A stretch of DNA of 64,000 nucleotides from Deltaproteobacteria bacterium. GTDB taxonomy: Bacteria; UBA10199; JACPAL01. The translations under genes and the position numbers were made by a program. Of the stretch, positions 1-64,000 are shown piece after piece (position 1 is the stretch's first letter; every line of letters starts with the position of its first letter). A model generated the notes under the pieces. That model was given only the letters and a program-made list of their open reading frames with translations. It made no database searches and was not told the DNA's origin. The stretch spans positions 673,707 through 737,706 of the forward strand of contig JACPAK010000001.1 of the NCBI GenBank assembly GCA_016180845.1, read 5' to 3'.

Positions 1-9565: not shown

Positions 9566-10096
9566 ATGAAGCTTATTGTGGGACTTGGCAATCCGGGCGA
9601 GAAGTACGAGACGACGCGGCACAATGTTGGGGCGCAAGTCGTCCAGCTCTTTGCGGTGGAATGCCTCATCGGCTTGAAGGAAAAGAAATTTTCATCCCTG
9701 ATGGGGAAAGGGCATTTTGAGGGTCAGGAATTTCTTCTGATATTTCCTCAAACCTTTATGAATCGGTCGGGCGATGCTGTGGCAGCTGTTTTGAATTTTT
9801 ATCAGATCCGACCGGAAGAAATGCTGATGGTACACGATGACATTGATCTCGATTTGGGACGTTTAAAACTTGATTTTAATGTAGGTGCCGCCGGGCATCG
9901 AGGAGTTTCTTCGGTTATAGAGAGTATTGGGATGAAGAATTTTTCCCGGCTTCGCATCGGTGTTGGTCGACCGCAGACGAAAGAGGAGGTAGAGTTGTAT
10001 GTTCTCTCTCCTTTTTCAGATGAAGAAAAAGAAAAGGCAGATGTGATGCGAGAAGAGGGTGTGAAGGTGATCAAAAAATGGTTACAAGGAGGATAA
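9566..10096 (+). CDS. pth: Peptidyl-tRNA hydrolase
   Basis: MKLIVGLGNPGEKYETTRHNVG is the canonical Pth N-terminus. Confidence 0.9.
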   Translation: MKLIVGLGNPGEKYETTRHNVGAQVVQLFAVECLIGLKEKKFSSLMGKGHFEGQEFLLIFPQTFMNRSGDAVAAVLNFYQIRPEEMLMVHDDIDLDLGRLKLDFNVGAAGHRGVSSVIESIGMKNFSRLRIGVGRPQTKEEVELYVLSPFSDEEKEKADVMREEGVKVIKKWLQGG

Positions 10097-10414
10097 ATGA
10101 CGCACAACTACGAAACGGTCTACATCTTAAAACCTGACCTGACAGAGGATGTGATGAAAAAAATCAACAGCAAGATTTTGGAAATCCTGGCTCGTCGCGG
10201 AGGCAAGCTCCTCGATCAAAAAGATTTGGGGAAGAAAATGCTCGCCTATAAAATTTCCCATCAGAACAGAGGACATTATTTTCAATTGAATTTTGAAGGG
10301 TCGGGGCCCGTTATTGAGGATCTTGAGAAAAACCTGCGATTAACAGAGGAAGTATTGCGATTTCTTACCGTTCGGCCCGTTCAGGAAAAAGAAGAAGGAG
10401 GCGTTCAGATATGA
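10097..10414 (+). CDS. rpsF: 30S ribosomal protein S6
   Basis: [15 protein letters not shown] is the S6 signature, and the gene is followed immediately by rpsR. Confidence 0.9.
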
Positions 10415-10659
10415 TCGTTACAGATACCCAGAAGCGACCCATGATGCGAAAGAAAAGCTGCCGTTTTTGTGCAGATCCAAAAATGATGATTGATTACAAG
10501 GAACCAAAACTTCTTCAGCCCTTTACGTCAGAAAGAGCCAAGATTCTTCCCCGACGCATGACCGGCAATTGTGCCTTTCACCAGCGCAGGGTAACCGAGG
10601 CCGTCAAGAGGGCACGAATCCTGGCCATGCTTCCTTTTGTAGCCAACTTTCAGGGGTAA
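10411..10659 (+). CDS. rpsR: 30S ribosomal protein S18
   Basis: [53 protein letters not shown] is the S18 signature. It overlaps rpsF by 4 nt. Confidence 0.9.
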
Positions 10660-10674
10660 TGAGAAACTTGTTCT

Positions 10675-11649
10675 ATGGTATTTGCGATTGTCATCAGCAT
10701 GACGGCGTCGGTCCTTTTGTTTGGCAGCGGTTTTTTTAATCTTTTTACCCCACTCCCATTTTCTTCTCTTTTTGTTCGCAGGGGACTTCTCCCTGTTTTC
10801 GTTGCGATCCTTTTAGCAATGACCTTTCTCTCCCTCTTCTATTTTTTATCGAAGGGAAGCTGGTTTTTTCTGCCCGGAATGGTCTTGTATCCTTATCTGG
10901 GGCTTTCGCAGGTTGGATCCTTGGCCGTCCTCTCTTTTTTTTATTATGCCTGGATAGGGTTTGCCCTCGTTTGGGTCGGGAGAAAAAAACTTTCATGGGA
11001 AAAGGGGATTGGTCAGATTATCCTCTCAACGATTGTTGTGACGGTAGTCTCTTTTTTCGTCTTGTCCCATTTTGTTAGTCTTTTTGACAAAATGAAGGGA
11101 TCGCTTGATTTTATCCTTCAACGTTTTTTTGAGCTGAATCCCCAAATGACACCTGAGGAGAAGGCGTTTTTGACCGGTCCTTTTTTGGAAACCTTGTGGC
11201 GGCTCCTTCCTGCAATCTGGATCAATATGACACTTGTTGTTGTCGCCTCAAATCTCCTCCTGATACGACGATGGGTTTCGAATCTCCTCTTTTCCAGCTG
11301 GGGTGAATTTCCTGCCTGGCGTCTCGATGAAAAATGGATTTGGGCCCCGATTTCTCTGGGTATTTTTTATCTTGGCAGTCAATTTTTGGAGATTTTAAGC
11401 CCCTTTTCATGGATTCTCTTGAACCTTCTGCTTGTGACTGCGGCTGCTTATTTTTTTCAAGGGCTTTCTATTTTTATCTTTTTTCTTCGAAAATGGCTCA
11501 GCCCCTTGCTCAGAATGGCGGTTCTTTTTCTTATGATCGCCTTTTTTCAACCGTTGGGGTTGTTTCTGATCTTTGTCGGTCTGTTTGATTTTTGGTTTGA
11601 TTTTAGGAAGTTAAAACGTGTAGGAGGTCCCCATGCAAGTCATTCTTAA
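10675..11649 (+). CDS. Polytopic integral membrane protein (DUF2232/YybS-like, judged by its position between rpsR and rplI)
   Basis: There are multiple hydrophobic helices. Synteny with the Firmicutes-type rpsF-rpsR-yybS-rplI-dnaB locus supports the call. Confidence 0.5.
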   Translation: MVFAIVISMTASVLLFGSGFFNLFTPLPFSSLFVRRGLLPVFVAILLAMTFLSLFYFLSKGSWFFLPGMVLYPYLGLSQVGSLAVLSFFYYAWIGFALVWVGRKKLSWEKGIGQIILSTIVVTVVSFFVLSHFVSLFDKMKGSLDFILQRFFELNPQMTPEEKAFLTGPFLETLWRLLPAIWINMTLVVVASNLLLIRRWVSNLLFSSWGEFPAWRLDEKWIWAPISLGIFYLGSQFLEILSPFSWILLNLLLVTAAAYFFQGLSIFIFFLRKWLSPLLRMAVLFLMIAFFQPLGLFLIFVGLFDFWFDFRKLKRVGGPHASHS

Positions 11650-12076
11650 AGAAGATGTCCGTTCTGTCGGCCGTGCCGGAGAAATTGTTCAAGTTTCGGA
11701 AGGATACGGTCGGAACTGCCTTTTGCCTCAAAAAAAGGCTGTTTTAGCGACCGAAGGCAATTTGAAACAGCTGGAGGCCCAGAAAAAATCAATAGAGGCT
11801 AAAAGAGAAAAACAAAAAGACGAAGCTGAAGAGATTGGCAGAAAGCTACAAGCAGAGGCGTTGGTTTTTGAAAAGGAAGTTGGTGAAGAGGGGAAGTTGT
11901 TTGGTTCTGTGACAAACCGCAATATCGCCGAAGCACTTTCCGAAAAAGGTTTTTCAATTGACCATCGAAATATTCAGATCAAGTCACCGATTCATGCCTT
12001 AGGTCTTTTTGAGGCAGAGGTTCACTTGCATAGTGATGTTATGGTGCCTTTGAAGATCGAAGTTAAAAAGAAATAA
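11633..12076 (+). CDS. rplI: 50S ribosomal protein L9
   Basis: MQVILKEDVRSVGRAGEIVQVSEGYGRNCLLPQKKA is the L9 N-terminal domain. Confidence 0.9.
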   Translation: MQVILKEDVRSVGRAGEIVQVSEGYGRNCLLPQKKAVLATEGNLKQLEAQKKSIEAKREKQKDEAEEIGRKLQAEALVFEKEVGEEGKLFGSVTNRNIAEALSEKGFSIDHRNIQIKSPIHALGLFEAEVHLHSDVMVPLKIEVKKK

Positions 12077-12079
12077 TTC

Positions 12080-13432
12080 ATGGGTTCTGAAGAAGCCCCA
12101 AGGGTTGAGTCTCTCGTCTCCAAGCTTCCTCCTCAAAATCTGGAGGCGGAGCAGTCTGTCCTTGGCGGTATCATGATTGACAATGAGGCGATCCATCGGG
12201 TTGTCGAGATTGTGACGCCCGATGATTTTTATCGAGAGACCCATCGCAAGGTTTTCCGATGCATGCTCGAGCTTTCTGAAGAAGGAGAGCCGATCGATCT
12301 GATTACTGTTTGTGAAAGAATGCGCGGAGAAGGGACCTTGGAGGACGCTGGGGGCGCTGCCTTCCTTTCGATGCTTGTAGATAGCATTCCAACGGCAGCG
12401 AATATTGAAAGCTACGCCCGGATCATTCGGGAAAAATCAATCTTAAGAAAACTTGTCCAGAAGGCGACGGAGATTGTGACGAAGGGGTATTCTCTTACAG
12501 GAAACATTGAAGAATATCTGGATAATGCTGAGAAAGAAATTTTCGAGATTGCTCAGAGACGAGTCCGGCAGTCCTTTTTTCCAATAAAAGATATTGTCAA
12601 AGAGAGCTTCCGAACCATTGAACAGCTCTATGAAAAGAAAGAGCTGATTACCGGTGTTCCGACCGGATTTCTTGAGCTGGATCGACTCACCGCGGGATTG
12701 CAGCGGTCTGATCTTATTGTTGTTGCGGGTCGACCGAGTATGGGGAAGACCGCGTTTGCGATTTGCGTCGCCGCCCATGCCGCTGTTATTCGCAAGATTC
12801 CCTCTGCTATTTTCTCCCTGGAAATGTCCAAGGAGCAGCTCGTTCAGAGAATGCTCTGTATGGAAGGGCGGATCGATGGATCGAGACTTCGAGGAGGTTT
12901 TTTATCGGAGACCGATTGGCCGAAATTGACACGGGCTGCCGGGACCCTTTCCGAGGCACCACTTTTTATCGATGATTCACCGGCAATTTCTGTCCTTGAG
13001 ATGCGTGCCAAGGCGAGGAGACTTTTGAAGGAGCATGGGCTTGGTTTGATTGTGGTCGATTATTTACAGCTTATTCGAGGGGTTGGCTTCAAGGAAAGTC
13101 GCGAACGGGAAATTTCTGATATTTCACGTTCTCTCAAGGCACTCGCGAAGGAGCTTAACGTTCCGGTTATTGCGATTTCCCAGCTGAATCGGATGGTGGA
13201 AAGTCGAAAGCCGCCGATCCCGATCATGGCTGATCTTCGTGAATCAGGGGCTATTGAACAGGATGCGGACCTCATCATGTTTCTCTATCGAGAAGAGGTT
13301 TATGATCGCGAAACAGTCAATAAGGGGATCGCGGAGGTTATTATCGGCAAGCAGAGAAATGGCCCGATCGGGAGCGCAAAGCTCGCCTTTTTGACGCAGT
13401 TTACCCGGTTTGAGAATTTGGCGAAGGAATAA
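12080..13432 (+). CDS. dnaB: Replicative DNA helicase
   Basis: NLEAEQSVLGGIMIDNEA, the Walker A motif GRPSMGKTAF, and FSLEMS...LIVVDYLQL together give the DnaB family signature. Confidence 0.92.
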   Translation: MGSEEAPRVESLVSKLPPQNLEAEQSVLGGIMIDNEAIHRVVEIVTPDDFYRETHRKVFRCMLELSEEGEPIDLITVCERMRGEGTLEDAGGAAFLSMLVDSIPTAANIESYARIIREKSILRKLVQKATEIVTKGYSLTGNIEEYLDNAEKEIFEIAQRRVRQSFFPIKDIVKESFRTIEQLYEKKELITGVPTGFLELDRLTAGLQRSDLIVVAGRPSMGKTAFAICVAAHAAVIRKIPSAIFSLEMSKEQLVQRMLCMEGRIDGSRLRGGFLSETDWPKLTRAAGTLSEAPLFIDDSPAISVLEMRAKARRLLKEHGLGLIVVDYLQLIRGVGFKESREREISDISRSLKALAKELNVPVIAISQLNRMVESRKPPIPIMADLRESGAIEQDADLIMFLYREEVYDRETVNKGIAEVIIGKQRNGPIGSAKLAFLTQFTRFENLAKE

Positions 13433-13472
13433 ATCCCCCCTTGCCCCCCTTTTTCAAAGTGGGGGAATTTTG
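13432..13472. repeat. REP-like GC-rich hairpin element after dnaB, related to the element inside ispE. It may act as a terminator or stabiliser.
   Basis: TCCCCCCTTGCCCCCCTTTTTCAAAGTGGGGGAATTTT is similar to 6994..7056. The hairpin is followed by a T-run. Confidence 0.5.
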
Positions 13473-13480
13473 AGGTCAAA

Positions 13481-14080
13481 TTGAAACTGATTGTTGCCAC
13501 ATTAAATCGGGGCAAATTCCGTGAGATCTCGGAGTTTCTTCGAGGGCTTCCTTTACAACTTATCCCGTTTTGGGAATTTCAACAGCTCGAACCGGTGATT
13601 GAAGATCAACCGACCTTTCAGGGGAATGCCTTGAAAAAGGCGCGGGCTGTCTTTGGAGAAACTGGTTTGCCTACGTTGGCCGATGACAGCGGATTGGTCG
13701 TTGATGCCTTGGGAGGGAGACCGGGTGTTTTTTCAGCACGTTATGCAGGAGAGAAGGCATCAGACGCTGAAAATCTTTCCAAACTTCTTCGCGAGATGGA
13801 ATCTATTCAAGAAGGGGAGAGGTCAGCCCACTTTGTCTGTGCGATGGTCTTGAGGCTGACCGATGGTCGGGAATTTTTTGTTGAAGAAAGATGCGACGGT
13901 GAGATTGCAAGGAAACCTGGAGGGGTTGGAGGCTTCGGTTATGATCCGATCTTCTTTTTGCCGGAGTTTGGTAAGACAATGGCTGAAATCTCACCTGATC
14001 TTAAGAATCAGATCAGTCATCGTGGGAAGGCACTTCAAAAAATGAAAAAAATTCTCGTTAATCCTGAGGCGTCCAGCTAA
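13481..14080 (+). CDS. rdgB: Non-canonical purine NTP pyrophosphatase (Ham1/RdgB family)
   Basis: MKLIVATLNRGKFREI...TLADDSGLVVDALGGRPGVFSARYAG...FGYDPIF are the Ham1 family motifs. Confidence 0.88.
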   Translation: MKLIVATLNRGKFREISEFLRGLPLQLIPFWEFQQLEPVIEDQPTFQGNALKKARAVFGETGLPTLADDSGLVVDALGGRPGVFSARYAGEKASDAENLSKLLREMESIQEGERSAHFVCAMVLRLTDGREFFVEERCDGEIARKPGGVGGFGYDPIFFLPEFGKTMAEISPDLKNQISHRGKALQKMKKILVNPEASS

Positions 14081-15533
14081 CGGACGAGTTGGTCATTGTG
14101 TTCCCTGAGGGGTCTTTTACGTTTTGAATCGTGATGGTGTATTGTTGCGGCGCCGAAAGGTTCCCTCGGACATTCCAGGTTTGACTTCCACCGGATCTAG
14201 CTGCATTCCCACAAATCGTCGGCCAATCAAGCCCCCACTCAAACACGGTACCGCTGCAGCTGGGGTCTTTAGGGGTGGTACAGCCAGCCTCTCCTTCCAC
14301 ACAGCAATAGGAGAACGATCCAGAACCCTCTGGCGAAGCGGCAGGGGTGTAGGTGGCATTCGCGGTGGTACACTGATCGGAATTAATCGTTTCACTAAAG
14401 CAAATGTAAATTGGTTGGCAGATTGATTGATTGAGGTCCCCATTTGCCGGTACAGCTTTACTGACAGTTGGTGCGGTTGTGTCAGCCGCAGCAGCTGTCG
14501 TGAAACTGGTGCTGGCGGAGCCGGAGAGGTCATTTCCCGCCGTATCTTTCTGGCCTGAGAAGGTGCAGGTGTAAGTGGTACTTGCTGACAGAGAGCCGCT
14601 GATCGCGCAGGAACAACTATTCGAGCTGTAGGTGCAGGAGGATAACGTGATGGAAGGGGAGCAGGATGCATTGGATGTGGAGCATAGACCCGAGTTCATC
14701 GTTTCACTGAAATTGGCTTTGATCGAGGAGAGATTTGTTGCCACTCCGGTAGCGTTATTAGCCGGTTCGAACGATGAGACCGTGGGGCTTGTCGTATCGG
14801 CCGTCGATCCTGTTGTAAAAGTAACGCTAGGATTCCCTCCGGAAACCGAATTGCCGGCGGCATCGGTCTGACTCGAAAGGGTACAAGTATAGCTTGTATC
14901 ACTGGTAAGGGAGGAGCTTAAGGTGCAGGTACAGCTATTGTTATCACTATTATAGCTACAGGAAGCAAAGGTGAGTGTAGGACTGCATGAGATATTCGAG
15001 GGGGCACATCGAGTTCCATCCATTGCCTCACTAAAGGTGAATGTAAGAGTCGCAAGATTGGTACTCACCCCTGTGGCCCCGTTCGAGGGTTCTGAAGAAC
15101 TGACTGTGGGACTCGTCGCATCCAGGGCATTGCTGACGTTAAATGTGACAACGACTGTCCTGGGATTGTCTGAGGCGTCTGTGATATTCCAGGTCAGGGT
15201 ACAACTGGCCCCCAGAGGGAGGTCTTGCTGGAGCGCTGCAGAGAGTACTCGAGTCAAACTGTCGAAGCTCAAATTTCCGAGCGAAATCGATGTTCCTGCA
15301 CAGACAAGCGTCACGCTGCTTTCAGAGACGTTTACTTCTTCATCGACGGTAATCGAAGCGCGGTTGATGTTAGGGGCGACAGTGGCGTCATCTACAGGGT
15401 TTTGTGCCGTGATAGCGGGGGGGGATGAATCTCCGGTGAGGCCCGCAATATCTATCTGTGCTGAACAGGCAACAAGAAAAACAAGACTACTACCGAACAA
15501 AACAGAAAAAGCTCTCATTCGTCGAGGCACCAC
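14058..15533 (-). CDS. Secreted Ser/Thr-rich cell-surface protein with three tandem Ig-like (SbsA-type) domains
   Basis: It has a signal peptide (MVPRRMRAFSVLFGSSLVFLVACSAQ). A block of about 100 aa repeats three times (TSPTVSS.EP.N.ATGV.TNL...FSE.M...C...SCSP..T..SC.Y.S...C.C..S.SL...T.YTCT.S...D.AGN). It is very Ser/Thr-rich. The antisense ORFs 14117..14671 and 14971..15561 are shadows of it. Confidence 0.7.
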   Translation of the reverse strand: MVPRRMRAFSVLFGSSLVFLVACSAQIDIAGLTGDSSPPAITAQNPVDDATVAPNINRASITVDEEVNVSESSVTLVCAGTSISLGNLSFDSLTRVLSAALQQDLPLGASCTLTWNITDASDNPRTVVVTFNVSNALDATSPTVSSSEPSNGATGVSTNLATLTFTFSEAMDGTRCAPSNISCSPTLTFASCSYNSDNNSCTCTLSSSLTSDTSYTCTLSSQTDAAGNSVSGGNPSVTFTTGSTADTTSPTVSSFEPANNATGVATNLSSIKANFSETMNSGLCSTSNASCSPSITLSSCTYSSNSCSCAISGSLSASTTYTCTFSGQKDTAGNDLSGSASTSFTTAAAADTTAPTVSKAVPANGDLNQSICQPIYICFSETINSDQCTTANATYTPAASPEGSGSFSYCCVEGEAGCTTPKDPSCSGTVFEWGLDWPTICGNAARSGGSQTWNVRGNLSAPQQYTITIQNVKDPSGNTMTNSSVSWTPQD

Positions 15534-15629
15534 TCTTTCTATCCTATCAGAGGCTTTTTAATTTATAAAGCGCCCATTTTTTGTTGCTTGTGTTTGAAAT
15601 CGTTGCTAACGTTATGATATTCCAAGAAG

Positions 15630-17597
15630 ATGTCACCAACTTTAAAAGCCGGTCGACGCCTCATTTCCCTTCTCGTCTTTATCTTTGTATTGCTGGCCCC
15701 GATCTTTTCTTATGCCACAGCGACACGGTTTAGTGTCTTTCGTGCCTACCCGAGCGCCCTTCATAACGATTTTCAATTTATCTATGGCTCCCAAGGGCTT
15801 TTTCACCTGGAGTGGGAGGCAGGAACGCAATTGGATATTGCCTACCGTCCGATGGAGGGGTCGACGCGGACGATTATAGACACCGTTTTTACAGAGCATT
15901 TTTTTGCCGGGATCGGTCTCTTCGATTGGTTTTCTCTGGGGGCCGATCTCCCTATCGCCTGGTTTAATCGGTTTCAGCAACCGTCAGGGACAGGGGGATT
16001 CGAGAATGCGCTTGATATGGGAGATCTGAGGATCGATTTAAAATTCGAGATCCTTTCCCCCTATCGTTATCCGGTTGGGATCGCTGTTGTCCCTTTTATT
16101 CATTTGCCGACGGGCAATGCGCAAAACTTCGTTGGTGATGAATCGATTCTGGGTGGTGGTATCCTTGCCCTCGATGTCGAGTTCGCCCGTCGTTTCGTTC
16201 TTGGTCTTAATACGGGGGTAGAAGTTGGGGAAGATATTAATGTCAGCAATATTCAGATCAGCAAGGCGAGGCTTCTTTTGGGTCTTGGAGCAGCGGTGAA
16301 ATTTACTCCTAAGCTTGATTTTACTCTGGAGGGAATCGCCAAGGGGCCATTGGACCGGTTGTTTGAGGAGGTGGCTGAAAATCCTGTTGAACTGCTGGGC
16401 GGACTTCGTTGGAAGGCGGAAAATGGACTCAGTCTCTCGGGGGGATTCGGAGCGGGGCTTGTTTATGGGGCCGGCGCTCCGCGAATCCGGGGGCTTTTAA
16501 AGGCCAGCTATGCAGGGTCTACAGAGGCTCATAAGAGAAAACGTCAAAAGATGATGGAGCAAAAATACGGTCTTCCGGAGCAGCCGGCTGTTGAATGGGC
16601 TGTCTTTGAGTTGAAGGGGAAATGCCCTGAAAAGCCAGAGGACTTTAATCCAGAAATTCACGATCCAAGTTGTCCAAAATATTATGAGTTAAGTCAGATT
16701 GCGTCTTTGAGTCTCTCTTGCCCAAGTCAGGAAGAGGATTTTGATCCGGAGAAACATGACCCTGCCTGTCCCAAGGTGTACGAACTCCGGAAAGATCTCT
16801 CAAAAGAGGAATATGCAACTGTCTACGTTTTGGCGGCATCAGACCTTGCCAATCGATGTCCTGAAGACCCATCGCAATTCAATCCCGAGATCCATGATCA
16901 GGACTGCCCGAAGTTTTTTGAGTTACGAGAAACGGTTTCGTTGGTCTCTCGGTGCCCTGCTACCGAGGAGGATTTCAATCCAGAAATCCACGATGCTGGT
17001 TGCCCGAAGGTTTATTCGTTGAGTCAGGACTATGAGAAAAGTGATATTCAGGCGATTTATTTGTTGGCGGATGCCGATTCCGATCGTGACGGTATTCGGG
17101 ATCTAGAAGATCGTTGTCCTCAATCCATTGGCGTTGCCGCCTTCTTTGGTTGCCCTGAGGTCAAGATAGAATTTAAGGAGGGTCAGATTATCGGGACAGA
17201 GATTCCGATCACATTTGCCTTCGGAAGATCAGAACTGAGTGGGGAGATGGCGAGGGCCTTCAATGAAGTCGCCGAACTTCTCTTGAATCACCCTGAGATT
17301 CGGAAGGTTCGTATCGAGGGGCATGCCGATAGCGTCGGAACGGATGCAATGAACCGCTATATTTCGAAGAGGCGTGCCGACCTTGTGAAGGATTATCTCG
17401 TCTCTTGTGGGGTGGAATCAGAGAGAATCCATACAGTGGGGATGGGTGAAGAAAAACCGGTTGCACCGAATACCACTGCCGAAGGACGTGCGCAAAACCG
17501 CCGGGCGACACTCCTTGTCATCGAGCTTATTCAACAGATGCCGGCTAACGTACCTGTGCCAAGCGAGGTTTCGACACCTCCGTCACCGGTCCAGTAG
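15630..17597 (+). CDS. OmpA-family outer-membrane/peptidoglycan-associated protein with four internal CP-x3-EDFNPEIHD-x2-CPK repeats and one TSP3-like motif
   Basis: It has a signal peptide, a beta-rich N-terminal domain and a C-terminal OmpA-like domain (RIEGHADSVGTDAMNRYISKRRADLVKDYL). The repeats lie at 16620..17025. Confidence 0.8.
   Translation: MSPTLKAGRRLISLLVFIFVLLAPIFSYATATRFSVFRAYPSALHNDFQFIYGSQGLFHLEWEAGTQLDIAYRPMEGSTRTIIDTVFTEHFFAGIGLFDWFSLGADLPIAWFNRFQQPSGTGGFENALDMGDLRIDLKFEILSPYRYPVGIAVVPFIHLPTGNAQNFVGDESILGGGILALDVEFARRFVLGLNTGVEVGEDINVSNIQISKARLLLGLGAAVKFTPKLDFTLEGIAKGPLDRLFEEVAENPVELLGGLRWKAENGLSLSGGFGAGLVYGAGAPRIRGLLKASYAGSTEAHKRKRQKMMEQKYGLPEQPAVEWAVFELKGKCPEKPEDFNPEIHDPSCPKYYELSQIASLSLSCPSQEEDFDPEKHDPACPKVYELRKDLSKEEYATVYVLAASDLANRCPEDPSQFNPEIHDQDCPKFFELRETVSLVSRCPATEEDFNPEIHDAGCPKVYSLSQDYEKSDIQAIYLLADADSDRDGIRDLEDRCPQSIGVAAFFGCPEVKIEFKEGQIIGTEIPITFAFGRSELSGEMARAFNEVAELLLNHPEIRKVRIEGHADSVGTDAMNRYISKRRADLVKDYLVSCGVESERIHTVGMGEEKPVAPNTTAEGRAQNRRATLLVIELIQQMPANVPVPSEVSTPPSPVQ
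16620..17025 (+). repeat. Four tandem ~40-aa coding repeats (CPEKPEDFNPEIHDPSCPKYYEL and relatives) in the OmpA-family gene
   Basis: Read directly in the translation: CPEKPEDFNPEIHD..CPK, CPSQEEDFDPEKHD..CPK, CPEDPSQFNPEIHD..CPK and CPATEEDFNPEIHD..CPK. Confidence 0.8.
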
Positions 17598-19464
17598 AGC
17601 TTGTTTCTTTGATGATTCCTGTGGTAAGCCACCCCATCTGGCCCTCGAGGAGACCTCGAGCGACGCTGTAAGTCTTGGCATCCTCATTGGACCAGATCTC
17701 TTTGAAGGCTCGTTTGATACGTCGTTTCGCAATTCGGCAAAAGAGATCGGCGAGTTGCAGAGGAGTACGATCCGCGTTGTTCTGTTTGGAGAGGGTGATT
17801 GCTCGTGAACAACTTGCCGCCATGGCAAAGAGATCGGTTCCGATGTCGACAATCCTCCCAAGAACCTGCTGTCTCCTCTCCAATCTTGCCTGATGAACAG
17901 ACATGCAATGGAAGATAGTTCGGGCCAAACGGTGACTCGCGTGGTCAACGAAACGGGCGTGACGAGCGAGCGGACCAAAGCTCGCATGTTTTGGCCACAA
18001 TGACCAGTGGAGCCATTGCTGCGGATACCAGCGCGAATAAAAAGTTCCCATTTTCCCTATCGCCTTCATCTTGGCACTGAAAGGTGATTTTGGGTTAATC
18101 AGGGCGCCAGCAACTCGCATATGAGGATCGAGCGCCTCTCGAGCAATAAAGAGCCTCAAAATTTCGCTGGATCCCTCAATCAGCGTGTTGATCCTAAAAT
18201 CCCTCATCATCCTCTCAATCGGGACCCCTTCTTCCCCTCTTTGTCTTAGTGACTCCGCCGTTTCATAGCCCCTCCCGCCACGGATCTGGAGTGTTTCGTC
18301 AATAATCTTCCATCCCTTCTCCGAACAGAAGAGCTTGCACATCGCCGCCTCAAGACGGATGTCCCTGCCACCGAGGTCGACATAGGTAGAGGTAAGCCAG
18401 GTGATCGCTTCCATTGCAAAGAGAGTTGCTGACATTTCACCAATCTTCGAGGCGATCGCCTCATGTTTTCCGATCGGGGCTCCCCATTGGACACGCTCAT
18501 TTGACCATTTTTTCGAAATTTCGAGGGCCAGCTTTGCTGCCCCCACACAGGCGGCTGGCAAGGTTAGTCGTCCTGTGTTTAACGTGATCAGTGCCAGTTT
18601 CAGACCAAGGCCTTCACCCCAAAGGATATTTTCTCGAGGGACCTTGACGTTTTTGAAACGGATCAAGCCATTCTGGATCGCCCTGAGTCCCATGAATTGA
18701 CAACGGTGAACAACCTCAATCCCTGGAGAATTCGCCTCGACAATAAAGGCTGTGATCTGCTTCTTTTCTTTTCCATTAACGAATTTTGATGGGGTTTTCG
18801 CCATGACGATAATAAGGCTGGCGACAGGTCCATTGGTGCACCAGAGTTTTTCACCATTAAGAGTAAAATATTTTCCATCCTCCGTCGGGGTTGCTGTCGT
18901 TGCCATTTGAGCAGGGTCTGAGCCGACCCCTGGTTCTGTCAGGGCAAATGCAGAGATTTCTTTCACAAGCCTTGGAAGAAATTTCTTTTTTTGTTCAGGC
19001 GTTCCGAAGAGTTTTAAGGGTTGTGGGACACCGATTGATTGATGGGCAGAGAGCCAGACGGCGACAGATCCACAATAACTGGTGACGAGTTGAACAACAC
19101 GATTGTAGTTGACCTGTGACAGACCAAGGCCACCGTATTCTTTTGGGATCTTCATCCCAAAACAGCCGAGCTCGATGAGGCCTTTGATAACAGCCTGCGG
19201 GATCTCGCCTGTTCTGTCGTGAAGTTCAGGATCGACATTTTTCTTTAAAAACTCTTCAACCTTTTTGAGGTATTCATCCCCAATTTTTTTGTCCTCGGCG
19301 GTTTGTTGCGGGTAGGGGGCAATCAGGTCGGTTCGGAGACGACCCATAAAAAGCTCACCCACAAAACTCGGATGAACCCACTTTTCCTCACGGGCCGCTT
19401 CAGCGATCTCCATGACTTCCTTGGCAGCTTCCTTTTCCTTTTGGGTAATTGTATCTTGGGCCAT
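17545..19464 (-). CDS. Acyl-CoA dehydrogenase, long-chain type (about 639 aa) with a C-terminal extension
   Basis: The ACAD core motifs are present (SEKGWKIIDETLQIRGGRGYETA, TLIEGSSEILRLFIAREALD). The likely start is ATG at 19464 (MAQDTITQKEK), preceded by an AGGAGG Shine-Dalgarno sequence. The listed ORF extends to 19533. It converges on the OmpA-family gene with a 53-nt overlap. Confidence 0.85.
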   Translation of the reverse strand: MAQDTITQKEKEAAKEVMEIAEAAREEKWVHPSFVGELFMGRLRTDLIAPYPQQTAEDKKIGDEYLKKVEEFLKKNVDPELHDRTGEIPQAVIKGLIELGCFGMKIPKEYGGLGLSQVNYNRVVQLVTSYCGSVAVWLSAHQSIGVPQPLKLFGTPEQKKKFLPRLVKEISAFALTEPGVGSDPAQMATTATPTEDGKYFTLNGEKLWCTNGPVASLIIVMAKTPSKFVNGKEKKQITAFIVEANSPGIEVVHRCQFMGLRAIQNGLIRFKNVKVPRENILWGEGLGLKLALITLNTGRLTLPAACVGAAKLALEISKKWSNERVQWGAPIGKHEAIASKIGEMSATLFAMEAITWLTSTYVDLGGRDIRLEAAMCKLFCSEKGWKIIDETLQIRGGRGYETAESLRQRGEEGVPIERMMRDFRINTLIEGSSEILRLFIAREALDPHMRVAGALINPKSPFSAKMKAIGKMGTFYSRWYPQQWLHWSLWPKHASFGPLARHARFVDHASHRLARTIFHCMSVHQARLERRQQVLGRIVDIGTDLFAMAASCSRAITLSKQNNADRTPLQLADLFCRIAKRRIKRAFKEIWSNEDAKTYSVARGLLEGQMGWLTTGIIKETSSTGPVTEVSKPRLAQVR

Positions 19465-19707
19465 AGGACCTCCTCTTAGTTGGGTATCCTTTGTAACTCC
19501 CTCTAGGCTAAATCTATATGACGCACAGCGCAAGTGAAAAATGAATGGCGATTCAGTTGATATTTTCGAAATATTTTAGTCGTCGAATGCCGCTTCAATA
19601 TCGCGTGCCCCATGCATGATAAGATACGAATTATTTGGATCACTTCTTTAGCAACTATTTCTCCGCCAATACGATCACACGACTGTTCTGTAACAAGGAG
19701 GATGTCT

Positions 19708-20238
19708 ATGCCACCATTGTCCCAATTGGTTCGACCTCTCATTGCCGGTGTGGGTTGTTTTGCGTTATTGTCTTATTGTCGTGAGATAGGAACGGAGGTT
19801 CCCCCCTGGGTTCTTGGTATTCATTGGGATGAGGGACCCTTTAGTCCGGATGGTGTTGACAGGGCCCTTGAGGGGCACGATGAAAGCGAAAAACAGATAG
19901 CAAAAGTCCACATTGCGAAGAGTTCGAGCTATCACTGTAGTGCTCGCGTCTACGCGGCTGCGGGAATTGAAAACCAGGCCGTTCGAGACCGTCTCCTTGC
20001 CATTGCGACCAAGGCTTGCTCGTCATGGACGATGTTTGAAGAGGGTACTAGCAGAATGTCACCCCCTGCTAGAGATGTTTTTCTTCAAGAGCATGCACAA
20101 GACAGAGGCCTTTCTCTCTGCGTACGACGCAGACATGCGAACGCAATTGGTGATGGTCGTATGCGGGAAGCGGCGCTAAGTACCATCGTTGATGAAAAAG
20201 GCCAGGTGCCTGACTGCACAACACGGGATAGTGACTAA
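19708..20238 (+). CDS. Hypothetical protein with an N-terminal hydrophobic segment
   Basis: An ORF with an AGGAGG Shine-Dalgarno sequence 6 nt upstream of ATG 19708 (MPPLSQLVRPLIAGVGCFALL). There are no recognisable domains. Confidence 0.45.
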   Translation: MPPLSQLVRPLIAGVGCFALLSYCREIGTEVPPWVLGIHWDEGPFSPDGVDRALEGHDESEKQIAKVHIAKSSSYHCSARVYAAAGIENQAVRDRLLAIATKACSSWTMFEEGTSRMSPPARDVFLQEHAQDRGLSLCVRRRHANAIGDGRMREAALSTIVDEKGQVPDCTTRDSD

Positions 20239-20427
20239 AGATATTAAAAACGTGAACCAAAGTTATTGAATCACCAAAGCTATACGCTTTTTTAGGAACC
20301 TTTCTTTACGACAAAATTAGATGTTGTTATTTCCTTCGGTATTACGCCCGGTTCTCCGATTTTATAAAAGGCAATTCAATCAAAGTTATTGATCTGATAG
20401 GCTCAAATAGATTAATTTAGTTTTTTC

Positions 20428-20501
20428 CGGGGCGTAGCTCAGTCTGGTAGAGCGCTAGCTTTGGGAGCTAGATGTCGCTGGTTCGAATCCAGTCGCCCCG
20501 A
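20428..20501 (+). tRNA. tRNA-Pro (anticodon UGG)
   Basis: CGGGGCG...CGCCCCG acceptor stem, D-arm GCTCAGTCTGGTAGAGC, anticodon stem CTAGC with loop TTTGGGA (UGG, G37), T-arm GCTGGTTCGAATCCAGT, discriminator A, and no encoded CCA. Confidence 0.85.
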
Positions 20502-20581
20502 CAATTCCCACCTGGGTCTCAGGATGGACATCGCACTTGACACTTTGACCTGCTTGCGGTTGTTTTGCAGTCTAGGAGGAG

Positions 20582-20893
20582 ATGACTATGGGAGAATTTA
20601 TCAAAGCGATCAACAAGTCGGATGTCCCCGCTAATGAGGGACGTGTGATTGAGGTGAAGGGGAAACAGATCGCCCTCTTCAATGTCGAGGGAAAAATCTG
20701 TGCGATTGACAATATCTGTGTCCATCGTGGTGGTCCACTGGGTGAGGGAAGTCTCGATGGGACTATCGTGACCTGCCCGTGGCATGGTTGGCAGTACGAT
20801 GTGACAACAGGGGTGTCACCGGTGAATCCGGCAGCAAAAGTGCAGACTTTTCCGTGCAAGGTGGAAGGGAACGACATTCTCGTAGAGGTCTAA
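20582..20893 (+). CDS. Small Rieske [2Fe-2S] domain protein (NirD-like)
   Basis: CVHRGGPL...CPWHGWQYD are the Rieske CXH/CXXH boxes. Confidence 0.8.
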   Translation: MTMGEFIKAINKSDVPANEGRVIEVKGKQIALFNVEGKICAIDNICVHRGGPLGEGSLDGTIVTCPWHGWQYDVTTGVSPVNPAAKVQTFPCKVEGNDILVEV

Positions 20894-20913
20894 TCGACAC
20901 TCGAAATGTCTTC

Positions 20914-22272
20914 TTAATTTCCTTCGCTCTTATCCAGGTTTCCGCTCCAGAGATACTCTCGAGTTGTCTTGACGATAACGCCGCTGAGCAAGACAAGTGA
21001 GATCAGGTTCGGGATCGCCATCAGCCCATTTGCGATATCGGCAAACGACCAGACCATCGGGAGTGTTGCCACAGAGCCAAGAAGAACGGCGAGGACCCAT
21101 AGATAGCGGTATGGTTTAATGACTTTTGTGCCGAAAAGATATTCGGCCGCCTTTTCACCATAGTAGGACCAACCCAAGATGGTTGAGAAGACGAAGGTGA
21201 GGAGTCCAACAGTCAAAACAAGTGGACCAACGACGGGGATATGACTAAAGGCCGACTGTGTGAGCGCTGCCCCTTTCAGTCCACTGGCCCAATCGCCAGA
21301 GCTGACGACAACAAGACCGGTAAAGGCACAAACCACCACCGTATCCCAGAAGGTCCCGGTGGAAGAGACAAGCGCCTGTCGGACCGGGTTTTTCGTTTGC
21401 GCTGCTGCCGCAACAATCGGTGCTGAGCCGAGTCCTGATTCATTCGAAAAAAGACCCCGCGCCACTCCATAACGGATCGCTTCCTTCATTCCAGCCCCCA
21501 AGAAGCCACCAATGGCTGCCTGACCCGTGAAAGCACTAGAAACAATAAGGCGAACTGTTTCCGGAAGCAGCGAAGCATTTTTGATGAGAATAAAAATGCA
21601 ACCAGCGACGTAGAAAATTGCCATAAAAGGAACCAAGGCCTCGCAGGCCCGGGCGATCGACTTAATCCCGCCGAGGATCACGACGGCGGTCAGGATGGCC
21701 ATCACAATTCCAGAGATCCAGGGAGAGACATGAAAGGTCTCGTGGAGCATGCTCGAGATCGAATTTGCCTGGACCATATTGCCGATTCCGAAGGCAGCAA
21801 CCGACGTGAAAATGGCAAAGAGAGTTCCGAGCCATTTGGCCTTTAACCCTCTTTCGAGTGCATACATCGGACCACCACACATCTGTCCTTTTTCATCGAG
21901 AACGCGGTATTTAACCGCCAGAAGTGCTTCGCCATATTTCGTGGCGATCCCAAAAACGCCGGTGAGCCACATCCAGAGGACCGCTCCGGGTCCGCCTGAG
22001 GCAACCGCTGTCGCGACACCGACAATATTCCCGGTGCCGATCGTCGCCGCAAGGGCGGTGGTTAAGGCACCAAATTGACTAACATCTCCTGCCCCTTCTT
22101 TGTCTCGACTTATCGAAAGCTTGATTGCCTTCCAGAGATGACGCTGGATAAAACGAAGTCTTACCGTCAGGAAAAGATGGGTTCCGACAAGCAAAATGAG
22201 AAGGGGTGGTCCCCAGACCCAGTTGCTCAGGTCGTTTAGAAATTTCTCAAGATTCTGGAGAAATTCAGCCAT
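20914..22272 (-). CDS. Sodium:alanine (amino-acid) symporter, AGCS family
   Basis: A 452-aa polytopic membrane protein. Its N-terminal region (WGPPLLILLVGTHLFLTVRLRFIQ...GDVSQFGALTTALAATIGTGNIVGVATAV) is characteristic of AGCS transporters. Confidence 0.8.
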   Translation of the reverse strand: MAEFLQNLEKFLNDLSNWVWGPPLLILLVGTHLFLTVRLRFIQRHLWKAIKLSISRDKEGAGDVSQFGALTTALAATIGTGNIVGVATAVASGGPGAVLWMWLTGVFGIATKYGEALLAVKYRVLDEKGQMCGGPMYALERGLKAKWLGTLFAIFTSVAAFGIGNMVQANSISSMLHETFHVSPWISGIVMAILTAVVILGGIKSIARACEALVPFMAIFYVAGCIFILIKNASLLPETVRLIVSSAFTGQAAIGGFLGAGMKEAIRYGVARGLFSNESGLGSAPIVAAAAQTKNPVRQALVSSTGTFWDTVVVCAFTGLVVVSSGDWASGLKGAALTQSAFSHIPVVGPLVLTVGLLTFVFSTILGWSYYGEKAAEYLFGTKVIKPYRYLWVLAVLLGSVATLPMVWSFADIANGLMAIPNLISLVLLSGVIVKTTREYLWSGNLDKSEGN

Positions 22273-22347
22273 CCCCCCCTCGGGTTTGTTGATTCATCCG
22301 TATATTTCCCGCTTGCAGGAGGCAAGGAGAATGTTAATCAGTTTTCG

Positions 22348-22590
22348 ATGAGATTCATTGCCGTCTTTTTTTCTCTAGGCTCTCTCCTCTGTCTCTGTCT
22401 GACGATGGCGGCCGGACTCAAATCGGCCCATCAGCAAGAATTTTATATGTCCCATCTCTACTGGGCCTTTGCCTCGATCGCCCTTGTGGCCGTTACCTTG
22501 ACCCTCTGTCTGCTATTTATTTTCAAGATGCATGGAATTATTCATGAGCTGATGAAAAAACTGGATGAAATGGAGACCTATTCGTCATGA
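22348..22590 (+). CDS. Small two-helix membrane protein
   Basis: An 80-aa hydrophobic ORF directly upstream of a second membrane ORF, with a 4-nt overlap. Confidence 0.4.
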   Translation: MRFIAVFFSLGSLLCLCLTMAAGLKSAHQQEFYMSHLYWAFASIALVAVTLTLCLLFIFKMHGIIHELMKKLDEMETYSS

Positions 22591-23072
22591 ATCTCGTCTT
22601 AAATTACCTCCATATTTTTGGGGTTGTTTTGAGTTTAGGCAGCGGCTTTTTTTTTATTTTCATATTTCCGGCTGCCCTGAATTCGATTTCTGATAGCGGT
22701 CAGAGGGTTCAGGTTTTTGCCGCCTCCCTTCGTCTTTTTCACCCCCTTTTTCTTTTGGGGCTCTGTCTCACCTTTATGAGTGGGGCGATTCATCTGACTC
22801 ATTTTAAAATCCAGTTTGGGACCGAGTATTTCAATAAATTTGGTGGTCTCCTGATCTGGAAATTTGCGCTGACCCTCCTGATTTTTTTGATTGCCGGAAT
22901 GCAGTGTTTTGGGATGGGACTCAAGCTGACGCGGATGGCGTCTGGTGTGATTCAGGGGGATCTGGCAACGCAAGAGCGCTATGCGAGAAAGATCAAGACA
23001 GCCCAAACATTAAATCTTATCCTTCTTGCCGTAACCATTTGGTTTGGGATCAAACTGGGAGCCCTCACATGA
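22587..23072 (+). CDS. Hypothetical four-helix membrane protein
   Basis: A 161-aa hydrophobic ORF. Its stop overlaps the start of the MBL-fold gene (ATGA). Confidence 0.45.
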   Translation: MNLVLNYLHIFGVVLSLGSGFFFIFIFPAALNSISDSGQRVQVFAASLRLFHPLFLLGLCLTFMSGAIHLTHFKIQFGTEYFNKFGGLLIWKFALTLLIFLIAGMQCFGMGLKLTRMASGVIQGDLATQERYARKIKTAQTLNLILLAVTIWFGIKLGALT

Positions 23073-23695
23073 TCTACATCCAACAACTCGAAGTCGGGAT
23101 GATGAAAAATTTCAACTATCTCATTGGAGATCCAGAGACGAAGGAGTGTGCCTATGTCGATCCCGCATGGGAGGTCGATCGCCTTTTGGGCTTGGCAAAA
23201 AAAGATGGTTATCAGGTGAGAAAGATCCTTCTGACACATCGCCACTTTGATCATGTGGAGGGGGTTGAGAAGGTTGTCGAACAGACAGGGGCAGAAATTT
23301 TTATTAATCATCTGGATCAAGAAGCGGTCAAAAAGAGCCAGGGGAAAAAGATCCTCCTGACAGCGGGGAAGGAGTTCCCGATTGGAAAACTAAAAGTTGT
23401 TGCTATTCATACGCCAGGGCATACCCCCGGCTCAACCTGTTATCTTGTTGAGGATCTCTATCTTTTTACTGGGGATACCCTGTTTCAGGGGAACTGCGGT
23501 CGCTGTGATCTGCCTGGAGGGGATTCGAGGGAGCTTTTTCAAAGTCTCCAGAAGTTAAAAGGGCTCGATCCGACGATCAAGGTTTATCCGGGGCATGATT
23601 ATGGGACAAAACCGGTCACGACGATCGACTATGAGAGGGGACATAATCCGACGATGCGTGCGGATTACTTTCAAGCCTTTGAAGAAATACCTTGA
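23071..23695 (+). CDS. MBL-fold metallo-hydrolase (glyoxalase II / persulfide dioxygenase-like)
   Basis: HRHFDHVEG and HTPGHTPGS are the metallo-beta-lactamase motifs. The start at 23071 gives [10 protein letters not shown]. The listed 22904 start is an upstream in-frame extension. Confidence 0.8.
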
Positions 23696-24261
23696 AAATA
23701 CTCCTTCGACTTCACGACATCCGGCTTGATTTTCTTGCTTCCCGGTTTCCAATTGGCCGGGCAGACCTCACCGGTCTTGTCGACCTCCTGAATCGCTGCG
23801 AGGACTCGAAGGACCTCATCGGTGTTGCGTCCGATTCCTAGGTCGTGAACACACTTATAACGAAGCTTGCCGTTATTATCGATGATAAAGACGCCGCGGA
23901 GAGCGATTCCTGCATCAAGCAGAACCTCATAGTCACGGCTGATTTGTTTCGAGAGATCGGCAAGTAATGGGAAATTCAGTCTCTCGAGTCCCCCTTCTTT
24001 TCGAGGGGTCTTGATCCAGGCGAGGTGCGAAAACTTGCTATCGACAGAGACACCGAGGACCTCGGCACCGAGCTCCTTGAATTTCCCGTAGTTATCGGAG
24101 AAGGCGGTGATCTCCGTCGGGCAGACGAAGGTGAAGTCGAGGGGGTAGAAAAAAAGCACCACCCACTTCCCTTTATAATCGAACAGATTGACCTTCTTGA
24201 ACTCCTCCACGACAACGGCATCTGCCGAGAAGTCTGGGGCTGGCTGACCGATTTGTAACAT
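23671..24261 (-). CDS. 2-Cys peroxiredoxin (AhpC/TSA family)
   Basis: [14 protein letters not shown] is the peroxidatic-Cys motif. Confidence 0.88.
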
Positions 24262-24294
24262 AAAGCCTCCTTATAAGTGAAAGTTGAGGAGCCT

Positions 24295-25452
24295 CTATAT
24301 CCTACAGAATCCCTCGTAGTCAATGAGCTCTTTGATCGTCGGATTCTCCCCGCAGACCGGACAGGCGGGATCACGTCTGACCTTCATCTCGCGGAATTTT
24401 TGTGAAAGGGCGTCGTACATTAACAAGCGACCGACGAGTGATTCCCCCTTACCCAAGACGAGCTTGATCGCCTCGACCGCCTGAATAGAGCCAATGATCC
24501 CTGGCAGGACCCCAAGGACACCCGCTTCGGCGCATGAGGGGGCCATTTCAGGGGGTGGGGGTAATGGATAGAGACAACGATAACAAGGCCCTTTGCCAGG
24601 ATGAAAAATAGTCACTTGTCCCTCGAATCGAAAAATACTTCCATCGACCATCGGTTTTTTCGAAAGGACGCAGGCGTCATTCAAGAGATAGCGTGTTGGA
24701 AAATTATCACAGCCGTTCACGATAACATCGTATTCCTTGATAATCTCCATGACATTGTCGCGATTCAACTTCACGGCGTGTGTGATGACCTTGACCTGTG
24801 AATTGATTCCGGCGATCGCCCGACGGGCCGATTCGGTCTTCGGCGTACCAACATCCATTTCACGGTGCAGGATCTGACGCTGAAGATTTGTGAGATCGAC
24901 CTGATCGAAGTCGACAATACCCAGTGTCCCGACTCCTGCGGCGGCGAGGTAGATCGCTGTGGGGCATCCGAGTCCTCCCGCTCCGATAAGAAGGATCTTC
25001 GCCTCAAGCAACTTCATTTGCCCTTCTTCCCCGACCTCGGGCAAGGTCAGATGACGCGAGTATCGGGTCATCTGGTCCTGATTCAGCATCTTCTTTGTCT
25101 CGATCGGGAGCCCGGCATTTTTCCAGCCATTGAAGCCACCGATCATCGACGAAACCTTTTTGTAACCTAATTGCCCAAGTGACTTAGCGGCAAGGGCCGA
25201 TCGAATCCCTCCGGCGCAGTAACAGACGACCTCGCTCTCTTTATCTGGTACCTCGTCCTCGATCTCCAGTTCGAGGAAACCGCGCGCGATTGTCTTGGCC
25301 CCAGGGACGATCCCTCCCTGCCACTCCTCAGGTTCACGGACGTCGATCAGGACGGTCTTCGGATTCTTTTTGGCAAGCTCCTCTACCTCTTTTGGTTGGA
25401 GCTCACGGATCTCTTTTTTGACCTGTTTTAAGAGGTCACTGAAGGTTGTCAT
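24295..25452 (-). CDS. Rhodanese-ThiF/MoeB fusion (MoeZ-like adenylyltransferase/sulfurtransferase) with the rhodanese domain at the N-terminus
   Basis: The N-terminal region is rhodanese-like (CYCAGGIRS active-site loop). The central region has the ThiF nucleotide-binding motif LLIGAGGLGCP. C-terminal CxxC pairs (CYRC...CPVC) are present. Confidence 0.8.
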   Translation of the reverse strand: MTTFSDLLKQVKKEIRELQPKEVEELAKKNPKTVLIDVREPEEWQGGIVPGAKTIARGFLELEIEDEVPDKESEVVCYCAGGIRSALAAKSLGQLGYKKVSSMIGGFNGWKNAGLPIETKKMLNQDQMTRYSRHLTLPEVGEEGQMKLLEAKILLIGAGGLGCPTAIYLAAAGVGTLGIVDFDQVDLTNLQRQILHREMDVGTPKTESARRAIAGINSQVKVITHAVKLNRDNVMEIIKEYDVIVNGCDNFPTRYLLNDACVLSKKPMVDGSIFRFEGQVTIFHPGKGPCYRCLYPLPPPPEMAPSCAEAGVLGVLPGIIGSIQAVEAIKLVLGKGESLVGRLLMYDALSQKFREMKVRRDPACPVCGENPTIKELIDYEGFCRI

Positions 25453-25493
25453 CGTGCCACCAGACTACGGAAACTTGGGCGAGGTGTCAAATT

Positions 25494-27083
25494 TCAAAAC
25501 GAGGTCCTAAAATAGGGGGTCTCGAAGATCTCTTCGAGGAGTGCAAAGATTCGATCACGGAGGTCTGGGTGTTCTTCGGCGGCGTCAATTAATTTATGTG
25601 AGGCCTTGCTCATCGCCTCAACAGTGACAATAGAAATACCCTTTCTTGCTAGTAATTGGGTTTCTGAAACTAGGATTTCCGTTTCAGTCGGAAGGTCGAG
25701 GCCACCCTGAATAGACAATAACCGACGAGCCTCTTCGCTTAAGGTGAAGCGACCACCCGGGAGGATCGGGACATGATGGTAGCCACCAGGACCGCTATGC
25801 CAGGCCTTTGTAATAACGACCAGTTTACGATATTCCTCAAGGGCCCTTGGATTATTAATACGATAGGTTCCTTGCTCGACCATTCCGGTAATCGCTCCCT
25901 TGCTGAAGGTCAGGAAGTGTTCAAATCGCCCTGCATCGAGTTCAATGGTCCATCCTTCAAAACTAACAGTCACTCTTCGGAGGAGCAGATCACCGCTCCA
26001 ATCAACCTCATCCAAACTTCGTAAAGCTGTGGCGTCTTGGAGAAGTCGGTCGGGGGCTCTTTCACCGACGCCCACGACAATCCTCCCCTCTGGTCTCGGT
26101 CCGAGGGCGCCGGCAAACGTTCCCCCATCAGCTCCGACGTCTGGCACGACGACCCTCGCGGCTCCTCCAGGGGCTGCCCGAACTGTTGGTGCCCTCCCAA
26201 TAATCAATCGTCCATCCGTTGAATCTACATGGACGGTAACACTCGGTTCCTGAGCTGCTGCTGTGCGAGCGAGGCGAACGGTTGCCTCGTCAGGGACGGA
26301 GGCCCTTGCGGGACCTCTGCTACGAAGTAACGCCCCATCTGAAACCCACGGTGGCTCACGAGCACCCACTGCCGTTCCGTGATCAACAATCTCTTCTACC
26401 GCAGGGCGTAGGCCTCGAATCCTACTCCACCTGAGTAGTCCAAGCGTTACCAGGAGGAGCGCACCGACAACGATCGCGTGGTTATCCACGAAGAAATTTC
26501 CGACGAGTTGCGACCAACTTGGGGGTTCTGAATAAACGGGCGTTGCTTCGGCAGAAACGGCGCCAGCGGCTCGGGACGCATCGACCTCCGTGATAGATCC
26601 GCCATCATTCCCGATACCACCGTCTGGGGCATTCACTCCACCATCCGGAACGGAGCTTCCCTCTTCAACGAGGTGACATTTTTGATACAGACCGGAGAGG
26701 GTCAGCGCAAATCTTCGGAGATTTCTGGAATCCCCTGAAGCCCACCTCCCATCCCAAGGGATCCCATCAACATACCCCTCTTTTTCCTTGATGAAGCGCC
26801 TGAATTTGTGACCTGAAAATCTCCCATCCAGTGAACCATCGCGTTTATCAATCGCTACGAGGAGGCCATAGTATTTCGTGAGTGTGCTACCGGATAGAAA
26901 CTGTTCTAACGGGTGTTGGTCGATTGAGGTCTCTGACGGGGCATAGGTGATCGGGTCGTCACTGTCTGGGATCTCGGTGGCGATTCTTAGGTTATACCGA
27001 GGATCTTGCCGTCGTTTGTCATCGATCTCGAAAAGGTCGAGGGTTGGGTCGATGAAATCAGGGAGTTGGCAGATGATACCCAT
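25494..27083 (-). CDS. Hypothetical single-pass membrane protein (529 aa) with a cytoplasmic N-domain and an extracytoplasmic C-domain. Fourth gene of the uncharacterised operon.
   Basis: There is a single strong transmembrane helix (AIVVGALLLVTLGLL) near residue 200. No known motifs are present. Confidence 0.6.
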   Translation of the reverse strand: MGIICQLPDFIDPTLDLFEIDDKRRQDPRYNLRIATEIPDSDDPITYAPSETSIDQHPLEQFLSGSTLTKYYGLLVAIDKRDGSLDGRFSGHKFRRFIKEKEGYVDGIPWDGRWASGDSRNLRRFALTLSGLYQKCHLVEEGSSVPDGGVNAPDGGIGNDGGSITEVDASRAAGAVSAEATPVYSEPPSWSQLVGNFFVDNHAIVVGALLLVTLGLLRWSRIRGLRPAVEEIVDHGTAVGAREPPWVSDGALLRSRGPARASVPDEATVRLARTAAAQEPSVTVHVDSTDGRLIIGRAPTVRAAPGGAARVVVPDVGADGGTFAGALGPRPEGRIVVGVGERAPDRLLQDATALRSLDEVDWSGDLLLRRVTVSFEGWTIELDAGRFEHFLTFSKGAITGMVEQGTYRINNPRALEEYRKLVVITKAWHSGPGGYHHVPILPGGRFTLSEEARRLLSIQGGLDLPTETEILVSETQLLARKGISIVTVEAMSKASHKLIDAAEEHPDLRDRIFALLEEIFETPYFRTSF

Positions 27084-27090
27084 AGTTTCA

Positions 27091-28321
27091 TCACCATCGC
27101 TTAGGCTCGGGTCCCACCCTTCCTGTGTGAACTTCGATAAAAGGGCCTGTGGTGATCCCTTCTCCCTCAGGCAGATCAGGAAATTCCCATTCTACGGTGG
27201 TTTCACCGGTATGGTAGACCGCCTCTCCCGGATCGTTTTTTGCCTCCTCCGCCAGCTTTGAGACCTGGCCATGGAGGATCTCTAATTTCAGGACGGCATA
27301 CCTTAAGGCATCAGCATCGATATCTTTAATCGCCTTTTCGAATTCCTTCTCCGTCTCCAGAGCTATCCGACGTCTCTCTTGCATTTTGACAAGCAGTGAC
27401 CGGACATTCACGAATTTAATAACGTCTTGTTCTCGACGTGCCTTCGGGATCAGTGCGGCGACTTCGAGAACCCAATCGGTGATCTGTTTCAAAAGCTTCC
27501 GACCCTGCGCGACCTTCGCATCGTAATTGATGACGGTGACGACTGTCCTGTTCGAGAGGTTCGCGATCATTTTTTCGATCGCCTCATGGTTGGAGAGGCC
27601 TGGGGTCCTCAAGAATTCACGATAATAAAGGACCGCCCCCCCGATATTTCCCTGGAGTCGAAGGCACTCGGCGATCTTGAAGATGAAAATAGGGTCATTG
27701 TAGATAGAGTGACCGTCGGAGAATTTGGTGAGGGCACGATCATAGTGGCCCTCACGGAGGAGCCTTTCTCCCTCGGCAAGGCTCTCCCGTTCTCCCTGCG
27801 TACAACTCCCCATGATACATTGGGGGATCTCAACACGTTTCGGCATCATTCTAGAGCGGACCTCTTCGATCTTTGTCCTGAGGAAATCCGGTTCGGCACT
27901 GACTTGGGTATCCATGGCTGCATGGGTCAGGATCTCTACGAGAGAAAAATTGGCTGCCTCGACTGGGGGAAGGAGTGTAGAAGATTTCGCTGCCCCTAAC
28001 ACCCGATCCCATTCGTCTGCTGAGACTTGTTTATCTCCCATCAAGGCGAGGCGTGCCTCATTAACGAACTGGGTCTTCCCAACGATGATTTGACTCAGGC
28101 CTTTATCGGTCAGTTCGGTGAATCGCTGAACCACTTCGCGATCATAGGTCCTCGTAAGATCCTGACATCCTTCTTCGAGGACCGCTGTGAGTTCGGGAAA
28201 GCCTTTTGCCTCATCCTCTCTGAGCGCCTCCTCCATCCCTTGGAGCTCTGTGAGGGATACATTTTGATCGTCCTGAAGGGCCTGTTGAAATTTTTGGCGG
28301 ATGTCGGTCATTAGGTTTTTC
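27091..28321 (-). CDS. Hypothetical protein with a TPR-like helical region. Third gene of the operon.
   Basis: An ORF with a TPR-like segment (GHYDRALTKFSDGHSIYNDPIFIFKIAECLRLQGNIGGAVLYYREFL). The start at ATG 28321 lies 10 nt after the upstream stop. The alternative start at 28386 would overlap the upstream gene by 56 nt. Confidence 0.55.
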
Positions 28322-28330
28322 TCAATAAGG

Positions 28331-31300
28331 TTATCGTTTCCAGAAAAGCTTGACTTGTTGGGGGGCAGTACTTCCAGAGGGTTCAAATCGCCATTGTCTG
28401 ATCATACTATAAATTCTCTCCTCCACGATCTGGCGCCCATTGGAGATACCCCCGATTGAGGTCACAATGATTTTACCGATAGTGCCATCAGCATTGACCA
28501 AAAAGGCGACATCGACACGGCTTGGCGTGCCATCTGCCTCATAACTGTTTATTGCCACCCCAAAGGCATCTTTAACTTTTCCAAGGGACTTATCCGTCGC
28601 CTGATACCAATTCGCCCTCTCTTGAGGGTTCTTCACATCATAGGTAGGGGGCGAGGCCCATTCATCAACAACAGGTGCTCGTGGGGCAGCGGCCGCCGCG
28701 GCTGCGGCATTCACGGTCACCGTCGCCAAGACGCGTCCCTTGTAAATTATCTGGATCACGTTAGGACCCTGCTGGTTTGGTTTCGCGACGAATCGATGTT
28801 CTTTCGATGCGGCCCGTGTGAGACCACCGGCGAAATAGCCGGCGTTATTGTCAATCACCCCACCGACCGAGACCTGAGCGGTCAGAACCGCATCATTATT
28901 GGTTCGGATCAGAATTTCAGTCGTTTTCCCGACCTGTCCTTCGACTGTTGTGCCACTGGCTGGTTCAATCAATTTCACGACCTTTGATTCAAGTTCGGGT
29001 AATTTAGTATCAATCGTTGCGACCCGACCCTTTGCCTCCGCATGATCCGGCTGTTCGGCAAGCACGGCGACAAAATGCTCACGTGCCTTGGTCAGGTAAC
29101 CCAACTGGTCTTCGGGTGAGACGTTCATTTGGGCAGCGATCTCATAGTATCGGAATTGGGTCTGGCCATCAGCGAGGTGTTTTTTGGTGGCTGCCGAGAG
29201 TTCTCGAGGGGTTGCAGAATCTTCTGCCGCTGACTCACCTCCAGAAATGACTGCAGCAGCGGCCCTTCGGGCTGCCTCTTCAGCCGCCAGAATTTGGGCT
29301 AAAGCGGCCTCGATTTGTGTAAGTCTCGCCTCAACCGTTTCAGTTGAAGCGTCTTCGACAGAGTGTTTCCTCTTCTCAGCCGGGATTTTTTCGTAGGCTG
29401 CCTTTGCATCCGTCAACCCTCTCTTTTGGATACCAACATCTTGAGCATTTTGTTGAGCAGTTGTGTAGTTGTCCCAACCTGCCTTGCCGCGTCTTAAGTT
29501 TAATCTCTCGTCTGCAGTCAGCTCGATGACCGGTGCAGGCGGGGCGTCTGGTGCATTAAAATCAACCATCGCCTCAGCAGCTGGGGCTTCTGCCCGCAGC
29601 GCATCTAATTTCTTAGTAACTTCTGTCTTCAACTGTCCCGCTTCCGCGTGATCAGCTTGAATTCCCAGGACGGCATTGAGTTTCGCAAGTGCTTCGGTGT
29701 AACGCGCGATCTTGTCATCTTTCTTCGTCCCCCTTCTCTCGGCGGCACTGATCTTGTCTTGTGCCTGTCCCATGAGAGTCCTAATCTGCCGAGCCTTCTC
29801 CCTTGCCTCCGCCTCAGCAGCCGCCTTCGCTGCCGCCTCGGCCCGTGCCTGGGCCTTCGCCTCTTCATCGGCTTTGATCGCCGCCTCTGTCTCTGAGATC
29901 CCGGTTGTTGCCTGTCCCTTCAGTTCAGCGACATTTTCAATATCAGGGAGTGGAGCGAGAAGCCTCTGTGCCTCCTGATATTTTCCAAGCCTGGTCTGAA
30001 GATTCGTTGTTGCTGCCGCTCGACTGAGGAGTCCAAGGGCTCGGTCCCTCTGGGTCGCATCAGCTTTCGAGAGTTTGGGGGGTTCTTCAGCCTGTCTGGC
30101 CGCCGCCTCAGCCTGTGCTCTCGCTTCAGCTTCAGCGCGTGCTTGGGCCTCGGCCTGCGCTCTTGCTTCAGCCTCAGCTTTGGCCCGAGTCTCTCCCTCT
30201 GCCTTTGCCCTCGCTTCAGCCTCGGCCCTGGCAGTAGCCTCTGTGTCAGTGGGAACTGGTGCCGGTGCAGCTTTTACCTCAGGTGCCGGCACTGGAGCTG
30301 GAGCAGGAGGTGGTTCTACTGGGATTGGTGCTGGCACTGGAGCTGGAGCAGGAGGTGGTTCCACTGGGACTGGCGCTGGCATTGGAGCTGGAGCAGGAGG
30401 TGGTTCTACTGGGACTGGCGCTGGCGGCGGTGTCGCTGCCGGTTTCTCTGGGAAGAGTGGCTTGCCGAGCATAATTTCAGAAGTATTTGGGAAGCTAAAT
30501 GTGACTTGGGTGTGTTTCCTTTCGGGGTGTCTCTTCCAGGCGGGAGATTGTGCTTCTTTGGCCGTTTCTGTTTTACCCAATCCTTTTAGTTCAAAGTTCT
30601 CATCGGCTAGGCCTGTGTCATTGAAATCCTTAAAACCAGACTGCAGATCAGCCTGAGCAAGCCTTGTCCTTTCCTTTGAGACCTGTTGGTTCACTTTATC
30701 CGAGCCGAGGATGTCCGTATGGCTCTCGATCGTGATATGCCCTGGCGCCTGTGTGATCTGTCCGTTACCAAGGAGATTGCCAAGCCATCTTAGAAATTGA
30801 TGTGTCTTCTCATCCAGTGCATCCGGTTTTGTTTTGGCATTCGGATGAACGATATCAATGGCAAAAATTCTTTGATCAAAACTGTTATATGTCACAACGA
30901 CCTTCAGTCGCCATTTATGCATCGCTGCCTGAGGAATAAGGTTAACAAACCCCTCCCATTGCTCTCTCTGATCAGCATCTTTAAGGGCCTTTAGTTGAAG
31001 GGCCAGGAGGTTAGCGAGGGCTGTATCGTTTCCATTAGCGATCGCTTCCTTGACCTGTCTGTCGATCTCAGTCTTGGAAAGGGTGACGCTAATCTTGTTT
31101 TTGGAGAGCGATTTTCCTGACGGATCGAGTATTTCAAGTTCAAAGTTTGTGTTCCCAGAAGTGGTATCCTGAAAAACATAGACAATGTCACCAGCAGCCG
31201 ATGGTTCTAATTGGAGGGATTGCATTTGGGTTTTTTTGTTCGGATCTGTCGCATCGACTTGGTAGAGATTCACGGTGAAGCGCTCACCGGCTTGAGACCG

Positions 31301-32068
31301 GACCTTGATCGGGATCTCAAGCCGTTGACCGGTTTCCACGGTGAATGATTCTTTATCACGTGGGGAGATCAGGCGTGATTGAGCCTCGATTTTATAAGTC
31401 GCCAGGACCTCATTGTTTGGTCCTTTGAGAATGACTTCACCGTCTCCGACAAAATCAGGTGTGAAGGAGATCTTGGCCAGATTGTTGGCATCTGTTGACC
31501 GGCCTGCCACGAGTTGTTTTGTGGTCCCTCCCTGTTTCAAATCGACGGAGAAGGTTGCTTTCTTGCTCAGGAGAGCGCTGATCTCGGTCGGGATACCATT
31601 AACCACCAATGTTTTAGGTGAAATCGGGCTCAAGATCCGCACTGGCAGGATCTCGCTTTTGACAAAATCTCCGAGGACATTCTCAAAGGTTTGTCTGCCC
31701 AAGTTTGGTTGAAGGAAATCATTGGCATAACTCCAAAGACCTGGAGTGGAGATAGCGTCGCCTCTTTTGATCAGAGCTTGTGCCGAGCGATCAGCGTCGA
31801 AGGTACCATCTGCCTTGTAATAAAGGTCATGAACCACCGCGATCGAGCCGTTGGCTTCATTGAGGACAGATTGCCCCTGGCGATCGGTGTCATTATCCGC
31901 CTTGACCTTGATCTGGACATGCGTGTCTCCACTGGCGTCTGATTCGATGGAGACCCCCAACTGATGGATATCGACATTTTGTGAGTCCTCTGTCTGGTCC
32001 CAATAGAGATCGATCAGTAATTCTACTAGCTGATCTCTTTGGGCTTCTCTTAAGGGTATATTAGCCAT
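28331..32068 (-). CDS. Giant (1245 aa) Pro/Ala-repeat protein with an internal OmpA-like peptidoglycan-binding motif and a TonB-C-like C-terminal domain. Second gene of the operon.
   Basis: The internal motif ITIESHTDILGSDKVNQQVSKERTRLAQADL resembles the OmpA_C core. The (PAPVPVEPPPAPAPV)x3 spacer is proline-rich like TonB. The C-terminus (VDVAFLVNADGTIGKIIVTSIGGISNGRQIVEERIYSMIRQWRFEP) resembles the TonB C-terminal domain. EAEARAKAEA coiled-coil-like repeats are also present. Confidence 0.65.
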   Translation of the reverse strand: MANIPLREAQRDQLVELLIDLYWDQTEDSQNVDIHQLGVSIESDASGDTHVQIKVKADNDTDRQGQSVLNEANGSIAVVHDLYYKADGTFDADRSAQALIKRGDAISTPGLWSYANDFLQPNLGRQTFENVLGDFVKSEILPVRILSPISPKTLVVNGIPTEISALLSKKATFSVDLKQGGTTKQLVAGRSTDANNLAKISFTPDFVGDGEVILKGPNNEVLATYKIEAQSRLISPRDKESFTVETGQRLEIPIKVRSQAGERFTVNLYQVDATDPNKKTQMQSLQLEPSAAGDIVYVFQDTTSGNTNFELEILDPSGKSLSKNKISVTLSKTEIDRQVKEAIANGNDTALANLLALQLKALKDADQREQWEGFVNLIPQAAMHKWRLKVVVTYNSFDQRIFAIDIVHPNAKTKPDALDEKTHQFLRWLGNLLGNGQITQAPGHITIESHTDILGSDKVNQQVSKERTRLAQADLQSGFKDFNDTGLADENFELKGLGKTETAKEAQSPAWKRHPERKHTQVTFSFPNTSEIMLGKPLFPEKPAATPPPAPVPVEPPPAPAPMPAPVPVEPPPAPAPVPAPIPVEPPPAPAPVPAPEVKAAPAPVPTDTEATARAEAEARAKAEGETRAKAEAEARAQAEAQARAEAEARAQAEAAARQAEEPPKLSKADATQRDRALGLLSRAAATTNLQTRLGKYQEAQRLLAPLPDIENVAELKGQATTGISETEAAIKADEEAKAQARAEAAAKAAAEAEAREKARQIRTLMGQAQDKISAAERRGTKKDDKIARYTEALAKLNAVLGIQADHAEAGQLKTEVTKKLDALRAEAPAAEAMVDFNAPDAPPAPVIELTADERLNLRRGKAGWDNYTTAQQNAQDVGIQKRGLTDAKAAYEKIPAEKRKHSVEDASTETVEARLTQIEAALAQILAAEEAARRAAAAVISGGESAAEDSATPRELSAATKKHLADGQTQFRYYEIAAQMNVSPEDQLGYLTKAREHFVAVLAEQPDHAEAKGRVATIDTKLPELESKVVKLIEPASGTTVEGQVGKTTEILIRTNNDAVLTAQVSVGGVIDNNAGYFAGGLTRAASKEHRFVAKPNQQGPNVIQIIYKGRVLATVTVNAAAAAAAAPRAPVVDEWASPPTYDVKNPQERANWYQATDKSLGKVKDAFGVAINSYEADGTPSRVDVAFLVNADGTIGKIIVTSIGGISNGRQIVEERIYSMIRQWRFEPSGSTAPQQVKLFWKR
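30291..30425. repeat. Three 45-bp tandem repeats encoding (PAPVPVEPPPAPAPV)3
   Basis: Near-identical 45-nt units (ACTGGAGCTGGAGCAGGAGGTGGTTCTACTGGGATTGGTGCTGGC), directly visible. The adjacent 30075..30240 holds degenerate GCCTCAGCC-type repeats encoding the EAEARA tracts. Confidence 0.8.
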
Positions 32069-32071
32069 TAT

Positions 32072-32995
32072 TTATTTTCCCAGAAATCGGACTCGTCTCC
32101 GTCCCTCGTTCTGTTTGTCTCCTCCAAAGACGTAGAGGAGGTTAACGCCACCGCCATTTAAGTAGGCCTTTTGGATATCCCCGTCACCCAAGACAGGGAT
32201 AAAAACCTCGGCGCCTCGGATCCATGGGATTACCGACAAACGTCCGTAGGTCGCACCGATGCTGGCATCGGCAGCCAGGTGCACACCAAAATCGGTCTCA
32301 GCGTCATGGGTCGTTTGTAAATCATCAATCACAATCGGATCTAATTCATCGGCATTTGCAGAATCTTCAGGGGGTGGTGTGGGATTCTGACATCGGGGGT
32401 GGTTTGAGGTACCACTGCAGAGTTGCTGCGGCGCTTCATTTTCAAATTTAACTTCTGCTGTTCCGTTGGTTGCCGATCTGTGGTAGGCGGCAAGTCCTAC
32501 TCTCGCAGTGACATCGGCATGGAGGTGAAACTGACCCTTGCGTGCAAAATTCCTTCGACCCCGAAAGATCATATCAACAATTGTTGCCCAGTCATTTCCA
32601 TTCGGCCCTGTTTCCGAACCCTCGAGATATGTGAGGTCATCGACATCGGTGGTGACCCCTTGACGCATCAGGTCCTCTCGAACAACAGCAGGATTACTGA
32701 GCATAATCGGACGGGCAGTCTCTTCAGCAAGTTCGGATCTCCTGGAGGGGATTTCAGCGGGATTATCTGAAAATTGACGCCAGTAGGCACCAAAACCGAT
32801 ACTTCCCTCCCACCGATCCCTGGATTCTGCAGGGGGAAGATCTCGTGTCTCCAAGGGATACCATTCACCACCGACCTGAGTGGAGTCTTGGTGAGCCTCT
32901 CCTGCCTTCCCAAGAACATCGTCGCCGAAGCGAGCGACGCTTATACCAATCTCATGCTGATCAGTTCTGGCCTTTTTGACGTCGCCTCCTGCCAT
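32072..32995 (-). CDS. Hypothetical protein (307 aa). First gene of the operon. Its stop is 3 nt before the start of the giant gene.
   Basis: An ORF with no signal peptide and no recognisable motifs. It is beta-rich and Gly/Asp-rich. Confidence 0.55.
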   Translation of the reverse strand: MAGGDVKKARTDQHEIGISVARFGDDVLGKAGEAHQDSTQVGGEWYPLETRDLPPAESRDRWEGSIGFGAYWRQFSDNPAEIPSRRSELAEETARPIMLSNPAVVREDLMRQGVTTDVDDLTYLEGSETGPNGNDWATIVDMIFRGRRNFARKGQFHLHADVTARVGLAAYHRSATNGTAEVKFENEAPQQLCSGTSNHPRCQNPTPPPEDSANADELDPIVIDDLQTTHDAETDFGVHLAADASIGATYGRLSVIPWIRGAEVFIPVLGDGDIQKAYLNGGGVNLLYVFGGDKQNEGRRRVRFLGK

Positions 32996-33083
32996 TTAGA
33001 AACCCTCCAAAGTATTAAGAAGACCATTGGTAAAAATAAAAAAACAAAATCACGTCTATAAACATTATCGGTACCTGAGGTTG

Positions 33084-33101
33084 AAAGTTGCTAGCAACTT
33101 T
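33084..33101. promoter_or_regulatory. 18-bp perfect palindrome AAAGTTGCTAGCAACTTT in the divergent intergenic region. Candidate operator.
   Basis: A perfect inverted repeat lying between the start of the 32995 operon and the start of the TSP3 gene at 33126. Confidence 0.5.
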
Positions 33102-33125
33102 TCTTGTCTGGCGCCGAAACCAGTC

Positions 33126-35768
33126 ATGAGGCTTATTGTGAGATATCTCTCTAAAACCCTTTTATTCTTGCTCCTGGCGACAGGGGCAGTCCTTATAACA
33201 GCGTCTGGGGCGGAGGCCTCCTGTGAGGATTTTGAGACCGATGACCAGCTGACCTGTGAGGATCACTGTACCGTTTGGAGAACGGGAATGTGGTACAATG
33301 ACGGGTCCCTTCAGAACCGTTTGGCCCTGATGTCTGGTCGCTATTGTCACTGCTGGATCTGGTTTGCCAATCAGATGGATGGTATCACCCAAGACTCCAC
33401 CTGGACGTTTGCCTCAGGGCGGTGTTCGGACGGATATGGGGTGATCCTGACAGGCGCCAATTTTGAGGATGAGGTTGGAGAGGAGGCAGGTCAGCTCGGG
33501 ATCGAGATCGATGCTAGAAGGGTCACTTTTGGGAACAATTGTGCGTACAAAATGAATTTGGATGACCAGCATGCGATCCAGGATTTAACGATCGTTGTCT
33601 CTCCGGGGAAGAGAAGCAAGGCGCTTTGCGATCTTCAGGGGAGAGATATCTATGTTCGCAACGTAACAACACGACTCTGTTCGAGTGGTAACACCCGTGC
33701 CTGTGAATTTGAGGGGACGACAGTTGTGGAACGTGAGGGGTGTCCTTCAAACTCGAACGATCTGGATGGGGATTGTTGGGAGAATGATCTCGATAATTGC
33801 CCAAGTGTCTATAATTTTGATCAAGCAAATAGTGATGGAGATTTATTGGGGAATGTTTGCGATGGGGCCGGTGGGTCTTTGGCGAATGATGCCGATAATG
33901 ATACCGTTCCGGATGGAGAGGATCTCTGCCCGACGATCCCGGCACGCCCAGGCGAAGAGGATGAGCATCGTTGTGAGATTGCCTATAACTGCAGTGGGTT
34001 TGGTTTTTTTCGTATCTGTATTCCAAGCGGGTGTCAGGTCGCAGTTAACTCAGATGCAGATAGCTATCCCGATCGTTGTGACCCGGATGATGATAATGAC
34101 GGGGTTTGTGATGGGGATGAGGCGGTTAACTATGGGGTAGGGGCCCGATGTGTCGAAGGTGAGGATGGGCGTGACAATTGCCCTCTCGATGCAAACGGAA
34201 GTAACAAGAACGAAGACAATCAGTCTGATGATGATGACGATGGGATGGGGGATGCCTGTGATCCGTTTCCTGAAGATCCCTTGAACGACTGGGATGGAGA
34301 TGGTCGTGGAGCCGATTCTGATAACTGTCCTTTCAATGACAATGACGGTTGGGTCGATGCGGATGGAGATGGTTCCGGGGATGCCTGCGATAGTTTTACC
34401 GATTCAGACCACGATGGGGTGGAGGATTCCGATGACGAGTGTTCTGATACAGACACGGGAACAACTGTTTTAGGAAATGGTTGTCCTGATGCCGATGGGG
34501 ATTCTATCCCGGATAATCGGGATACCTGTGAATCAACTCCAGCGGGGACCCTTGTCGATCTGAATGGCTGTGCTGCCTCTCAGCCCGAAACCGATTCTGA
34601 TGGGGATACAATCCCCGATGGTAGAGATACCTGTCCTGAGACACCAGCGGGCACTTTGGTGACAGCGACGGGGTGTGTTGTCGAAGAGATTGATGCGGAT
34701 GGAGACGATGTCCCTGATTTAATCGATCAATGTCCAGGGACGGTAGACGTTACTGTTGTTGGCTATAATGGCTGTGAAGATACGGATCAGGATTCGGTTC
34801 CGGACAATCTTGATTCTTGCTTGGGGTCTCCTGCCGGAGCGGTGGTCGCTGTGAATGGTTGTACGTTAGAGGGGGATTCCGATGGAGATGGGATTTTAGA
34901 CGGGGCGGATCTTTGCCCTGCGATTCGAAGTACTCAAGTTGATATTGATAATGATAGTGAAGGCGACGAGTGTGATTCAGATGCCGATGGCGATGAACGG
35001 ATCAATGAAGAGGATAATTGTCGACTCATTGCCAATCTCGATCAGGCAGATACCGATCAGGATGGGGTTGGCGATCTCTGTGAAGGCTCAGCATTCACGA
35101 CCGATACCGATGGCGATGGAATTCTCGATATCTTCGATTGTGCCCCAATGAATCGCGAGCTTTTTACCCTCCCGGCCTGTTATGGAGATGCCGATGGGGA
35201 TGGATCACCCGATCCTCAGGAAAGGGAACGGGGGACAGATCCGAAGAAGTCGGATACCGATGGTGATGGAGTTTTGGATCTGATTGATTGTGGTCCTAAT
35301 GATGCCTCGGTAGGCCTCATGGGGACGTGTGGTGGGGAGACGAGGGTGAATGTGGATCCCGACGGGGATGGGAAGGGGCTCGATGACAATTGCCCCTTTG
35401 CAGTGAATGGCGATCAGAATGATACCGATGGCGATGGTATTGGGGATCTCTGCGATCCGACACCGAATGTTTCTTCGACTCAAGATGCCGATGGTGATGG
35501 GTTGATCGATGATGAGGATAATTGCCCCTTGGTTCCAAATCCGAATCAGACCGACAGTAATGGGGACAAGACGGGGGATCGATGCCAGGGGGATCGCGAC
35601 GGGGATGGCATCGGCGATGCTGAGGATATTTGCCCAAGCCACTTCAATATGGATCAGGCTGACGAAGATGGGGATGGTAAGGGGAATCCGTGCGATGAGG
35701 ATTTTAATCCAGCCTTAAGCATTCGTGCCGGTGGTGGGGGGTGCGCGTTGATTCCGTCCCGGGATTAA
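33126..35768 (+). CDS. Giant secreted calcium-binding protein with many thrombospondin type-3-like repeats (DxDxDGxxDxxD)
   Basis: It has a signal peptide (MRLIVRYLSKTLLFLLLATGAVLITASGAEA). There are dozens of Asp-rich Ca-binding loops (DSDGDGILDGADLCP, DTDGDGIGDLCD, DADGDGLIDDEDNCP). The listed ORF 33027 adds an unlikely leader. Confidence 0.8.
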   Translation: MRLIVRYLSKTLLFLLLATGAVLITASGAEASCEDFETDDQLTCEDHCTVWRTGMWYNDGSLQNRLALMSGRYCHCWIWFANQMDGITQDSTWTFASGRCSDGYGVILTGANFEDEVGEEAGQLGIEIDARRVTFGNNCAYKMNLDDQHAIQDLTIVVSPGKRSKALCDLQGRDIYVRNVTTRLCSSGNTRACEFEGTTVVEREGCPSNSNDLDGDCWENDLDNCPSVYNFDQANSDGDLLGNVCDGAGGSLANDADNDTVPDGEDLCPTIPARPGEEDEHRCEIAYNCSGFGFFRICIPSGCQVAVNSDADSYPDRCDPDDDNDGVCDGDEAVNYGVGARCVEGEDGRDNCPLDANGSNKNEDNQSDDDDDGMGDACDPFPEDPLNDWDGDGRGADSDNCPFNDNDGWVDADGDGSGDACDSFTDSDHDGVEDSDDECSDTDTGTTVLGNGCPDADGDSIPDNRDTCESTPAGTLVDLNGCAASQPETDSDGDTIPDGRDTCPETPAGTLVTATGCVVEEIDADGDDVPDLIDQCPGTVDVTVVGYNGCEDTDQDSVPDNLDSCLGSPAGAVVAVNGCTLEGDSDGDGILDGADLCPAIRSTQVDIDNDSEGDECDSDADGDERINEEDNCRLIANLDQADTDQDGVGDLCEGSAFTTDTDGDGILDIFDCAPMNRELFTLPACYGDADGDGSPDPQERERGTDPKKSDTDGDGVLDLIDCGPNDASVGLMGTCGGETRVNVDPDGDGKGLDDNCPFAVNGDQNDTDGDGIGDLCDPTPNVSSTQDADGDGLIDDEDNCPLVPNPNQTDSNGDKTGDRCQGDRDGDGIGDAEDICPSHFNMDQADEDGDGKGNPCDEDFNPALSIRAGGGGCALIPSRD

Positions 35769-35814
35769 CGATTTCCGCTTGTTTCCAGCTTTTTCCAGGA
35801 ATAAATAGGCGATT

Positions 35815-36570
35815 GTGAAGAAAATCCGAAAGGCGGTTATTCCTGCGGCGGGATTGGGGACTCGTTTCCTCCCGATCACAAAGGTCATTCCAAAAGAGCT
35901 TCTCCCTATTGGCACCAAACCGGCGATTCAGTACGTGGTCGAAGAGGCGGTTGAGGCGGGCATTGAGGAAGTGATTATCGTTTCACATCGTTCTAAACCA
36001 GCGATCGAAAATTACTTCAAATTGGATCCATCTTTTTCCCAGATTCAGTTTGTCTACCAGGAAGAACCAAGAGGATTAGGTGATGCGGTTCTCTGTGCCC
36101 AAAGACGAGTGGGGGATGATCCTTTTGTTGTCCTGTTGCCCGATGTCATTATCGCAGAAAAAAAATCGGGGGCAGATCAACTCCTTCAGGCGACCCAAGA
36201 GAAATACACGTGGGGGGTTCTTTTAAGAGAGGTTCCCAAGAGTGAAACAGCGGCCCATGGGATTGTTGGTGTGAAGAAGATCGGAGAGGGGCTTTTTGAG
36301 GTGTCTCAAGCGGTTGAAAAACCACGGCCCGAAACAGCCCCTTCAAATCTGACGATTTTTGGAAGGTATCTTTTTACACCCGAGGTTTTTTCGCTGATTG
36401 AGAGATCCCAGCCAACGGCCCTCGGCGAGATTCAGTTGACCGATGCGATCAATCTCCTAGCGCAAAGGACAGTTGGTCTCGGGGTTGTTTGTCGGGGAGC
36501 CTGTTTTGATGTGGGGATTCCGGAAGGACTTTTGAAGGCGAGTACTTATTTCCTTACATCAAGGAAATAA
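35815..36570 (+). CDS. galU: UTP--glucose-1-phosphate uridylyltransferase
   Basis: MKKIRKAVIPAAGLGTRFLPITKVIPKELLPI is the GalU N-terminal signature. Confidence 0.88.
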   Translation: MKKIRKAVIPAAGLGTRFLPITKVIPKELLPIGTKPAIQYVVEEAVEAGIEEVIIVSHRSKPAIENYFKLDPSFSQIQFVYQEEPRGLGDAVLCAQRRVGDDPFVVLLPDVIIAEKKSGADQLLQATQEKYTWGVLLREVPKSETAAHGIVGVKKIGEGLFEVSQAVEKPRPETAPSNLTIFGRYLFTPEVFSLIERSQPTALGEIQLTDAINLLAQRTVGLGVVCRGACFDVGIPEGLLKASTYFLTSRK

Positions 36571-37594
36571 GCTCTTTGGCGAGGGCAGGGGCCGAGGTCA
36601 GGCCGGGAGATTCGATCCCAAGGAGATGGATCCAGTTTCCTTTTTTCTGGGTGACGAATTCGCCAACTGCCTGATTGTCTCGGTAAAGTTTGGGACGGTT
36701 TCCTGAATAGGCAACATCGATTTTAAAATCCTTTAACTGAGGCAGATAGAAACGAACTGCATTCTCATATGCCTCTGGGGAGGAGTGATGTTTGTAATCT
36801 AATTTCTCTTCGATAAAGAAGGCGTTTGGTCCGAGTAGGGTTTGACCATCTAAGGTTGGAGTCAGATGCACTCCTAACCCATGGGTTCCCCCATAGGGGA
36901 GGTGATAAACCGGTCGAGAGACCGGCTGCTTGTTTAGGAGATAATAATCCCCCCGACAAGGTTTGATTGTATAACCTTCAAGACCCGCCACCTTTGCTAT
37001 CTCGTCAGCAAAAAGCCCTGCTGAATTAACACAAAGATCGAAAGGGATCTCGCCCCCCGAGGTCTCCAGTTTGTTTTCATGAATCTCCTTCACTTGGCAA
37101 TTCAGAATCACCTGCCCCCCTTTTGCTTCGATGAAGTTGGCCATCGCCTTTACATATCCGGCGGCATCGACGATTCCTGTGGAGGGAACAAAAATCGCCT
37201 CGCTAGGACGGAGGGAGGGTTCTTTCTCTTTTAGCTCACTTTTTGAAAATTTTTGAGGTGGAGGCATGGGCAGTTTTCGGATTTTCTCAAAGAAGGGATC
37301 GAGATCGTTTTCCTGTCCTTCTTCAGGAACAACCCATTTGCCGCAGGGTTTGTAATTGACGTGAAGCTTTTCAATCCATTCATAGGTCAAACGATTTCCT
37401 TCAATACAGACTTTCTCTTTGAATGAGCCTGTCTTATAAAAAACACCCGAGTGGATGACACCACTGTTCCGGCCACTGGTGTGCTCTGCGAGGAAGGGTG
37501 CACTATCGAGCACAAAAACGTCATGCCCTTTTTCTTGGAGGAGGTTGGCACTATGAAGACCTACAATGCCAGCACCGATGATAACGACTTGCAT
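36554..37594 (-). CDS. FAD-dependent oxidoreductase (DAO/L-2-hydroxyglutarate oxidase-like)
   Basis: MQVVIIGAGIVGLHSANLL...GHDVFVLD is a Rossmann FAD-binding motif. Confidence 0.7.
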   Translation of the reverse strand: MQVVIIGAGIVGLHSANLLQEKGHDVFVLDSAPFLAEHTSGRNSGVIHSGVFYKTGSFKEKVCIEGNRLTYEWIEKLHVNYKPCGKWVVPEEGQENDLDPFFEKIRKLPMPPPQKFSKSELKEKEPSLRPSEAIFVPSTGIVDAAGYVKAMANFIEAKGGQVILNCQVKEIHENKLETSGGEIPFDLCVNSAGLFADEIAKVAGLEGYTIKPCRGDYYLLNKQPVSRPVYHLPYGGTHGLGVHLTPTLDGQTLLGPNAFFIEEKLDYKHHSSPEAYENAVRFYLPQLKDFKIDVAYSGNRPKLYRDNQAVGEFVTQKKGNWIHLLGIESPGLTSAPALAKELISLM

Positions 37595-37597
37595 GGG

Positions 37598-39004
37598 TCA
37601 GATTCGACCGTAGAGGTCTTCGAAGCGCTCAATATCGTCTTCCCCAACATAGGTCCCAGTCTGAACCTCAATGATTACGAGGGGGGTGGCACCTGGATTT
37701 TCCAGCCGATGTTTATTTCCTTTTGAGATATAGGTGGATTCATTCGTTTCAAGAAGCAGTTCTTTATCTCCGTTGATGACCCTTGCGGTTCCTTCAATAA
37801 CCACCCAATGTTCGGCGCGGTGCCGGTGTTGTTGAAGACTTAATTTTTGCCCCGGACGGACAACGATCTTCTTGACCTTGAAATTTTCCCTTTCCACGAG
37901 GACTGTAAAAGAACCCCAAGGGCGAGTGATCGTCGAGTAACCTTCGGTGAGATTTTTGTTTTGTCCCTTCACCATCTGCTCGACGATTTTCTTGACCTCA
38001 GAGGTTCTGTTGAGAGGACTGATAAAAGTAGCCCCCTCCGTCTGGACAACAGCCATCCCACTGAGTCCAATTGCTGCGAGGCAACCTTCGCGAGAGACAA
38101 AGAGAGAATCATGGCAATCCGAAACAACGACATTTCCCTGAATGAGATTATCGGAGGTGTCTTTATTCGAATGCTCATAAACCGCTTCCCAGCTGCCCAG
38201 GTCGCTCCAGGAGATATCAGCAGGAATAATCGCTCCCTTCTTGGTTTTTTCCATAATGCCATAATCGATAGAGAGGTGTGGGAGAGATCCATAAGAAAGT
38301 TCTCTCTTATGGATCCATTTCTGCATCATTTCGTAAATTTCAGGATGGATACTTTTTAGCTCTTCTTGAAAAGTTTTTGCTGCAAAAGCGAAGATTCCTG
38401 CATTCCAATAGTAATGCCCATTTTTTATAAATGAATGTGCGGTCTCGGAATCCGGTTTTTCAGTGAATGACTGGATACGAAAGGCCTCTGTGCCATTCAG
38501 AGCTTGTCCTGCGCAGATATAACCGTAACCTGTAGCTGGTCCCGTAGGTCTGATGCCAAGAGTCACGAGATACCCATCTCTGGCAATCGAAACTGCCTTC
38601 GAGAGAGAAGAGTGAAGGGCCTCTTCACCTTGGATCAGGTGGTCGGAAGGGAAGACCATGATCAATGCCTCAGGATCTTTTTGATGAAGAAAACCGGTTG
38701 CCCACGCGATAGCAGGAAGTGTGTTGCGGGCCTCAGGTTCAGCAAAAATCTGTTTCGTCAAATCCTGGTGAACCGCTTGTAGTTGTTGATGCACTTCATG
38801 AAGATGATCAAGATGGGTGATCGTTGTGACTTGTTGTGGTGAAATTCTGGACAAAATGCGTCTTGCGGTGATCTGTAACAGACTCTCCTGCTCATTAAAA
38901 CTCAAGAGGTGTTTTGGATAGAGTCTTCTGGAAAGAGGCCAAAGTCTTGTCCCTGAACCTCCTGCCAGGATCACTCCATAAAGATGTTTGTCATGATTTG
39001 GCAT
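37598..39004 (-). CDS. manC: Bifunctional mannose-1-phosphate guanylyltransferase / mannose-6-phosphate isomerase (nucleotidyltransferase plus a C-terminal cupin)
   Basis: LYGVILAGGSGTRLWPLSR is the nucleotidyltransferase signature. The C-terminal cupin motif is also present (ENPGATPLVIIEVQTGTYVGEDDIERFED). Confidence 0.85.
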   Translation of the reverse strand: MPNHDKHLYGVILAGGSGTRLWPLSRRLYPKHLLSFNEQESLLQITARRILSRISPQQVTTITHLDHLHEVHQQLQAVHQDLTKQIFAEPEARNTLPAIAWATGFLHQKDPEALIMVFPSDHLIQGEEALHSSLSKAVSIARDGYLVTLGIRPTGPATGYGYICAGQALNGTEAFRIQSFTEKPDSETAHSFIKNGHYYWNAGIFAFAAKTFQEELKSIHPEIYEMMQKWIHKRELSYGSLPHLSIDYGIMEKTKKGAIIPADISWSDLGSWEAVYEHSNKDTSDNLIQGNVVVSDCHDSLFVSREGCLAAIGLSGMAVVQTEGATFISPLNRTSEVKKIVEQMVKGQNKNLTEGYSTITRPWGSFTVLVERENFKVKKIVVRPGQKLSLQQHRHRAEHWVVIEGTARVINGDKELLLETNESTYISKGNKHRLENPGATPLVIIEVQTGTYVGEDDIERFEDLYGRI

Positions 39005-39977
39005 AGTTTGTCGCCTTCTTCAGAAAGAAAGAACCCGAAAGAGCCTTCAAAAAATAGTTAAAAAAGACAAAGGCAAGGCTCATCGCCAAGAGAAGCTCCG
39101 CAGGAGTGACGAGGCCTTGATCGATGATTTTCCCCTGAATATCATTTTGGAAGAACTCCACAGCAGCTAATTGTGTTGTCCCCAGTCCTCCAGGCGTGAT
39201 GGGTAAAGCTCCAATAAGAATAATGATTGGAAGATACATGATCACTTTAACAAATGGGAGGTGAGCGCCAAAAGAAAAGGCGACAAAATAGAAAATGGTA
39301 TTCACAGCCAGATGCATCGGAAGTCGTGTGATCATCGTAAAAAGATAATCTTTTATATTTGCTTGATGGAAGGCATGAAAAAGTTCCCTTTTTTGAAGCC
39401 ATTGCATGAGTTTCCAGTGGGCTGGAAGTTTCCAAAAGAAATTAAGAGAAATAAGTCCTGCGGTAGCCGCAGACCAGATAATTGAAATAAGATATGAAAG
39501 CTGGTGGCCCTGAACGAGGGGAGAGGCCAAACATGAGCCAATAAATGCGAGTGTAATAGTCCAATAAAGATCGATGATTGTTATAAAAAGGATCAGACTG
39601 GAACTTTTCGAGAATGAGACTTGTTTGGCCCGTTTGAAAAAGTAGGCGAAAACTCCTTGAGCAGCACTGTAATTCAAGACCATGATCAAATAGGTTGCCA
39701 AGCGGACCGGCATCACTTCGCGGACAAGGGTAGAAGATCCAAAACGGCTGAAGAGCCTTGCGAGACTCCAACAATCAACAATCCACATAAAGACAAAATA
39801 GGTGATTGAGTAGGAGATGAAGAGAGAGAAATTGATATGCCTTGCCGCTTGGATGACCTGATCCAGGGGATATTTCTTAAAAAGGTAGTAAAAGGTTGCC
39901 AAGACAATCAGCCACGGCACCGTTTTTTTCAAAAAAGCCATTTTTTTGTTCTTATTTAAATCTGAACCGATTCCCAT
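38991..39977 (-). CDS. Integral membrane protein (UPF0104/flippase-like family). Start uncertain.
   Basis: An ORF with 8 or more hydrophobic helices. The listed start at 40025 overlaps gmhA. ATG 39977 or 39941 are more plausible. Confidence 0.45.
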   Translation of the reverse strand: MGIGSDLNKNKKMAFLKKTVPWLIVLATFYYLFKKYPLDQVIQAARHINFSLFISYSITYFVFMWIVDCWSLARLFSRFGSSTLVREVMPVRLATYLIMVLNYSAAQGVFAYFFKRAKQVSFSKSSSLILFITIIDLYWTITLAFIGSCLASPLVQGHQLSYLISIIWSAATAGLISLNFFWKLPAHWKLMQWLQKRELFHAFHQANIKDYLFTMITRLPMHLAVNTIFYFVAFSFGAHLPFVKVIMYLPIIILIGALPITPGGLGTTQLAAVEFFQNDIQGKIIDQGLVTPAELLLAMSLAFVFFNYFLKALSGSFFLKKATNYAKS

Positions 39978-40555
39978 TTTGTTGCATGAAGGGCGAGGAG
40001 GGGGTGAGAAACAAGAAGGTGCCAAATGACCGCCTGAAACGCCTCCGTGTGAGGCGTGATGTTTTGTTTATTCACGGTCGGAATGATGACAACGGCATCG
40101 GCTACCTGAGCCGTGAAGCCGCCGTCTCGACCGACGATGCCAAAAATTTTGGCCCCTGATTCCTTGGACAATTTAAGGGCGTTGACGATGTTCACGCTGA
40201 TACGTGCCTTTTCATTGCCCCCACCAACAGAGAAAACCAATATTCCATCGCGTGCGCTGATTCGACTGACTTTGAGCCAATTGGCAAACGAGGTTTCCCA
40301 ACCATCGTCATTGATCCTTGCAGTTAACTCGGAAACATTATCGGTTGGTGCGTAAGACTCCAGGCCGACAATTTTTCGGAAATCATTTACCGCATGATTG
40401 GCATGACCGGCTCCTCCTCCCACGCCGAGGACGAAGAGACGCCCACCTCCTTCACGCAGTGAATGGAGGCCTTTTGCAATTTTCTCGATCCCTTCTGGAT
40501 TGAGCTCGTCAATTATAGACTTGGCTTCCAGGAGGTAGGACTGACTATAGTTCAT
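39956..40555 (-). CDS. gmhA: Sedoheptulose-7-phosphate isomerase (SIS-domain phosphoheptose isomerase)
   Basis: GRLFVLGVGGGAGHANHAVNDFRK...ILVFSVGGGN is the SIS-domain GmhA pattern. The start could be 40570 or 40555. Confidence 0.75.
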   Translation of the reverse strand: MNYSQSYLLEAKSIIDELNPEGIEKIAKGLHSLREGGGRLFVLGVGGGAGHANHAVNDFRKIVGLESYAPTDNVSELTARINDDGWETSFANWLKVSRISARDGILVFSVGGGNEKARISVNIVNALKLSKESGAKIFGIVGRDGGFTAQVADAVVIIPTVNKQNITPHTEAFQAVIWHLLVSHPLLALHATKWESVQI

Positions 40556-41582
40556 CTTGGTTCTCCTCAATTGTTATGGGCCGATGTTGCTGGGCCGATT
40601 GATAAAGGGCCTCTATCATTTGCATAGCCCTAACACCGTCTTTGGGAGTTCCCCAAAAAGGCATGTTGTTGTCAATGGCATTGATAAAGTCGTTCCATTC
40701 AAGACTCCATGAAGAATCAGGGCCGTCATAAACTTCTTCGCTCACAGCAGGAACTCCACCCCTCATATTTCTAACATTCTTGATTAATTTTTCTGTTCCA
40801 TAACTCTGCCCCAACCCTTCAATGGTTAGCGATCCCTCCGTTCCGAAGATTTCGAAGGAAAAAAGGTTTTTCCATTGGGTCCAGCTGGTATGGAGGCTTG
40901 CAACCATTCCATTTTTATATCGAAAGAGCCCAAAGGCGTTGTCCTCAAGAGGTTGGATTGGCCAGACAGCCGTTTGGAGAAAGGCAAACGCCTCGTCCGG
41001 CATTCCTGCAAACCATTGCAAGAGATCGACAATATGGACTCCCTGATCCGTGAGTTCTCCTCCTCCTGCGAGTTGTGGATTCCCTCGCCATTCCTTTTCA
41101 TAACCAGGCCTGCCTCCATGTCCATAACGAGCCCTTATGTTGATGATCTTGCCAATAGCTCCTTCCGAAAGAAGATGTTTTGTCTTGGCGATTGCAGGGT
41201 GGTAGCGATGATTGAAACCGATTTTTAATATTTTCCCTGAACTCTTTGCGACAGCCGCCATTTCCTGGGCTTCCTTCAGGTTTCGCCCCATAGGTTTTTC
41301 GACGAGGACATGCTTCCCTGACTTCAGTGCGGCAATGGCGATCTCGGCCAAAAAACCGTTAGGAGTTGAAATTGTGACAGCGTCCACTTCTGGACTTTGG
41401 AGAGTCTCTTTCCAGTCAGTTGAGGATCGACATTCCAACTGATTCGCAAGCGATTCTGATACAGCGTGCTTTTGATCAACAACCGATACAACCCTTGAGC
41501 GTGGGTGTTTCTGAGCTGAATCGGCACGGCGCCTTCCGATCAAGCCGGATCCAATGACCGCAACAGAAATCGGTTTACCCAT
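40545..41582 (-). CDS. Gfo/Idh/MocA-family NAD(P)-dependent oxidoreductase
   Basis: KPISVAVIGSGLIGRRR is the Rossmann motif and EKP is the consensus motif (HVLVEKPM). Confidence 0.8.
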   Translation of the reverse strand: MGKPISVAVIGSGLIGRRRADSAQKHPRSRVVSVVDQKHAVSESLANQLECRSSTDWKETLQSPEVDAVTISTPNGFLAEIAIAALKSGKHVLVEKPMGRNLKEAQEMAAVAKSSGKILKIGFNHRYHPAIAKTKHLLSEGAIGKIINIRARYGHGGRPGYEKEWRGNPQLAGGGELTDQGVHIVDLLQWFAGMPDEAFAFLQTAVWPIQPLEDNAFGLFRYKNGMVASLHTSWTQWKNLFSFEIFGTEGSLTIEGLGQSYGTEKLIKNVRNMRGGVPAVSEEVYDGPDSSWSLEWNDFINAIDNNMPFWGTPKDGVRAMQMIEALYQSAQQHRPITIEENQDEL

Positions 41583-42618
41583 TGTTTTTCTGTGGATGAA
41601 ACGAGAGGGCACGACTGCTGGCAAGACTGGCGACGACTTTGGCCCCTTCGGCCTCTACAGTATAGTGAAGTCGAGGCATGCCATTGGCCTCCATGAATTG
41701 TTCGAGACGCTTCGAGTTTTTGGCGCAATAGAGCATTAAAAAACCGCCTCCACCAGCTCCAATAATCTTGCCTCCGAGCACATGGTGCTCTTTTCGAGCG
41801 GTATCATAGATCTTATCCACTTGATCCACAGTGATTCGGTGGGAGAGACGTTTCTTGCTCTCCCAATGATCATGAAGCATCTCTCCCCACGTATCAAAAT
41901 TTTCACTTTCAATCGCTTCGAGACTCTTAAGGCCAAGTTCTTTGATCCGATGCATGCTATCCAAAACAACCTGCTGGGCTGGTGTCTCGCTGCGCAGGGC
42001 AGTGTCTTGATGCGATAAGACTTCCACCGCATCACGTCGAAGTCCGGTATAATAAATATGTGTTTTGGCAACAAAGTCGGCAATGGCGCCACTACCAAGG
42101 TCGATCGATCGGACCGAAACCTTACCCCCTTCTGAGATATTCAAAACAGTTAATCCGCCGTGGGTCGCCATGTATTGATCCTGTTTTCCGATCCTTTTTT
42201 TCAGGACATTGAGCTCAATATGACAGGCCTCTTCAGCAAGTTCTTCAAGGGAAACGTAGTCACGCCGATAGTGATGAAGTGCTGTGAGAAGACCGATCAG
42301 ATAACAGCTTGACGAGCCAAGACCGGTTCCGGCAGGCAAATCGGCCATCGATGAGATCTCCATTTTTTCATAGATTTTGTGAAAACGGAGCGCCTCGCGT
42401 GCCAATTCATGCTTGAGATCTGAGACATGATCGACGATCTCACTTTGGGAATAGTGCAAGCGGATCTTGTTATCAATGATGGGGGGATTGATGATGACAT
42501 ACATGTACTTATCGATCCCCATGGCAAAAATAAAACCCCCAAATTTTTCGTAATAAGAGGGGAGATCGGTTCCTCCTCCACCTAAAGTTACCCTGAATGG
42601 CGTCCGTGTAACGATCAT
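41575..42618 (-). CDS. hddA: GHMP sugar kinase, D-glycero-alpha-D-manno-heptose-7-phosphate kinase-like
   Basis: MIVTRTPFRVTLGGGGTDLPSYY and PAGTGLGSSS are the GHMP motifs. Confidence 0.7.
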   Translation of the reverse strand: MIVTRTPFRVTLGGGGTDLPSYYEKFGGFIFAMGIDKYMYVIINPPIIDNKIRLHYSQSEIVDHVSDLKHELAREALRFHKIYEKMEISSMADLPAGTGLGSSSCYLIGLLTALHHYRRDYVSLEELAEEACHIELNVLKKRIGKQDQYMATHGGLTVLNISEGGKVSVRSIDLGSGAIADFVAKTHIYYTGLRRDAVEVLSHQDTALRSETPAQQVVLDSMHRIKELGLKSLEAIESENFDTWGEMLHDHWESKKRLSHRITVDQVDKIYDTARKEHHVLGGKIIGAGGGGFLMLYCAKNSKRLEQFMEANGMPRLHYTVEAEGAKVVASLASSRALSFHPQKNNG

Positions 42619-43571
42619 TTTAAGCCACCTTCTTCTTTTGCTAATTGTGGTAATACAAGATCCTGGATATAGGCAATCGATCTTTTTAACCCTTCCTTGA
42701 GGAAGATCTTGGGGGCCCAGCCCAGGGATTTTGCCTCCTGGATGTCCGCGAGGGTTTCCTGAGCCTCTCCGGGCAGGTCGGTCTTGTAAATCGGTTCCAA
42801 ATTTATTTTTAAAATCCCCTCAATCTGTTCAAAAATTTCCTGGATCGAGTAATTCTCGGCGCTACCAACATTGAAGGTTCGATTGTCGGTGTGACTGTTT
42901 TGAAGACAGAGAAGATGGAATTCATTCACATCATCGACATAGACGAAATCGCGACGTTTTTGACCACTTCCATAGATAACAGGCCTTTTTCCCTGAAGGA
43001 GATTGATAATGAAGGCACTCATGACAGGAGGGATAGTTCGTCGATAATCTTGTCTGGGGCCGTAGACATTAAAATAGCGAAGGCCTGTTGTCCTGACACC
43101 AAAAAACCTTTGGTACCCTTCAACGAATTTCATTTCGGCAAACTTACTCAAGGCGTAGAAGCTTTGAGGAGAAACCTCGGACTCGTTGGAGGGAAGTTTC
43201 TGACATCCTTCATAAAGGGCAGATGTCTCCGCGTAGATGACCTTATGTGCTTTTTTTATCCGGGCTGCCTCGAGGACACTCACACTTCCTGTGACATTGA
43301 TGTCTGAGGTTTCGACCGGATTTTCTTGGCAGTCGCTGATACAGTTTTTTGCGGCGAGATGAAAAATAACATCGTCCGGTTCAATAACGTCACGAAGTTT
43401 TGGAGAACGGATGTCCATTTCCAGAAAACGGACTCCGGCAGGGATCTGTTCATGCCGACCATAGGAAAGGTTATCGATGCCGATGACGTTGAAACCTTCT
43501 TCGAGCAAGCGGACCGCCAGATTGCTTCCAATGAAGCCTGCCACACCCGTGATGACAACGCGTCTTTTCAC
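42615..43571 (-). CDS. NAD-dependent sugar epimerase/dehydratase (extended SDR)
   Basis: VVITGVAGFIGSNL is the glycine-rich motif and YALSK is the catalytic YxxxK. Confidence 0.8.
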   Translation of the reverse strand: MKRRVVITGVAGFIGSNLAVRLLEEGFNVIGIDNLSYGRHEQIPAGVRFLEMDIRSPKLRDVIEPDDVIFHLAAKNCISDCQENPVETSDINVTGSVSVLEAARIKKAHKVIYAETSALYEGCQKLPSNESEVSPQSFYALSKFAEMKFVEGYQRFFGVRTTGLRYFNVYGPRQDYRRTIPPVMSAFIINLLQGKRPVIYGSGQKRRDFVYVDDVNEFHLLCLQNSHTDNRTFNVGSAENYSIQEIFEQIEGILKINLEPIYKTDLPGEAQETLADIQEAKSLGWAPKIFLKEGLKRSIAYIQDLVLPQLAKEEGGLK

Positions 43572-44269
43572 AGTGTATATCCGGCCGACTGGGCGTCACG
43601 ATAAAACATTTGGACAGTCTCGAGGGAAAATTGCCCCAAATCCTTTCCAAACGACTTCATAGTTGTCAGGATATCCGGTGTAATCGTGATGATGTGACAA
43701 CCACAGGCCTCCGCTTGCAAAACATTGAATGCCTCGCGGGGGCTGGCCCATAGAATTTCACAGGCAGGATTCCTTTTGGCAACCTTGACAGATTCAGCGA
43801 GAATTGGCATCGGATCAACACCGGCATTGGCAATGCGTCCCCCGAAGATAGAAATAATCGAGGGGACACCCGAAGAGAGGTTGCCTAGGATTTCTGAGAC
43901 CTGTTCGAGAGTAAAAACAGCGGTGACATTAAGCTTTACGTTTTTTTGAGATAATTTCTTTAATACAGGTCCTGTTGAAATTCCTTTTGTGTTGGTGACA
44001 GGGATTTTGACATAGACATTATTGCCCCAAGAGGCAATTTTGAGCGCCTGCCGTTCCATTTCGGGAAGATCATCCGAAAATACCTCAAAAGAAATAGGGA
44101 GGTGAGTAATCGTTGCAAGGACCTCTCGGGCAAAGGCCTCGTAATTTGTAATCCCTGCTTTTTTCATGAGGGTCGGATTAGTTGTAAAACCGGTTATTCT
44201 TTTATCGTTCCGATAAAGGGCCAGCATTTCCTGCAAATTGGCCCCATCAGCGAAGATTTTTATACTCAT
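43568..44269 (-). CDS. Transaldolase-family enzyme (fructose-6-phosphate aldolase / short transaldolase)
   Basis: MSIKIFADGANLQEM...TGFTTNPTLMKK...YVKIPVT matches the short transaldolase/FSA family. Confidence 0.75.
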   Translation of the reverse strand: MSIKIFADGANLQEMLALYRNDKRITGFTTNPTLMKKAGITNYEAFAREVLATITHLPISFEVFSDDLPEMERQALKIASWGNNVYVKIPVTNTKGISTGPVLKKLSQKNVKLNVTAVFTLEQVSEILGNLSSGVPSIISIFGGRIANAGVDPMPILAESVKVAKRNPACEILWASPREAFNVLQAEACGCHIITITPDILTTMKSFGKDLGQFSLETVQMFYRDAQSAGYTL

Positions 44270-44292
44270 AGAAGCCTCCTTCTTACTTATTT

Positions 44293-44901
44293 TTAAGATG
44301 CGCCGCGACCCGAGATGACTGTCGGAATAGTTTTGAGTAAAATTTTAAAGTCTAAAAGAAGCGACCAATTGTCAATATATTCGAGATCCAATTTAGCCCA
44401 ATCGGAAAAATTCGAAATATCATTGCGACCATTGACCTGCCAAAGGCAGGTCATTCCAGGCGTGACGGAAAGTTTCCTTTTTTGCCATTCTTCGAATTGC
44501 GAGAATTCTTCTTGAGAGGGAGGGCGAGGACCGACAAGGCTCATATCTCCCGTCAGGACACTCCAAATTTGTGGGATTTCGTCCAAGCTATATTTTCTGA
44601 GGCACCGGCCCAGCTTTGTCACGCGTGGGTCATCTTTAATTTTGAAAGCGGGACCGTTCATTTCATTATAGGCTAGCAATGATTCCTTCATCTGATCTGC
44701 ATTCACCACCATCGTTCTAAATTTATACCCTGTAAATGGCTTCCCATTTTTACCCAAAACGTTCCAACGGTAAAAAACAGGGCGTCCCGAGGTCATCAGA
44801 ATTAATAGCATGACAAGCAAAAAAAATGGCGACAAGAGAACAAGGAGGCAAAAGGAAGCGACAAGGTCAAACAGCCTCTTAAGAATTCGAGTTGTACTCA
44901 T
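44293..44901 (-). CDS. Undecaprenyl-phosphate sugar-1-phosphate transferase (bacterial sugar transferase / priming glycosyltransferase)
   Basis: [21 protein letters not shown] is the conserved C-terminal motif. An N-terminal transmembrane segment is present. Confidence 0.85.
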
Positions 44902-45938
44902 TAGGAAATGACACTTCTTACTGCAGAGGACATTCCTGGTGCAAAACTCGAAGATTTGTGGATCAGGTCCCAGTTTTCCCTAAACCATTGTACTGTCTTT
45001 TCAAGACCAACGTCGAAATTCGTTTTAGGCTCATAGCCCAGTAATTCCCTTGCCTTATCGACGGAGGCCAAAATCCGCTTCTTCGTATCCCATTTGCGTC
45101 GTTCAGCAAAAACGATTTTAGATTTAGATCGTGTTAATTCGATTACCTGACTGGCCAAATCGGCGATTTTGATCTCTCGTCCCGAGGCAAGGTTAAAGGC
45201 CTCCCCGACCGCTTTCTCTAAAGACCCGCAACGTAAAAGACCATCCACAATATCTCCCACAAAAGTGAAATCGCGTGTTTCATCACCTGTCCCCGTGATC
45301 GGGATATCCTTCCCTTGAAGTGCCCAATAAACAAAATTGGGGATCACGTTTCGATATTGACCAGGAACCTCTCCGGGTCCATACGAGTTAAAAAAACGTG
45401 CCCGAACAGTCTCCATCTCGTAATGATTAGAGAAAAAGTTGCAGTATAGCTCACCAAGCATTTTCGTTATCTGATAAGGGCTGCTGAGAGAAAGAGAGGA
45501 AAAGTCTTCCTTGAGTGGAAGGGGAGTGGAGCTTCCATAGATCGAGCAGCCTGAAGAGGCATAGATAAACCTCTTTGCCTTTGTCAGTCGTGCGTATTCA
45601 AGTAGCTTGAGGGTGCCGACACCATTCACATCCAGATCAGATTCGGGATGATCAATGGAGTTTTGATTCGCAAAGAAGGCGGCCAGGTGAAAAATGACCT
45701 CCGGTTCTTCCAAAAAGACCCTCTTCAGTTTCACCTCATCCCGAATATCCCCCTCCACAAAGAGGACGTTAGGAAGTGATGGGATGTTCCAACGGGGGCT
45801 TGCGCAAAGATTATCGAGTATAATAATTTTTTTTGCCTTAAGAGAGGCAAGGGTTTTGCAGAGGTTGCTTCCAATAGCCCCAGCTCCACCAGAGACAAGA
45901 ATCGTCTTGTTCGCAAAATATTTACTATAATCCGACAT
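44901..45938 (-). CDS. NAD-dependent epimerase/dehydratase (extended SDR)
   Basis: ILVSGGAGAIGSNL and YQITK. Confidence 0.8.
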   Translation of the reverse strand: MSDYSKYFANKTILVSGGAGAIGSNLCKTLASLKAKKIIILDNLCASPRWNIPSLPNVLFVEGDIRDEVKLKRVFLEEPEVIFHLAAFFANQNSIDHPESDLDVNGVGTLKLLEYARLTKAKRFIYASSGCSIYGSSTPLPLKEDFSSLSLSSPYQITKMLGELYCNFFSNHYEMETVRARFFNSYGPGEVPGQYRNVIPNFVYWALQGKDIPITGTGDETRDFTFVGDIVDGLLRCGSLEKAVGEAFNLASGREIKIADLASQVIELTRSKSKIVFAERRKWDTKKRILASVDKARELLGYEPKTNFDVGLEKTVQWFRENWDLIHKSSSFAPGMSSAVRSVIS

Positions 45939-46012
45939 AGGACCTCTCTTTCGTGAATTTTTTCAGGGTTGTATCGCTAAAGGGATCTACAGGTCAATAC
46001 TCAATACGGTAG

Positions 46013-46777
46013 TTACAATGGTCTGCCCAGCAAGGCATATTTCTTCCAGAATTCAACAAAGAAGAGTCTTAAAAAGACAAGATTAGTTGTCAGATATCTC
46101 TTCCACATCCGCCTTGGTTCCTGGACCAATCGATAGAACCACTCGAGGCATAGAACAGTCATCCAGTGAGGAGCTTGTTTGCAAAGCCCAGCGACAATGT
46201 CAAAACTGCCTCCGACACCGAGAGAAACCGGGACACCCATTTTATTTAAATTCTCCGCAACAAATTTTTCCTTTTGGGGAGTTGGCATCGCGACAAACAG
46301 GATATCCGGTTTTGTATTCGAGATCTCTTGAACAATCCCGGGCACTTCTTCCTGTTTAAAATAACCATTACGATAACCAATAATCTGGATACCTGGATAT
46401 TTAAGTCGGGTATTCTCAACAGCTTTCTTGACGGCTTCTTCTTTAGCCCCAAAAAAGTAGAACCGGTAACCCTTCTTTGGCCCTTCTTCCAGGAGTTTCA
46501 GAAAGACACGAAAGGCGGCGACATTCTCCTTGCAGGGTTTGCCGAGTATCTGTGAGGCATAGTAGATTGCCATTCCGTCGACCAAAAGCAGGTCGCAACG
46601 GTCGTACACCTCCTTTAGGAAGGGGTTTTTTCGTGCCCAGACGGTGAGGGCGACATTGGGAGTAAAAATCATATGAGGCTTTTTTGAATGAACGAGCTCA
46701 TCTATCTTTTCCAAAGTCTCCTCGAGATTGAGGTTGTCAAATTCCAAACCGAACAATCTATTTTTGCCTTGGTTCAT
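46013..46777 (-). CDS. WecB/TagA/CpsF-family glycosyltransferase
   Basis: A 254-aa protein whose core (LLLVDGMAIYYASQILG...QEKF) is similar to TagA/WecG. Confidence 0.7.
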   Translation of the reverse strand: MNQGKNRLFGLEFDNLNLEETLEKIDELVHSKKPHMIFTPNVALTVWARKNPFLKEVYDRCDLLLVDGMAIYYASQILGKPCKENVAAFRVFLKLLEEGPKKGYRFYFFGAKEEAVKKAVENTRLKYPGIQIIGYRNGYFKQEEVPGIVQEISNTKPDILFVAMPTPQKEKFVAENLNKMGVPVSLGVGGSFDIVAGLCKQAPHWMTVLCLEWFYRLVQEPRRMWKRYLTTNLVFLRLFFVEFWKKYALLGRPL

Positions 46778-47544
46778 TGATTTGATCCCATTAATTTCAA
46801 TCGCTCTGACATCTTCTCTTGAAAAAATTTATTCATACGAAAATATTGTTTTCCGTCGTTTGGGGCCTGGCACAACCTTTCCACTTTGTCATTTTCAATT
46901 TCCTCAACAATCCTGGACAGTTCGTTAGTGACAGTCTGACGACAACGTTCTCGTATCAATGCTAAGGTAAAACATCCATTCAGATCTACGATCTTTCTTG
47001 AAAGGATATCGCCCGTATCGACACCAGGATCCACAGAGTGGATTGTGATGCCAATTGGTTTATTCTTCACGATTGACCATTCAATGGTATCCATCCCTCG
47101 AATCTCGGGCAATAGACCAAAGTGCCCATTAAGAACACCTTTCTCTGATTTCTGCAATATGTAGGGCTTCATAATTTGTGTCCCTGCCAAGATCATCAGC
47201 GAGGGCGATAATTTTTTAAACAAACGTTCTGAGCGACGACTGTTGAGATTTTTAGTAAAATAAACCGGAATTCGCTTTTCCTTGGCAAAATCCTTGAGCA
47301 ATTTTCCTCCATAACCAGGGTCTTCTGTTCCCCCGAGCATTTTCTTCTTGGTAAGGTAAACCTTGAGCAAGTCGTGGAGTCCGTACTTTGCTAAACCCGC
47401 TTTGAAATGATGCCAAAAAGAGCTGTCTCCATAGACGATAAACAGGGTGTGACCTTTTTGGAGAAGTTTCTCGATGAGATGCCTTTTCCAATGTAGACGA
47501 TCAGCTCTTGGGTAGCGGCTGAGGATGGCTATTTTCATAATCAC
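46774..47544 (-). CDS. Formyltransferase-domain protein (putative sugar N-formyltransferase)
   Basis: VLNGHFGLLPEIRGMDTIEWSI matches the formyl-transferase catalytic N/H/D region. Confidence 0.65.
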   Translation of the reverse strand: MIMKIAILSRYPRADRLHWKRHLIEKLLQKGHTLFIVYGDSSFWHHFKAGLAKYGLHDLLKVYLTKKKMLGGTEDPGYGGKLLKDFAKEKRIPVYFTKNLNSRRSERLFKKLSPSLMILAGTQIMKPYILQKSEKGVLNGHFGLLPEIRGMDTIEWSIVKNKPIGITIHSVDPGVDTGDILSRKIVDLNGCFTLALIRERCRQTVTNELSRIVEEIENDKVERLCQAPNDGKQYFRMNKFFQEKMSERLKLMGSNQ

Positions 47545-48736
47545 TGATGATTGTCTTACGCATCATCAAAGCGTCAGCAAAAAATTTTGCTGCCCAATTG
47601 GGAAATTGGATCGGTGCGTAACGGCCGTAGAGAGGGAAAGAACCCTTGATCGCTCCTCGGATTTCCGGGATATCAGAATTGATATCCTGGAAACAGGCTA
47701 GATAATCGATCGCATTCAAGGCGGCATTCATATAACGTTCATCTCCCATGATAAGATAAAGACGAAACCATATCATGGCAAACTGTGCAATTCCTGTCAG
47801 GCAATCAAAAGAATAAATAAAATATTTTATTTCCTTCCAGTTTGGATTGAACTGCGCTGGCAAGCGTCGAGAAATTTCGAATATTTTCATGACCTTATCA
47901 GCTGTTTTCAGGACAGAGTGCAGGTAACGTTCGTCCCTCAGATGTTGGTAGCCCGCCTGTAGCCCTTCGAGGGTATAGGCTATAGAGTGAGTGATCGGAT
48001 AGGGACGTTTCTTGAAAAAGAAACATCTCTCGAACCATCCGTTTTCTCTTTGACATGTGAGGACCCAATCCAATTTCTTTCGAGCAGATTCGCGATAAAC
48101 CTCGTCATGTACGAGCTCATAGAATTCCAGAAGAATCCATGCACAACGACTGTGATAAGTATGAGGAATAAAATCCAACGAAACTTTTCCCCACGTACCA
48201 TCTTTTTCTTGGTTGTTCACAAGAAAGTCGGCTGCCTTCTTTGCTGCCTGGAGGTATGTGTCCTTCTTGAGGAGCTTATAACTTGCGATAAATCCCTCAA
48301 GAACCATCGCGGTGTCAAAAACTTCTGGATAGGGGATCTTTTTGCCATGCTCATCACGCGCAATTTTCCGACCCACCTCGCCGCCGTAAATGGCTCCATT
48401 GGGTAATTGCACCTGAATGAGCCAGTTTGTTAATTCTTCGATCGTTGATTCAAGATCATGTCGTCCAGTTAAGTTAATGTAATCTATCAGGGTCGGGATA
48501 AGATAACCTGTCGTCTCAGGGAAGGGAGGAAGCCATCCAAAGAGTAGATGGAAGCCTTTGGAGGAACCATTTCCTTTCGTTGCCCGAATGCTCCTCAACA
48601 GCCACTCAATGGCTTCGTCCAGTCGTTTGTCATGGTGAAGGGGTGTCCCATTGGTTTCCCTCGGTGGCAGAAGAGACGAGAGGAAATCTTTTGTAACCAA
48701 TTGGAAAAGAAGTTTTGTTTGAGATAAGCGGTTCAT
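47501..48736 (-). CDS. Hypothetical protein, possibly an alpha/alpha-toroid fold
   Basis: A 411-aa ORF. KDGTWG and ENGWF resemble the repeats of six-hairpin/terpenoid-cyclase-like folds. Low certainty. Confidence 0.45.
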   Translation of the reverse strand: MNRLSQTKLLFQLVTKDFLSSLLPPRETNGTPLHHDKRLDEAIEWLLRSIRATKGNGSSKGFHLLFGWLPPFPETTGYLIPTLIDYINLTGRHDLESTIEELTNWLIQVQLPNGAIYGGEVGRKIARDEHGKKIPYPEVFDTAMVLEGFIASYKLLKKDTYLQAAKKAADFLVNNQEKDGTWGKVSLDFIPHTYHSRCAWILLEFYELVHDEVYRESARKKLDWVLTCQRENGWFERCFFFKKRPYPITHSIAYTLEGLQAGYQHLRDERYLHSVLKTADKVMKIFEISRRLPAQFNPNWKEIKYFIYSFDCLTGIAQFAMIWFRLYLIMGDERYMNAALNAIDYLACFQDINSDIPEIRGAIKGSFPLYGRYAPIQFPNWAAKFFADALMMRKTIISDYENSHPQPLPKS

Positions 48737-50913
48737 TAGAGGATAGCCGGGTTTAGAATTTCGTCCAGATTGATCGGAATCGGTTTGTTTTCACGTAACG
48801 CCTCTTCTATTTTAAAGGTAGTCAAACTTGTTGCGACGAGGTCCTCCAAAGGAATCGGGAGAGGGCCATTTTCTCTAAAAGTCTTCAAGACAAGTTTGAT
48901 TTCTTCCTCGTAGCCCATGTTGCGTGCCCATTTTCGCATTCGTCTTGATTTCCCTCCATGGGTTATCGAGGCTTGTTTAAAGTTATCGATGACAGCCACG
49001 CTATTCCTTCCAAAGATTTCTATTCTTTCACGGGGGAAGCTGGCATCACTATTAATGATGTAGGAGATACTTCCAACAGAGCCATTCTCAAAACAAATAG
49101 TGGCAAGCAAATTAGTCCTTTTCTCCGTGGGTGTTGCACCGAAAGTCTTTGCGTAGACAGAAGTTGGTTTGGAGGATGAGAAATAGATCAAAAGGTCTAC
49201 AAAATGGCAAACCTCTGCCAGTGTCATCCCACCTCCCTGCTTCCGGTCAAGGAGCCAATGGTTATCAGGCATTGCACCGACATTGATACGATAGTTTAGC
49301 ATGAGTGGACCTGCGACGGTTTTAAGATGAGACTTTATCCAAGTAGATAAAGGAGAGTATCGTCGATTATAACCTACACATAGCACCGCTGGATGCTTTT
49401 CCCAGGTTTTGACAATCCCTGTTAATTCTTCCTTTGTCAGCGCAAGTGGTTTCTCGACGAACACATGTTTGTTTTGATTGAGGGCATTTTCTACGAGCTG
49501 AGCATGAGAGTCATGTCTTGAAGTAATGAAGACGCCGTTTATTTCCTGCGAGTTCATAATGTCTTCAACATTGCAAGTGGCTTTCATAAAGCCAAATTTG
49601 CGCTGTGCATTATGGGAAGATGTCGATGTGGAATTGGAAACAGTATGGAGAGAGATTTCATCATTCTTTTTTAAAAGAGGCAGAAGGTACGCTTGGGCAA
49701 AGTTGCCTGCTCCAATCCAACCGATACAAGGTTTTTCTCCTTTTTTAGAGACTATTCTTTTGTGATTCAGAGCGCTAGAGGGGGGTAAAACAACCTTCCG
49801 TTCATATTCGAAAATAGCCCCTAAGATAGATGATGATTGAGAAAGAGATTCATAGGCCTGTTTGGATTCTTCAATTCTAAAACGATGTGTAATCAGCGGT
49901 TCAGGATCCAACTTTCCGGTCTGAATAAGATTAATAGCCTCCTGAATATTTCGACCGCTTGTCCAACGGACGTAACTAAACGGATAATCATGGCCATGGA
50001 TGGTATACTCTGGATCATAATATCCAGGGCCAAATGAACGGGCCATCTTCAGTGTGAGTTCCTTTTCCCAATAATCTTTACGCGGGAATTCGGTTGGGAT
50101 GACTCCTGCAACTATGACCTTCCCTTTTTCTCTGCAGTATTTTCCGGCTTGTATCAAAGGGGCTTTATCTTCTGATGAGGCCATAACGAGAACCGCATCG
50201 ACACCGTACCCACCAGAAAAATCTTGAACCTGTTCGACAGATTTTTCAGAGCTTAAGCAGACCCTTTCTGCACCAGCTGTGATGGCACGCCGACAGCGAT
50301 CCTCGTCTATATCGATACCAATGACATGACAACCCGATGCATTGAGGATCTGCGTGGTCAGCAGGCCTAACAAGCCAAGTCCAATGACGGCGACCTTGTC
50401 TCCAATAGAACATTCTGATTGGCGGACCGCTTGGAGTGCAATTGCGATGAGGGGAGCGAAAGCTGCGTGTTCAAATTTCATGTTTGTGGGAATGAGGTGA
50501 CAAAGAAATTGAGGCGCCCACACGACTTCCGCATGACTTCCGATGCCTTCGCCGGCACAGACGACGCTATCTCCTTCTTTGAACCCGGTTACTTCTTGCC
50601 CAACATAAATCACGGTTCCTGAGGAACAATATCCAAGGGGATAGAGGGTATCCAAACGGGTCATGACCTTTTTAAAAGTTGCTATGGGTCCTTCTTGACG
50701 AAGGGTTTGTAAAACTTGTTTTAACTGTTCCGGTCTTTGACGGGCTTTTTGAAAAAAATTGCTTTTGGCCAGCTGAACCGTACCTCTTTCTGTTCCCGGG
50801 CTGATGACCGAGCAGTTATTAGCGACAAGGACACCATTCTCTTTACAAAATGGAATAGGGACTTCCTCTGTAGAAACGTCACCGTTTAAGTAATTTATCA
50901 GGACCTGCTTCAT
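48736..50913 (-). CDS. Fusion protein: zinc-type alcohol dehydrogenase (MDR) N-domain plus Gfo/Idh/MocA oxidoreductase C-domain
   Basis: The N-terminal half has MDR features (GHDYP..., GLGLLGLLT Rossmann motif). The C-terminal half has the Gfo/Idh/MocA Rossmann motif (IGWIGAGNFA) and VFVEKP. Confidence 0.7.
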   Translation of the reverse strand: MKQVLINYLNGDVSTEEVPIPFCKENGVLVANNCSVISPGTERGTVQLAKSNFFQKARQRPEQLKQVLQTLRQEGPIATFKKVMTRLDTLYPLGYCSSGTVIYVGQEVTGFKEGDSVVCAGEGIGSHAEVVWAPQFLCHLIPTNMKFEHAAFAPLIAIALQAVRQSECSIGDKVAVIGLGLLGLLTTQILNASGCHVIGIDIDEDRCRRAITAGAERVCLSSEKSVEQVQDFSGGYGVDAVLVMASSEDKAPLIQAGKYCREKGKVIVAGVIPTEFPRKDYWEKELTLKMARSFGPGYYDPEYTIHGHDYPFSYVRWTSGRNIQEAINLIQTGKLDPEPLITHRFRIEESKQAYESLSQSSSILGAIFEYERKVVLPPSSALNHKRIVSKKGEKPCIGWIGAGNFAQAYLLPLLKKNDEISLHTVSNSTSTSSHNAQRKFGFMKATCNVEDIMNSQEINGVFITSRHDSHAQLVENALNQNKHVFVEKPLALTKEELTGIVKTWEKHPAVLCVGYNRRYSPLSTWIKSHLKTVAGPLMLNYRINVGAMPDNHWLLDRKQGGGMTLAEVCHFVDLLIYFSSSKPTSVYAKTFGATPTEKRTNLLATICFENGSVGSISYIINSDASFPRERIEIFGRNSVAVIDNFKQASITHGGKSRRMRKWARNMGYEEEIKLVLKTFRENGPLPIPLEDLVATSLTTFKIEEALRENKPIPINLDEILNPAIL

Positions 50914-51980
50914 TTTTTTTCGAAATCTGATTCGTGATCTTTGTGTATAAATTGGAATCGACGAGGATCAAGCCCAATCTGAGAGGGATTTGACCAAACT
51001 TCCCAAGATTCTTCAGCCAATCCCGATCTAATCAAGGTTCCCTGAGAGGAGGCTTCTTTTGCAAGCCATTGCATATTCTTTTGAAGATTCTTGGATAAAA
51101 GGGCCAGCATATTAGTCACGAGGATCAGCGGAACAGGTTTTTGGTTTTTTGATTCAAATTGAGAGCGAACAGCCGTCTGGAAAAAGTTGGGGGTGTTGTC
51201 GAGTTTTAGGGGAATTCCCTGGCGTCTTCTCTTCCAGTTGTATCGGGGACCCAAATTTCCCACTTTCCACAAATCCCCAAGGGTCGCTTTGACTCGAGCC
51301 CATTGGTTTTTCACAATAGTGCATGGAACCTCCAGGATGTTCAGGGCCGGCTCATTAGGATAGGCGGTAGGTCTTCTATAATCAAAGGTAGAGGGGTGAT
51401 AAGGGATCTTTGGTGAAATCTCCCAATCGCAGGCACCTACTTCGGGCTTATGACGTTTATGAGAGATGGTATATAATCCAGGGACTGCAGAAAGATCAAT
51501 CTTAACCCCAAGAGAGGCAAGCTGCTTCATTGAAGCCTGTGTCAGGCCATTCCAACCAAAGTAGGAGGTTTGCGGAGAGGTAAGTGTGTTCTTAAAAGCC
51601 TCATGAGATTGAGACATGAGCTCAATCAAATCCCCTGAATCGTCTTGAGACCACTCTCCATTTGTTAGATTCGTTGGATAAAAGAGCCAGCCGATTTCAT
51701 CACCAGAATCCTTCACTTGCTTCCAGAGTTTTTCAAACTTCTTGAGAGGCCATGCTGAGTCGCCATGAGTCATTTCCACATGACGATCTGTACGGATGAG
51801 CCAGGTAAATTTAAATTGGAAGCCCATTTCTTCCCCAATCATTCTTTTCAATTGAAGAGCTGACTGAATACACTTCTCCGTGGAGTTCCAATATCGACTA
51901 TCCTCTCCGGGACTTGAGAGGCGTCCGTTAGATACAGGATCACACAAGAAACAGGCAATAATATAATGTGAGGGATTCAT
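50910..51980 (-). CDS. Hypothetical protein (356 aa)
   Basis: An ORF within the operon. There are no recognisable motifs. Confidence 0.5.
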   Translation of the reverse strand: MNPSHYIIACFLCDPVSNGRLSSPGEDSRYWNSTEKCIQSALQLKRMIGEEMGFQFKFTWLIRTDRHVEMTHGDSAWPLKKFEKLWKQVKDSGDEIGWLFYPTNLTNGEWSQDDSGDLIELMSQSHEAFKNTLTSPQTSYFGWNGLTQASMKQLASLGVKIDLSAVPGLYTISHKRHKPEVGACDWEISPKIPYHPSTFDYRRPTAYPNEPALNILEVPCTIVKNQWARVKATLGDLWKVGNLGPRYNWKRRRQGIPLKLDNTPNFFQTAVRSQFESKNQKPVPLILVTNMLALLSKNLQKNMQWLAKEASSQGTLIRSGLAEESWEVWSNPSQIGLDPRRFQFIHKDHESDFEKK

Positions 51981-52007
51981 GCCTTACGAATTAATTAATA
52001 CCTTAGT

Positions 52008-53474
52008 TTAGGCAGCTGATTCAAGTCGAGGCAAATAAGTATCGCTTGTTTTTGCTGCGTCACCACCGCTGAACTTCCGGAGGACAATATAAAGAAACCG
52101 CTTGAGCCATGTAGGCATCTTGGTCCGAAACTTAACAAAGAGTTCGTAATTTGTATCCAGGAGTAAAAGTATGAAGGCCTCCAAGGGCTTTGTCTTTCTC
52201 ATCACGCGGAAGCGAAACAGCTTCTTTTGCCAAACGATTTCTCGTGGCGTCATATAGGGATATTTCATAATTGACGTGAGCTTGTGCGAAACCGGCATAA
52301 TGTCCGTTGTCATCCAGCCCTGATCACGTGACAGGGTGTGGAGATCCGTCCCCTGGTAAGGCTGAAAAATAGAGACCTGAAGATAGTCTGGCTCGCATTC
52401 ACGATTAACCTTAATCGTCTCCCAAATGTCTCTTTCGGTTTCATAGGGCGATCCGACGATATTATACGAATTCGTCTTAAGTTTGAATTTCTTTGCCGCC
52501 TTGAAAGTTCGGATAATATGCTCATTGCTCATATCACGACGCATTAGTGAGCGCCTCAAGGTCTGACTGCCTGTCTCAATACCCATGTTAAGACCACTAC
52601 ACCCCGCCTTTGCAAGCATCTCCGCCATCTTTTCATCCATCGCCTCGACACGTCCATTGCAGATGAATGGGATTCCACATTCCTTCGGAAATTTTTCTGA
52701 GAATTCTGCAATGAATGGTTTGGCGAGGGCGAAGACGTCATCTTGAAAGCTGACCATTTTAACGCGACCCTTGTATTTTTCCTGAAGATACTTGACCTCA
52801 GCGATGATGTTATCAACGCTTCTAAAACGAACTTGTTTCCTCGATTCCTCGTTAATTTCATGAAGCTTTGGGATAATGCAGTACGTGCATTTGTAGGGGC
52901 AGCCTCGTCCCGCTATCATATCAAGATTTCCACCTGAGGTGTTGATATAGGTCTCCATGTTCCAAAGGTCACGATCAGGGAAGGGAAGTTTGTCAAGATT
53001 CATTTCCAAGAGTGAGACACAATTCGAAACGATCTCCCCATTTTCCTTTTTAAACCAGAAATTAGGGGTGTCATAATAATCGCGCTCGTTCTGCATATGA
53101 TCAAGAAGTTGGCGAACAGACTCCTCTGCTTCTCCAACGCAGGCCATGTCCACTTCGTCATATTGGAGGGAATCTTTTGGTGCGACAGTCGCATGAGAAG
53201 CTCCGAACATGATCTTGATTGATTTGTCTAAGCGCTTAATGGCACGAGCAATTTCCAACGAAAACATGAGGTCACCACTTGTCAGTGAAAACCCGACAAG
53301 ATGAGGCTTGAATTCCTCACATTTGTTAATACAATCTTGAACGGTTCCCCCCCATGTATAATCGATGAGTGCCGTTTCGTGACCAAACTGCTTAACGTAC
53401 GAAGAAATATAGGATAATCCAAGAGAAACATTCTCCTGATGAATCTGATTTGGGTAAACAAAAAGTAATCTCAT
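52008..53474 (-). CDS. B12-binding-domain radical SAM enzyme
   Basis: The N-terminal region is cobalamin-binding-like. The radical-SAM CxxxCxxC motif is present (GRGCPYKCTYC). Confidence 0.8.
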   Translation of the reverse strand: MRLLFVYPNQIHQENVSLGLSYISSYVKQFGHETALIDYTWGGTVQDCINKCEEFKPHLVGFSLTSGDLMFSLEIARAIKRLDKSIKIMFGASHATVAPKDSLQYDEVDMACVGEAEESVRQLLDHMQNERDYYDTPNFWFKKENGEIVSNCVSLLEMNLDKLPFPDRDLWNMETYINTSGGNLDMIAGRGCPYKCTYCIIPKLHEINEESRKQVRFRSVDNIIAEVKYLQEKYKGRVKMVSFQDDVFALAKPFIAEFSEKFPKECGIPFICNGRVEAMDEKMAEMLAKAGCSGLNMGIETGSQTLRRSLMRRDMSNEHIIRTFKAAKKFKLKTNSYNIVGSPYETERDIWETIKVNRECEPDYLQVSIFQPYQGTDLHTLSRDQGWMTTDIMPVSHKLTSIMKYPYMTPREIVWQKKLFRFRVMRKTKPLEAFILLLLDTNYELFVKFRTKMPTWLKRFLYIVLRKFSGGDAAKTSDTYLPRLESAA

Positions 53475-53489
53475 GTCTCCTCCTTGAGG

Positions 53490-54710
53490 TTATAAGTGCC
53501 TAGGCAAAGGTATAACAGCTTCATTTAAAAAAGCGAGTTTTTTTAAATAACTTTCTTCATATCTCTGCCTTTCCACCAAAAGGGTGGATGATGAGGCAAA
53601 CTGATGATTGGAGGGTGAAAGATCGAAGATTTTCTGTTTGCCTTCGCTTCTTAAGATCTTGAGAGAGATTTTAGCGACCTGAACGGGATCAAGCTGTGTG
53701 AGACAGCTTCGCTCAGGGCAAACATTTGAAAAACCGGTATCGAAACAAGGACTACAGGGGAGATCGACCCTGACGGAGTATCCTTTTTCTCCAAAGGGGC
53801 CTGTTTGACGAGGATTCGTTGGACCTATCACGGCAAGCGTCTTGACCCCTTTTGAGGCAGCGAGATGGATCAAAGATGAGTCGTTTCCTATAAAAAGATG
53901 TAATTTCTCAAACAGAAGAGAGCATTCAGTCAGGGAAATATTTGAAACAACTGTAGACCGATCAGGTATCTGGTTCGTAATGCTTTTAAGAATTTCTTCC
54001 TCCGGAGGAGTTCCAAAAATTAGGAAATGGGCATCAATTTCTTTAGATAATTCAAGCGCGACTTGAGAAAATTTTTCCGTTCCCCATCTCCTGGTTTTAT
54101 TCCAGAGAAGATTTCCACCGGGATGAATTCCGATCAGGATCTGATCTTTTGGCAGCGGCAATAAATTTCCCCCGCCATTGGAAGAGGTTTCTAAAATAAA
54201 AGGGAGCGACGACTCAGATATTTTTACTCCGGATGCCCTGAGCAGGTCAAGATTTCTATCAACAAAATGATCCTTCCGTCTGAAAGGGATTATTCTTAAG
54301 AATTTCAGGATTTTTATCCGATTCCACCAGGTTGGCCCAATGTGAATAAATGTCTTTTGAGCACCCAAGAAGCAGGAGAGCAGCATCTTTTTTGATGTTG
54401 TTACCGCAAATGGCCAAAAACAGAGGCCATATTTTTCCCGGCGTATTTTGAGAAGGCAACTGAAAAGCTCGAAGAAATTCTTCCAGAGAGGTTTCCTCTT
54501 GTTCGAAGGGAGCCATTTTTGCCAGGGGAAAACGATAATCTTGTCAATTCTTTTTTCTTTTTTTAGTAAGTCGTCACATCCGTTGGGTGGTGTCAGAAGA
54601 TGAATTTTCGAGAGGGGATAATTTTTTTTCAACACGTGAAGCGAGGGGAGGAAAAAGAGTGAATCTCCGATGCCACACAAGGCGCAGATAAGTATTTTTT
54701 CTGTTTTCAT
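53490..54710 (-). CDS. Glycosyltransferase family 9 (heptosyltransferase-like)
   Basis: CALCGIGDSLFFLP at the N-terminus and the GPTNPRQTGPFG region are typical of RfaF/RfaC-like GT9 enzymes. Confidence 0.7.
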   Translation of the reverse strand: MKTEKILICALCGIGDSLFFLPSLHVLKKNYPLSKIHLLTPPNGCDDLLKKEKRIDKIIVFPWQKWLPSNKRKPLWKNFFELFSCLLKIRREKYGLCFWPFAVTTSKKMLLSCFLGAQKTFIHIGPTWWNRIKILKFLRIIPFRRKDHFVDRNLDLLRASGVKISESSLPFILETSSNGGGNLLPLPKDQILIGIHPGGNLLWNKTRRWGTEKFSQVALELSKEIDAHFLIFGTPPEEEILKSITNQIPDRSTVVSNISLTECSLLFEKLHLFIGNDSSLIHLAASKGVKTLAVIGPTNPRQTGPFGEKGYSVRVDLPCSPCFDTGFSNVCPERSCLTQLDPVQVAKISLKILRSEGKQKIFDLSPSNHQFASSSTLLVERQRYEESYLKKLAFLNEAVIPLPRHL

Positions 54711-56143
54711 GATGAGGAACTTCTCGACTCGTCTAGAAAAGATTGAACCTGTTCAGCCATGCGTCTCCCTGACTGTCCATCTAGAAAGGTTGCTTGCTCA
54801 AGAATCATCTTCTTTCGCTCATTTTCATTCAGTCGAGGATTTTTAAGAAATTGATTAATAGCACTGATTAATTCAGTCTTGTTTTCCACAAGGCGTATAC
54901 CCCCAGACTTTACGAGTGGTTGGTAATGAGTATAGTCGTAAAATCGTCGTACCGACTCTAAATAAGGTTTTTGATCTTGGCCATCAAAGGCGATACAAAT
55001 AGTCGGCTTGCCAAAAATAGCGGCATCGAGGCTGACGGTTGACCAAACGTTAATAACGAGATCAGCTGCGAAAAGAAGTTCTGCAAAGTGTTCGGTGTCT
55101 CCGTTGCCATTTTGCCAACCTGACGAATTGGATAACGCTGCATAAGCAATACTGGGTTGATCGAAGAGGACATCAGGACGATCCTGAGCCATTTTCTGGA
55201 TTGATGATGTATCATGCCCCGGATGGTTGCGAATCATGAGATAGGATGGCATCTGAATGTCTCTTTGGTCAAACGCTTCAAGAAGAATTGAGATAATCTC
55301 GTCTTGATGGGGGAGGACAACAGGATTGCCGGCGGCATAAAGGATCAATTTCTTCGAAGGATCAAGATGATATCGTGCGAAAAAGCTCTCTCTCGACCTT
55401 GTCCCATTGCGAATATAAGAATCAAACTGGGGGATGCCAGAAATAGAGATATCATTTGGCGAATATCCATAAAATCGGATCAGCTGATCTTTTAGAATTT
55501 CATTCCATACCAGGATTTTGTTAAAGCGGACAGGGAACGTACGGCCGCAGCGCGGCTTTTTGGAGCCAACTCCCGCCATCCCTGTTTTTGTTGTGAGTGT
55601 ATCCCAGCTGTGGATACCTACGATGATTGGAACGTTTTGCTTCTTAGCAAAGCAAGCAAGGAAGATTTCTTGTAAGGCTATAGAATGCGTTAGCATAATC
55701 GCATCAGGGGAATATTGCTGAAAGAGCTGGGTGTAGTAACGACTGCGAGTCATCCAGAGCTGTAGAGAATGAAGCAAAGCAAGGAAACGAGGACGGGCAA
55801 AAAACCAGCCGAAGATCATTCGTATTTGGTAAATCCAAGGATTCGTCCTGCGAAGAGATTTCTTCATCAAATCAAGAGAGACAATGTTCATTCGTTGCGT
55901 GAAATAATAGGACTCTAGGCAATCAAGTATCTTCCGAAAAACTTTATAGAATAAGGAATAGTCGGATTGGGGCATTTCGATAGAGACATGAGACCCATGA
56001 AACTCTTTGCGGAAAGAGGGGTCGTTAGCCAATGGAGTCAGAACAACAAGCCGAACTTTGCTTCTGAGGATCGCGAACATGTCCGATCTTAGATAGTTTC
56101 TGGCGGACATCCCATAAGGTAAACTTAAGAAGAGAGTTTTCAT
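54707..56143 (-). CDS. Hypothetical GT-B-like transferase (TagF/KpsS-like). Paralog of 59361..60776.
   Basis: It shares N-terminal (SLPYGMSARN) and C-terminal (FDG...PY..SVR..YD..HYQP) blocks with the paralog. Confidence 0.5.
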   Translation of the reverse strand: MKTLFLSLPYGMSARNYLRSDMFAILRSKVRLVVLTPLANDPSFRKEFHGSHVSIEMPQSDYSLFYKVFRKILDCLESYYFTQRMNIVSLDLMKKSLRRTNPWIYQIRMIFGWFFARPRFLALLHSLQLWMTRSRYYTQLFQQYSPDAIMLTHSIALQEIFLACFAKKQNVPIIVGIHSWDTLTTKTGMAGVGSKKPRCGRTFPVRFNKILVWNEILKDQLIRFYGYSPNDISISGIPQFDSYIRNGTRSRESFFARYHLDPSKKLILYAAGNPVVLPHQDEIISILLEAFDQRDIQMPSYLMIRNHPGHDTSSIQKMAQDRPDVLFDQPSIAYAALSNSSGWQNGNGDTEHFAELLFAADLVINVWSTVSLDAAIFGKPTICIAFDGQDQKPYLESVRRFYDYTHYQPLVKSGGIRLVENKTELISAINQFLKNPRLNENERKKMILEQATFLDGQSGRRMAEQVQSFLDESRSSSS

Positions 56144-56151
56144 GTTGCTCT

Positions 56152-57156
56152 TTAGTGTCGAGAAAGAAACTTCGGATCGAGGAGCTTTGGATTGATCTGC
56201 TCCGGAAGAATAAAGAACACATTCATTTTATTATAGTATTTACAGTTTTCGCGAGGTCTCAGAAGGCGACCCCGGCGGTCAGGATAAGAGGCGACATAAC
56301 CGAAAGGTTGCAACCGGTCATGGATGATACCCTCTTTTTTGTTTGAACATTCGATAATCAATGCCTTCGGTCTCCAACCGTTCGTATTTAAAAGACTCAG
56401 CATTCCCTCGACAACCTCGACTTCATATCCTTCAACGTCAATTTTGACGACGGTGTCTTCAGCAAGTGTGAGAAAAGTATCTTTCTTTAAGTGAAGGAGA
56501 AGAGACGACATGTCCTTGGTCTCAACCTGAATTTCGGTTTTTACGGAGAATTTTCTCTGAATAAGATCCTTAGAAAAGGAACGGTTTCGGTCGACATAGC
56601 GTTCCCAGCGTTGCAGACTTCCGCCGCCGTCATTCAGAGGATTTCTATGAAAAGTGGCGGTACCCGTCTGATTGGAGATACCAATGTTTAAGGCCAAAAT
56701 ATTATCAAATCTATTTTCCTGAAGATTCCTTTTTAAAGATTCATAATTTCGGGGATCTGCTTCTAAGGAAAGAACCTTACCTGTCGGCCCAACCAGGGAA
56801 GAGGTGGCCAACGAATAGTAACCGTGATGAGCCCCAACATCGATAAAACAATCACCCGGATTTAAAATTAAAGGTAGCTTAAGGGTAATTTCGGGTTCGT
56901 AAATTTTCGAAAAATAGAGATGTCTTTGGCTTTTTTCATTGAGGTTTAGGCGCATGCTAAATTGCTCAAAAAATCTTCTCTGGGTCAAAAAAGGGCGTTG
57001 ATTTGGTTTTCGATAGGGATGAGTCAATCTAAGAATGAATGCCCCCAACCAATGTCCTAAAGGGAAAGGGAGGCGAACAATGAAAAAGAGAACAAGTGTA
57101 CTCAGATGCTTTTTGAAAAACTGAAAAAACATTTCCTTAGAGGCAGTAACCGTCAC
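56152..57156 (-). CDS. FkbM-family methyltransferase
   Basis: DVGAHHGYYS is the FkbM/SAM-binding motif. Confidence 0.7.
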   Translation of the reverse strand: MTVTASKEMFFQFFKKHLSTLVLFFIVRLPFPLGHWLGAFILRLTHPYRKPNQRPFLTQRRFFEQFSMRLNLNEKSQRHLYFSKIYEPEITLKLPLILNPGDCFIDVGAHHGYYSLATSSLVGPTGKVLSLEADPRNYESLKRNLQENRFDNILALNIGISNQTGTATFHRNPLNDGGGSLQRWERYVDRNRSFSKDLIQRKFSVKTEIQVETKDMSSLLLHLKKDTFLTLAEDTVVKIDVEGYEVEVVEGMLSLLNTNGWRPKALIIECSNKKEGIIHDRLQPFGYVASYPDRRGRLLRPRENCKYYNKMNVFFILPEQINPKLLDPKFLSRH

Positions 57157-58333
57157 ATTTGGAACAAGGATAAAGACTATTTTTGAGACCCTCTAGATGT
57201 TTTTGCCGATAAGAATTCATGACTTCTCCTTGCCAAATCGAAGCGATCGTCGTTTCCCCCGAAATCCTTCCTGGAGAGAGGAGGCTTTTATAGTCTGAAT
57301 CACAGGGGTTTATTTGGCCATCCCACCATACGTAGAGCCTTTCCCAGAAAAGACTGCATGGATCTGTTGATTCAACAAGGTCCAGATTATAGATGTCGAG
57401 CCGTTGCATACCTCCTTTGACAGCGAATTCATCAACAAGATCACTCCAAAAAGCATGTGCCTTCTCTGTATCTTGCTGTGGGTTAATGAGGACCATTGAA
57501 ATTCGCGTTCTCACCCGCGAGTGCGGAAATTCGTTGGCTCGGATCTGATTAAATTGGCGAATGTTTGATACAATCTGATTAAAATCAGCACCAATTCGAA
57601 TCGCTTCGAATTCCTCTTTATGACTCGAGTCGACCGAAAAAATGAGCACATTAGGTTCGATTTCAAGAAGCTTTCTAGCCCGTTCGGCCGTTAGCTTGGT
57701 GGCGTTTGTGTTGATCTTGATATCCAAAATCCCTTTTTTCTTGGTATAAGCAACCATTTCCGTGAAGCGCGGATGAAGAAGAGGTTCTCCTCGGCTGGCA
57801 AGAACGACTGAGGCGCAATGTGCCTCTGCAGCTTCGTCGATGATTCGCTGATAGAGGTTGAAGTCCATCAAGCCCATTTGCTTCTTATCTCGAGTAAACG
57901 TTTCATCGGCTTGGAAGCACATCACACATCGGAGATTACAAATGCTTGTAGGCTCCACTGCGAGGACAATAGGGAACGAATTCAGCTTTCGTTCTCGAGG
58001 GTAGTTTTTAAATTTATATCGGTAAACCAGATAACGCAGGACATCGAAATCCGAATCGTACTGACCGGCATTAAGAATCTCAGTTGAAGAGAAGGTAGTT
58101 GGTTTGTCCAGAGGAGAGCGACCTTCATGATTATTAGACGGGTCAATGCGCTTTAAGTATTTCGCAATCTCTTCTAGTTCCTCGAGTGTGCATTTGTAAT
58201 CGCGCTCGGTCCTTTGTGCAAGTGCCTGGGCAACGATACGTTGTAGACGCGATAACAGAGGACCATGGGACTCTTGTTGATAGCGTGCGCAGGAAAAGGT
58301 GTGTTTTTTCGCGTAGTTATAATCTATCTGCAT
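57137..58333 (-). CDS. Radical SAM enzyme with a C-terminal Cys-rich (SPASM/twitch-like) region
   Basis: CNLRCVMC is the radical-SAM cluster motif. Additional C-terminal cysteines are present (CDSDYK...CSKCDGYC). Confidence 0.75.
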   Translation of the reverse strand: MQIDYNYAKKHTFSCARYQQESHGPLLSRLQRIVAQALAQRTERDYKCTLEELEEIAKYLKRIDPSNNHEGRSPLDKPTTFSSTEILNAGQYDSDFDVLRYLVYRYKFKNYPRERKLNSFPIVLAVEPTSICNLRCVMCFQADETFTRDKKQMGLMDFNLYQRIIDEAAEAHCASVVLASRGEPLLHPRFTEMVAYTKKKGILDIKINTNATKLTAERARKLLEIEPNVLIFSVDSSHKEEFEAIRIGADFNQIVSNIRQFNQIRANEFPHSRVRTRISMVLINPQQDTEKAHAFWSDLVDEFAVKGGMQRLDIYNLDLVESTDPCSLFWERLYVWWDGQINPCDSDYKSLLSPGRISGETTIASIWQGEVMNSYRQKHLEGLKNSLYPCSKCDGYCL

Positions 58334-59349
58334 GAACCCTCCGCCTTCAGGTAGTCTTCAAAGAAGATTTTTTTTGAATTACGGTTCGCCTCCAGCGCTG
58401 CGTGCACGAAGGCAACAGCTCGTAAGCCTTCTGAATACCCAGTCTCTGGTTTTTGGCCTTCTGCAATACATCTCAGAAATTCGTCAGATTCCCCGGTTAA
58501 AAGATCGTCTTCTTCAACTTCTTGACTGTGGAGGGGAGAGGGCTTCCGATCAATGTCTCTCCCAATCCGATAATAGACACGGTTCTCAAAACCATCCCAC
58601 CAGGCAATGCCTTCAGTCCCCGCCACCCACACCCTAGAGAAAGAAGGAACAATGTAGTGATTTGCGACAGAGGCTGTGGCACCCGAATTCATTTCGATGA
58701 GGTGACTTGTCGTGTCCTCCGCCTCAGTGGCCGCATAAAGTTTGTGAACCCTACTTTGGACAGTCTTAACAGAACCTCCCAGATATTCAAGCACGTCGAA
58801 GGCGTGTGTTCCTAGCATTGAAAGTGGGCCTCCAGGGCAAAGAGAGGCGTTCCAACGCCACTGATTGGGTTGAAAGTTAAATCCTCCGCCGTGAGAGAAG
58901 TGGATTTCAAAGCTCACGGGCGATCCCAATTGACCACTGGCAAGCATTTTTTTTAGAAGCCGGATGCCTTTTTTTCTTCGGTAGTTATGCCCCACCATAA
59001 AAACCTTTTGGAAGTTGGCCAGATCTTTTTGTAAGGCGAGACCTTCCTGAAGTCTTAAGACCATCGGTTTTTCGACGAAAACATGTTTTCCCGATCTGAT
59101 CGCTGCTTGAATCTGTTCAAAGTGGAGAGGGGTTGGCGTTGAAATGACGACCGCTTCTACGTTGAGGTCTTCTAAAATTTCCTCAAAACTTCGGGATGGC
59201 TTGCAACCTAGATTTTTCGCCGCTTCTTCACAAACTAGCTTGTCTGGATGGAAACAACGTGAGAGCACAGCCTTAGGGTTCTTCAGGAATGATCTTGCTC
59301 TTTTTTCTCCGAAGCCTCGTACTCCCACAAGTCCAATGGATATAGTCAT
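58324..59349 (-). CDS. Gfo/Idh/MocA-family oxidoreductase
   Basis: SIGLVGVRGFG and HVFVEKPM. Confidence 0.8.
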   Translation of the reverse strand: MTISIGLVGVRGFGEKRARSFLKNPKAVLSRCFHPDKLVCEEAAKNLGCKPSRSFEEILEDLNVEAVVISTPTPLHFEQIQAAIRSGKHVFVEKPMVLRLQEGLALQKDLANFQKVFMVGHNYRRKKGIRLLKKMLASGQLGSPVSFEIHFSHGGGFNFQPNQWRWNASLCPGGPLSMLGTHAFDVLEYLGGSVKTVQSRVHKLYAATEAEDTTSHLIEMNSGATASVANHYIVPSFSRVWVAGTEGIAWWDGFENRVYYRIGRDIDRKPSPLHSQEVEEDDLLTGESDEFLRCIAEGQKPETGYSEGLRAVAFVHAALEANRNSKKIFFEDYLKAEGSCR

Positions 59350-59360
59350 ATTAGTTTTGC

Positions 59361-60776
59361 TTAGTTTGCCTGATTTATCAAAGTCTGGACAACTCGATTC
59401 GCCGCTTTCCCATCCGTACCAAATGGATCTAGAGTGCAGACAAGCTGTTTGCGATTCTCTGAATCTTGCGAGGGGTCCTCGAGATAACTCCTGATCTGTT
59501 CTTCAAGCTCAAGGGGTGATTTGGCGAGACGAACAGCCCCGCTATTCATGACCGGTTGGTAGTGAGAGAAATCATAATGCATTCGAACTGATGAATAATA
59601 GGGGGCATTTTGATATCCATCAAAACCGATACAAATAATCGGTTTGTTGAGAACTGCCGCATCCAGTGAGGTCGTTGAGGCTACGTTGATCAATATATCA
59701 CAGTGATAGATTGATTCTGCGAGATCTTGTTGGTCGGACTTGTTCCAACCTCCTCGATGTCGGAATGCCGAATAAGCTGGACTTGGGTTTTGTACATAAA
59801 TTTCTGGAAATCGGGATTTTAGTTCTTCGAGAAAAGACATCTTCTCTCCTGGATGAGCGCGTATCAAAAGCTGGACAGGGTCTCGAAAAGAATTGGAGCG
59901 GAGAATTTTAATCAACATTTCCAAGACCTCTTCCTGCCGAGGCATGAGATTAAGAGAGGGTAACGCAAAGAGAATTAATTTTTTGGAGGGGTCCGCCCCT
60001 ATTGATTGAAAAAATGAAATTCGTGAAGAGAATGAGCCATTGCAATAATGGTCCATCTGGGGGATGCCGACAACAGAGGCCTGATTTTCTTGATAACCGT
60101 AGTAGCTTCGGAGCTCTTCTTTTTGAAGAAAGTTCCAGACAATGAGATGATCATATTGGACAGGGGGTAATCTGCCTGGTTTTCTAGAAAACGGAAGACG
60201 AAAACCTGATTTGGTCGTTAAATTATCCCAACTGTGAACCATGCCGACCAAAGGAATTCCCATCTGCTTCACACTAAAAGCTAGGGGATATTCTTCCAAG
60301 GCGAGGATATGGGTCTGAAAGACGAGATCAGGCTTCTTCTCCCTCAAGATTTTCAGGAAATGATCCTTTGTCGCAAGACATTCTTGGAGTTTCCTGAGAC
60401 AGAAAACGAGGTAAGGAGAACGAACAGTGATGGCTCCGATCACGTGGCGGATAAAATAACTGAGCCGATTTTCTTCCTTGAGGGTCTGGGCGAGCAGCTG
60501 AAAGGTGTGGATCTTGCTCTTTTGTGTAAAATAGGGTCCCTCCACATAGTCGAGCAGAAAGCGGTAAGCCTTAAAAAAGATATTATAATTCTTCGGAAAA
60601 TCTAGGAGATCAACACCTGGTCTTGAAAATTCGCCAAGAAAACTACGATCCTGATAAAAAGGGGTTAATAGAGTGATGTCAAAGACCCGAGTCAGTTCTT
60701 CGTAGATTTGAGAACGCAAGATATTCCGTGCGGACATTCCATAGGGGAGGCTGATCAGTATTTTTTTTCTATTCAT
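59361..60776 (-). CDS. Hypothetical GT-B-like transferase, paralog of 54707..56143
   Basis: It has the same conserved blocks as 54707..56143. Confidence 0.5.
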   Translation of the reverse strand: MNRKKILISLPYGMSARNILRSQIYEELTRVFDITLLTPFYQDRSFLGEFSRPGVDLLDFPKNYNIFFKAYRFLLDYVEGPYFTQKSKIHTFQLLAQTLKEENRLSYFIRHVIGAITVRSPYLVFCLRKLQECLATKDHFLKILREKKPDLVFQTHILALEEYPLAFSVKQMGIPLVGMVHSWDNLTTKSGFRLPFSRKPGRLPPVQYDHLIVWNFLQKEELRSYYGYQENQASVVGIPQMDHYCNGSFSSRISFFQSIGADPSKKLILFALPSLNLMPRQEEVLEMLIKILRSNSFRDPVQLLIRAHPGEKMSFLEELKSRFPEIYVQNPSPAYSAFRHRGGWNKSDQQDLAESIYHCDILINVASTTSLDAAVLNKPIICIGFDGYQNAPYYSSVRMHYDFSHYQPVMNSGAVRLAKSPLELEEQIRSYLEDPSQDSENRKQLVCTLDPFGTDGKAANRVVQTLINQAN

Positions 60777-60779
60777 TTT

Positions 60780-62099
60780 TTACCGAAAGGATGTTGCCGA
60801 ACCCAACAGGCTTTTCAACAAGTTTTTGTAAGCTTCCCAATCGCTTTTCCTAGGGGCAATCATAAATTGCCATCGAAAGTTGGCTCCTCGTAAAAAGAGG
60901 ATGCCTAATCCAAAAGAACAGACGGTAAAAGAGACGAGAGAAACGAAGGCAGCACCCACGATTCCATGGGAAGGAATCAAAAGTAGATTCAAGACAACAT
61001 TGATCATGAGCGAGATCGAGTACATGATTAAAGAAAGCCCTGGCTTTCCTTTGCCAAGGTTGTGGTTATGAAGCAAAAGGGCGATGCCAAAAATGGACCA
61101 GGCAATGACCTGGAGATGGAAGGAAGGAAGTAGAGGGATGTACGCCTTCATAAATCCCCTTATCGTTATTTCAACCACCAACGAAAAAGGGATGAGTAAT
61201 AGCGCTAGAATGGTTATCGAATGTCGACAGGTGTCTGCGGTCAAGACCTTGGCCTTTTCGGCCGTTTCTGCCCGGGCTGCCTTGACATAGAGAAGGGAAG
61301 CTATCGCCGTCGGGATCTTGTAAATGATCTGGGCAAAGGTCGTTGACAGCGTGTAAAGACCAACCTCTCGTGGCGTGAGAAATAGCCCAATCAGAAGAAT
61401 ATCTGCGCGATATTGTGCGAAGTGAATCACCGCCGGAAGATAGGTGTTGATGCCGTAACGAATCAGTGTTTTTTGAATTGGAAAATCAAAGTGAAAATTC
61501 AGATACCCACTTCGATAAAGGATGATCCCTCCACAAAGACTTCCCACGCAATACGCAATTGTCGGTCCCATAATAATGAGGAAGAGATTCTGGCCAAACC
61601 AAAGAATTGATATGAGGATCAATACCTGTCCGAGTAAAGGAGATCCAAAGTTCAAGATATTGTAGGCCCATATCTTTTCGGCAAAAAGCATGTTTTTCAT
61701 GAAGGCGCGAAAGAGGAAGAGGGGAGGGATGCTCAGGAGAACCGCCCAAAAGATTGGTTGATCAACAACCATCCCCTTCAACAACTGTTTCACATAAACC
61801 CCTTTGAAGACCAAAAAGGTGCCGATGGCGATGACACTGAAACAAAGAACGAGGAAGCAGGCATTAAAGAAAACAACACCAATTTTTTTCTGATTCTGAC
61901 TTCCAATATAGGTTGAGCCGTCATCGACTCCGAGCCGGAAAAATTTTTCCGCGTATTGGGGAATCAACTGAATCAGGGTGACTACCCCGAACAGAGAAGG
62001 GCCAAGAAGAGTTGCATAGACGCTCTTAATGACGAGATGAGTCCCTTCTAAGACAACGTCAGCGGAGAGAATCGAGATGACTTGTTTGGCGAATTTCAT
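60780..62099 (-). CDS. wzx: Polysaccharide biosynthesis protein / Wzx-type flippase (MOP superfamily)
   Basis: A 439-aa protein with 12 or more transmembrane helices in a glycan cluster, next to the polymerase. Confidence 0.65.
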   Translation of the reverse strand: MKFAKQVISILSADVVLEGTHLVIKSVYATLLGPSLFGVVTLIQLIPQYAEKFFRLGVDDGSTYIGSQNQKKIGVVFFNACFLVLCFSVIAIGTFLVFKGVYVKQLLKGMVVDQPIFWAVLLSIPPLFLFRAFMKNMLFAEKIWAYNILNFGSPLLGQVLILISILWFGQNLFLIIMGPTIAYCVGSLCGGIILYRSGYLNFHFDFPIQKTLIRYGINTYLPAVIHFAQYRADILLIGLFLTPREVGLYTLSTTFAQIIYKIPTAIASLLYVKAARAETAEKAKVLTADTCRHSITILALLLIPFSLVVEITIRGFMKAYIPLLPSFHLQVIAWSIFGIALLLHNHNLGKGKPGLSLIMYSISLMINVVLNLLLIPSHGIVGAAFVSLVSFTVCSFGLGILFLRGANFRWQFMIAPRKSDWEAYKNLLKSLLGSATSFR

Positions 62100-63432
62100 C
62101 TTTTTCCGGATTTAGCTTATTAAGAGAAAGTGTGAGTCCAAAGAAGGTTGCGATATAAAACATCCACTGGAGGCTCCATAAGGAGCGCATGCTGTTTGCG
62201 ATAGCAGAAGAGCCGCAGAATAGAGCAATGGCGACACAGCACAACTGACGATAGGGAAGGTAATCCCGGAATTTCTTCCTTAAACGGAAGAATTCTTTTA
62301 TGAGAAGAAATTGGAATGTGACATAGGCGATGAGAGGGACCAGACCATAACTGTAGAGAAGTTCGAAGTAGTCGTTGTGGGCCCCTTTCCCCCATGTGAT
62401 ACTCCTCACCGCATTCAATCCTCGGCCGAAAAGCTTTTGCATCAAGTTCCCTTCGAACCAACCTTTGACAGCTAAGGTCCAGATAAGAAGACGATGATAG
62501 ATCGATGATTCGCCTCCAGTGGCCCCCAGATCGAAATCTGCCAGCTTGATCTTGATCATTCCTGTGCTGATGGTTAATATCCACAAGACAGATAGAATGG
62601 ATATGGACACGATGACTTTTTTCATCGAGGGATAGATGAGGAGGTAAGTGGACAGAAGGAGTACTATGACCGCTATGAGGCTTGCCCTATGATAGGTTCT
62701 ATAAATGAAATAGATAGAAGTCATAATCAAGGCAAGATAAAAAAACCATGACCAAGTCCTCTTCTTTTGCCAAAAGAGCATCATGAGTGGAAAGACGAAT
62801 ATCGAACTCGTGAGTGCGCCGAGATTTGGTGGACTGTGGAACCAGCCCTGAATATCCTTTAATCCGGCGACATGAGCAGACATGACTCCATAATAGGCCC
62901 CTACCTTATAGCCGGTGAGGAGAGAATGAATGCCTCCGGCAAGCGGGATCAAAGAGGCAAGAAAGCCAGCAAAGATAAAGAGACGGATGTCCCGCTCATC
63001 GCGGATAAGTTGGGGGAAGATGATCAGAAAAAGCATCCAACTGGCAGGGCGGAGAAGATCGGGATAGGCTGGGATTTCTGCACTTGACCTAAAGATCCCG
63101 ATCGAGAGAGCCAGGATAAAACAAATCGCTGCAATGTCGTAAGAACGAAGCTTGATTTTCTTTTGAATGAGAAGAATTATCAGCGTAAAGAGGGAAAGGC
63201 CGAAGAGGAGAACTCCCGAAACCTCGGTGAGTTCTATCGTGGCTGCTGTGTTGTATCCGGTTGCCACACTACTGGCAGTTAGTTGGGCCGGGTCGCCAGA
63301 CAGTGGGAAAAAGGGACCGACGGCATCAATAATGGTTCGGAGAAGAACGAGAAACAGGATTGCCAGGCGTGTGGAATAGACCCATAGCATCATAAAAGCT
63401 GCACAAAAAGAAAAGGCAAGTATGAAGGACAT
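62059..63432 (-). CDS. O-antigen polymerase/ligase-like membrane protein (Wzy/WaaL family)
   Basis: It is polytopic and has the GKGAHNDYFELLYSYG motif (Wzy_C-like). The start at ATG 63432 gives an ATGA overlap with the upstream gene. The listed 63666 start adds a non-hydrophobic leader and overlaps the upstream gene by 235 nt. Confidence 0.65.
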   Translation of the reverse strand: MSFILAFSFCAAFMMLWVYSTRLAILFLVLLRTIIDAVGPFFPLSGDPAQLTASSVATGYNTAATIELTEVSGVLLFGLSLFTLIILLIQKKIKLRSYDIAAICFILALSIGIFRSSAEIPAYPDLLRPASWMLFLIIFPQLIRDERDIRLFIFAGFLASLIPLAGGIHSLLTGYKVGAYYGVMSAHVAGLKDIQGWFHSPPNLGALTSSIFVFPLMMLFWQKKRTWSWFFYLALIMTSIYFIYRTYHRASLIAVIVLLLSTYLLIYPSMKKVIVSISILSVLWILTISTGMIKIKLADFDLGATGGESSIYHRLLIWTLAVKGWFEGNLMQKLFGRGLNAVRSITWGKGAHNDYFELLYSYGLVPLIAYVTFQFLLIKEFFRLRKKFRDYLPYRQLCCVAIALFCGSSAIANSMRSLWSLQWMFYIATFFGLTLSLNKLNPEKDEIRQTSHLDSLR

Positions 63433-63434
63433 CA

Positions 63435-63986
63435 GGAAATCACTTTCTTGTTGAGCCGCTCTTTCAGATGAAGGAGAGAATAGGCCATCAGCAAAAGAAA
63501 GACCCAGTGAATTGGGGTCATATACCGTCCTTCCATTCGAATTGGAATAAGGACTAGCATGAAATAGAGTGGAAGGCTTCCAAGTAATAACCCATATCGC
63601 CTGTTGGTTCGCCACATAAGAAGAAGACCATAAATTGCGAAGACAAGAATGACAAGGTCCAAACACTTAGTCAGGAGGAAGCCAGGATTTTCACGGAGCA
63701 TAAAGAGCGCATATTGAATGAGACTCATATCTCTACCTGTCTTCAGATGAAACGTGTGATACTCAAGATTTTTCTTTTGAAAGATTCCCCAGTGGACTCG
63801 ATTAACAATGAGCGCCCGAGGAATTCGTCGAAAAATAGTTCCAAGATACCACCAGGGATGTTTCTGGAGCGCCTCGACGACCTTTGGTTTGAGAAAATCC
63901 TCGTATTCTATCGAGGCAAACTCCCCCTGATATCCGGCGGCTCTCATCTGCTTTTCCGTCAACGCGTCATGATTGATTGCCCCCAT
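63435..63986 (-). CDS. Hypothetical membrane-anchored protein. Possibly N-terminally truncated by the window edge.
   Basis: An ORF with a C-terminal transmembrane helix. The reading frame is open to the right edge. Confidence 0.45.
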
Positions 63987-64000
63987 GGGATTTGGAAATT

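What the first reader, a model, noticed from the sequence alone, without database searches (positions are those of the whole stretch)
16620..17160. Novel Cys/His/Asp-rich tandem repeat (CP-x3-EDFNPEIHD-x2-CPK) in an OmpA-family protein
Four roughly 40-aa repeats each carry two Cys, one His and several Asp/Glu in fixed spacing. They are followed by a TSP3-like DRCPQS...GCPE motif. The pattern suggests a metal-binding (Ca or Zn) or disulfide-stabilised module. I do not recognise it as a described domain.
Basis: seen in the sequence. Interest (0 to 1): 0.55.

Follow-up and report, generated by a model that had tools for sequence, protein, structure and literature searches.

The report
Helical, calcium-site-poor offshoot of TSP3 repeats
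The four Cys/His/Asp-rich repeats are real and match no described domain, but they look like a diverged, mostly helical version of the calcium-binding thrombospondin type 3 (TSP3) repeats that link the outer-membrane barrel to the cell-wall-binding OmpA domain in related proteins, so this is a rare new variant of a known linker, not a new kind of system.

Summary
ORF 15630-17597 (+, 655 aa) carries four copies of CP-x3-[ED][DQ]F[ND]PE-x-HD-x2-CPK, starting at aa 332, 364, 410 and 442 (periods 32/46/32 aa). One genuine bacterial TSP3 repeat (aa 481-510) and an OmpA domain (aa 528-624) follow.

The four repeats hit nothing in Pfam, NCBIfam or PDB sequences, and their predicted fold has no PDB counterpart by Foldseek. 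The family is rare: 29 clusters among 1.84 billion representative proteins, and 18 loci among the representative genomes of 185,579 species. All loci come from uncultured "Deltaproteobacteria"-type MAGs, and all 40 members scanned also have an OmpA domain.

The repeats are probably not unrelated to known domains.
- Distant homologues with the same barrel and OmpA ends carry canonical TSP3 units (CPxxPEDxDGFxDxDGCPDxDNDxDG) in the same place.
- Those units have the same 16-residue Cys-Cys spacing and a 33-aa period.
- A profile-profile comparison aligns the two cores in register (95% probability), and 0 of 150 interior-shuffled controls reach that score.

AlphaFold2 predicts each unit, at pLDDT 82-94, as helix, Cys-bracketed 15-residue loop, helix. 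Asp content drops from about 27% to 9%.

Best reading (inferred): a disulfide-stapled helical spacer between the outer membrane and peptidoglycan. Residual metal binding is not excluded. Verdict: new variant of a known kind, moderate interest.

The parts
15630..17597 (+). Whole gene: 655-aa outer-membrane protein made of signal peptide, beta-barrel, Cys-repeat linker, one TSP3 repeat and an OmpA domain
   Evidence: ORF. It is identical to P0001, 'MAG: OmpA family protein [Deltaproteobacteria bacterium]'. AF2 model mean pLDDT is 89.4.
15630..15722 (+). Signal peptide (about aa 1-31, no lipobox Cys)
   Evidence: Read directly from the sequence (MSPTLKAGRRLISLLVFIFVLLAPIFSYATA). AF2 predicts helix 4-22. 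The cleavage site is inferred.
15813..16517 (+). N-terminal outer-membrane beta-barrel (aa 62-296)
   Evidence: AF2 predicts strands over 62-296 at pLDDT above 90. Foldseek finds FapF 5O67 (E 6e-11) and the COG4313 channel 4RL8 (E 1.4e-8). 11 of 40 family members hit PF13557 Phenol_MetA_deg.
16587..17075 (+). Helical Cys-repeat domain (aa 320-482) holding the four repeats
   Evidence: AF2 helices are 321-331, 348-363, 380-409, 426-441 and 458-481, with loops between them, at pLDDT 82-94. Modelled alone, the region gives pLDDT 85 and pTM 0.70. This is the query that found the 29 clusters.
16623..16679 (+). Repeat 1 core, CPEKPEDFNPEIHDPSCPK (C332...C348)
16719..16775 (+). Repeat 2 core, CPSQEEDFDPEKHDPACPK (C364...C380)
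16857..16913 (+). Repeat 3 core, CPEDPSQFNPEIHDQDCPK (C410...C426)
16953..17009 (+). Repeat 4 core, CPATEEDFNPEIHDAGCPK (C442...C458)
17070..17159 (+). One canonical bacterial TSP3 repeat, DSDRDGIRDLEDRCPQSIGVAAFFGCPE (aa 481-510, C496...C508)
   Evidence: Matches the five TSP3 repeats of PDB 5WTL_A (E 4.4e-12). Pfam TSP_3 scores 16 bits, below threshold.
17211..17501 (+). OmpA-like peptidoglycan-binding domain (aa 528-624)
   Evidence: PF00691 at 8e-23. Foldseek matches OprF, YfiB, Pal and the 5WTP OmpA C-domain with target-normalised TM-scores (TMt) up to 0.9. D567 and R582 are invariant across homologues.

Best explanation
The four repeats form a folded, mostly helical periplasmic spacer domain in an outer-membrane-to-peptidoglycan tether. 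The protein has a Sec signal peptide, a FapF/COG4313-like outer-membrane beta-barrel, this linker, one ordinary TSP3 repeat and an OmpA-type peptidoglycan-binding domain. The Myxococcus outer-membrane exchange protein TraB has the same overall layout.

Each repeat is a diverged TSP3 unit. The stretch between the two Cys (CP-x3-ED-F-[ND]-P-x2-H-D-x2-CP) keeps the frame of the canonical CP-x3-ED-x-DG-F-x-D-x-DG-CP loop. The Asp-rich Ca2+ loop that normally follows (D-x-D-N-D-x-DG-I-x-D-x2-D) is replaced by an amphipathic helix (K-[YF]Y-E-L-...).

The two Cys lie at the end of one helix and the start of the next. They most likely form an intra-repeat disulfide that staples a 15-residue loop. The conserved aromatic residue (F/Y 100%), Pro, His and Asp would pack and cap that loop. 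The result would be a spacer of fixed length that depends little on calcium.

Shown: the repeat itself, its conservation, its rarity, the domain architecture, the confident helix-loop-helix prediction, and the positional and profile similarity to TSP3.

Inferred: the disulfides, the loss of Ca2+ dependence, and the spacer function.
For: Architecture:
- OmpA domain.
- The barrel is similar to FapF and COG4313.
- The best NCBIfam hit is TraB NF033763, 171 bits in 2 stretches. TraB is described as SP + OM beta-barrel + TSP3 linker + OmpA domain (PMC12045341).

Structure:
- In the AF2 whole-protein model the repeat region has pLDDT 82-94, with each Cys pair bracketing a loop between two helices. 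The isolated domain gives pLDDT 85 and pTM 0.70.

TSP3 ancestry:
- In distant homologues P0014, P0016 and P0018, with the same barrel and OmpA ends, the same position holds canonical CPxxPEDxDGFxDxDGCPDxDNDxDG units. These have identical Cys-Cys spacing (16) and a 33-aa period, against 32 aa here.
- Pfam TSP_3 covers those canonical units (6 stretches, 1.8e-19).
- Eleven family members keep such a canonical unit right after the derived array.
- hhalign of the derived core against the canonical core gives 94.8-95.6% probability in register 1-18. The score is 26.3, against 13.0 +/- 3.3 (maximum 24.2) for 150 shuffles of the interior columns.
- A BLOSUM column-permutation test gives p about 0.01, with register 0 the best of 7 shifts.
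- Intermediate 'G-V-D-D' loops occur at slots 1 and 4 of more distant members.

Disulfide:
- Linker Cys always occur in i / i+15-16 pairs, or i+12 in TSP3 units.
- In one P0014 unit both Cys are lost together.
- The solved bacterial TSP3 repeats of 5WTL are reported to have intra-repeat disulfides. This rests on the title of Dai et al. 2017 as cited in PMC12045341.

Selection:
- The repeat region is more conserved than the rest of the protein.
Against: - No coordinates were available, so Cys-Cys distances in the model could not be measured. The disulfides are inferred.
- Homology between 19-residue motifs is inherently weak. Most of the raw hhalign score comes from the CP...CP frame. The Pfam TSP_3 HMM does not detect the four repeats, or the isolated canonical core, at E<=10.
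- The loops, not the helices, hold the most conserved residues (F/Y 100%, D14 89%, K19 90%, H13 79%). A pure spacer would not obviously require that, so a ligand, metal or partner site may be present.
- No experimental data exist for any member, and every member comes from an uncultured organism.
Confidence: 0.55

Rival explanations
1. Each repeat is a metal-binding module. Either Cys332/Cys348-type pairs plus His and Asp coordinate Zn2+ or another transition metal, or the remaining acidic residues still bind Ca2+. The linker's fold or length would then respond to metal.
For: - Each unit has fixed C-x11-H-x3-C spacing with an adjacent invariant-like Asp (89%) and D/N at position 9 (80%).
- His occupies the column held by a Ca-ligand-type Asp in canonical units, where D is 94%.
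- The repeat profile weakly touches a TRAF6 zinc-finger segment, 'DKEIHDQNCP', but at E 4.7, which is not significant.
- The loops are the best conserved part.
Against: - The protein is exported, since it has a signal peptide and an OM barrel. Paired periplasmic Cys are usually oxidised (general knowledge).
- His is replaced by D/N/S in 11 of 25 homologues at slot 1 and 8 of 23 at slot 4, while the Cys never vary.
- There is no CxxC first ligand pair as in C2HC fingers (sequence).
- Asp content fell from 27-28% to 9%, and the DxDxDG motifs are gone.
- No match to any metal-binding family.
Confidence: 0.2
2. The repeat is an independently evolved Cys-loop/helix domain whose likeness to TSP3 is convergent. 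Its main role would be protein-protein contact or oligomerisation, for example a periplasmic stalk that bundles several barrels, or a docking site for a partner.
For: - No HMM-level hit to TSP_3.
- The predicted secondary structure is helical, unlike the coil-like TSP3 repeats (aa 482-527 are coil).
- The nearest solved barrel, FapF, is deposited as multi-chain assemblies. TraB has been proposed to form trimers through its barrel (PMC12045341).
- The conserved loop surfaces could be binding sites.
Against: - The position in homologous proteins, the Cys spacing, the unit period, the shared CPxxPED start and the intermediate forms all point to descent from TSP3 units.
- No conserved neighbouring gene that could encode a partner was found in 3 distant loci or in the closest relatives.
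Confidence: 0.15
3. The pattern is a chance or low-complexity feature, or an assembly artefact, in a non-functional ORF.
For: None found.
Against: - The pattern is conserved in about 40 homologues at 27-58% identity, with all Cys pairs kept.
- DNA copies are only 60-72% identical.
- The AF2 model is confident.
- The identical protein is present in NCBI.
Confidence: 0.01

Closest known systems
Bacterial thrombospondin type 3 (TSP3) repeats of OmpA-family proteins (Pfam PF02412; solved in Capnocytophaga gingivalis OmpA, PDB 5WTL)
   Same: - Same location, between an OM barrel and the OmpA domain.
- Two Cys per unit in CP...CP frames.
- The 'type II' canonical unit CPxxPEDxDGFxDxDGCP has the same 16-residue Cys spacing and a 33-aa period, against 32 aa here.
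- Shared CP-x2-P-E-D-x-[DN] start.
- hhalign gives about 95% probability in register.
- One true TSP3 repeat still follows the array.
   Different: - No hit to the TSP_3 HMM.
- The DxDxDGxxD Ca2+ motifs are lost, and Asp is 9% against 27-28%.
- His replaces a conserved Asp.
- The inter-Cys-pair segment is a predicted amphipathic helix instead of an acidic loop.
- Units alternate 32/46 aa, or about 49 aa in other subfamilies.
TraB, outer membrane exchange protein of Myxococcus xanthus (NCBIfam NF033763)
   Same: Same domain order: signal peptide, OM beta-barrel, Cys-containing repeat linker, OmpA domain. It is the best NCBIfam hit, at 171 bits in two stretches (PMC12045341).
   Different: - The score is far below the family cut-off of 700 bits.
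- No traA-like neighbour. The upstream gene is a Big_5 lipoprotein that is not conserved.
- The linker chemistry differs.
FapF / COG4313 (Phenol_MetA_deg, PF13557) outer-membrane barrels
   Same: The N-terminal barrel superposes on FapF (E 6e-11, TMt 0.56-0.65) and on 4RL8 (E 1.4e-8, TMt 0.65). 11 of 40 family members hit PF13557.
   Different: - Those proteins have no OmpA domain and no Cys-repeat linker.
- The window protein itself does not reach a Pfam hit to PF13557.

Membership tests
OmpA-like peptidoglycan-binding domain (PF00691) | HMM match above the Pfam gathering score | tested here: met
   81.1 bits against a cut-off of 27.2, aa 528-624. All 40 family members also hit.
OmpA-like peptidoglycan-binding domain (PF00691) | Conserved Asp/Arg pair that contacts the diaminopimelate of peptidoglycan. 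Assigning this role to the pair rests on my own knowledge of OmpA-like domain structures. | tested here: met
   D567 and R582 are invariant in the alignments of 13 and 40 homologues. Binding itself was not tested.
TSP_3 repeat (PF02412), applied to the four novel repeats | Match to the TSP_3 HMM | tested here: not met
   No hit at E<=10 for the repeat region or for single units.
TSP_3 repeat (PF02412), applied to the four novel repeats | Asp-rich Ca2+-binding motif DxDxDGxxDxxD | tested here: not met
   Absent from all four units. Asp fraction is 0.09, against 0.27-0.28 in canonical linkers.
TSP_3 repeat (PF02412), applied to the four novel repeats | Cys pair per unit with the spacing and period of canonical bacterial units, at the same position in homologous proteins | tested here: met
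   - The Cys pair is C to C+16 in both.
- The period is 32 aa against 33 aa.
- Both occupy the same linker position.
- The profile-profile alignment is in register, and 0 of 150 shuffles reach its score.
TSP_3 repeat (PF02412), applied to aa 481-510 | Sequence match to solved bacterial TSP3 repeats or to the Pfam HMM | tested here: inconclusive
   PDB 5WTL_A matches at E 4.4e-12, summed over 5 stretches. Pfam gives only 16 bits, below the cut-off of 25. I accept it as a single TSP3 repeat.
TraB (NF033763) | Score above the NCBIfam cut-off | tested here: not met
   171 bits against 700.
TraB (NF033763) | Partner gene traA nearby. TraA is a Cys-rich-repeat, MYXO-CTERM cell-surface receptor that works with TraB (PMC12045341). 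The expectation that the two genes are adjacent, and the PA14 label for the TraA variable domain, come from my own knowledge. | tested here: not met
   The neighbours are Ham1, a Big_5 lipoprotein and an acyl-CoA dehydrogenase. No conserved partner appears in related loci.
C2HC / TRAF-type zinc finger | Four ligands including a first CxxC pair | tested here: not met
   There are only C-x11-H-x3-C and no CxxC. The sequence match to TRAF6 is E 4.7.
Phenol_MetA_deg / COG4313-type barrel (PF13557) | HMM match or fold match of the N-terminal barrel | tested here: inconclusive
   The window protein has no Pfam hit, though 11 of 40 relatives do. The fold matches 4RL8 and FapF.

The most novel reading that the evidence does not exclude
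The repeats are a functionally re-purposed TSP3 descendant. The His/Asp/Cys loops would form a transition-metal- or redox-responsive switch, so that the length or stiffness of the outer membrane-peptidoglycan tether changes with periplasmic Zn/Cu or thiol-disulfide state. This would be a previously undescribed metal- or redox-sensing envelope ruler.
Probability: 0.1. Interest if true: 0.6.

Novelty: new variant of a known kind. Interest (0 to 1): 0.35.

Why it matters
Linkers between outer-membrane anchors and peptidoglycan-binding domains help set the width and mechanics of the periplasm. TSP3-type linkers are thought to depend on calcium. This family suggests that such a linker can be remodelled into a folded, helix-rich, probably disulfide-stapled domain that has lost most of its calcium ligands.

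If that holds, three things follow:
- It gives an example of a repeat changing fold class while keeping its Cys frame.
- It defines an unannotated domain that could be added to Pfam or InterPro.
- It offers a compact and possibly calcium-independent spacer module.

The family is small and confined to uncultured lineages, and no phenotype is known. The practical impact is therefore modest.

Tried and rejected
This is a limit of the word index and does not show absence, because the whole-protein search and the exhaustive HMMER search do find the family.
- Tandem Repeats Finder at DNA level found nothing.
- Pfam, NCBIfam and PDB sequence searches of the repeats found only the terminal TSP3 unit.
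- Foldseek against PDB with the isolated repeat domain gave nothing significant.
- I looked for a conserved partner or operon and found none. The neighbourhoods of P0010, P0011 and P0013 are unrelated. The close relatives share housekeeping synteny (DnaB-Ham1, acyl-CoA dehydrogenase), but the Big_5 lipoprotein is not consistently present.
- TraB orthology is rejected, because the score is far below the cut-off and there is no traA.
- The zinc-finger reading is not supported, because there is no CxxC pair and His is variable.
- The Dai et al. 2017 paper on 5WTL is not held. Only its title, as cited in PMC12045341, was used.
- Model coordinates are not exposed, so Cys-Cys distances and the bundle geometry could not be measured.
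Full report
**Observation.** The flagged region lies inside one ORF, 15630..17597 on the + strand, 655 aa. Four units share the core CP-x3-[ED][DQ]-F-[ND]-P-E-x-H-D-x2-C-P-K. Their first Cys are at aa 332, 364, 410 and 442 (nt 16623, 16719, 16857, 16953). Aligning the four units gives 12 invariant columns. Unit spacing alternates 32/46/32 aa, that is 96/138/96 nt, so the array is really two copies of a short-plus-long pair. At nucleotide level the copies are only 60-72% identical and Tandem Repeats Finder reports nothing, so the duplication is old. After the array comes DSDRDGIRDLEDRCPQSIGVAAFFGCPE (aa 481-510). This matches each of the five TSP3 repeats in the solved periplasmic part of Capnocytophaga gingivalis OmpA (5WTL_A, E 4.4e-12) and gives a sub-threshold Pfam TSP_3 hit. 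The OmpA domain is at aa 528-624 (PF00691, 8e-23).

**Is it described?** Pfam and NCBIfam give no hit on the four units even at E<=10. Neither the region nor a 120-sequence repeat profile matches any PDB sequence. An AlphaFold2 model of the isolated region (pLDDT 85, pTM 0.70) has no significant Foldseek match in the PDB (best E 0.75, TM <= 0.31). The repeat therefore has no curated model in these libraries. The more sensitive fold libraries were not available.

**Distribution.** The identical protein is in NCBI as 'MAG: OmpA family protein [Deltaproteobacteria bacterium]' (P0001).
- A whole-protein search found a dozen full-length relatives at 30-56% identity with the same repeats.
- An exhaustive phmmer search of the 163-aa repeat region against 1.84 billion representative proteins found only 29 clusters.
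- A scan of one genome per 185,579 species found 18 loci. All come from uncultured MAGs labelled Deltaproteobacteria, Bdellovibrio sp., Myxococcales or Pseudomonadota.
- All 40 members scanned carry an OmpA domain, 17 also hit TSP_3, and 11 hit PF13557 Phenol_MetA_deg in the N-terminal part.
- Two searches with short repeat queries returned nothing. Given, that is a limit of the word index and does not show absence.
- From about 40 proteins I extracted 146 repeat units, and 120 of them made up the profile. Over the 19-residue core their position frequencies are: C1 100%, P2 100%, P5 71%, F/Y8 100%, D/N9 80%, P10 71%, H13 79% (otherwise mostly D), D14 89%, C17 100%, P18 66%, K19 90%.
- In the closest orthologues the repeat region is more conserved (63-68% identity) than the protein as a whole (54-56%).

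**Architecture and structure.** The whole-protein AlphaFold2 model (40-sequence alignment, mean pLDDT 89.4) shows the following segments:
- a signal-peptide helix (aa 4-22);
- a beta-barrel (aa 62-296);
- a helix (aa 299-313);
- an alternation of helices (321-331, 348-363, 380-409, 426-441, 458-481) and 16-residue non-helical stretches, each beginning with the first Cys of a unit and ending just before the second Cys, which opens the next helix;
- a coil over the TSP3 unit;
- the OmpA fold (aa 528-633).

The repeat region has pLDDT 82-94. Foldseek places the barrel next to FapF (5O67, E 6e-11) and the COG4313 channel 4RL8 (E 1.4e-8). It places the C-terminus next to OprF, YfiB, Pal and the Capnocytophaga OmpA C-domain. 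The best NCBIfam hit is the Myxococcus outer-membrane exchange protein TraB (171 bits in two stretches), far below its 700-bit cut-off. TraB is described as signal peptide + OM beta-barrel + TSP3 linker + OmpA domain (PMC12045341). The layout is therefore TraB-like, but this protein is not a TraB orthologue. There is also no traA-like neighbour: the flanking genes are DnaB, Ham1, a divergent Big_5 lipoprotein and an acyl-CoA dehydrogenase. Neighbourhoods of distant members are unrelated. Close relatives share only housekeeping synteny, and the Big_5 gene is present in one and absent in the other.

**Relation to TSP3 repeats.** Six observations link the novel units to canonical TSP3 units.
1. 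In the more distant homologues P0014, P0016 and P0018, which align over the barrel and the OmpA domain, the same linker position holds CPxxPEDxDGFxDxDGCP-DxDNDxDGIxDxxDx units. Pfam TSP_3 covers these units (6 stretches, 1.8e-19).
2. Their Cys-Cys spacing (16) is identical to that of the novel units, and their period is 33 aa against 32 aa for the short novel unit.
3. Eleven family members keep one such canonical unit immediately after the derived array.
4. hhalign of the 19-residue derived core (120 sequences) against the canonical core (18-19 sequences) aligns positions 1-18 with 1-18 at 94.8-95.6% probability. Its score of 26.3 exceeds all 150 controls in which the 14 interior columns of the canonical alignment were shuffled and the CP...CP frame kept (mean 13.0, sd 3.3, maximum 24.2). 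A simpler BLOSUM column-permutation test gives p about 0.01, and register 0 is the best of seven shifts.
5. More distant members have 'x-G-V-D-D-x2-CPK' loops at slots 1 and 4, which are intermediate between the two forms. Slot 2 is His in 25 of 25 sequences and slot 3 in 22 of 25.
6. The Asp fraction is 0.09 in the derived array, against 0.27-0.28 in canonical linkers.

I conclude, as an inference, that each novel unit descends from a TSP3 unit. The Cys-bracketed loop lost its DGxxDxDG motif, and His now stands in the column where canonical units have 94% Asp. The following Asp-rich Ca2+ loop became an amphipathic helix.

**Mechanism.** The most likely picture has three parts:
- the barrel sits in the outer membrane;
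- the OmpA domain binds peptidoglycan (D567 and R582 are invariant; that these two residues contact diaminopimelate is from my own knowledge of OmpA-like domains);
- the roughly 160-residue repeat domain is a folded spacer between them.

Within the linker, Cys occur only in pairs at i / i+15-16, or i+12 in TSP3 units. In one P0014 unit both Cys are lost together. Bacterial TSP3 repeats are reported to have an intra-repeat disulfide, according to the title of Dai et al. 2017 as cited in PMC12045341; the paper itself is not held. The protein is exported. I therefore expect four intra-unit disulfides (C332-C348, C364-C380, C410-C426, C442-C458), plus C496-C508 in the TSP3 unit, each stapling a loop between two helices. 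I could not verify distances because the model coordinates are not exposed.

The strongest caveat is that the loops, not the helices, carry the most conserved residues. That could reflect a metal, ligand or partner site. A Zn-type site (C-x11-H-x3-C plus Asp) or residual Ca2+ binding is not excluded. The variable His at slots 1 and 4, the absence of a CxxC pair, the insignificant TRAF6 match (E 4.7) and the periplasmic location all argue against it.

**Verdict.** The interpretation ('undescribed, disulfide- or metal-stabilised module') is partly supported. The module is undescribed in Pfam, NCBIfam and the PDB and probably disulfide-stabilised, but it is best seen as a diverged, helix-rich, Asp-poor derivative of TSP3 linker repeats in a TraB-like barrel-linker-OmpA protein. 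That makes it a new variant of a known kind, in a small family confined to uncultured lineages, with no functional data. Interest is moderate (0.35).

Noticed in passing
window 14058-15533 (-): A divergently transcribed upstream gene encodes a 491-aa putative lipoprotein with three Big_5 Ig-like domains (PF13205, 4.6e-44) and a weak CopC match. It is unusually rich in Cys, Ser and Thr. A fragment of it is also upstream of the orthologue in L005, but it is absent in L006, so it is probably not an obligate partner.
   Followed up: partly
window 17545-17597: The listed acyl-CoA dehydrogenase ORF (17545..19533, -) overlaps the 3' end of the OmpA-family gene by about 53 nt, in convergent orientation.
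   Followed up: no
window 15813-16517 (+): The N-terminal barrel has no Pfam hit in this protein. Its model resembles the FapF amyloid transporter and the COG4313 channel, and 11 of 40 relatives hit PF13557 Phenol_MetA_deg. A barrel of this type fused to an OmpA domain may merit its own annotation.
   Followed up: partly
homologues including P0011, P0012, P0013 and P0020 (Cys pairs three residues apart, e.g. aa 294/297 in P0011 and 265/268 in P0013): Distant family members carry a CxxC pair (for example 'TCLVCG' in P0011) in the last barrel strands. The window protein has GAGLVYG at that place. Its meaning is unknown.
   Followed up: no
window 17502-17594 (+): After the OmpA domain the protein ends in a Pro-rich tail (…PANVPVPSEVSTPPSPVQ), modelled at low confidence (pLDDT about 52). 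The closest orthologues lack this tail.
   Followed up: no
subfamily P0013, P0032, P0033, P0037, P0041: A second repeat flavour has a period of about 49-60 aa. Each Cys loop is preceded by a conserved 'KF-x-EV-x-L-x-LKKN' helix, and some members have up to 6 derived units, with 7 Cys-pair motifs in P0020. The unit number, and so the likely linker length, varies across the family.
   Followed up: partly
tool behaviour: the search for homologous proteins returned no hits for a 191-aa exact sub-sequence of a protein that is in its database, or for a 42-column repeat profile. Negative results from that tool with short or repetitive queries should not be read as absence.
   Followed up: yes

What the first reader, a model, noticed from the sequence alone, without database searches (positions are those of the whole stretch)
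25494..33126. Uncharacterised four-gene envelope operon built around a 1245-aa TonB-C/OmpA-like Pro/Ala-repeat protein
Four tightly packed minus-strand genes have gaps of 3 to 10 nt, or overlap. None of them has an assignable function. The giant central protein combines an OmpA-like peptidoglycan-binding core, a TonB-like proline-rich spacer built from perfect 45-bp DNA repeats, alanine/glutamate coiled-coil-like repeats and a TonB C-terminal-like domain. Its partners are a TPR-like protein, a single-pass membrane protein and a 307-aa beta-rich protein. This looks like an envelope-spanning or periplasm-bridging machine that is not in the usual catalogues (it is not Tol-Pal and not ExbBD-TonB). 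It is divergently coupled to a giant Ca-binding TSP3 protein.
Basis: partly seen in the sequence, partly recalled or inferred. Interest (0 to 1): 0.8.

Follow-up and report, generated by a model that had tools for sequence, protein, structure and literature searches.

The report
Orphan operon: signal-less OmpA/TonB-like giant
Four tightly packed genes of an uncultured groundwater bacterium encode proteins seen in only one other organism; the 1245-residue central protein joins a cell-wall-binding (OmpA-like) domain to a TonB-type end domain through a very long spacer, yet has no export signal, so it is probably an unusual cell-envelope strut, which remains unproven.

Summary
Four minus-strand ORFs (g307, g1245, g431, g529) are coding throughout and separated by 3, 19 and 7 nt. 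None reaches a curated family cut-off as a whole protein.

The family is extremely rare. There is one homologue among 1.84 billion cluster representatives, on a 4.8-kb contig that keeps the order g307-g1245-g431.

The "envelope-spanning machine" reading is only partly supported:
- g307, g1245 and g431 have no signal peptide or membrane segment, whereas other envelope proteins in the window do.
- There is no TonB-type membrane helix and no ExbBD/TolQR motor gene among the window ORFs scanned.
- The homologue lacks the peptidoglycan-binding Arg.
- The partners' folds stay unknown.

Best guess (0.4): a passive, motor-less envelope tether with a fast-evolving half (g307 plus the N-half) and a conserved half (spacer, TonB_C, g431). 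It is a new variant of a known kind. Interest is moderate.

The parts
32072..32995 (-). g307 (HYT76_03670), 307 aa. No signal peptide or TM. Two Cys conserved in the motif LCxxxSxHPRCQNP. Fold unknown. Belongs to the fast-evolving module (47-50% identity to the homologue).
28331..32068 (-). g1245 (HYT76_03665), 1245 aa. Modular giant protein with no Cys, no signal peptide and no TM.
31649..32068 (-). g1245 aa 1-140: acidic alpha/beta N-terminal domain (motifs DLYWD, NVDI, DNDT, VVH). No family match.
31079..31648 (-). g1245 aa 141-330: two Ig-like beta-sandwiches. The most divergent part (19.5% identity to the homologue, dN 1.18).
30479..31078 (-). g1245 aa 331-530: three helices followed by an OmpA-like / MotB-C-like domain (motif SHTDILGSDKVNQQVSKERTRL).
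30269..30463 (-). g1245 aa 536-600: Pro-rich (PAPVPVEPPPAPA) spacer encoded by three 45-bp tandem units at 30282-30425, 91-93% identical. Absent from the homologue.
30080..30268 (-). g1245 aa 601-663: Ala/Glu/Arg-rich octad-like repeats (TolA domain-II-like composition).
   Evidence: (tolA_full E 0.0012, compositional)
28997..30079 (-). g1245 aa 664-1024: conserved helical region with TPR-like hairpins (motif ...PDHAEA...). 70.6% identity to the homologue.
28709..28996 (-). g1245 aa 1025-1120: conserved region, beta-rich by eye (probably Ig-like). Not modelled and no family match.
28334..28663 (-). g1245 aa 1136-1245: TonB_C domain (...RVDVAFLVNADGTIGKIIV...WRFEP...).
   Evidence: The homologue's domain gives Pfam TonB_C 27.4 bits, E 4.8e-6, above the 24.6 cut-off; the window domain gives 18.5 bits. 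The PDB profile search returns only TonB C-domains. NCBIfam hits to tonB_Cterm and the AgmX/PglI tail are weak.
27091..28311 (-). g431 (HYT76_03660), 406 aa from ATG 28311. No signal peptide or TM. Weak TPR at aa ~178-235. The N-terminal 108 aa are 74% identical to the homologue.
25494..27083 (-). g529 (HYT76_03655), 529 aa. One hydrophobic segment, an R/A/G/P-rich region at aa ~220-340, and a C-terminal region of unknown fold. No homologue found.
26430..26498 (-). g529 aa 196-218: predicted membrane helix (FFVDNHAIVVGALLLVTLGLLRW). The positive charges that follow it (RWSRIRGLR) predict an N-out/C-in orientation.
   Evidence: sequence read directly
32996..33125 (.). 130-bp AT-rich divergent intergenic region between g307 and the TSP3 gene. 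GGAGGG ribosome-binding site 9 nt upstream of the g307 ATG.
   Evidence: the promoter scan shows no excess over shuffles
33126..35768 (+). Neighbour, membership untested: 880-aa secreted TSP3-repeat (Ca-binding) protein with a signal peptide. Ends GGGGCALIPSRD.

Best explanation
This is a lineage-restricted chromosomal operon, g307-g1245-g431-g529, with translationally coupled spacing. It most likely builds a passive, motor-less cell-envelope tether or strut.

Shown:
- g1245 contains a MotB-C/OmpA-like domain and a C-terminal TonB_C domain.
- About 600 residues of extended or helical spacer separate them: a Pro-rich stretch, an A/E-rich TolA-II-like stretch, helical hairpins and a probable Ig-like region.
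- An N-terminal alpha/beta domain and two Ig-like sandwiches precede the OmpA-like domain.

Inferred:
- The OmpA-like module docks non-covalently on peptidoglycan.
- The TonB_C module docks by beta-strand augmentation on a partner. That partner could be an outer-membrane protein, or possibly the N-terminal strand of g307.
- The spacer sets the distance between the two.
- g529 gives a membrane anchor and g431 (helical, weakly TPR-like) acts as an adaptor.

The operon is split into two evolutionary modules. The constant module is the spacer, TonB_C and g431 (70-76% identity, dN 0.15-0.19). The variable module is g307 plus the N-half of g1245 (19-50% identity, dN 0.47-1.2). This suggests one end meets conserved cell machinery and the other meets something that changes fast. 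How the three signal-less proteins would leave the cytoplasm is unknown.
For: Domain identity:
- TonB_C: only TonB chains hit; 27.4 bits in the homologue, above the Pfam cut-off.
- Spacer.

Operon structure: gaps of 3, 19 and 7 nt with ribosome-binding sites. All frames are coding.

Synteny: g307-g1245-g431 order is kept in the one relative, L003.

Two-module divergence.

Genomic setting is cell-surface biology. A secreted TSP3 protein sits next door and a ~27-kb glycan-biosynthesis locus follows.

g307 keeps a Cys pair in a conserved motif, which is compatible with a disulphide outside the cytoplasm.

Published precedent exists for fused multi-domain OM-PG tethers (PorE) and for new TonB/TolA-like architectures (PMC12204202).
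Against: - g307, g1245, g431 and the homologue P0003 have no signal peptide or TM segment, while four exported proteins in the same window do.
- Of the OmpA-type peptidoglycan-contact residues (the Asp/Arg pair is recalled from the literature), the Arg is W in the homologue.
- None of the window ORFs scanned with Pfam matched an ExbB/ExbD/TolQ/TolR/MotA family. Not every ORF under 150 aa was scanned.
- The folds and roles of g307, g431 and g529 are unknown.
- The N-half model has only pLDDT 64.
- The C-half was not modelled.
- Co-conservation rests on one short contig.
Confidence: 0.4

Rival explanations
1. Polymorphic cell-surface recognition or adhesion module. g307 plus the N-terminal half of g1245 (alpha/beta domain and Ig-like pair) would be exposed on the cell surface and diversify under phage, predator or kin-recognition pressure. 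The conserved C-half would anchor them. The cluster would work together with the neighbouring TSP3 adhesin-like protein and the glycan locus. Export would be by a non-Sec route.
For: The variable module diverges 3-7 times faster than the constant module, with the boundary at the repeat linker. Ig-like tandem folds resemble adhesins and biofilm proteins. g1245 has no Cys. The cluster sits next to a secreted TSP3 protein and an O-antigen/EPS-type locus.
Against: No secretion-system genes were found among the window ORFs scanned. There is no signal peptide. Three samples carry 100% identical sequence, so no within-population diversity is visible. dS is saturated, so selection cannot be told apart from module replacement. 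The homologue P0003 has three Cys.
Confidence: 0.2
2. Cytoplasmic or inner-membrane-associated scaffold. The OmpA-like and TonB_C folds would be re-used for protein-protein contacts and the proteins would never leave the cytoplasm. g529 would tether the complex to the inner face of the membrane.
For: Three of the four proteins and the homologue lack an export signal. The peptidoglycan-contact Arg is lost in the homologue. Charges flanking the g529 helix put its 310-aa C-terminal part in the cytoplasm.
Against: Both domain families are, by established knowledge, almost exclusively periplasmic. Ig-like tandems and Pro-rich TonB-like spacers are typical of extracytoplasmic proteins. g307 has a conserved Cys pair.
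Confidence: 0.15
3. A true TonB/TolA paralogue (PMF-driven force transducer) energised by ExbBD/TolQR genes elsewhere in the genome, with g529 supplying the membrane helix in trans.
For: TonB_C domain, Pro-rich spacer and TolA-II-like stretch. By eye, the g529 helix HAIVVGALLLVT resembles the H-x6-L-x3-S part of the TonB SHLS motif (the E. coli TonB sequence is recalled from memory).
Against: g1245 and P0003 have no membrane helix. The g529 helix has the opposite predicted orientation and lacks the first Ser. No motor family matched among the window ORFs scanned. The defining features listed in PMC12204202 are not met.
Confidence: 0.05
4. Component set of a Myxococcus-type Glt (gliding) or Nfs (spore-coat) trans-envelope complex.
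For: Weak hit of the C-terminus to the AgmX/PglI tail model (E 0.069). A TonB_C protein, a TPR-like protein and a possible beta-rich protein lie in one cluster. The neighbouring TSP3 protein resembles a myxobacterial protein (MtsC, sub-threshold).
Against: GltG has an FHA domain and a TM helix, and most Glt proteins carry signal peptides or TM helices (PMC3169522). None of that is present here. No sequence similarity to any Glt protein reached significance. No AglRQS-type motor matched among the window ORFs scanned.
Confidence: 0.05
5. Mobile-element or phage cargo, or a bacteriocin-like protein released by lysis, which would explain the missing signal peptides.
For: No signal peptides. Very narrow distribution. 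Ig-like domains are common in phage proteins.
Against: Nothing in the phage or plasmid collections for g307, g431 or g529, and nothing in IMG/VR for the g1245 C-half or g307 profiles. PHROGs gave only insignificant hits. The flanks are housekeeping and glycan genes. No integrase turned up among the ORFs scanned. The nearest tRNA gene is ~5 kb from the cluster.
Confidence: 0.03

Closest known systems
TonB / TolA periplasmic force transducers
   Same: C-terminal TonB_C-type domain (WRFEP motif). A Pro-rich rigid spacer like TonB's. An Ala/Glu/Lys-Arg-rich helical stretch like TolA domain II.
   Different: No N-terminal membrane helix with the SHLS motif. No adjacent ExbBD/TolQR genes found. About five times longer than TonB. 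Carries an OmpA-like domain, three Ig-like modules and an extra N-terminal domain. The Pro-rich block is missing in the only homologue.
OmpA-like peptidoglycan-binding domains (Pal, OmpA-C, RmpM, MotB-C/PomB-C, YfiB, TssL/TagL)
   Different: Placed in the middle of a signal-less giant protein instead of after a lipobox, a beta-barrel or a TM helix. Scores just under Pfam's cut-off. The homologue has W in place of the peptidoglycan-contact Arg.
PorE (Bacteroidota CpoB-TolB-Ig-Pal fusion lipoprotein; PMC12204202)
   Same: A single polypeptide combining TPR-like, Ig-like and OmpA-like modules, proposed as an OM-PG tether.
   Different: PorE is a lipoprotein with a signal peptide, has a TolB-like beta-propeller and has no TonB_C domain. 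No sequence relationship was detected.
GltG/GltJ (PglI/AgmX) and NfsG of Myxococcus
   Same: TonB_C-like C-terminal tail with a Pro-rich or helical linker. Encoded in clusters with TPR proteins and small beta-rich proteins.
   Different: GltG and GltJ are bitopic membrane proteins with cytoplasmic FHA or other domains, coupled to the AglRQS motor. None of these features is present here.
SlpA/OmpM-type OM-PG tethers (recalled from the literature, not tested here)
   Same: Same concept: a wall-binding domain joined to an outer-membrane element through a long rod.
   Different: Those use an SLH domain, a coiled coil and a fused beta-barrel, and they carry signal peptides.

Membership tests
TonB/TolA force transducers | N-terminal transmembrane helix with the SHLS (S-x3-H-x6-L-x3-S) motif | tested here: not met
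   No 19-aa window with Kyte-Doolittle above 1.5 anywhere in g1245 or P0003, and no N-terminal hydrophobic stretch. The feature definition is from PMC12204202.
TonB/TolA force transducers | Periplasm-spanning Pro-rich or helical linker | tested here: met
   aa 536-600 is a PAPVPVEPPP repeat and aa 601-663 is A/E-rich. The Pro-rich block is absent in P0003.
TonB/TolA force transducers | C-terminal TonB_C (PF03544) domain | tested here: met
   The P0003 domain scores 27.4 bits against a 24.6 cut-off. The window domain scores 18.5 bits and is 69% identical to it. The PDB profile search hits only TonB C-domains. The fold itself was not modelled.
TonB/TolA force transducers | Synteny with ExbB/ExbD or TolQ/TolR motor genes | tested here: not met
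   Most ORFs of at least 150 aa in the 64-kb window were scanned with Pfam (all but 63432-63986 among the non-nested ones), plus several smaller ones. None is MotA/ExbB/TolQ or ExbD/TolR. The rest of the genome was not available.
OmpA-like peptidoglycan-binding domain (PF00691) | Sequence match to the family profile | tested here: inconclusive
   25.9 bits (E 1.3e-5) for the window domain and 20.5 bits for P0003, against a 27.2 cut-off. Concordant YfiB, ZorB and RmpM hits. hhalign against the window's own OmpA protein gives E 8e-5.
OmpA-like peptidoglycan-binding domain (PF00691) | beta-alpha-beta-alpha-beta-beta fold | tested here: met
OmpA-like peptidoglycan-binding domain (PF00691) | Conserved Asp and Arg that contact the DAP moiety of peptidoglycan (residue roles recalled from the literature) | tested here: inconclusive
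   The window protein keeps both (HTD ... VSKER). P0003 keeps the Asp but has LSGAW, so Arg is replaced by Trp.
Tol-Pal system | tolQ-tolR-tolA-tolB-pal-cpoB gene set with a TolB beta-propeller and the Pal lipoprotein | tested here: not met
   No TolQ/R, TolB or lipobox protein in the cluster. The only tolA_full hit is compositional (E 0.0012, 18 bits against 59).
Glt/Nfs gliding or sporulation complex | GltG-type architecture (FHA - TM - linker - TonB_C), partners bearing signal peptides, AglRQS motor | tested here: not met
   No FHA, TM or signal peptide. The AgmX/PglI tail model gives E 0.069, 13 bits against 40. Definitions are from PMC3169522.
TPR proteins (for g431) | Tandem 34-residue TPR motifs above the family threshold | tested here: inconclusive
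   TPR_2 18.5 bits against 27 and TPR_16 14.8 bits against 32.7, about 1.5 repeats. Nothing in the PDB. Not modelled.
Outer-membrane beta-barrel (for g307) | Signal peptide, amphipathic beta-strands closing a barrel, C-terminal aromatic beta-signal | tested here: inconclusive
   No signal peptide. The protein ends ...LLYVFGGDKQNEGRRRVRFLGK rather than in an aromatic residue. The AF2 model is unusable at pLDDT 31.7. There are no family or PDB hits.

The most novel reading that the evidence does not exclude
A previously unknown kind of envelope tether. A signal-peptide-less giant protein reaches the periplasm or cell surface by a non-Sec route. It links peptidoglycan (through the OmpA-like domain) to an outer-layer partner (through TonB_C) without any PMF motor. 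It also carries an exchangeable, fast-evolving recognition cassette (g307 plus the N-half).
Probability: 0.15. Interest if true: 0.65.

Novelty: new variant of a known kind. Interest (0 to 1): 0.42.

Why it matters
If the tether reading is right, TonB_C and OmpA-like modules can be combined in one motor-independent protein that lacks both a Sec signal and a membrane anchor. That would add to the recently widened catalogue of outer-membrane/peptidoglycan tethering solutions (Pal, OmpA, Lpp, OmpM/SlpA, PorE). It would also raise a concrete export puzzle. The split into a conserved half and a hyper-divergent half gives a natural handle for asking which end faces the environment.

The practical weight is limited. 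The family has two known members, both from uncultured organisms, and three of the four proteins have no detectable relatives outside the source organism and that one contig.

Tried and rejected
Homologue searches:
- The word-indexed search of 5.8 billion proteins returned only the self hit for g1245, g307 and g529.
- The exhaustive HMMER search with g1245 aa 1-560 gave one true homologue, plus two unrelated proteins that matched only through repeated beta-rich domains.
- Two GTDB genome scans, two JGI metagenome scans and two IMG/VR scans with the conserved motifs found no relative.
- tblastn of g307, g431 and g529 against the plasmid and phage collections found nothing.
- The exact-sequence look-up of g1245 was not on record.

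Structure:
- AF2 of g307 as a single sequence failed (pLDDT 31.7). The beta-barrel question stays open.
- The afdb50 fold library was unavailable.
- Foldseek against the PDB and BFVD was dominated by generic Ig-like hits.

Other checks:
- PADLOC and PHROGs gave nothing significant, so a defence-system or phage reading was rejected.
- The promoter/terminator scan showed no excess over shuffles.
- Rfam and tRNA scans found nothing in or beside the cluster.
- Self-BLAST of g1245 found no significant internal protein repeats beyond the low-complexity linker.
- I considered stop-codon read-through between g307 and g1245, which share a frame in both organisms. I did not adopt it: each gene has its own ATG with a purine-rich stretch upstream, and the chance of the shared frame is 1 in 9.
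- I considered a hidden signal peptide upstream of g307. It is rejected because an in-frame TAA directly precedes the ATG and three independent assemblies agree.

Full report
**What is there**

The region holds four minus-strand ORFs:
- g307, 32072-32995.
- g1245, 28331-32068.
- g431, listed as 27091-28386 from a TTG start.
- g529, 25494-27083.

The only homologue of g431 starts at the residue that corresponds to M26. The NCBI model of the source genome (HYT76_03660, 406 aa) starts there too. The true start is therefore ATG 28311. The gene gaps are 3, 19 and 7 nt, each with a purine-rich stretch upstream.

A codon-usage log-odds score, trained on 15 Pfam-supported genes of the window, ranks the annotated frame first in every 50-codon window of all four genes. 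They are real coding sequences.

MoeB/ThiF-rhodanese follows after 41 nt that contain a TTGACA-17-TAGTCT motif (read by eye). It is probably a separate transcription unit.

Upstream, a 130-bp AT-rich spacer separates g307 from a divergent TSP3-repeat gene. That gene's real start is ATG 33126, followed by a textbook signal peptide.

**Source and distribution**

The proteins are HYT76_03655 to HYT76_03670 of an NCBI MAG labelled "Deltaproteobacteria bacterium". Logan assemblies of three runs (SRR12113385, SRR12113425, SRR12113431) carry 100% identical DNA. All of them break at 30083 and 30385, the two edges of the repeat linker. The repeat copy number therefore rests on the MAG assembly alone.

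The family is extremely rare:
- An exhaustive HMMER pass over 1.84 billion cluster representatives with g1245 aa 1-560 found one true homologue, P0003 (1205 aa, E 1.5e-55).
- P0003 lies on a 4.8-kb Logan contig, L003.
- Motif scans of GTDB genomes, JGI metagenomes and IMG/VR found no relative.
- tblastn of g307, g431 and g529 against the phage and plasmid collections found none either.

L003 keeps the order g307-like, g1245-like, g431-like. It ends before a fourth gene could appear.

**Domain anatomy of g1245**

As a whole protein it reaches no curated cut-off. Several independent lines of evidence still agree on the domains.

*OmpA-like domain*
- Weak hits at aa ~416-527 to Pfam OmpA, NCBIfam YfiB and PADLOC ZorB/MotB.
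- 25.9 bits, E 1.3e-5, when the domain is scanned alone; the cut-off is 27.2.
- A two-sequence profile hits mostly OmpA-like chains in the PDB (12 of 14), including RmpM, OprF, YfiB and Pal.
- hhalign against the window's own bona fide OmpA-family protein gives E 8e-5.

*Other N-half modules.* The same model shows an alpha/beta N-domain (aa 1-140), two Ig-like sandwiches (aa 145-330) and a helical segment (aa 332-385). Foldseek matches to these are generic Ig-tandem proteins.

*TonB_C domain*
- The window domain scores 18.5 bits.
- The 69%-identical domain of P0003 scores 27.4 bits, E 4.8e-6, above the 24.6 cut-off.
- The C-half profile hits only TonB C-domains in the PDB, with an alignment running through ...RV.V.F.V..DG.I..I.V...WRFEP.

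*Spacer*
- A Pro-rich block is encoded by three 45-bp units that are 91-93% identical, not perfect.
- An A/E/R-rich degenerate octad region follows. Its tolA_full hit is compositional.
- About 360 residues of conserved helical sequence with TPR-like "PDHAEA" hairpins come next.
- A conserved region of about 95 residues, beta-rich by eye, precedes TonB_C. It has no family match and was not modelled.

**The partners**

- g431 has only sub-threshold TPR hits.
- g529 has one hydrophobic segment at aa ~196-218. Its flanking charges predict N-out/C-in.
- g307 has no hit in any library. Its single-sequence AF2 model is unusable at pLDDT 31.7.
- g307 keeps two Cys in a conserved LCxxxSxHPRCQNP motif.

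**The main difficulty**

OmpA-like and TonB_C domains are periplasmic by all established knowledge. Yet g307, g1245, g431 and P0003 lack any signal peptide or membrane segment. Their maximum 10-residue hydropathy in the first 40 aa is 0.1-1.5.

Four exported proteins in the same window score 2.3-3.6 and have obvious signal peptides: the OmpA-family protein, the Big_5 protein with a lipobox-like LVAC motif, the BNR protein and the TSP3 protein. No upstream extension is possible for g307 or g1245.

g1245 also lacks the N-terminal SHLS helix that defines TonB and TolA (PMC12204202). None of the window ORFs scanned with Pfam matched an ExbB/ExbD/TolQ/TolR/MotA family. The scan covered all non-nested ORFs of at least 150 aa except 63432-63986, plus several smaller ones.

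The peptidoglycan-contact Arg is kept in the window protein but replaced by Trp in P0003.

**Two evolutionary modules**

| Region compared with L003 | Identity | dN |
|---|---|---|
| g1245 C-half domains and g431 N-terminus | 69-76% | 0.15-0.19 (dS ~1) |
| g307 | 50% | 0.47 |
| g1245 N-domain, helices, OmpA-like domain | 33-36% | ~0.66 |
| g1245 Ig-like pair | 19.5% | 1.18 |

The boundary falls at the repeat linker, which also differs in content: the homologue has no Pro-rich block. Synonymous sites are saturated, so diversifying selection and replacement by recombination cannot be told apart.

**Interpretation**

The best-supported reading (0.4) is a passive, motor-less envelope tether or strut. 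Peptidoglycan docking by the OmpA-like module, partner docking by TonB_C and distance-setting by the spacer are all inferred. So is the role of g529 as a membrane anchor and g431 as an adaptor.

The setting fits cell-surface biology: a secreted TSP3 protein next door and a ~27-kb glycan-biosynthesis locus beyond it.

Rivals:
- A polymorphic surface recognition or adhesion module (0.2). This is not mutually exclusive with the tether reading.
- A cytoplasmic scaffold that re-uses the folds (0.15).
- A true TonB/TolA paralogue (0.05).
- A Glt/Nfs-type complex (0.05). GltG needs an FHA domain and a TM helix, and its partners need signal peptides (PMC3169522).
- Phage or mobile-element cargo (0.03).

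**Verdict**

The cluster is a near-orphan. It is not a member of TonB/TolA, Tol-Pal or Glt, because defining features were tested and not met. It re-uses their modules in a new architecture.

"Envelope-spanning machine" remains a hypothesis, and the missing export signals weigh against it. Novelty: new variant of a known kind. Interest: moderate (0.42).

Noticed in passing
window 2-4192, minus strand: An open reading frame of at least 1397 aa runs off the left end of the window, so the ORF listing does not show it. It has no Pfam family. By eye there is an FHA-like stretch near the C-terminus (VLIGRDPSDG...IFLDSEGRLHIQDLS). It is a second giant uncharacterised protein in the window.
   Followed up: partly
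window 33126-35768, plus strand: The TSP3-repeat protein (880 aa, signal peptide, 13 TSP_3 repeats) has as its best NCBIfam hit the myxobacterial MYXO-CTERM cohesion protein MtsC (224 bits against a cut-off of 350). It ends in GGGGCALIPSRD. That Gly/Cys motif resembles invariant-Cys C-terminal sorting signals, but no membrane helix follows it.
   Followed up: partly
window 30084-30384: Contigs from three independent Logan assemblies of the same organism all stop at the two edges of the Pro-rich/A-E-rich repeat region. The number of 45-bp and 24-bp units in the MAG sequence is therefore not independently confirmed.
   Followed up: yes
window 32066-32074 and L003 836-853: The g307 stop codon and the g1245 start codon are in the same reading frame in both organisms (TAA ATA ATG here; TAA + 9 nt + ATG in L003). 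The chance of this is 1 in 9, and there is no evidence for read-through.
   Followed up: partly
window 26430-26498 (g529 aa 196-218): The membrane helix contains a His, and the pattern HAIVVGALLLVT is reminiscent of the H-x6-L-x3-S part of the TonB/TolA SHLS motif. The TonB sequence is recalled from memory. The flanking charges predict the opposite membrane orientation.
   Followed up: no
window 36554-63666, minus strand: One long co-directional glycan/polysaccharide locus. It includes a sugar-nucleotide enzyme set, Bac_transf, WecG, GT9, two Glyphos_transf, two radical-SAM enzymes, an FkbM methyltransferase, a Polysacc_synt flippase and a Wzy_C-like protein.
   Followed up: partly
window 14058-17597: A second, canonical OmpA-family protein (655 aa, OmpA 8e-23, signal peptide) lies next to a Big_5/CopC protein with a lipobox-like LVAC motif. 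Both served here as positive controls for signal peptides and for the OmpA comparison.
   Followed up: partly
window 4462-4941: A PIN-domain ORF (159 aa) lies next to a signal-peptide BNR_4 protein (4909-6648). It may be a toxin-antitoxin remnant. This was not examined.
   Followed up: no

What the first reader, a model, noticed from the sequence alone, without database searches (positions are those of the whole stretch)
52008..58333. Glycan cluster containing two distinct radical-SAM enzymes (B12-binding and SPASM-like) plus an FkbM methyltransferase
Radical-SAM enzymes are uncommon in O-antigen or capsule loci. A B12-binding radical SAM enzyme suggests C-methylation, or another radical modification, of a sugar. 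The SPASM-like enzyme suggests a radical epimerisation or dehydration. Together with the FkbM methyltransferase and the formyltransferase, this implies a heavily decorated and possibly novel sugar.
Basis: partly seen in the sequence, partly recalled or inferred. Interest (0 to 1): 0.6.

Follow-up and report, generated by a model that had tools for sequence, protein, structure and literature searches.

The report
Two radical-SAM sugar-tailoring modules in glycan locus
A surface-polysaccharide gene cluster of an uncultured deltaproteobacterium carries two uncharacterised radical-SAM enzymes whose relatives, in many bacteria and archaea including the abundant marine SAR11 and Thaumarchaeota, almost always sit in sugar-biosynthesis clusters, so they probably perform radical chemistry on cell-surface sugars that nobody has yet described.

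Summary
Window 52008-58333 (minus strand) encodes a B12-binding radical SAM enzyme, a GT9 glycosyltransferase, a TagB/TagF-like transferase, an FkbM methyltransferase and a second radical SAM enzyme. All lie in a tightly packed Wzx/Wzy-type polysaccharide operon of at least 38 kb.

One correction: the second enzyme is not a full SPASM protein. It is a BtrN-type "twitch" enzyme with one four-cysteine auxiliary cluster and a family-specific N-terminal helical domain.

Comparative genomics supports a glycan role and excludes a RiPP or cofactor pathway. In 52 related genome loci the twitch enzyme lies directly beside either a GFO/IDH/MocA oxidoreductase (33) or an aminotransferase (9), never both. 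Half of those loci also carry NeuB and CMP-sugar synthetase genes. Relatives of the B12 enzyme lie beside recognisable glycan genes in 47 of 58 informative loci, and are linked to GT9 in 13 of 78 loci against 0 of 52 twitch loci.

Most likely mechanism (inferred): the twitch enzyme oxidises a sugar carbinol to a ketone, which GFO then reduces. The B12 enzyme makes a cobalamin-dependent radical modification of a GT9-linked sugar, most likely C-methylation.

Neither family reaches the cut-off of any NCBIfam model, and I found no paper characterising either. Verdict: a new variant of a known kind, of moderate to high interest.

The parts
57137..58333 (-). Twitch-type radical SAM enzyme (398 aa). 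It has an N-terminal helical domain of about 115 aa, a CX3CX2C core (C132/C136/C139) and a BtrN-like four-cysteine auxiliary-cluster domain (C326/C344/C390/C393).
   Evidence: Pfam Radical_SAM plus SPASM. Invariant cysteines in alignment A1. The A1 profile matches BtrN at E=5e-14, with the twitch domain aligned through its C-terminal cysteines including the CxxC. The model has pLDDT 87 and a TM-score of 0.74-0.78 on BtrN.
58324..59349 (-). GFO/IDH/MocA NAD(P) oxidoreductase, overlapping the start of the twitch gene by 10 nt. This is the partner subfamily of the twitch enzyme.
   Evidence: Pfam. A same-strand adjacent GFO is present in 33 of 52 related loci, with gaps mostly -25 to +18 nt. The adjacent GFOs resemble this gene (mean 72 bits) more than the other GFO in the window at 40545-41624 (mean 33 bits).
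56152..57156 (-). FkbM-family SAM methyltransferase, directly downstream of the twitch gene. The public gene call starts it at 57132.
   Evidence: Pfam and TIGR01444, both above cut-off. A natural FkbM-twitch radical SAM fusion protein exists (P0306). Gene call.
54707..56143 (-). TagB/TagF-like GT-B transferase, a distant relative of the BFO_1060 nonulosonic-acid transferase family.
   Evidence: Pfam Glyphos_transf, 42 bits. NF046086 gives 78 bits, below its cut-off of 200. This homology cluster occurs in 11 of 52 twitch loci against 1 of 78 B12 loci. BFO_1060 function from PMC5420450.
59361..60776 (-). Second TagB/TagF-like transferase, a paralogue (37% identity) of 54707-56143. The two paralogues flank the GFO-twitch-FkbM trio.
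53490..54710 (-). GT9 (heptosyltransferase-family) glycosyltransferase, 15 nt upstream of the B12 radical SAM gene.
   Evidence: Pfam Glyco_transf_9, 75 bits. GT9 lies within 7 kb in 13 of 78 B12 loci against 0 of 52 twitch loci, p=0.0016.
52008..53474 (-). B12-binding-domain radical SAM enzyme (488 aa), with cluster motif C192/C196/C199 and a C-terminal helical tail.
   Evidence: Pfam. Best NCBIfam hit is HpnJ at 150 bits, below its cut-off of 578. The A2 profile matches AprD4 at 3e-37 over the core only, while the N-terminal domain aligns to the cobalamin enzymes TsrM, OxsB, CysS and TokK. The model has pLDDT 89; best structures are AprD4, MgmA and TsrM.
50910..51980 (-). Conserved hypothetical protein (356 aa) between the B12 radical SAM gene and the bi-domain oxidoreductase.
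   Evidence: No Pfam, NCBIfam or PDB match. A homologue occupies the same position in L001.
48736..50913 (-). Bi-domain oxidoreductase (ADH_zinc_N plus GFO_IDH_MocA, 725 aa). It follows the B12 radical SAM gene in only a minority of related loci.
   Evidence: Pfam. The same arrangement occurs in L001, L003 and L158, but not in the 61-63% identical orthologue loci L089, L169 and L170.
36554..64000 (-). The enclosing minus-strand polysaccharide operon, which continues past the window end. It encodes a PMT_2 transferase (truncated by the window end), Wzy, a Wzx flippase, formyltransferase-like, WecG and Bac_transf genes, NAD epimerases, transaldolase, an HddA-like kinase, a GmhA-like isomerase and ManC.

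Best explanation
The region holds two separate radical-SAM sugar-tailoring modules inside one Wzx/Wzy-type surface-polysaccharide operon.

Module 1 is TagB-like transferase, GFO oxidoreductase, twitch radical SAM, FkbM methyltransferase, TagB-like transferase. The twitch enzyme abstracts a hydrogen atom from a sugar carbinol. As in BtrN, it passes the second electron to its four-cysteine auxiliary cluster, giving a keto-sugar. The translationally coupled GFO enzyme reduces the ketone, so the net result is inversion or relocation of a hydroxyl. In other organisms an aminotransferase takes that place and makes an amine. FkbM then methylates the product, and a TagB-like transferase adds it to the growing glycan.

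Module 2 is GT9 followed by the B12 radical SAM enzyme. This cobalamin-type enzyme modifies an unactivated carbon of the sugar handled by the GT9 transferase, probably a heptose made by in-cluster genes. C-methylation is the most likely reaction.

Shown: the gene content, the domain and cysteine architecture, and the conserved neighbourhoods. Inferred: the substrates, the order of steps and the chemistry.
For: Operon and glycan context.

Twitch architecture:
- Only 3+4 cysteines are invariant.
- The family profile matches BtrN at 5e-14, including the twitch cysteines.
- The fold matches BtrN with TM-score 0.74-0.78.
- BtrN performs a two-electron oxidation, and its fully cysteine-ligated auxiliary cluster is the likely electron acceptor (PMC9012708).

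Partner pattern of the twitch enzyme:
- In 52 loci from bacteria and archaea it is directly adjacent to GFO (33) or an aminotransferase (9), never both. Ten have neither, three of them at contig ends.
- The adjacent GFOs form their own subtype, matching the window's partner gene.
- Natural fusions join a twitch radical SAM domain to a 2-hydroxyacid dehydrogenase, a CMP-sugar synthetase or FkbM.

Neighbourhood contrast:
- GFO: 35/52 twitch loci against 0/78 B12 loci.
- NeuB: 26/52 against 0/78.
- TagB-like transferase: 11/52 against 1/78.
- GT9: 0/52 against 13/78.

B12 enzyme:
- The N-terminal domain aligns with genuine cobalamin enzymes, whereas AprD4 aligns only over the core.
- 47 of 58 informative loci carry glycan genes, and tandem paralogues are frequent.
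- The cluster encodes a transaldolase (above cut-off) plus HddA-like and GmhA-like proteins and ManC.
Against: - No biochemical data exist for either family.
- The window and 10 kb upstream lack NeuB, CTP_transf_3 and NeuC, although half of the twitch loci have them. The substrate of module 1 here is therefore unknown.
- A radical SAM dehydrogenase working next to an NAD(P) oxidoreductase looks redundant. The same partner pattern fits elimination chemistry equally well: aminotransferase then lyase as in DesI/DesII, or dehydratase then reductase as in AprD4/AprD3.
- For the B12 enzyme, the best family hit is the non-methylase HpnJ and the best structure is the dehydratase AprD4. Cobalamin binding cannot be read from sequence.
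- The HddA-like and GmhA-like scores are below the curated cut-offs, and no GmhB was found.
- The two locus sets come from different collections (genomes and metagenomes). My gene calling and clustering were crude, so the counts are approximate.
- The fusion proteins belong to a sister group about 35% identical to the window protein.
Confidence: 0.5

Rival explanations
1. Both radical SAM enzymes, or the twitch enzyme alone, carry out radical elimination rather than oxidation or methylation. This would be a 1,2-diol dehydratase or amino-alcohol ammonia-lyase, as in AprD4 or DesII. A partner reductase (GFO, or the ADH-GFO bi-domain enzyme) would then reduce the resulting ketone, giving a deoxy sugar.
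For: - AprD4 is the best solved relative of the B12 enzyme by sequence (3e-37) and by fold (TM-score 0.71/0.76).
- AprD4 works with the NADPH reductase AprD3 in C3 deoxygenation (PMC5461906).
- DesII is among the best matches of the twitch enzyme.
- An aminotransferase upstream of the twitch gene (7 of 9 cases) and a GFO downstream of it (28 of 35 cases) match the order of steps in DesI-DesII and AprD4-AprD3.
- B12 radical SAM followed by the ADH-GFO oxidoreductase recurs in L001, L003 and L158.
Against: - The twitch family keeps a fully cysteine-ligated auxiliary cluster, which suits electron acceptance in an oxidation. To my knowledge AprD4 and DesII work without such a cluster.
- AprD4's N-terminal domain does not align with that of the B12 family, whereas those of genuine cobalamin enzymes do.
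- NCBIfam scores are far below cut-off: AprD4 95.6 against 500, DesII 34 against 450.
- The closest B12 orthologue loci (L089, L169, L170) have no oxidoreductase partner.
Confidence: 0.25
2. The twitch enzyme is a self-sufficient radical epimerase, like HygY or NeoN. It abstracts a hydrogen atom and returns one to the opposite face, with no ketone intermediate and no need for GFO.
For: HygY is described as a twitch radical SAM epimerase acting on a sugar (title cited in the reference list of PMC10991966). NeoN uses Cys249 as its hydrogen donor (PMC10991966).
Against: No cysteine other than the 3+4 cluster ligands is invariant in the family, so the usual cysteine hydrogen donor is missing. The tight, mutually exclusive pairing with GFO or an aminotransferase argues for a ketone intermediate.
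Confidence: 0.1
3. The B12 enzyme catalyses a cobalamin-dependent rearrangement such as an HpnJ-like ring contraction, producing a carbocyclic or five-membered sugar unit.
For: HpnJ is the best-scoring curated family (150 bits, aligned over residues 44-419). HpnJ is proposed to contract the glucosamine ring of a hopanoid glycoside (PMC9204698).
Against: The score is far below the HpnJ cut-off of 578. No hopanoid genes are nearby. HpnJ's own activity is only proposed.
Confidence: 0.1
4. The radical SAM genes serve a non-glycan pathway, such as RiPP maturation, cofactor synthesis or sulfatase maturation, and merely sit inside the glycan locus.
For: SuiB, a peptide maturase, has the lowest Foldseek E-value for the twitch model. 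RiPP and cofactor maturases appear among the weak NCBIfam hits.
Against: - Intergenic gaps are at most 27 nt within the flagged range and at most about 75 nt across the operon, so a precursor-peptide gene does not fit.
- The N-terminal domain is all-helical, and Pfam finds no PqqD or RRE domain.
- Only one auxiliary cluster is present, against two in SPASM maturases and anSME.
- Glycan genes accompany the homologues in 48 of 48 and 47 of 58 informative loci.
Confidence: 0.03

Closest known systems
BtrN (2-deoxy-scyllo-inosamine dehydrogenase, butirosin pathway; PDB 4M7T)
   Same: Both have a radical SAM core followed by a twitch domain with one auxiliary [4Fe-4S] cluster bound by four cysteines. 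The cysteine spacing is equivalent: 18, 46 and 3 residues here, and HMMER aligns BtrN's last three cysteines onto it. BtrN has the best target-normalised fold match. Both act in a carbohydrate or cyclitol context, and the BtrN step is followed by an aminotransferase, as in 9 related loci.
   Different: Identity is only 18-22%. The window protein carries an extra N-terminal helical domain of about 115 aa. It is encoded in cell-surface glycan or nonulosonic-acid clusters, not an aminoglycoside cluster. Its usual partner is a GFO oxidoreductase. Its activity is untested.
AprD4/AprD3 (radical SAM 1,2-diol dehydratase plus NADPH reductase, apramycin C3 deoxygenation; PDB 6FD2)
   Same: AprD4 is the best sequence and fold match to the B12 enzyme's radical SAM core and C-terminal part. 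Both have a sugar substrate. A radical SAM enzyme paired with a reductase resembles both modules here.
   Different: The NCBIfam AprD4 model scores 95.6 against a cut-off of 500. AprD4's N-terminal domain does not align, whereas those of cobalamin enzymes do. The oxidoreductase partner is absent from most related loci.
Cobalamin-dependent radical SAM C-methyltransferases acting on sugars (GenK, MoeK5) and the related HpnJ/Fom3 group
   Same: Both have an N-terminal B12-binding domain followed by a radical SAM core, in a glycoside-tailoring context. HpnJ is the best curated-family hit. HpnJ, Fom3 and MoeK5 co-cluster in a published similarity network (PMC9204698).
   Different: No curated model reaches its cut-off. 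Those enzymes belong to antibiotic or lipid pathways, not Wzx/Wzy glycan loci.
DesI/DesII (aminotransferase plus radical SAM deaminase, desosamine pathway) and HygY/NeoN (radical SAM sugar epimerases)
   Same: These are radical SAM enzymes acting on sugars, with an aminotransferase partner (DesII) or a twitch domain (HygY).
   Different: DesII scores 34 bits against a cut-off of 450. No conserved hydrogen-donor cysteine is present for HygY/NeoN-type epimerisation.
Tannerella forsythia BFO_1060/Tanf_01245 nonulosonic-acid transferases (TagB-like)
   Same: The two TagB/TagF-like transferases flanking the twitch trio hit this family's model. The same homology cluster accompanies the twitch enzyme in 11 of 52 loci, many of which carry NeuB and CMP-sugar synthetase genes.
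   Different: The score is 78 bits against a cut-off of 200. No NeuB or CMP-sugar synthetase gene lies in or near the window, so the donor sugar here is unknown.

Membership tests
Radical SAM superfamily (both enzymes) | CX3CX2C motif binding the SAM-cleaving [4Fe-4S] cluster, and a Pfam PF04055 match above the gathering score | tested here: met
   C192-x3-C196-x2-C199 with 91 bits; C132-x3-C136-x2-C139 with 64 bits. The cysteines are invariant in A1 and A2.
B12-binding (class B) radical SAM enzymes | N-terminal cobalamin-binding Rossmann-type domain (PF02310) fused to the radical SAM core | tested here: met
   PF02310 scores 64 bits against a cut-off of 32. The N-terminal domain aligns with TsrM, OxsB, CysS and TokK. 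Fold matches include MgmA, TsrM, OxsB, CysS and TokK.
B12-binding (class B) radical SAM enzymes | Actual cobalamin binding and use (methyl transfer or rearrangement) | not testable with these tools
   Requires purified protein. AprD4 shows that a similar fold can work without cobalamin (my own knowledge).
AprD4 family diol dehydratase (NF033070) | Score at or above the curated cut-off of 500 bits | tested here: not met
   95.6 bits.
HpnJ (TIGR03471) | Score at or above 577.6 bits, and a hopanoid gene context | tested here: not met
   150.5 bits. No hpn genes are in the window.
Twitch-domain radical SAM enzymes (BtrN type) | A truncated SPASM domain binding a single auxiliary [4Fe-4S] cluster through four cysteines | tested here: met
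   Only C326, C344, C390 and C393 are invariant beyond the core motif. The domain aligns with BtrN's twitch domain at E=8.5e-6 for that domain alone. TM-score on BtrN is 0.74-0.78.
SPASM radical SAM maturases (two auxiliary clusters) | A seven- or eight-cysteine motif binding two auxiliary clusters, usually with a peptide substrate and an RRE domain | tested here: not met
   Four conserved C-terminal cysteines. The N-terminal domain is all-helical. There is no space for a precursor gene.
NF033640 N_Twi_rSAM (twitch domain-containing radical SAM protein) | Score at or above 170 bits | tested here: not met
   78.9 bits. All 16 family members hit this model, but the best of them (E=1.2e-22) is close to the window protein's 3.9e-22, i.e. 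about 79 bits and well below 170.
DesII (TIGR04426) | Score at or above 450 bits | tested here: not met
   34 bits.
Radical SAM alcohol dehydrogenase activity (BtrN-like function) | SAM-dependent two-electron oxidation of a carbinol to a ketone | not testable with these tools
   Inferred only, from the auxiliary cluster and the GFO or aminotransferase partners.
FkbM methyltransferase family (TIGR01444 / PF05050) | Score above the curated cut-off | tested here: met
   86.9 bits against 37.7; 62.6 bits against 22.7.
GT9 heptosyltransferases | A PF01075 match, and an equivalog-level match to LPS heptosyltransferase I, II or III | tested here: inconclusive
   PF01075 scores 74.9 bits against 22, so family membership is met. 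The best equivalog is heptosyltransferase II at 85.6 bits against 134.6, which is not met. The donor sugar is therefore not established.
BFO_1060 nonulosonic-acid transferase family (NF046086) | Score at or above 200 bits | tested here: not met
   78.4 bits.

The most novel reading that the evidence does not exclude
The translationally coupled twitch radical SAM and GFO pair may be a widespread, undescribed enzyme couple that remodels higher-carbon surface sugars, namely nonulosonic acids and heptoses. One possibility is that it acts on their exocyclic polyol side chain. The pair occurs in SAR11, marine Thaumarchaeota, Dehalococcoidia, CPR bacteria and DPANN archaea. It would then define a new branch of nonulosonic-acid and heptose biosynthesis. 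In parallel, the glycan-cluster B12 radical SAM family would install C-methyl or rearranged carbons in cell-surface polysaccharides, a kind of modification so far characterised mainly in natural-product (antibiotic and hopanoid) pathways.
Probability: 0.4. Interest if true: 0.75.

Novelty: new variant of a known kind. Interest (0 to 1): 0.6.

Why it matters
Radical SAM sugar chemistry (dehydrogenation, deoxygenation, epimerisation, C-methylation) has been worked out almost entirely in antibiotic pathways. Here the same enzyme classes appear as conserved parts of cell-surface glycan loci. The twitch family has about 300 clusters at 50% identity (E<=1e-30) among 1.8 billion representative proteins. 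It occurs in some of the most abundant marine microbes, usually next to nonulosonic-acid genes.

If these enzymes do what their architecture suggests, environmental bacteria and archaea make surface sugars of unknown structure. That bears on phage and grazer recognition, on marine dissolved organic carbon, and on the annotation of thousands of 'radical SAM protein' genes.

The mutually exclusive pairing with a GFO oxidoreductase or an aminotransferase gives a concrete and cheap biochemical test.

Tried and rejected
- **RiPP, cofactor or sulfatase-maturase reading:** rejected. There is no room for a precursor gene, no RRE domain, a single auxiliary cluster, and consistent glycan neighbourhoods.
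- **Full SPASM assignment:** rejected in favour of twitch.
- **The bi-domain ADH-GFO oxidoreductase as obligatory partner of the B12 enzyme (an AprD3 analogue):** weakened. It follows the B12 gene in L001, L003, L158 and the window, but not in the 61-63% identical orthologue loci L089, L169 and L170.
- **A nonulosonic-acid pathway in the window itself:** no NeuB, CTP_transf_3 or NeuC homologue was found in the window or 10 kb upstream.
- **FkbM as a general partner of either radical SAM enzyme:** not supported. FkbM-like genes were found near only a few B12 loci (L122, L128, L148) and in none of the loci that carry the twitch gene. One natural FkbM-twitch fusion exists.
- **Literature searches:** none turned up a characterised member of either family in O-antigen, capsule, heptose or nonulosonic-acid pathways. 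The only near hit is an unstudied 'radical SAM metalloprotein' in the C. jejuni HS:19 capsule region.
- **The 356-aa hypothetical protein:** no family or structure match.
- **Promoter and terminator scan:** not completed.
- **Direct comparison with GenK, Fom3 and MoeK5:** not possible, because no tool available here could supply their sequences.

Full report
**What is there.** The window matches a contig of a 'Deltaproteobacteria bacterium' MAG; the B12 protein is 100% identical to a protein on an 804-kb contig. From about 36.5 kb to the window end runs a single minus-strand operon of genes that overlap or are a few nucleotides apart. Reading in the direction of transcription, from high to low coordinates (Pfam and NCBIfam; public gene calls):
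- a PMT_2 glycosyltransferase, truncated by the window end
- Wzy-like polymerase (62059-63432)
- Wzx flippase (60780-62099)
- TagB/TagF-like transferase (59361-60776)
- GFO/IDH/MocA oxidoreductase (58324-59349)
- radical SAM with a SPASM-type domain (57137-58333)
- FkbM methyltransferase (56152-57156)
- second TagB-like transferase (54707-56143)
- GT9 transferase (53490-54710)
- B12-binding radical SAM (52008-53474)
- a 356-aa protein with no family match (50910-51980)
- ADH_zinc_N plus GFO bi-domain oxidoreductase (48736-50913)
- an alpha/alpha-toroid protein
- a formyltransferase-like protein
- WecG/TagA and a NAD epimerase/dehydratase
- Bac_transf, the initiating transferase
- transaldolase and a second NAD epimerase
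- HddA-like GHMP kinase and a second GFO
- GmhA-like SIS protein and a flippase-like membrane protein
- ManC and a DAO-family (FAD-dependent) oxidoreductase (36554-37594).

Ten kilobases upstream of the window the operon continues with RmlC-, RmlB- and RmlA-like genes, a methyltransferase, a GT2 and a DegT aminotransferase.

**The 'SPASM-like' enzyme is a BtrN-type twitch enzyme.** I aligned 16 relatives of about 40-55% identity from Bacillus, Streptomyces, Nitrospirae, CPR bacteria, Altiarchaeales and others. Only seven cysteines are invariant: the three of the SAM cluster, plus C326, C344, C390 and C393. That means one auxiliary cluster, not the two of SPASM.

A profile of the family finds BtrN as the best solved relative (E=5e-14). 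HMMER aligns the C-terminal domain onto BtrN's twitch domain through its last three cysteine ligands, including the CxxC. An AlphaFold model (pLDDT 87) covers BtrN with a TM-score of 0.74-0.78. SuiB has the lowest Foldseek E-value, and DesII follows. The first 115 or so residues form a family-specific all-helical domain, which is not the winged-helix RRE of peptide maturases. No NCBIfam model reaches its cut-off for any of the 16 members. An exhaustive search of 1.84 billion representative proteins finds 302 clusters at E<=1e-30.

**What the twitch enzyme travels with.** A scan of one genome per species returned 78 loci. I called ORFs, clustered them with BLASTP and named the recurrent clusters with Pfam. 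Counts below exclude the window; 52 loci carry a clear orthologue.
- GFO lies within 7 kb in 35 loci, and NeuB in 26.
- CTP_transf_3 lies within 7 kb in 19 loci, and DegT in 19.
- A TagB-like transferase of the same homology cluster as the window's two copies is present in 11.
- All 48 loci with enough neighbours carry sugar-nucleotide genes.
- The immediate neighbour of the twitch gene is a same-strand GFO in 33 loci, with gaps mostly -25 to +18 nt. It is an aminotransferase in 9. It is never both. It is neither in 10, three of which are at contig ends.
- The adjacent GFOs resemble the window's partner gene (mean 72 bits) more than the window's other GFO (mean 33 bits). Non-adjacent GFOs show the reverse, 43 against 98 bits.
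- Natural fusions join a twitch radical SAM domain to a D-2-hydroxyacid dehydrogenase, a CMP-sugar synthetase or an FkbM methyltransferase. FkbM is the gene immediately downstream in the window.

The hosts include Pelagibacterales (SAR11), Nitrosopumilus and Nitrosopelagicus, Dehalococcoidia, Elusimicrobia, Planctomycetes, CPR bacteria and DPANN archaea. The TagB-like transferases are distant relatives of the T. forsythia BFO_1060 family. Knock-outs of that family lose the terminal pseudaminic or legionaminic acid derivative (PMC5420450).

**Mechanism for module 1 (inferred).** BtrN oxidises a carbinol to a ketone, and its fully ligated auxiliary cluster is the likely acceptor of the second electron (PMC9012708). 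An aminotransferase then acts on the ketone.

The same auxiliary-cluster architecture is found here. The either/or pairing with a ketoreductase-type enzyme or an aminotransferase fits a keto-sugar intermediate best. That intermediate would be reduced, giving net inversion of a hydroxyl, or aminated. In the window it would then be methylated by FkbM and transferred by a TagB-like enzyme.

The main rival is elimination chemistry. This could be aminotransferase then ammonia-lyase, as in DesI/DesII. Or it could be diol dehydratase then reductase, as in AprD4/AprD3 (PMC5461906). Either would give a deoxy sugar. Gene order fits this rival slightly better, but the conserved auxiliary cluster fits it less well.

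A stand-alone HygY/NeoN-type epimerase is unlikely. No extra conserved cysteine is available as hydrogen donor (NeoN Cys249, PMC10991966).

The substrate in this window is unresolved. Half of the related loci are nonulosonic-acid clusters, but the window and its upstream 10 kb have no NeuB, CMP-sugar synthetase or NeuC. Two related loci (L035, L052) combine the pair with heptose-type genes, as the window does.

**The B12 enzyme.** Its N-terminal domain passes the Pfam B12-binding threshold. A 20-sequence family profile aligns that domain with the cobalamin enzymes TsrM, OxsB, CysS and TokK. AprD4 is the top hit (3e-37) but aligns only over the radical SAM core and C-terminal part. The model (pLDDT 89) matches AprD4 (TM-score 0.71/0.76), then the glutamine C-methylase MgmA, TsrM, OxsB, CysS and TokK. 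The best curated family is HpnJ at 150 bits, far below its cut-off. No equivalog is met.

Its homologues are almost all metagenomic and unnamed.
- The five loci with the closest homologues fetched by protein look-up (48-76% identity) are all glycan clusters.
- Among 78 metagenomic and MAG loci, 47 of 58 with enough neighbours contain glycosyltransferase or sugar-nucleotide genes that I could name.
- Tandem paralogues are common, with two or three copies in 11 loci.
- A distant twitch or SPASM radical SAM gene is directly adjacent in 9 loci.
- GT9 lies within 7 kb in 13 of 78 loci, against 0 of 52 twitch loci (p=0.0016).

The window shows the same juxtaposition, with GT9 15 nt upstream. It also encodes a transaldolase (above cut-off), HddA-like and GmhA-like proteins (below cut-off) and ManC. 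This suggests a GDP-heptose route, although no GmhB was seen.

I therefore read module 2 as cobalamin-type radical tailoring of the GT9-linked sugar. C-methylation, as in GenK or MoeK5, is the most likely reaction (about 0.4). AprD4-like dehydration is next (about 0.25), and an HpnJ-like rearrangement follows (about 0.1; PMC9204698). The bi-domain oxidoreductase downstream recurs in only three other loci and is absent from the 61-63% identical orthologue loci, so it is not a reliable partner.

**Rivals excluded.** A RiPP, cofactor or sulfatase-maturase role is very unlikely, for four reasons:
- the genes are packed with gaps of 27 nt or less in the flagged range;
- there is no RRE domain;
- only one auxiliary cluster is present;
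- both families keep glycan company across phyla.

**Novelty.** Searches of the held literature found no characterised member of either family in O-antigen, capsule, heptose or nonulosonic-acid biosynthesis. The nearest mention is an unstudied radical SAM gene in the C. jejuni HS:19 capsule region. The enzyme classes are known from antibiotic and hopanoid pathways. What is new is the context (primary cell-surface glycans), the family architecture (N-terminal domain plus twitch) and the conserved GFO or aminotransferase pairing. I rate it a new variant of a known kind.

**Caveats.**
- All functional statements are inferences.
- My ORF calling and single-linkage clustering are crude.
- The two locus sets come from different collections.
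- Many loci are MAG fragments.
- The fusion proteins belong to a sister group about 35% identical to the window protein.

Noticed in passing
window 38000-64000 versus 1-36000: G+C falls to 0.43-0.46 across the glycan operon, against 0.48-0.55 in the housekeeping part of the window (DnaB, acyl-CoA dehydrogenase, ThiF, peroxiredoxin). This is typical of horizontally exchanged surface-glycan loci.
   Followed up: no
window 43568-44269, 41575-42618, 39956-40570, 37598-39004: A transaldolase (TIGR02134, above cut-off) sits inside the glycan operon with an HddA-like kinase, a GmhA-like SIS protein and ManC. This looks like a dedicated sedoheptulose-7-P to GDP-heptose supply line, but no GmhB phosphatase was seen. 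L035, a Dehalococcoidia MAG, has a similar set of transaldolase, HldE-like kinase and the twitch-GFO pair.
   Followed up: partly
window 46774-50913: A trio of genes whose joint role is unknown: a bi-domain ADH_zinc_N-GFO oxidoreductase, an alpha/alpha-toroid protein with weak GH88, C5-epimerase and squalene-cyclase-like hits, and a formyltransferase-like protein with an intact catalytic motif. The toroid homology cluster also appears next to twitch or B12 genes in L054, L055 and L148.
   Followed up: no
L006, L017 (Bacillus) and L008 (Streptomyces): In these cultured genera the twitch enzyme lies in a block of NeuB, CTP_transf_3 and a class I/II aminotransferase, adjacent to NRPS, thioesterase, carrier-protein and ATP-grasp genes and close to mobile-element genes. 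This may be a natural-product cluster that uses an ulosonic-acid-like building block.
   Followed up: no
P0297, P0299, P0306 (representative-library proteins): Natural fusions of a twitch radical SAM domain with a D-2-hydroxyacid dehydrogenase, a CMP-sugar synthetase-type cytidylyltransferase and an FkbM methyltransferase. P0241 (829 aa) has a 450-aa N-terminal extension with no family match.
   Followed up: partly
L005 (JGI contig Ga0452210_002142): One glycan cluster carries three B12 radical SAM paralogues plus a SPASM or twitch radical SAM gene, together with STT3 and PMT_2 oligosaccharyltransferase-like genes and several class I methyltransferases. L105, L142 and L147 also carry three B12 paralogues.
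   Followed up: no
window 63432-63986 and 62059-63666: The 184-aa ORF at the window edge is the C-terminal part of a 437-aa PMT_2 gene that runs past the window end. The Wzy gene starts at 63432, not at the longest-ORF GTG at 63666.
   Followed up: yes
window 27091-35768: Just outside the glycan operon lie a 913-aa protein with seven thrombospondin type-3 repeats, a 1245-aa protein with a weak, below-cut-off OmpA-like hit and a weak TPR-like hit, and a protein with a weak TPR hit. Another protein with an OmpA domain and a weak TSP_3 hit is at 15630-17597. They may form a cell-surface or outer-membrane structure.
   Followed up: no
B12 radical SAM, residues about 405-470 (window 52065-52260): The conserved C-terminal tail forms four amphipathic helices of lower model confidence. 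They might anchor the enzyme at the membrane, which would suit action on a lipid-linked glycan rather than a nucleotide sugar.
   Followed up: no
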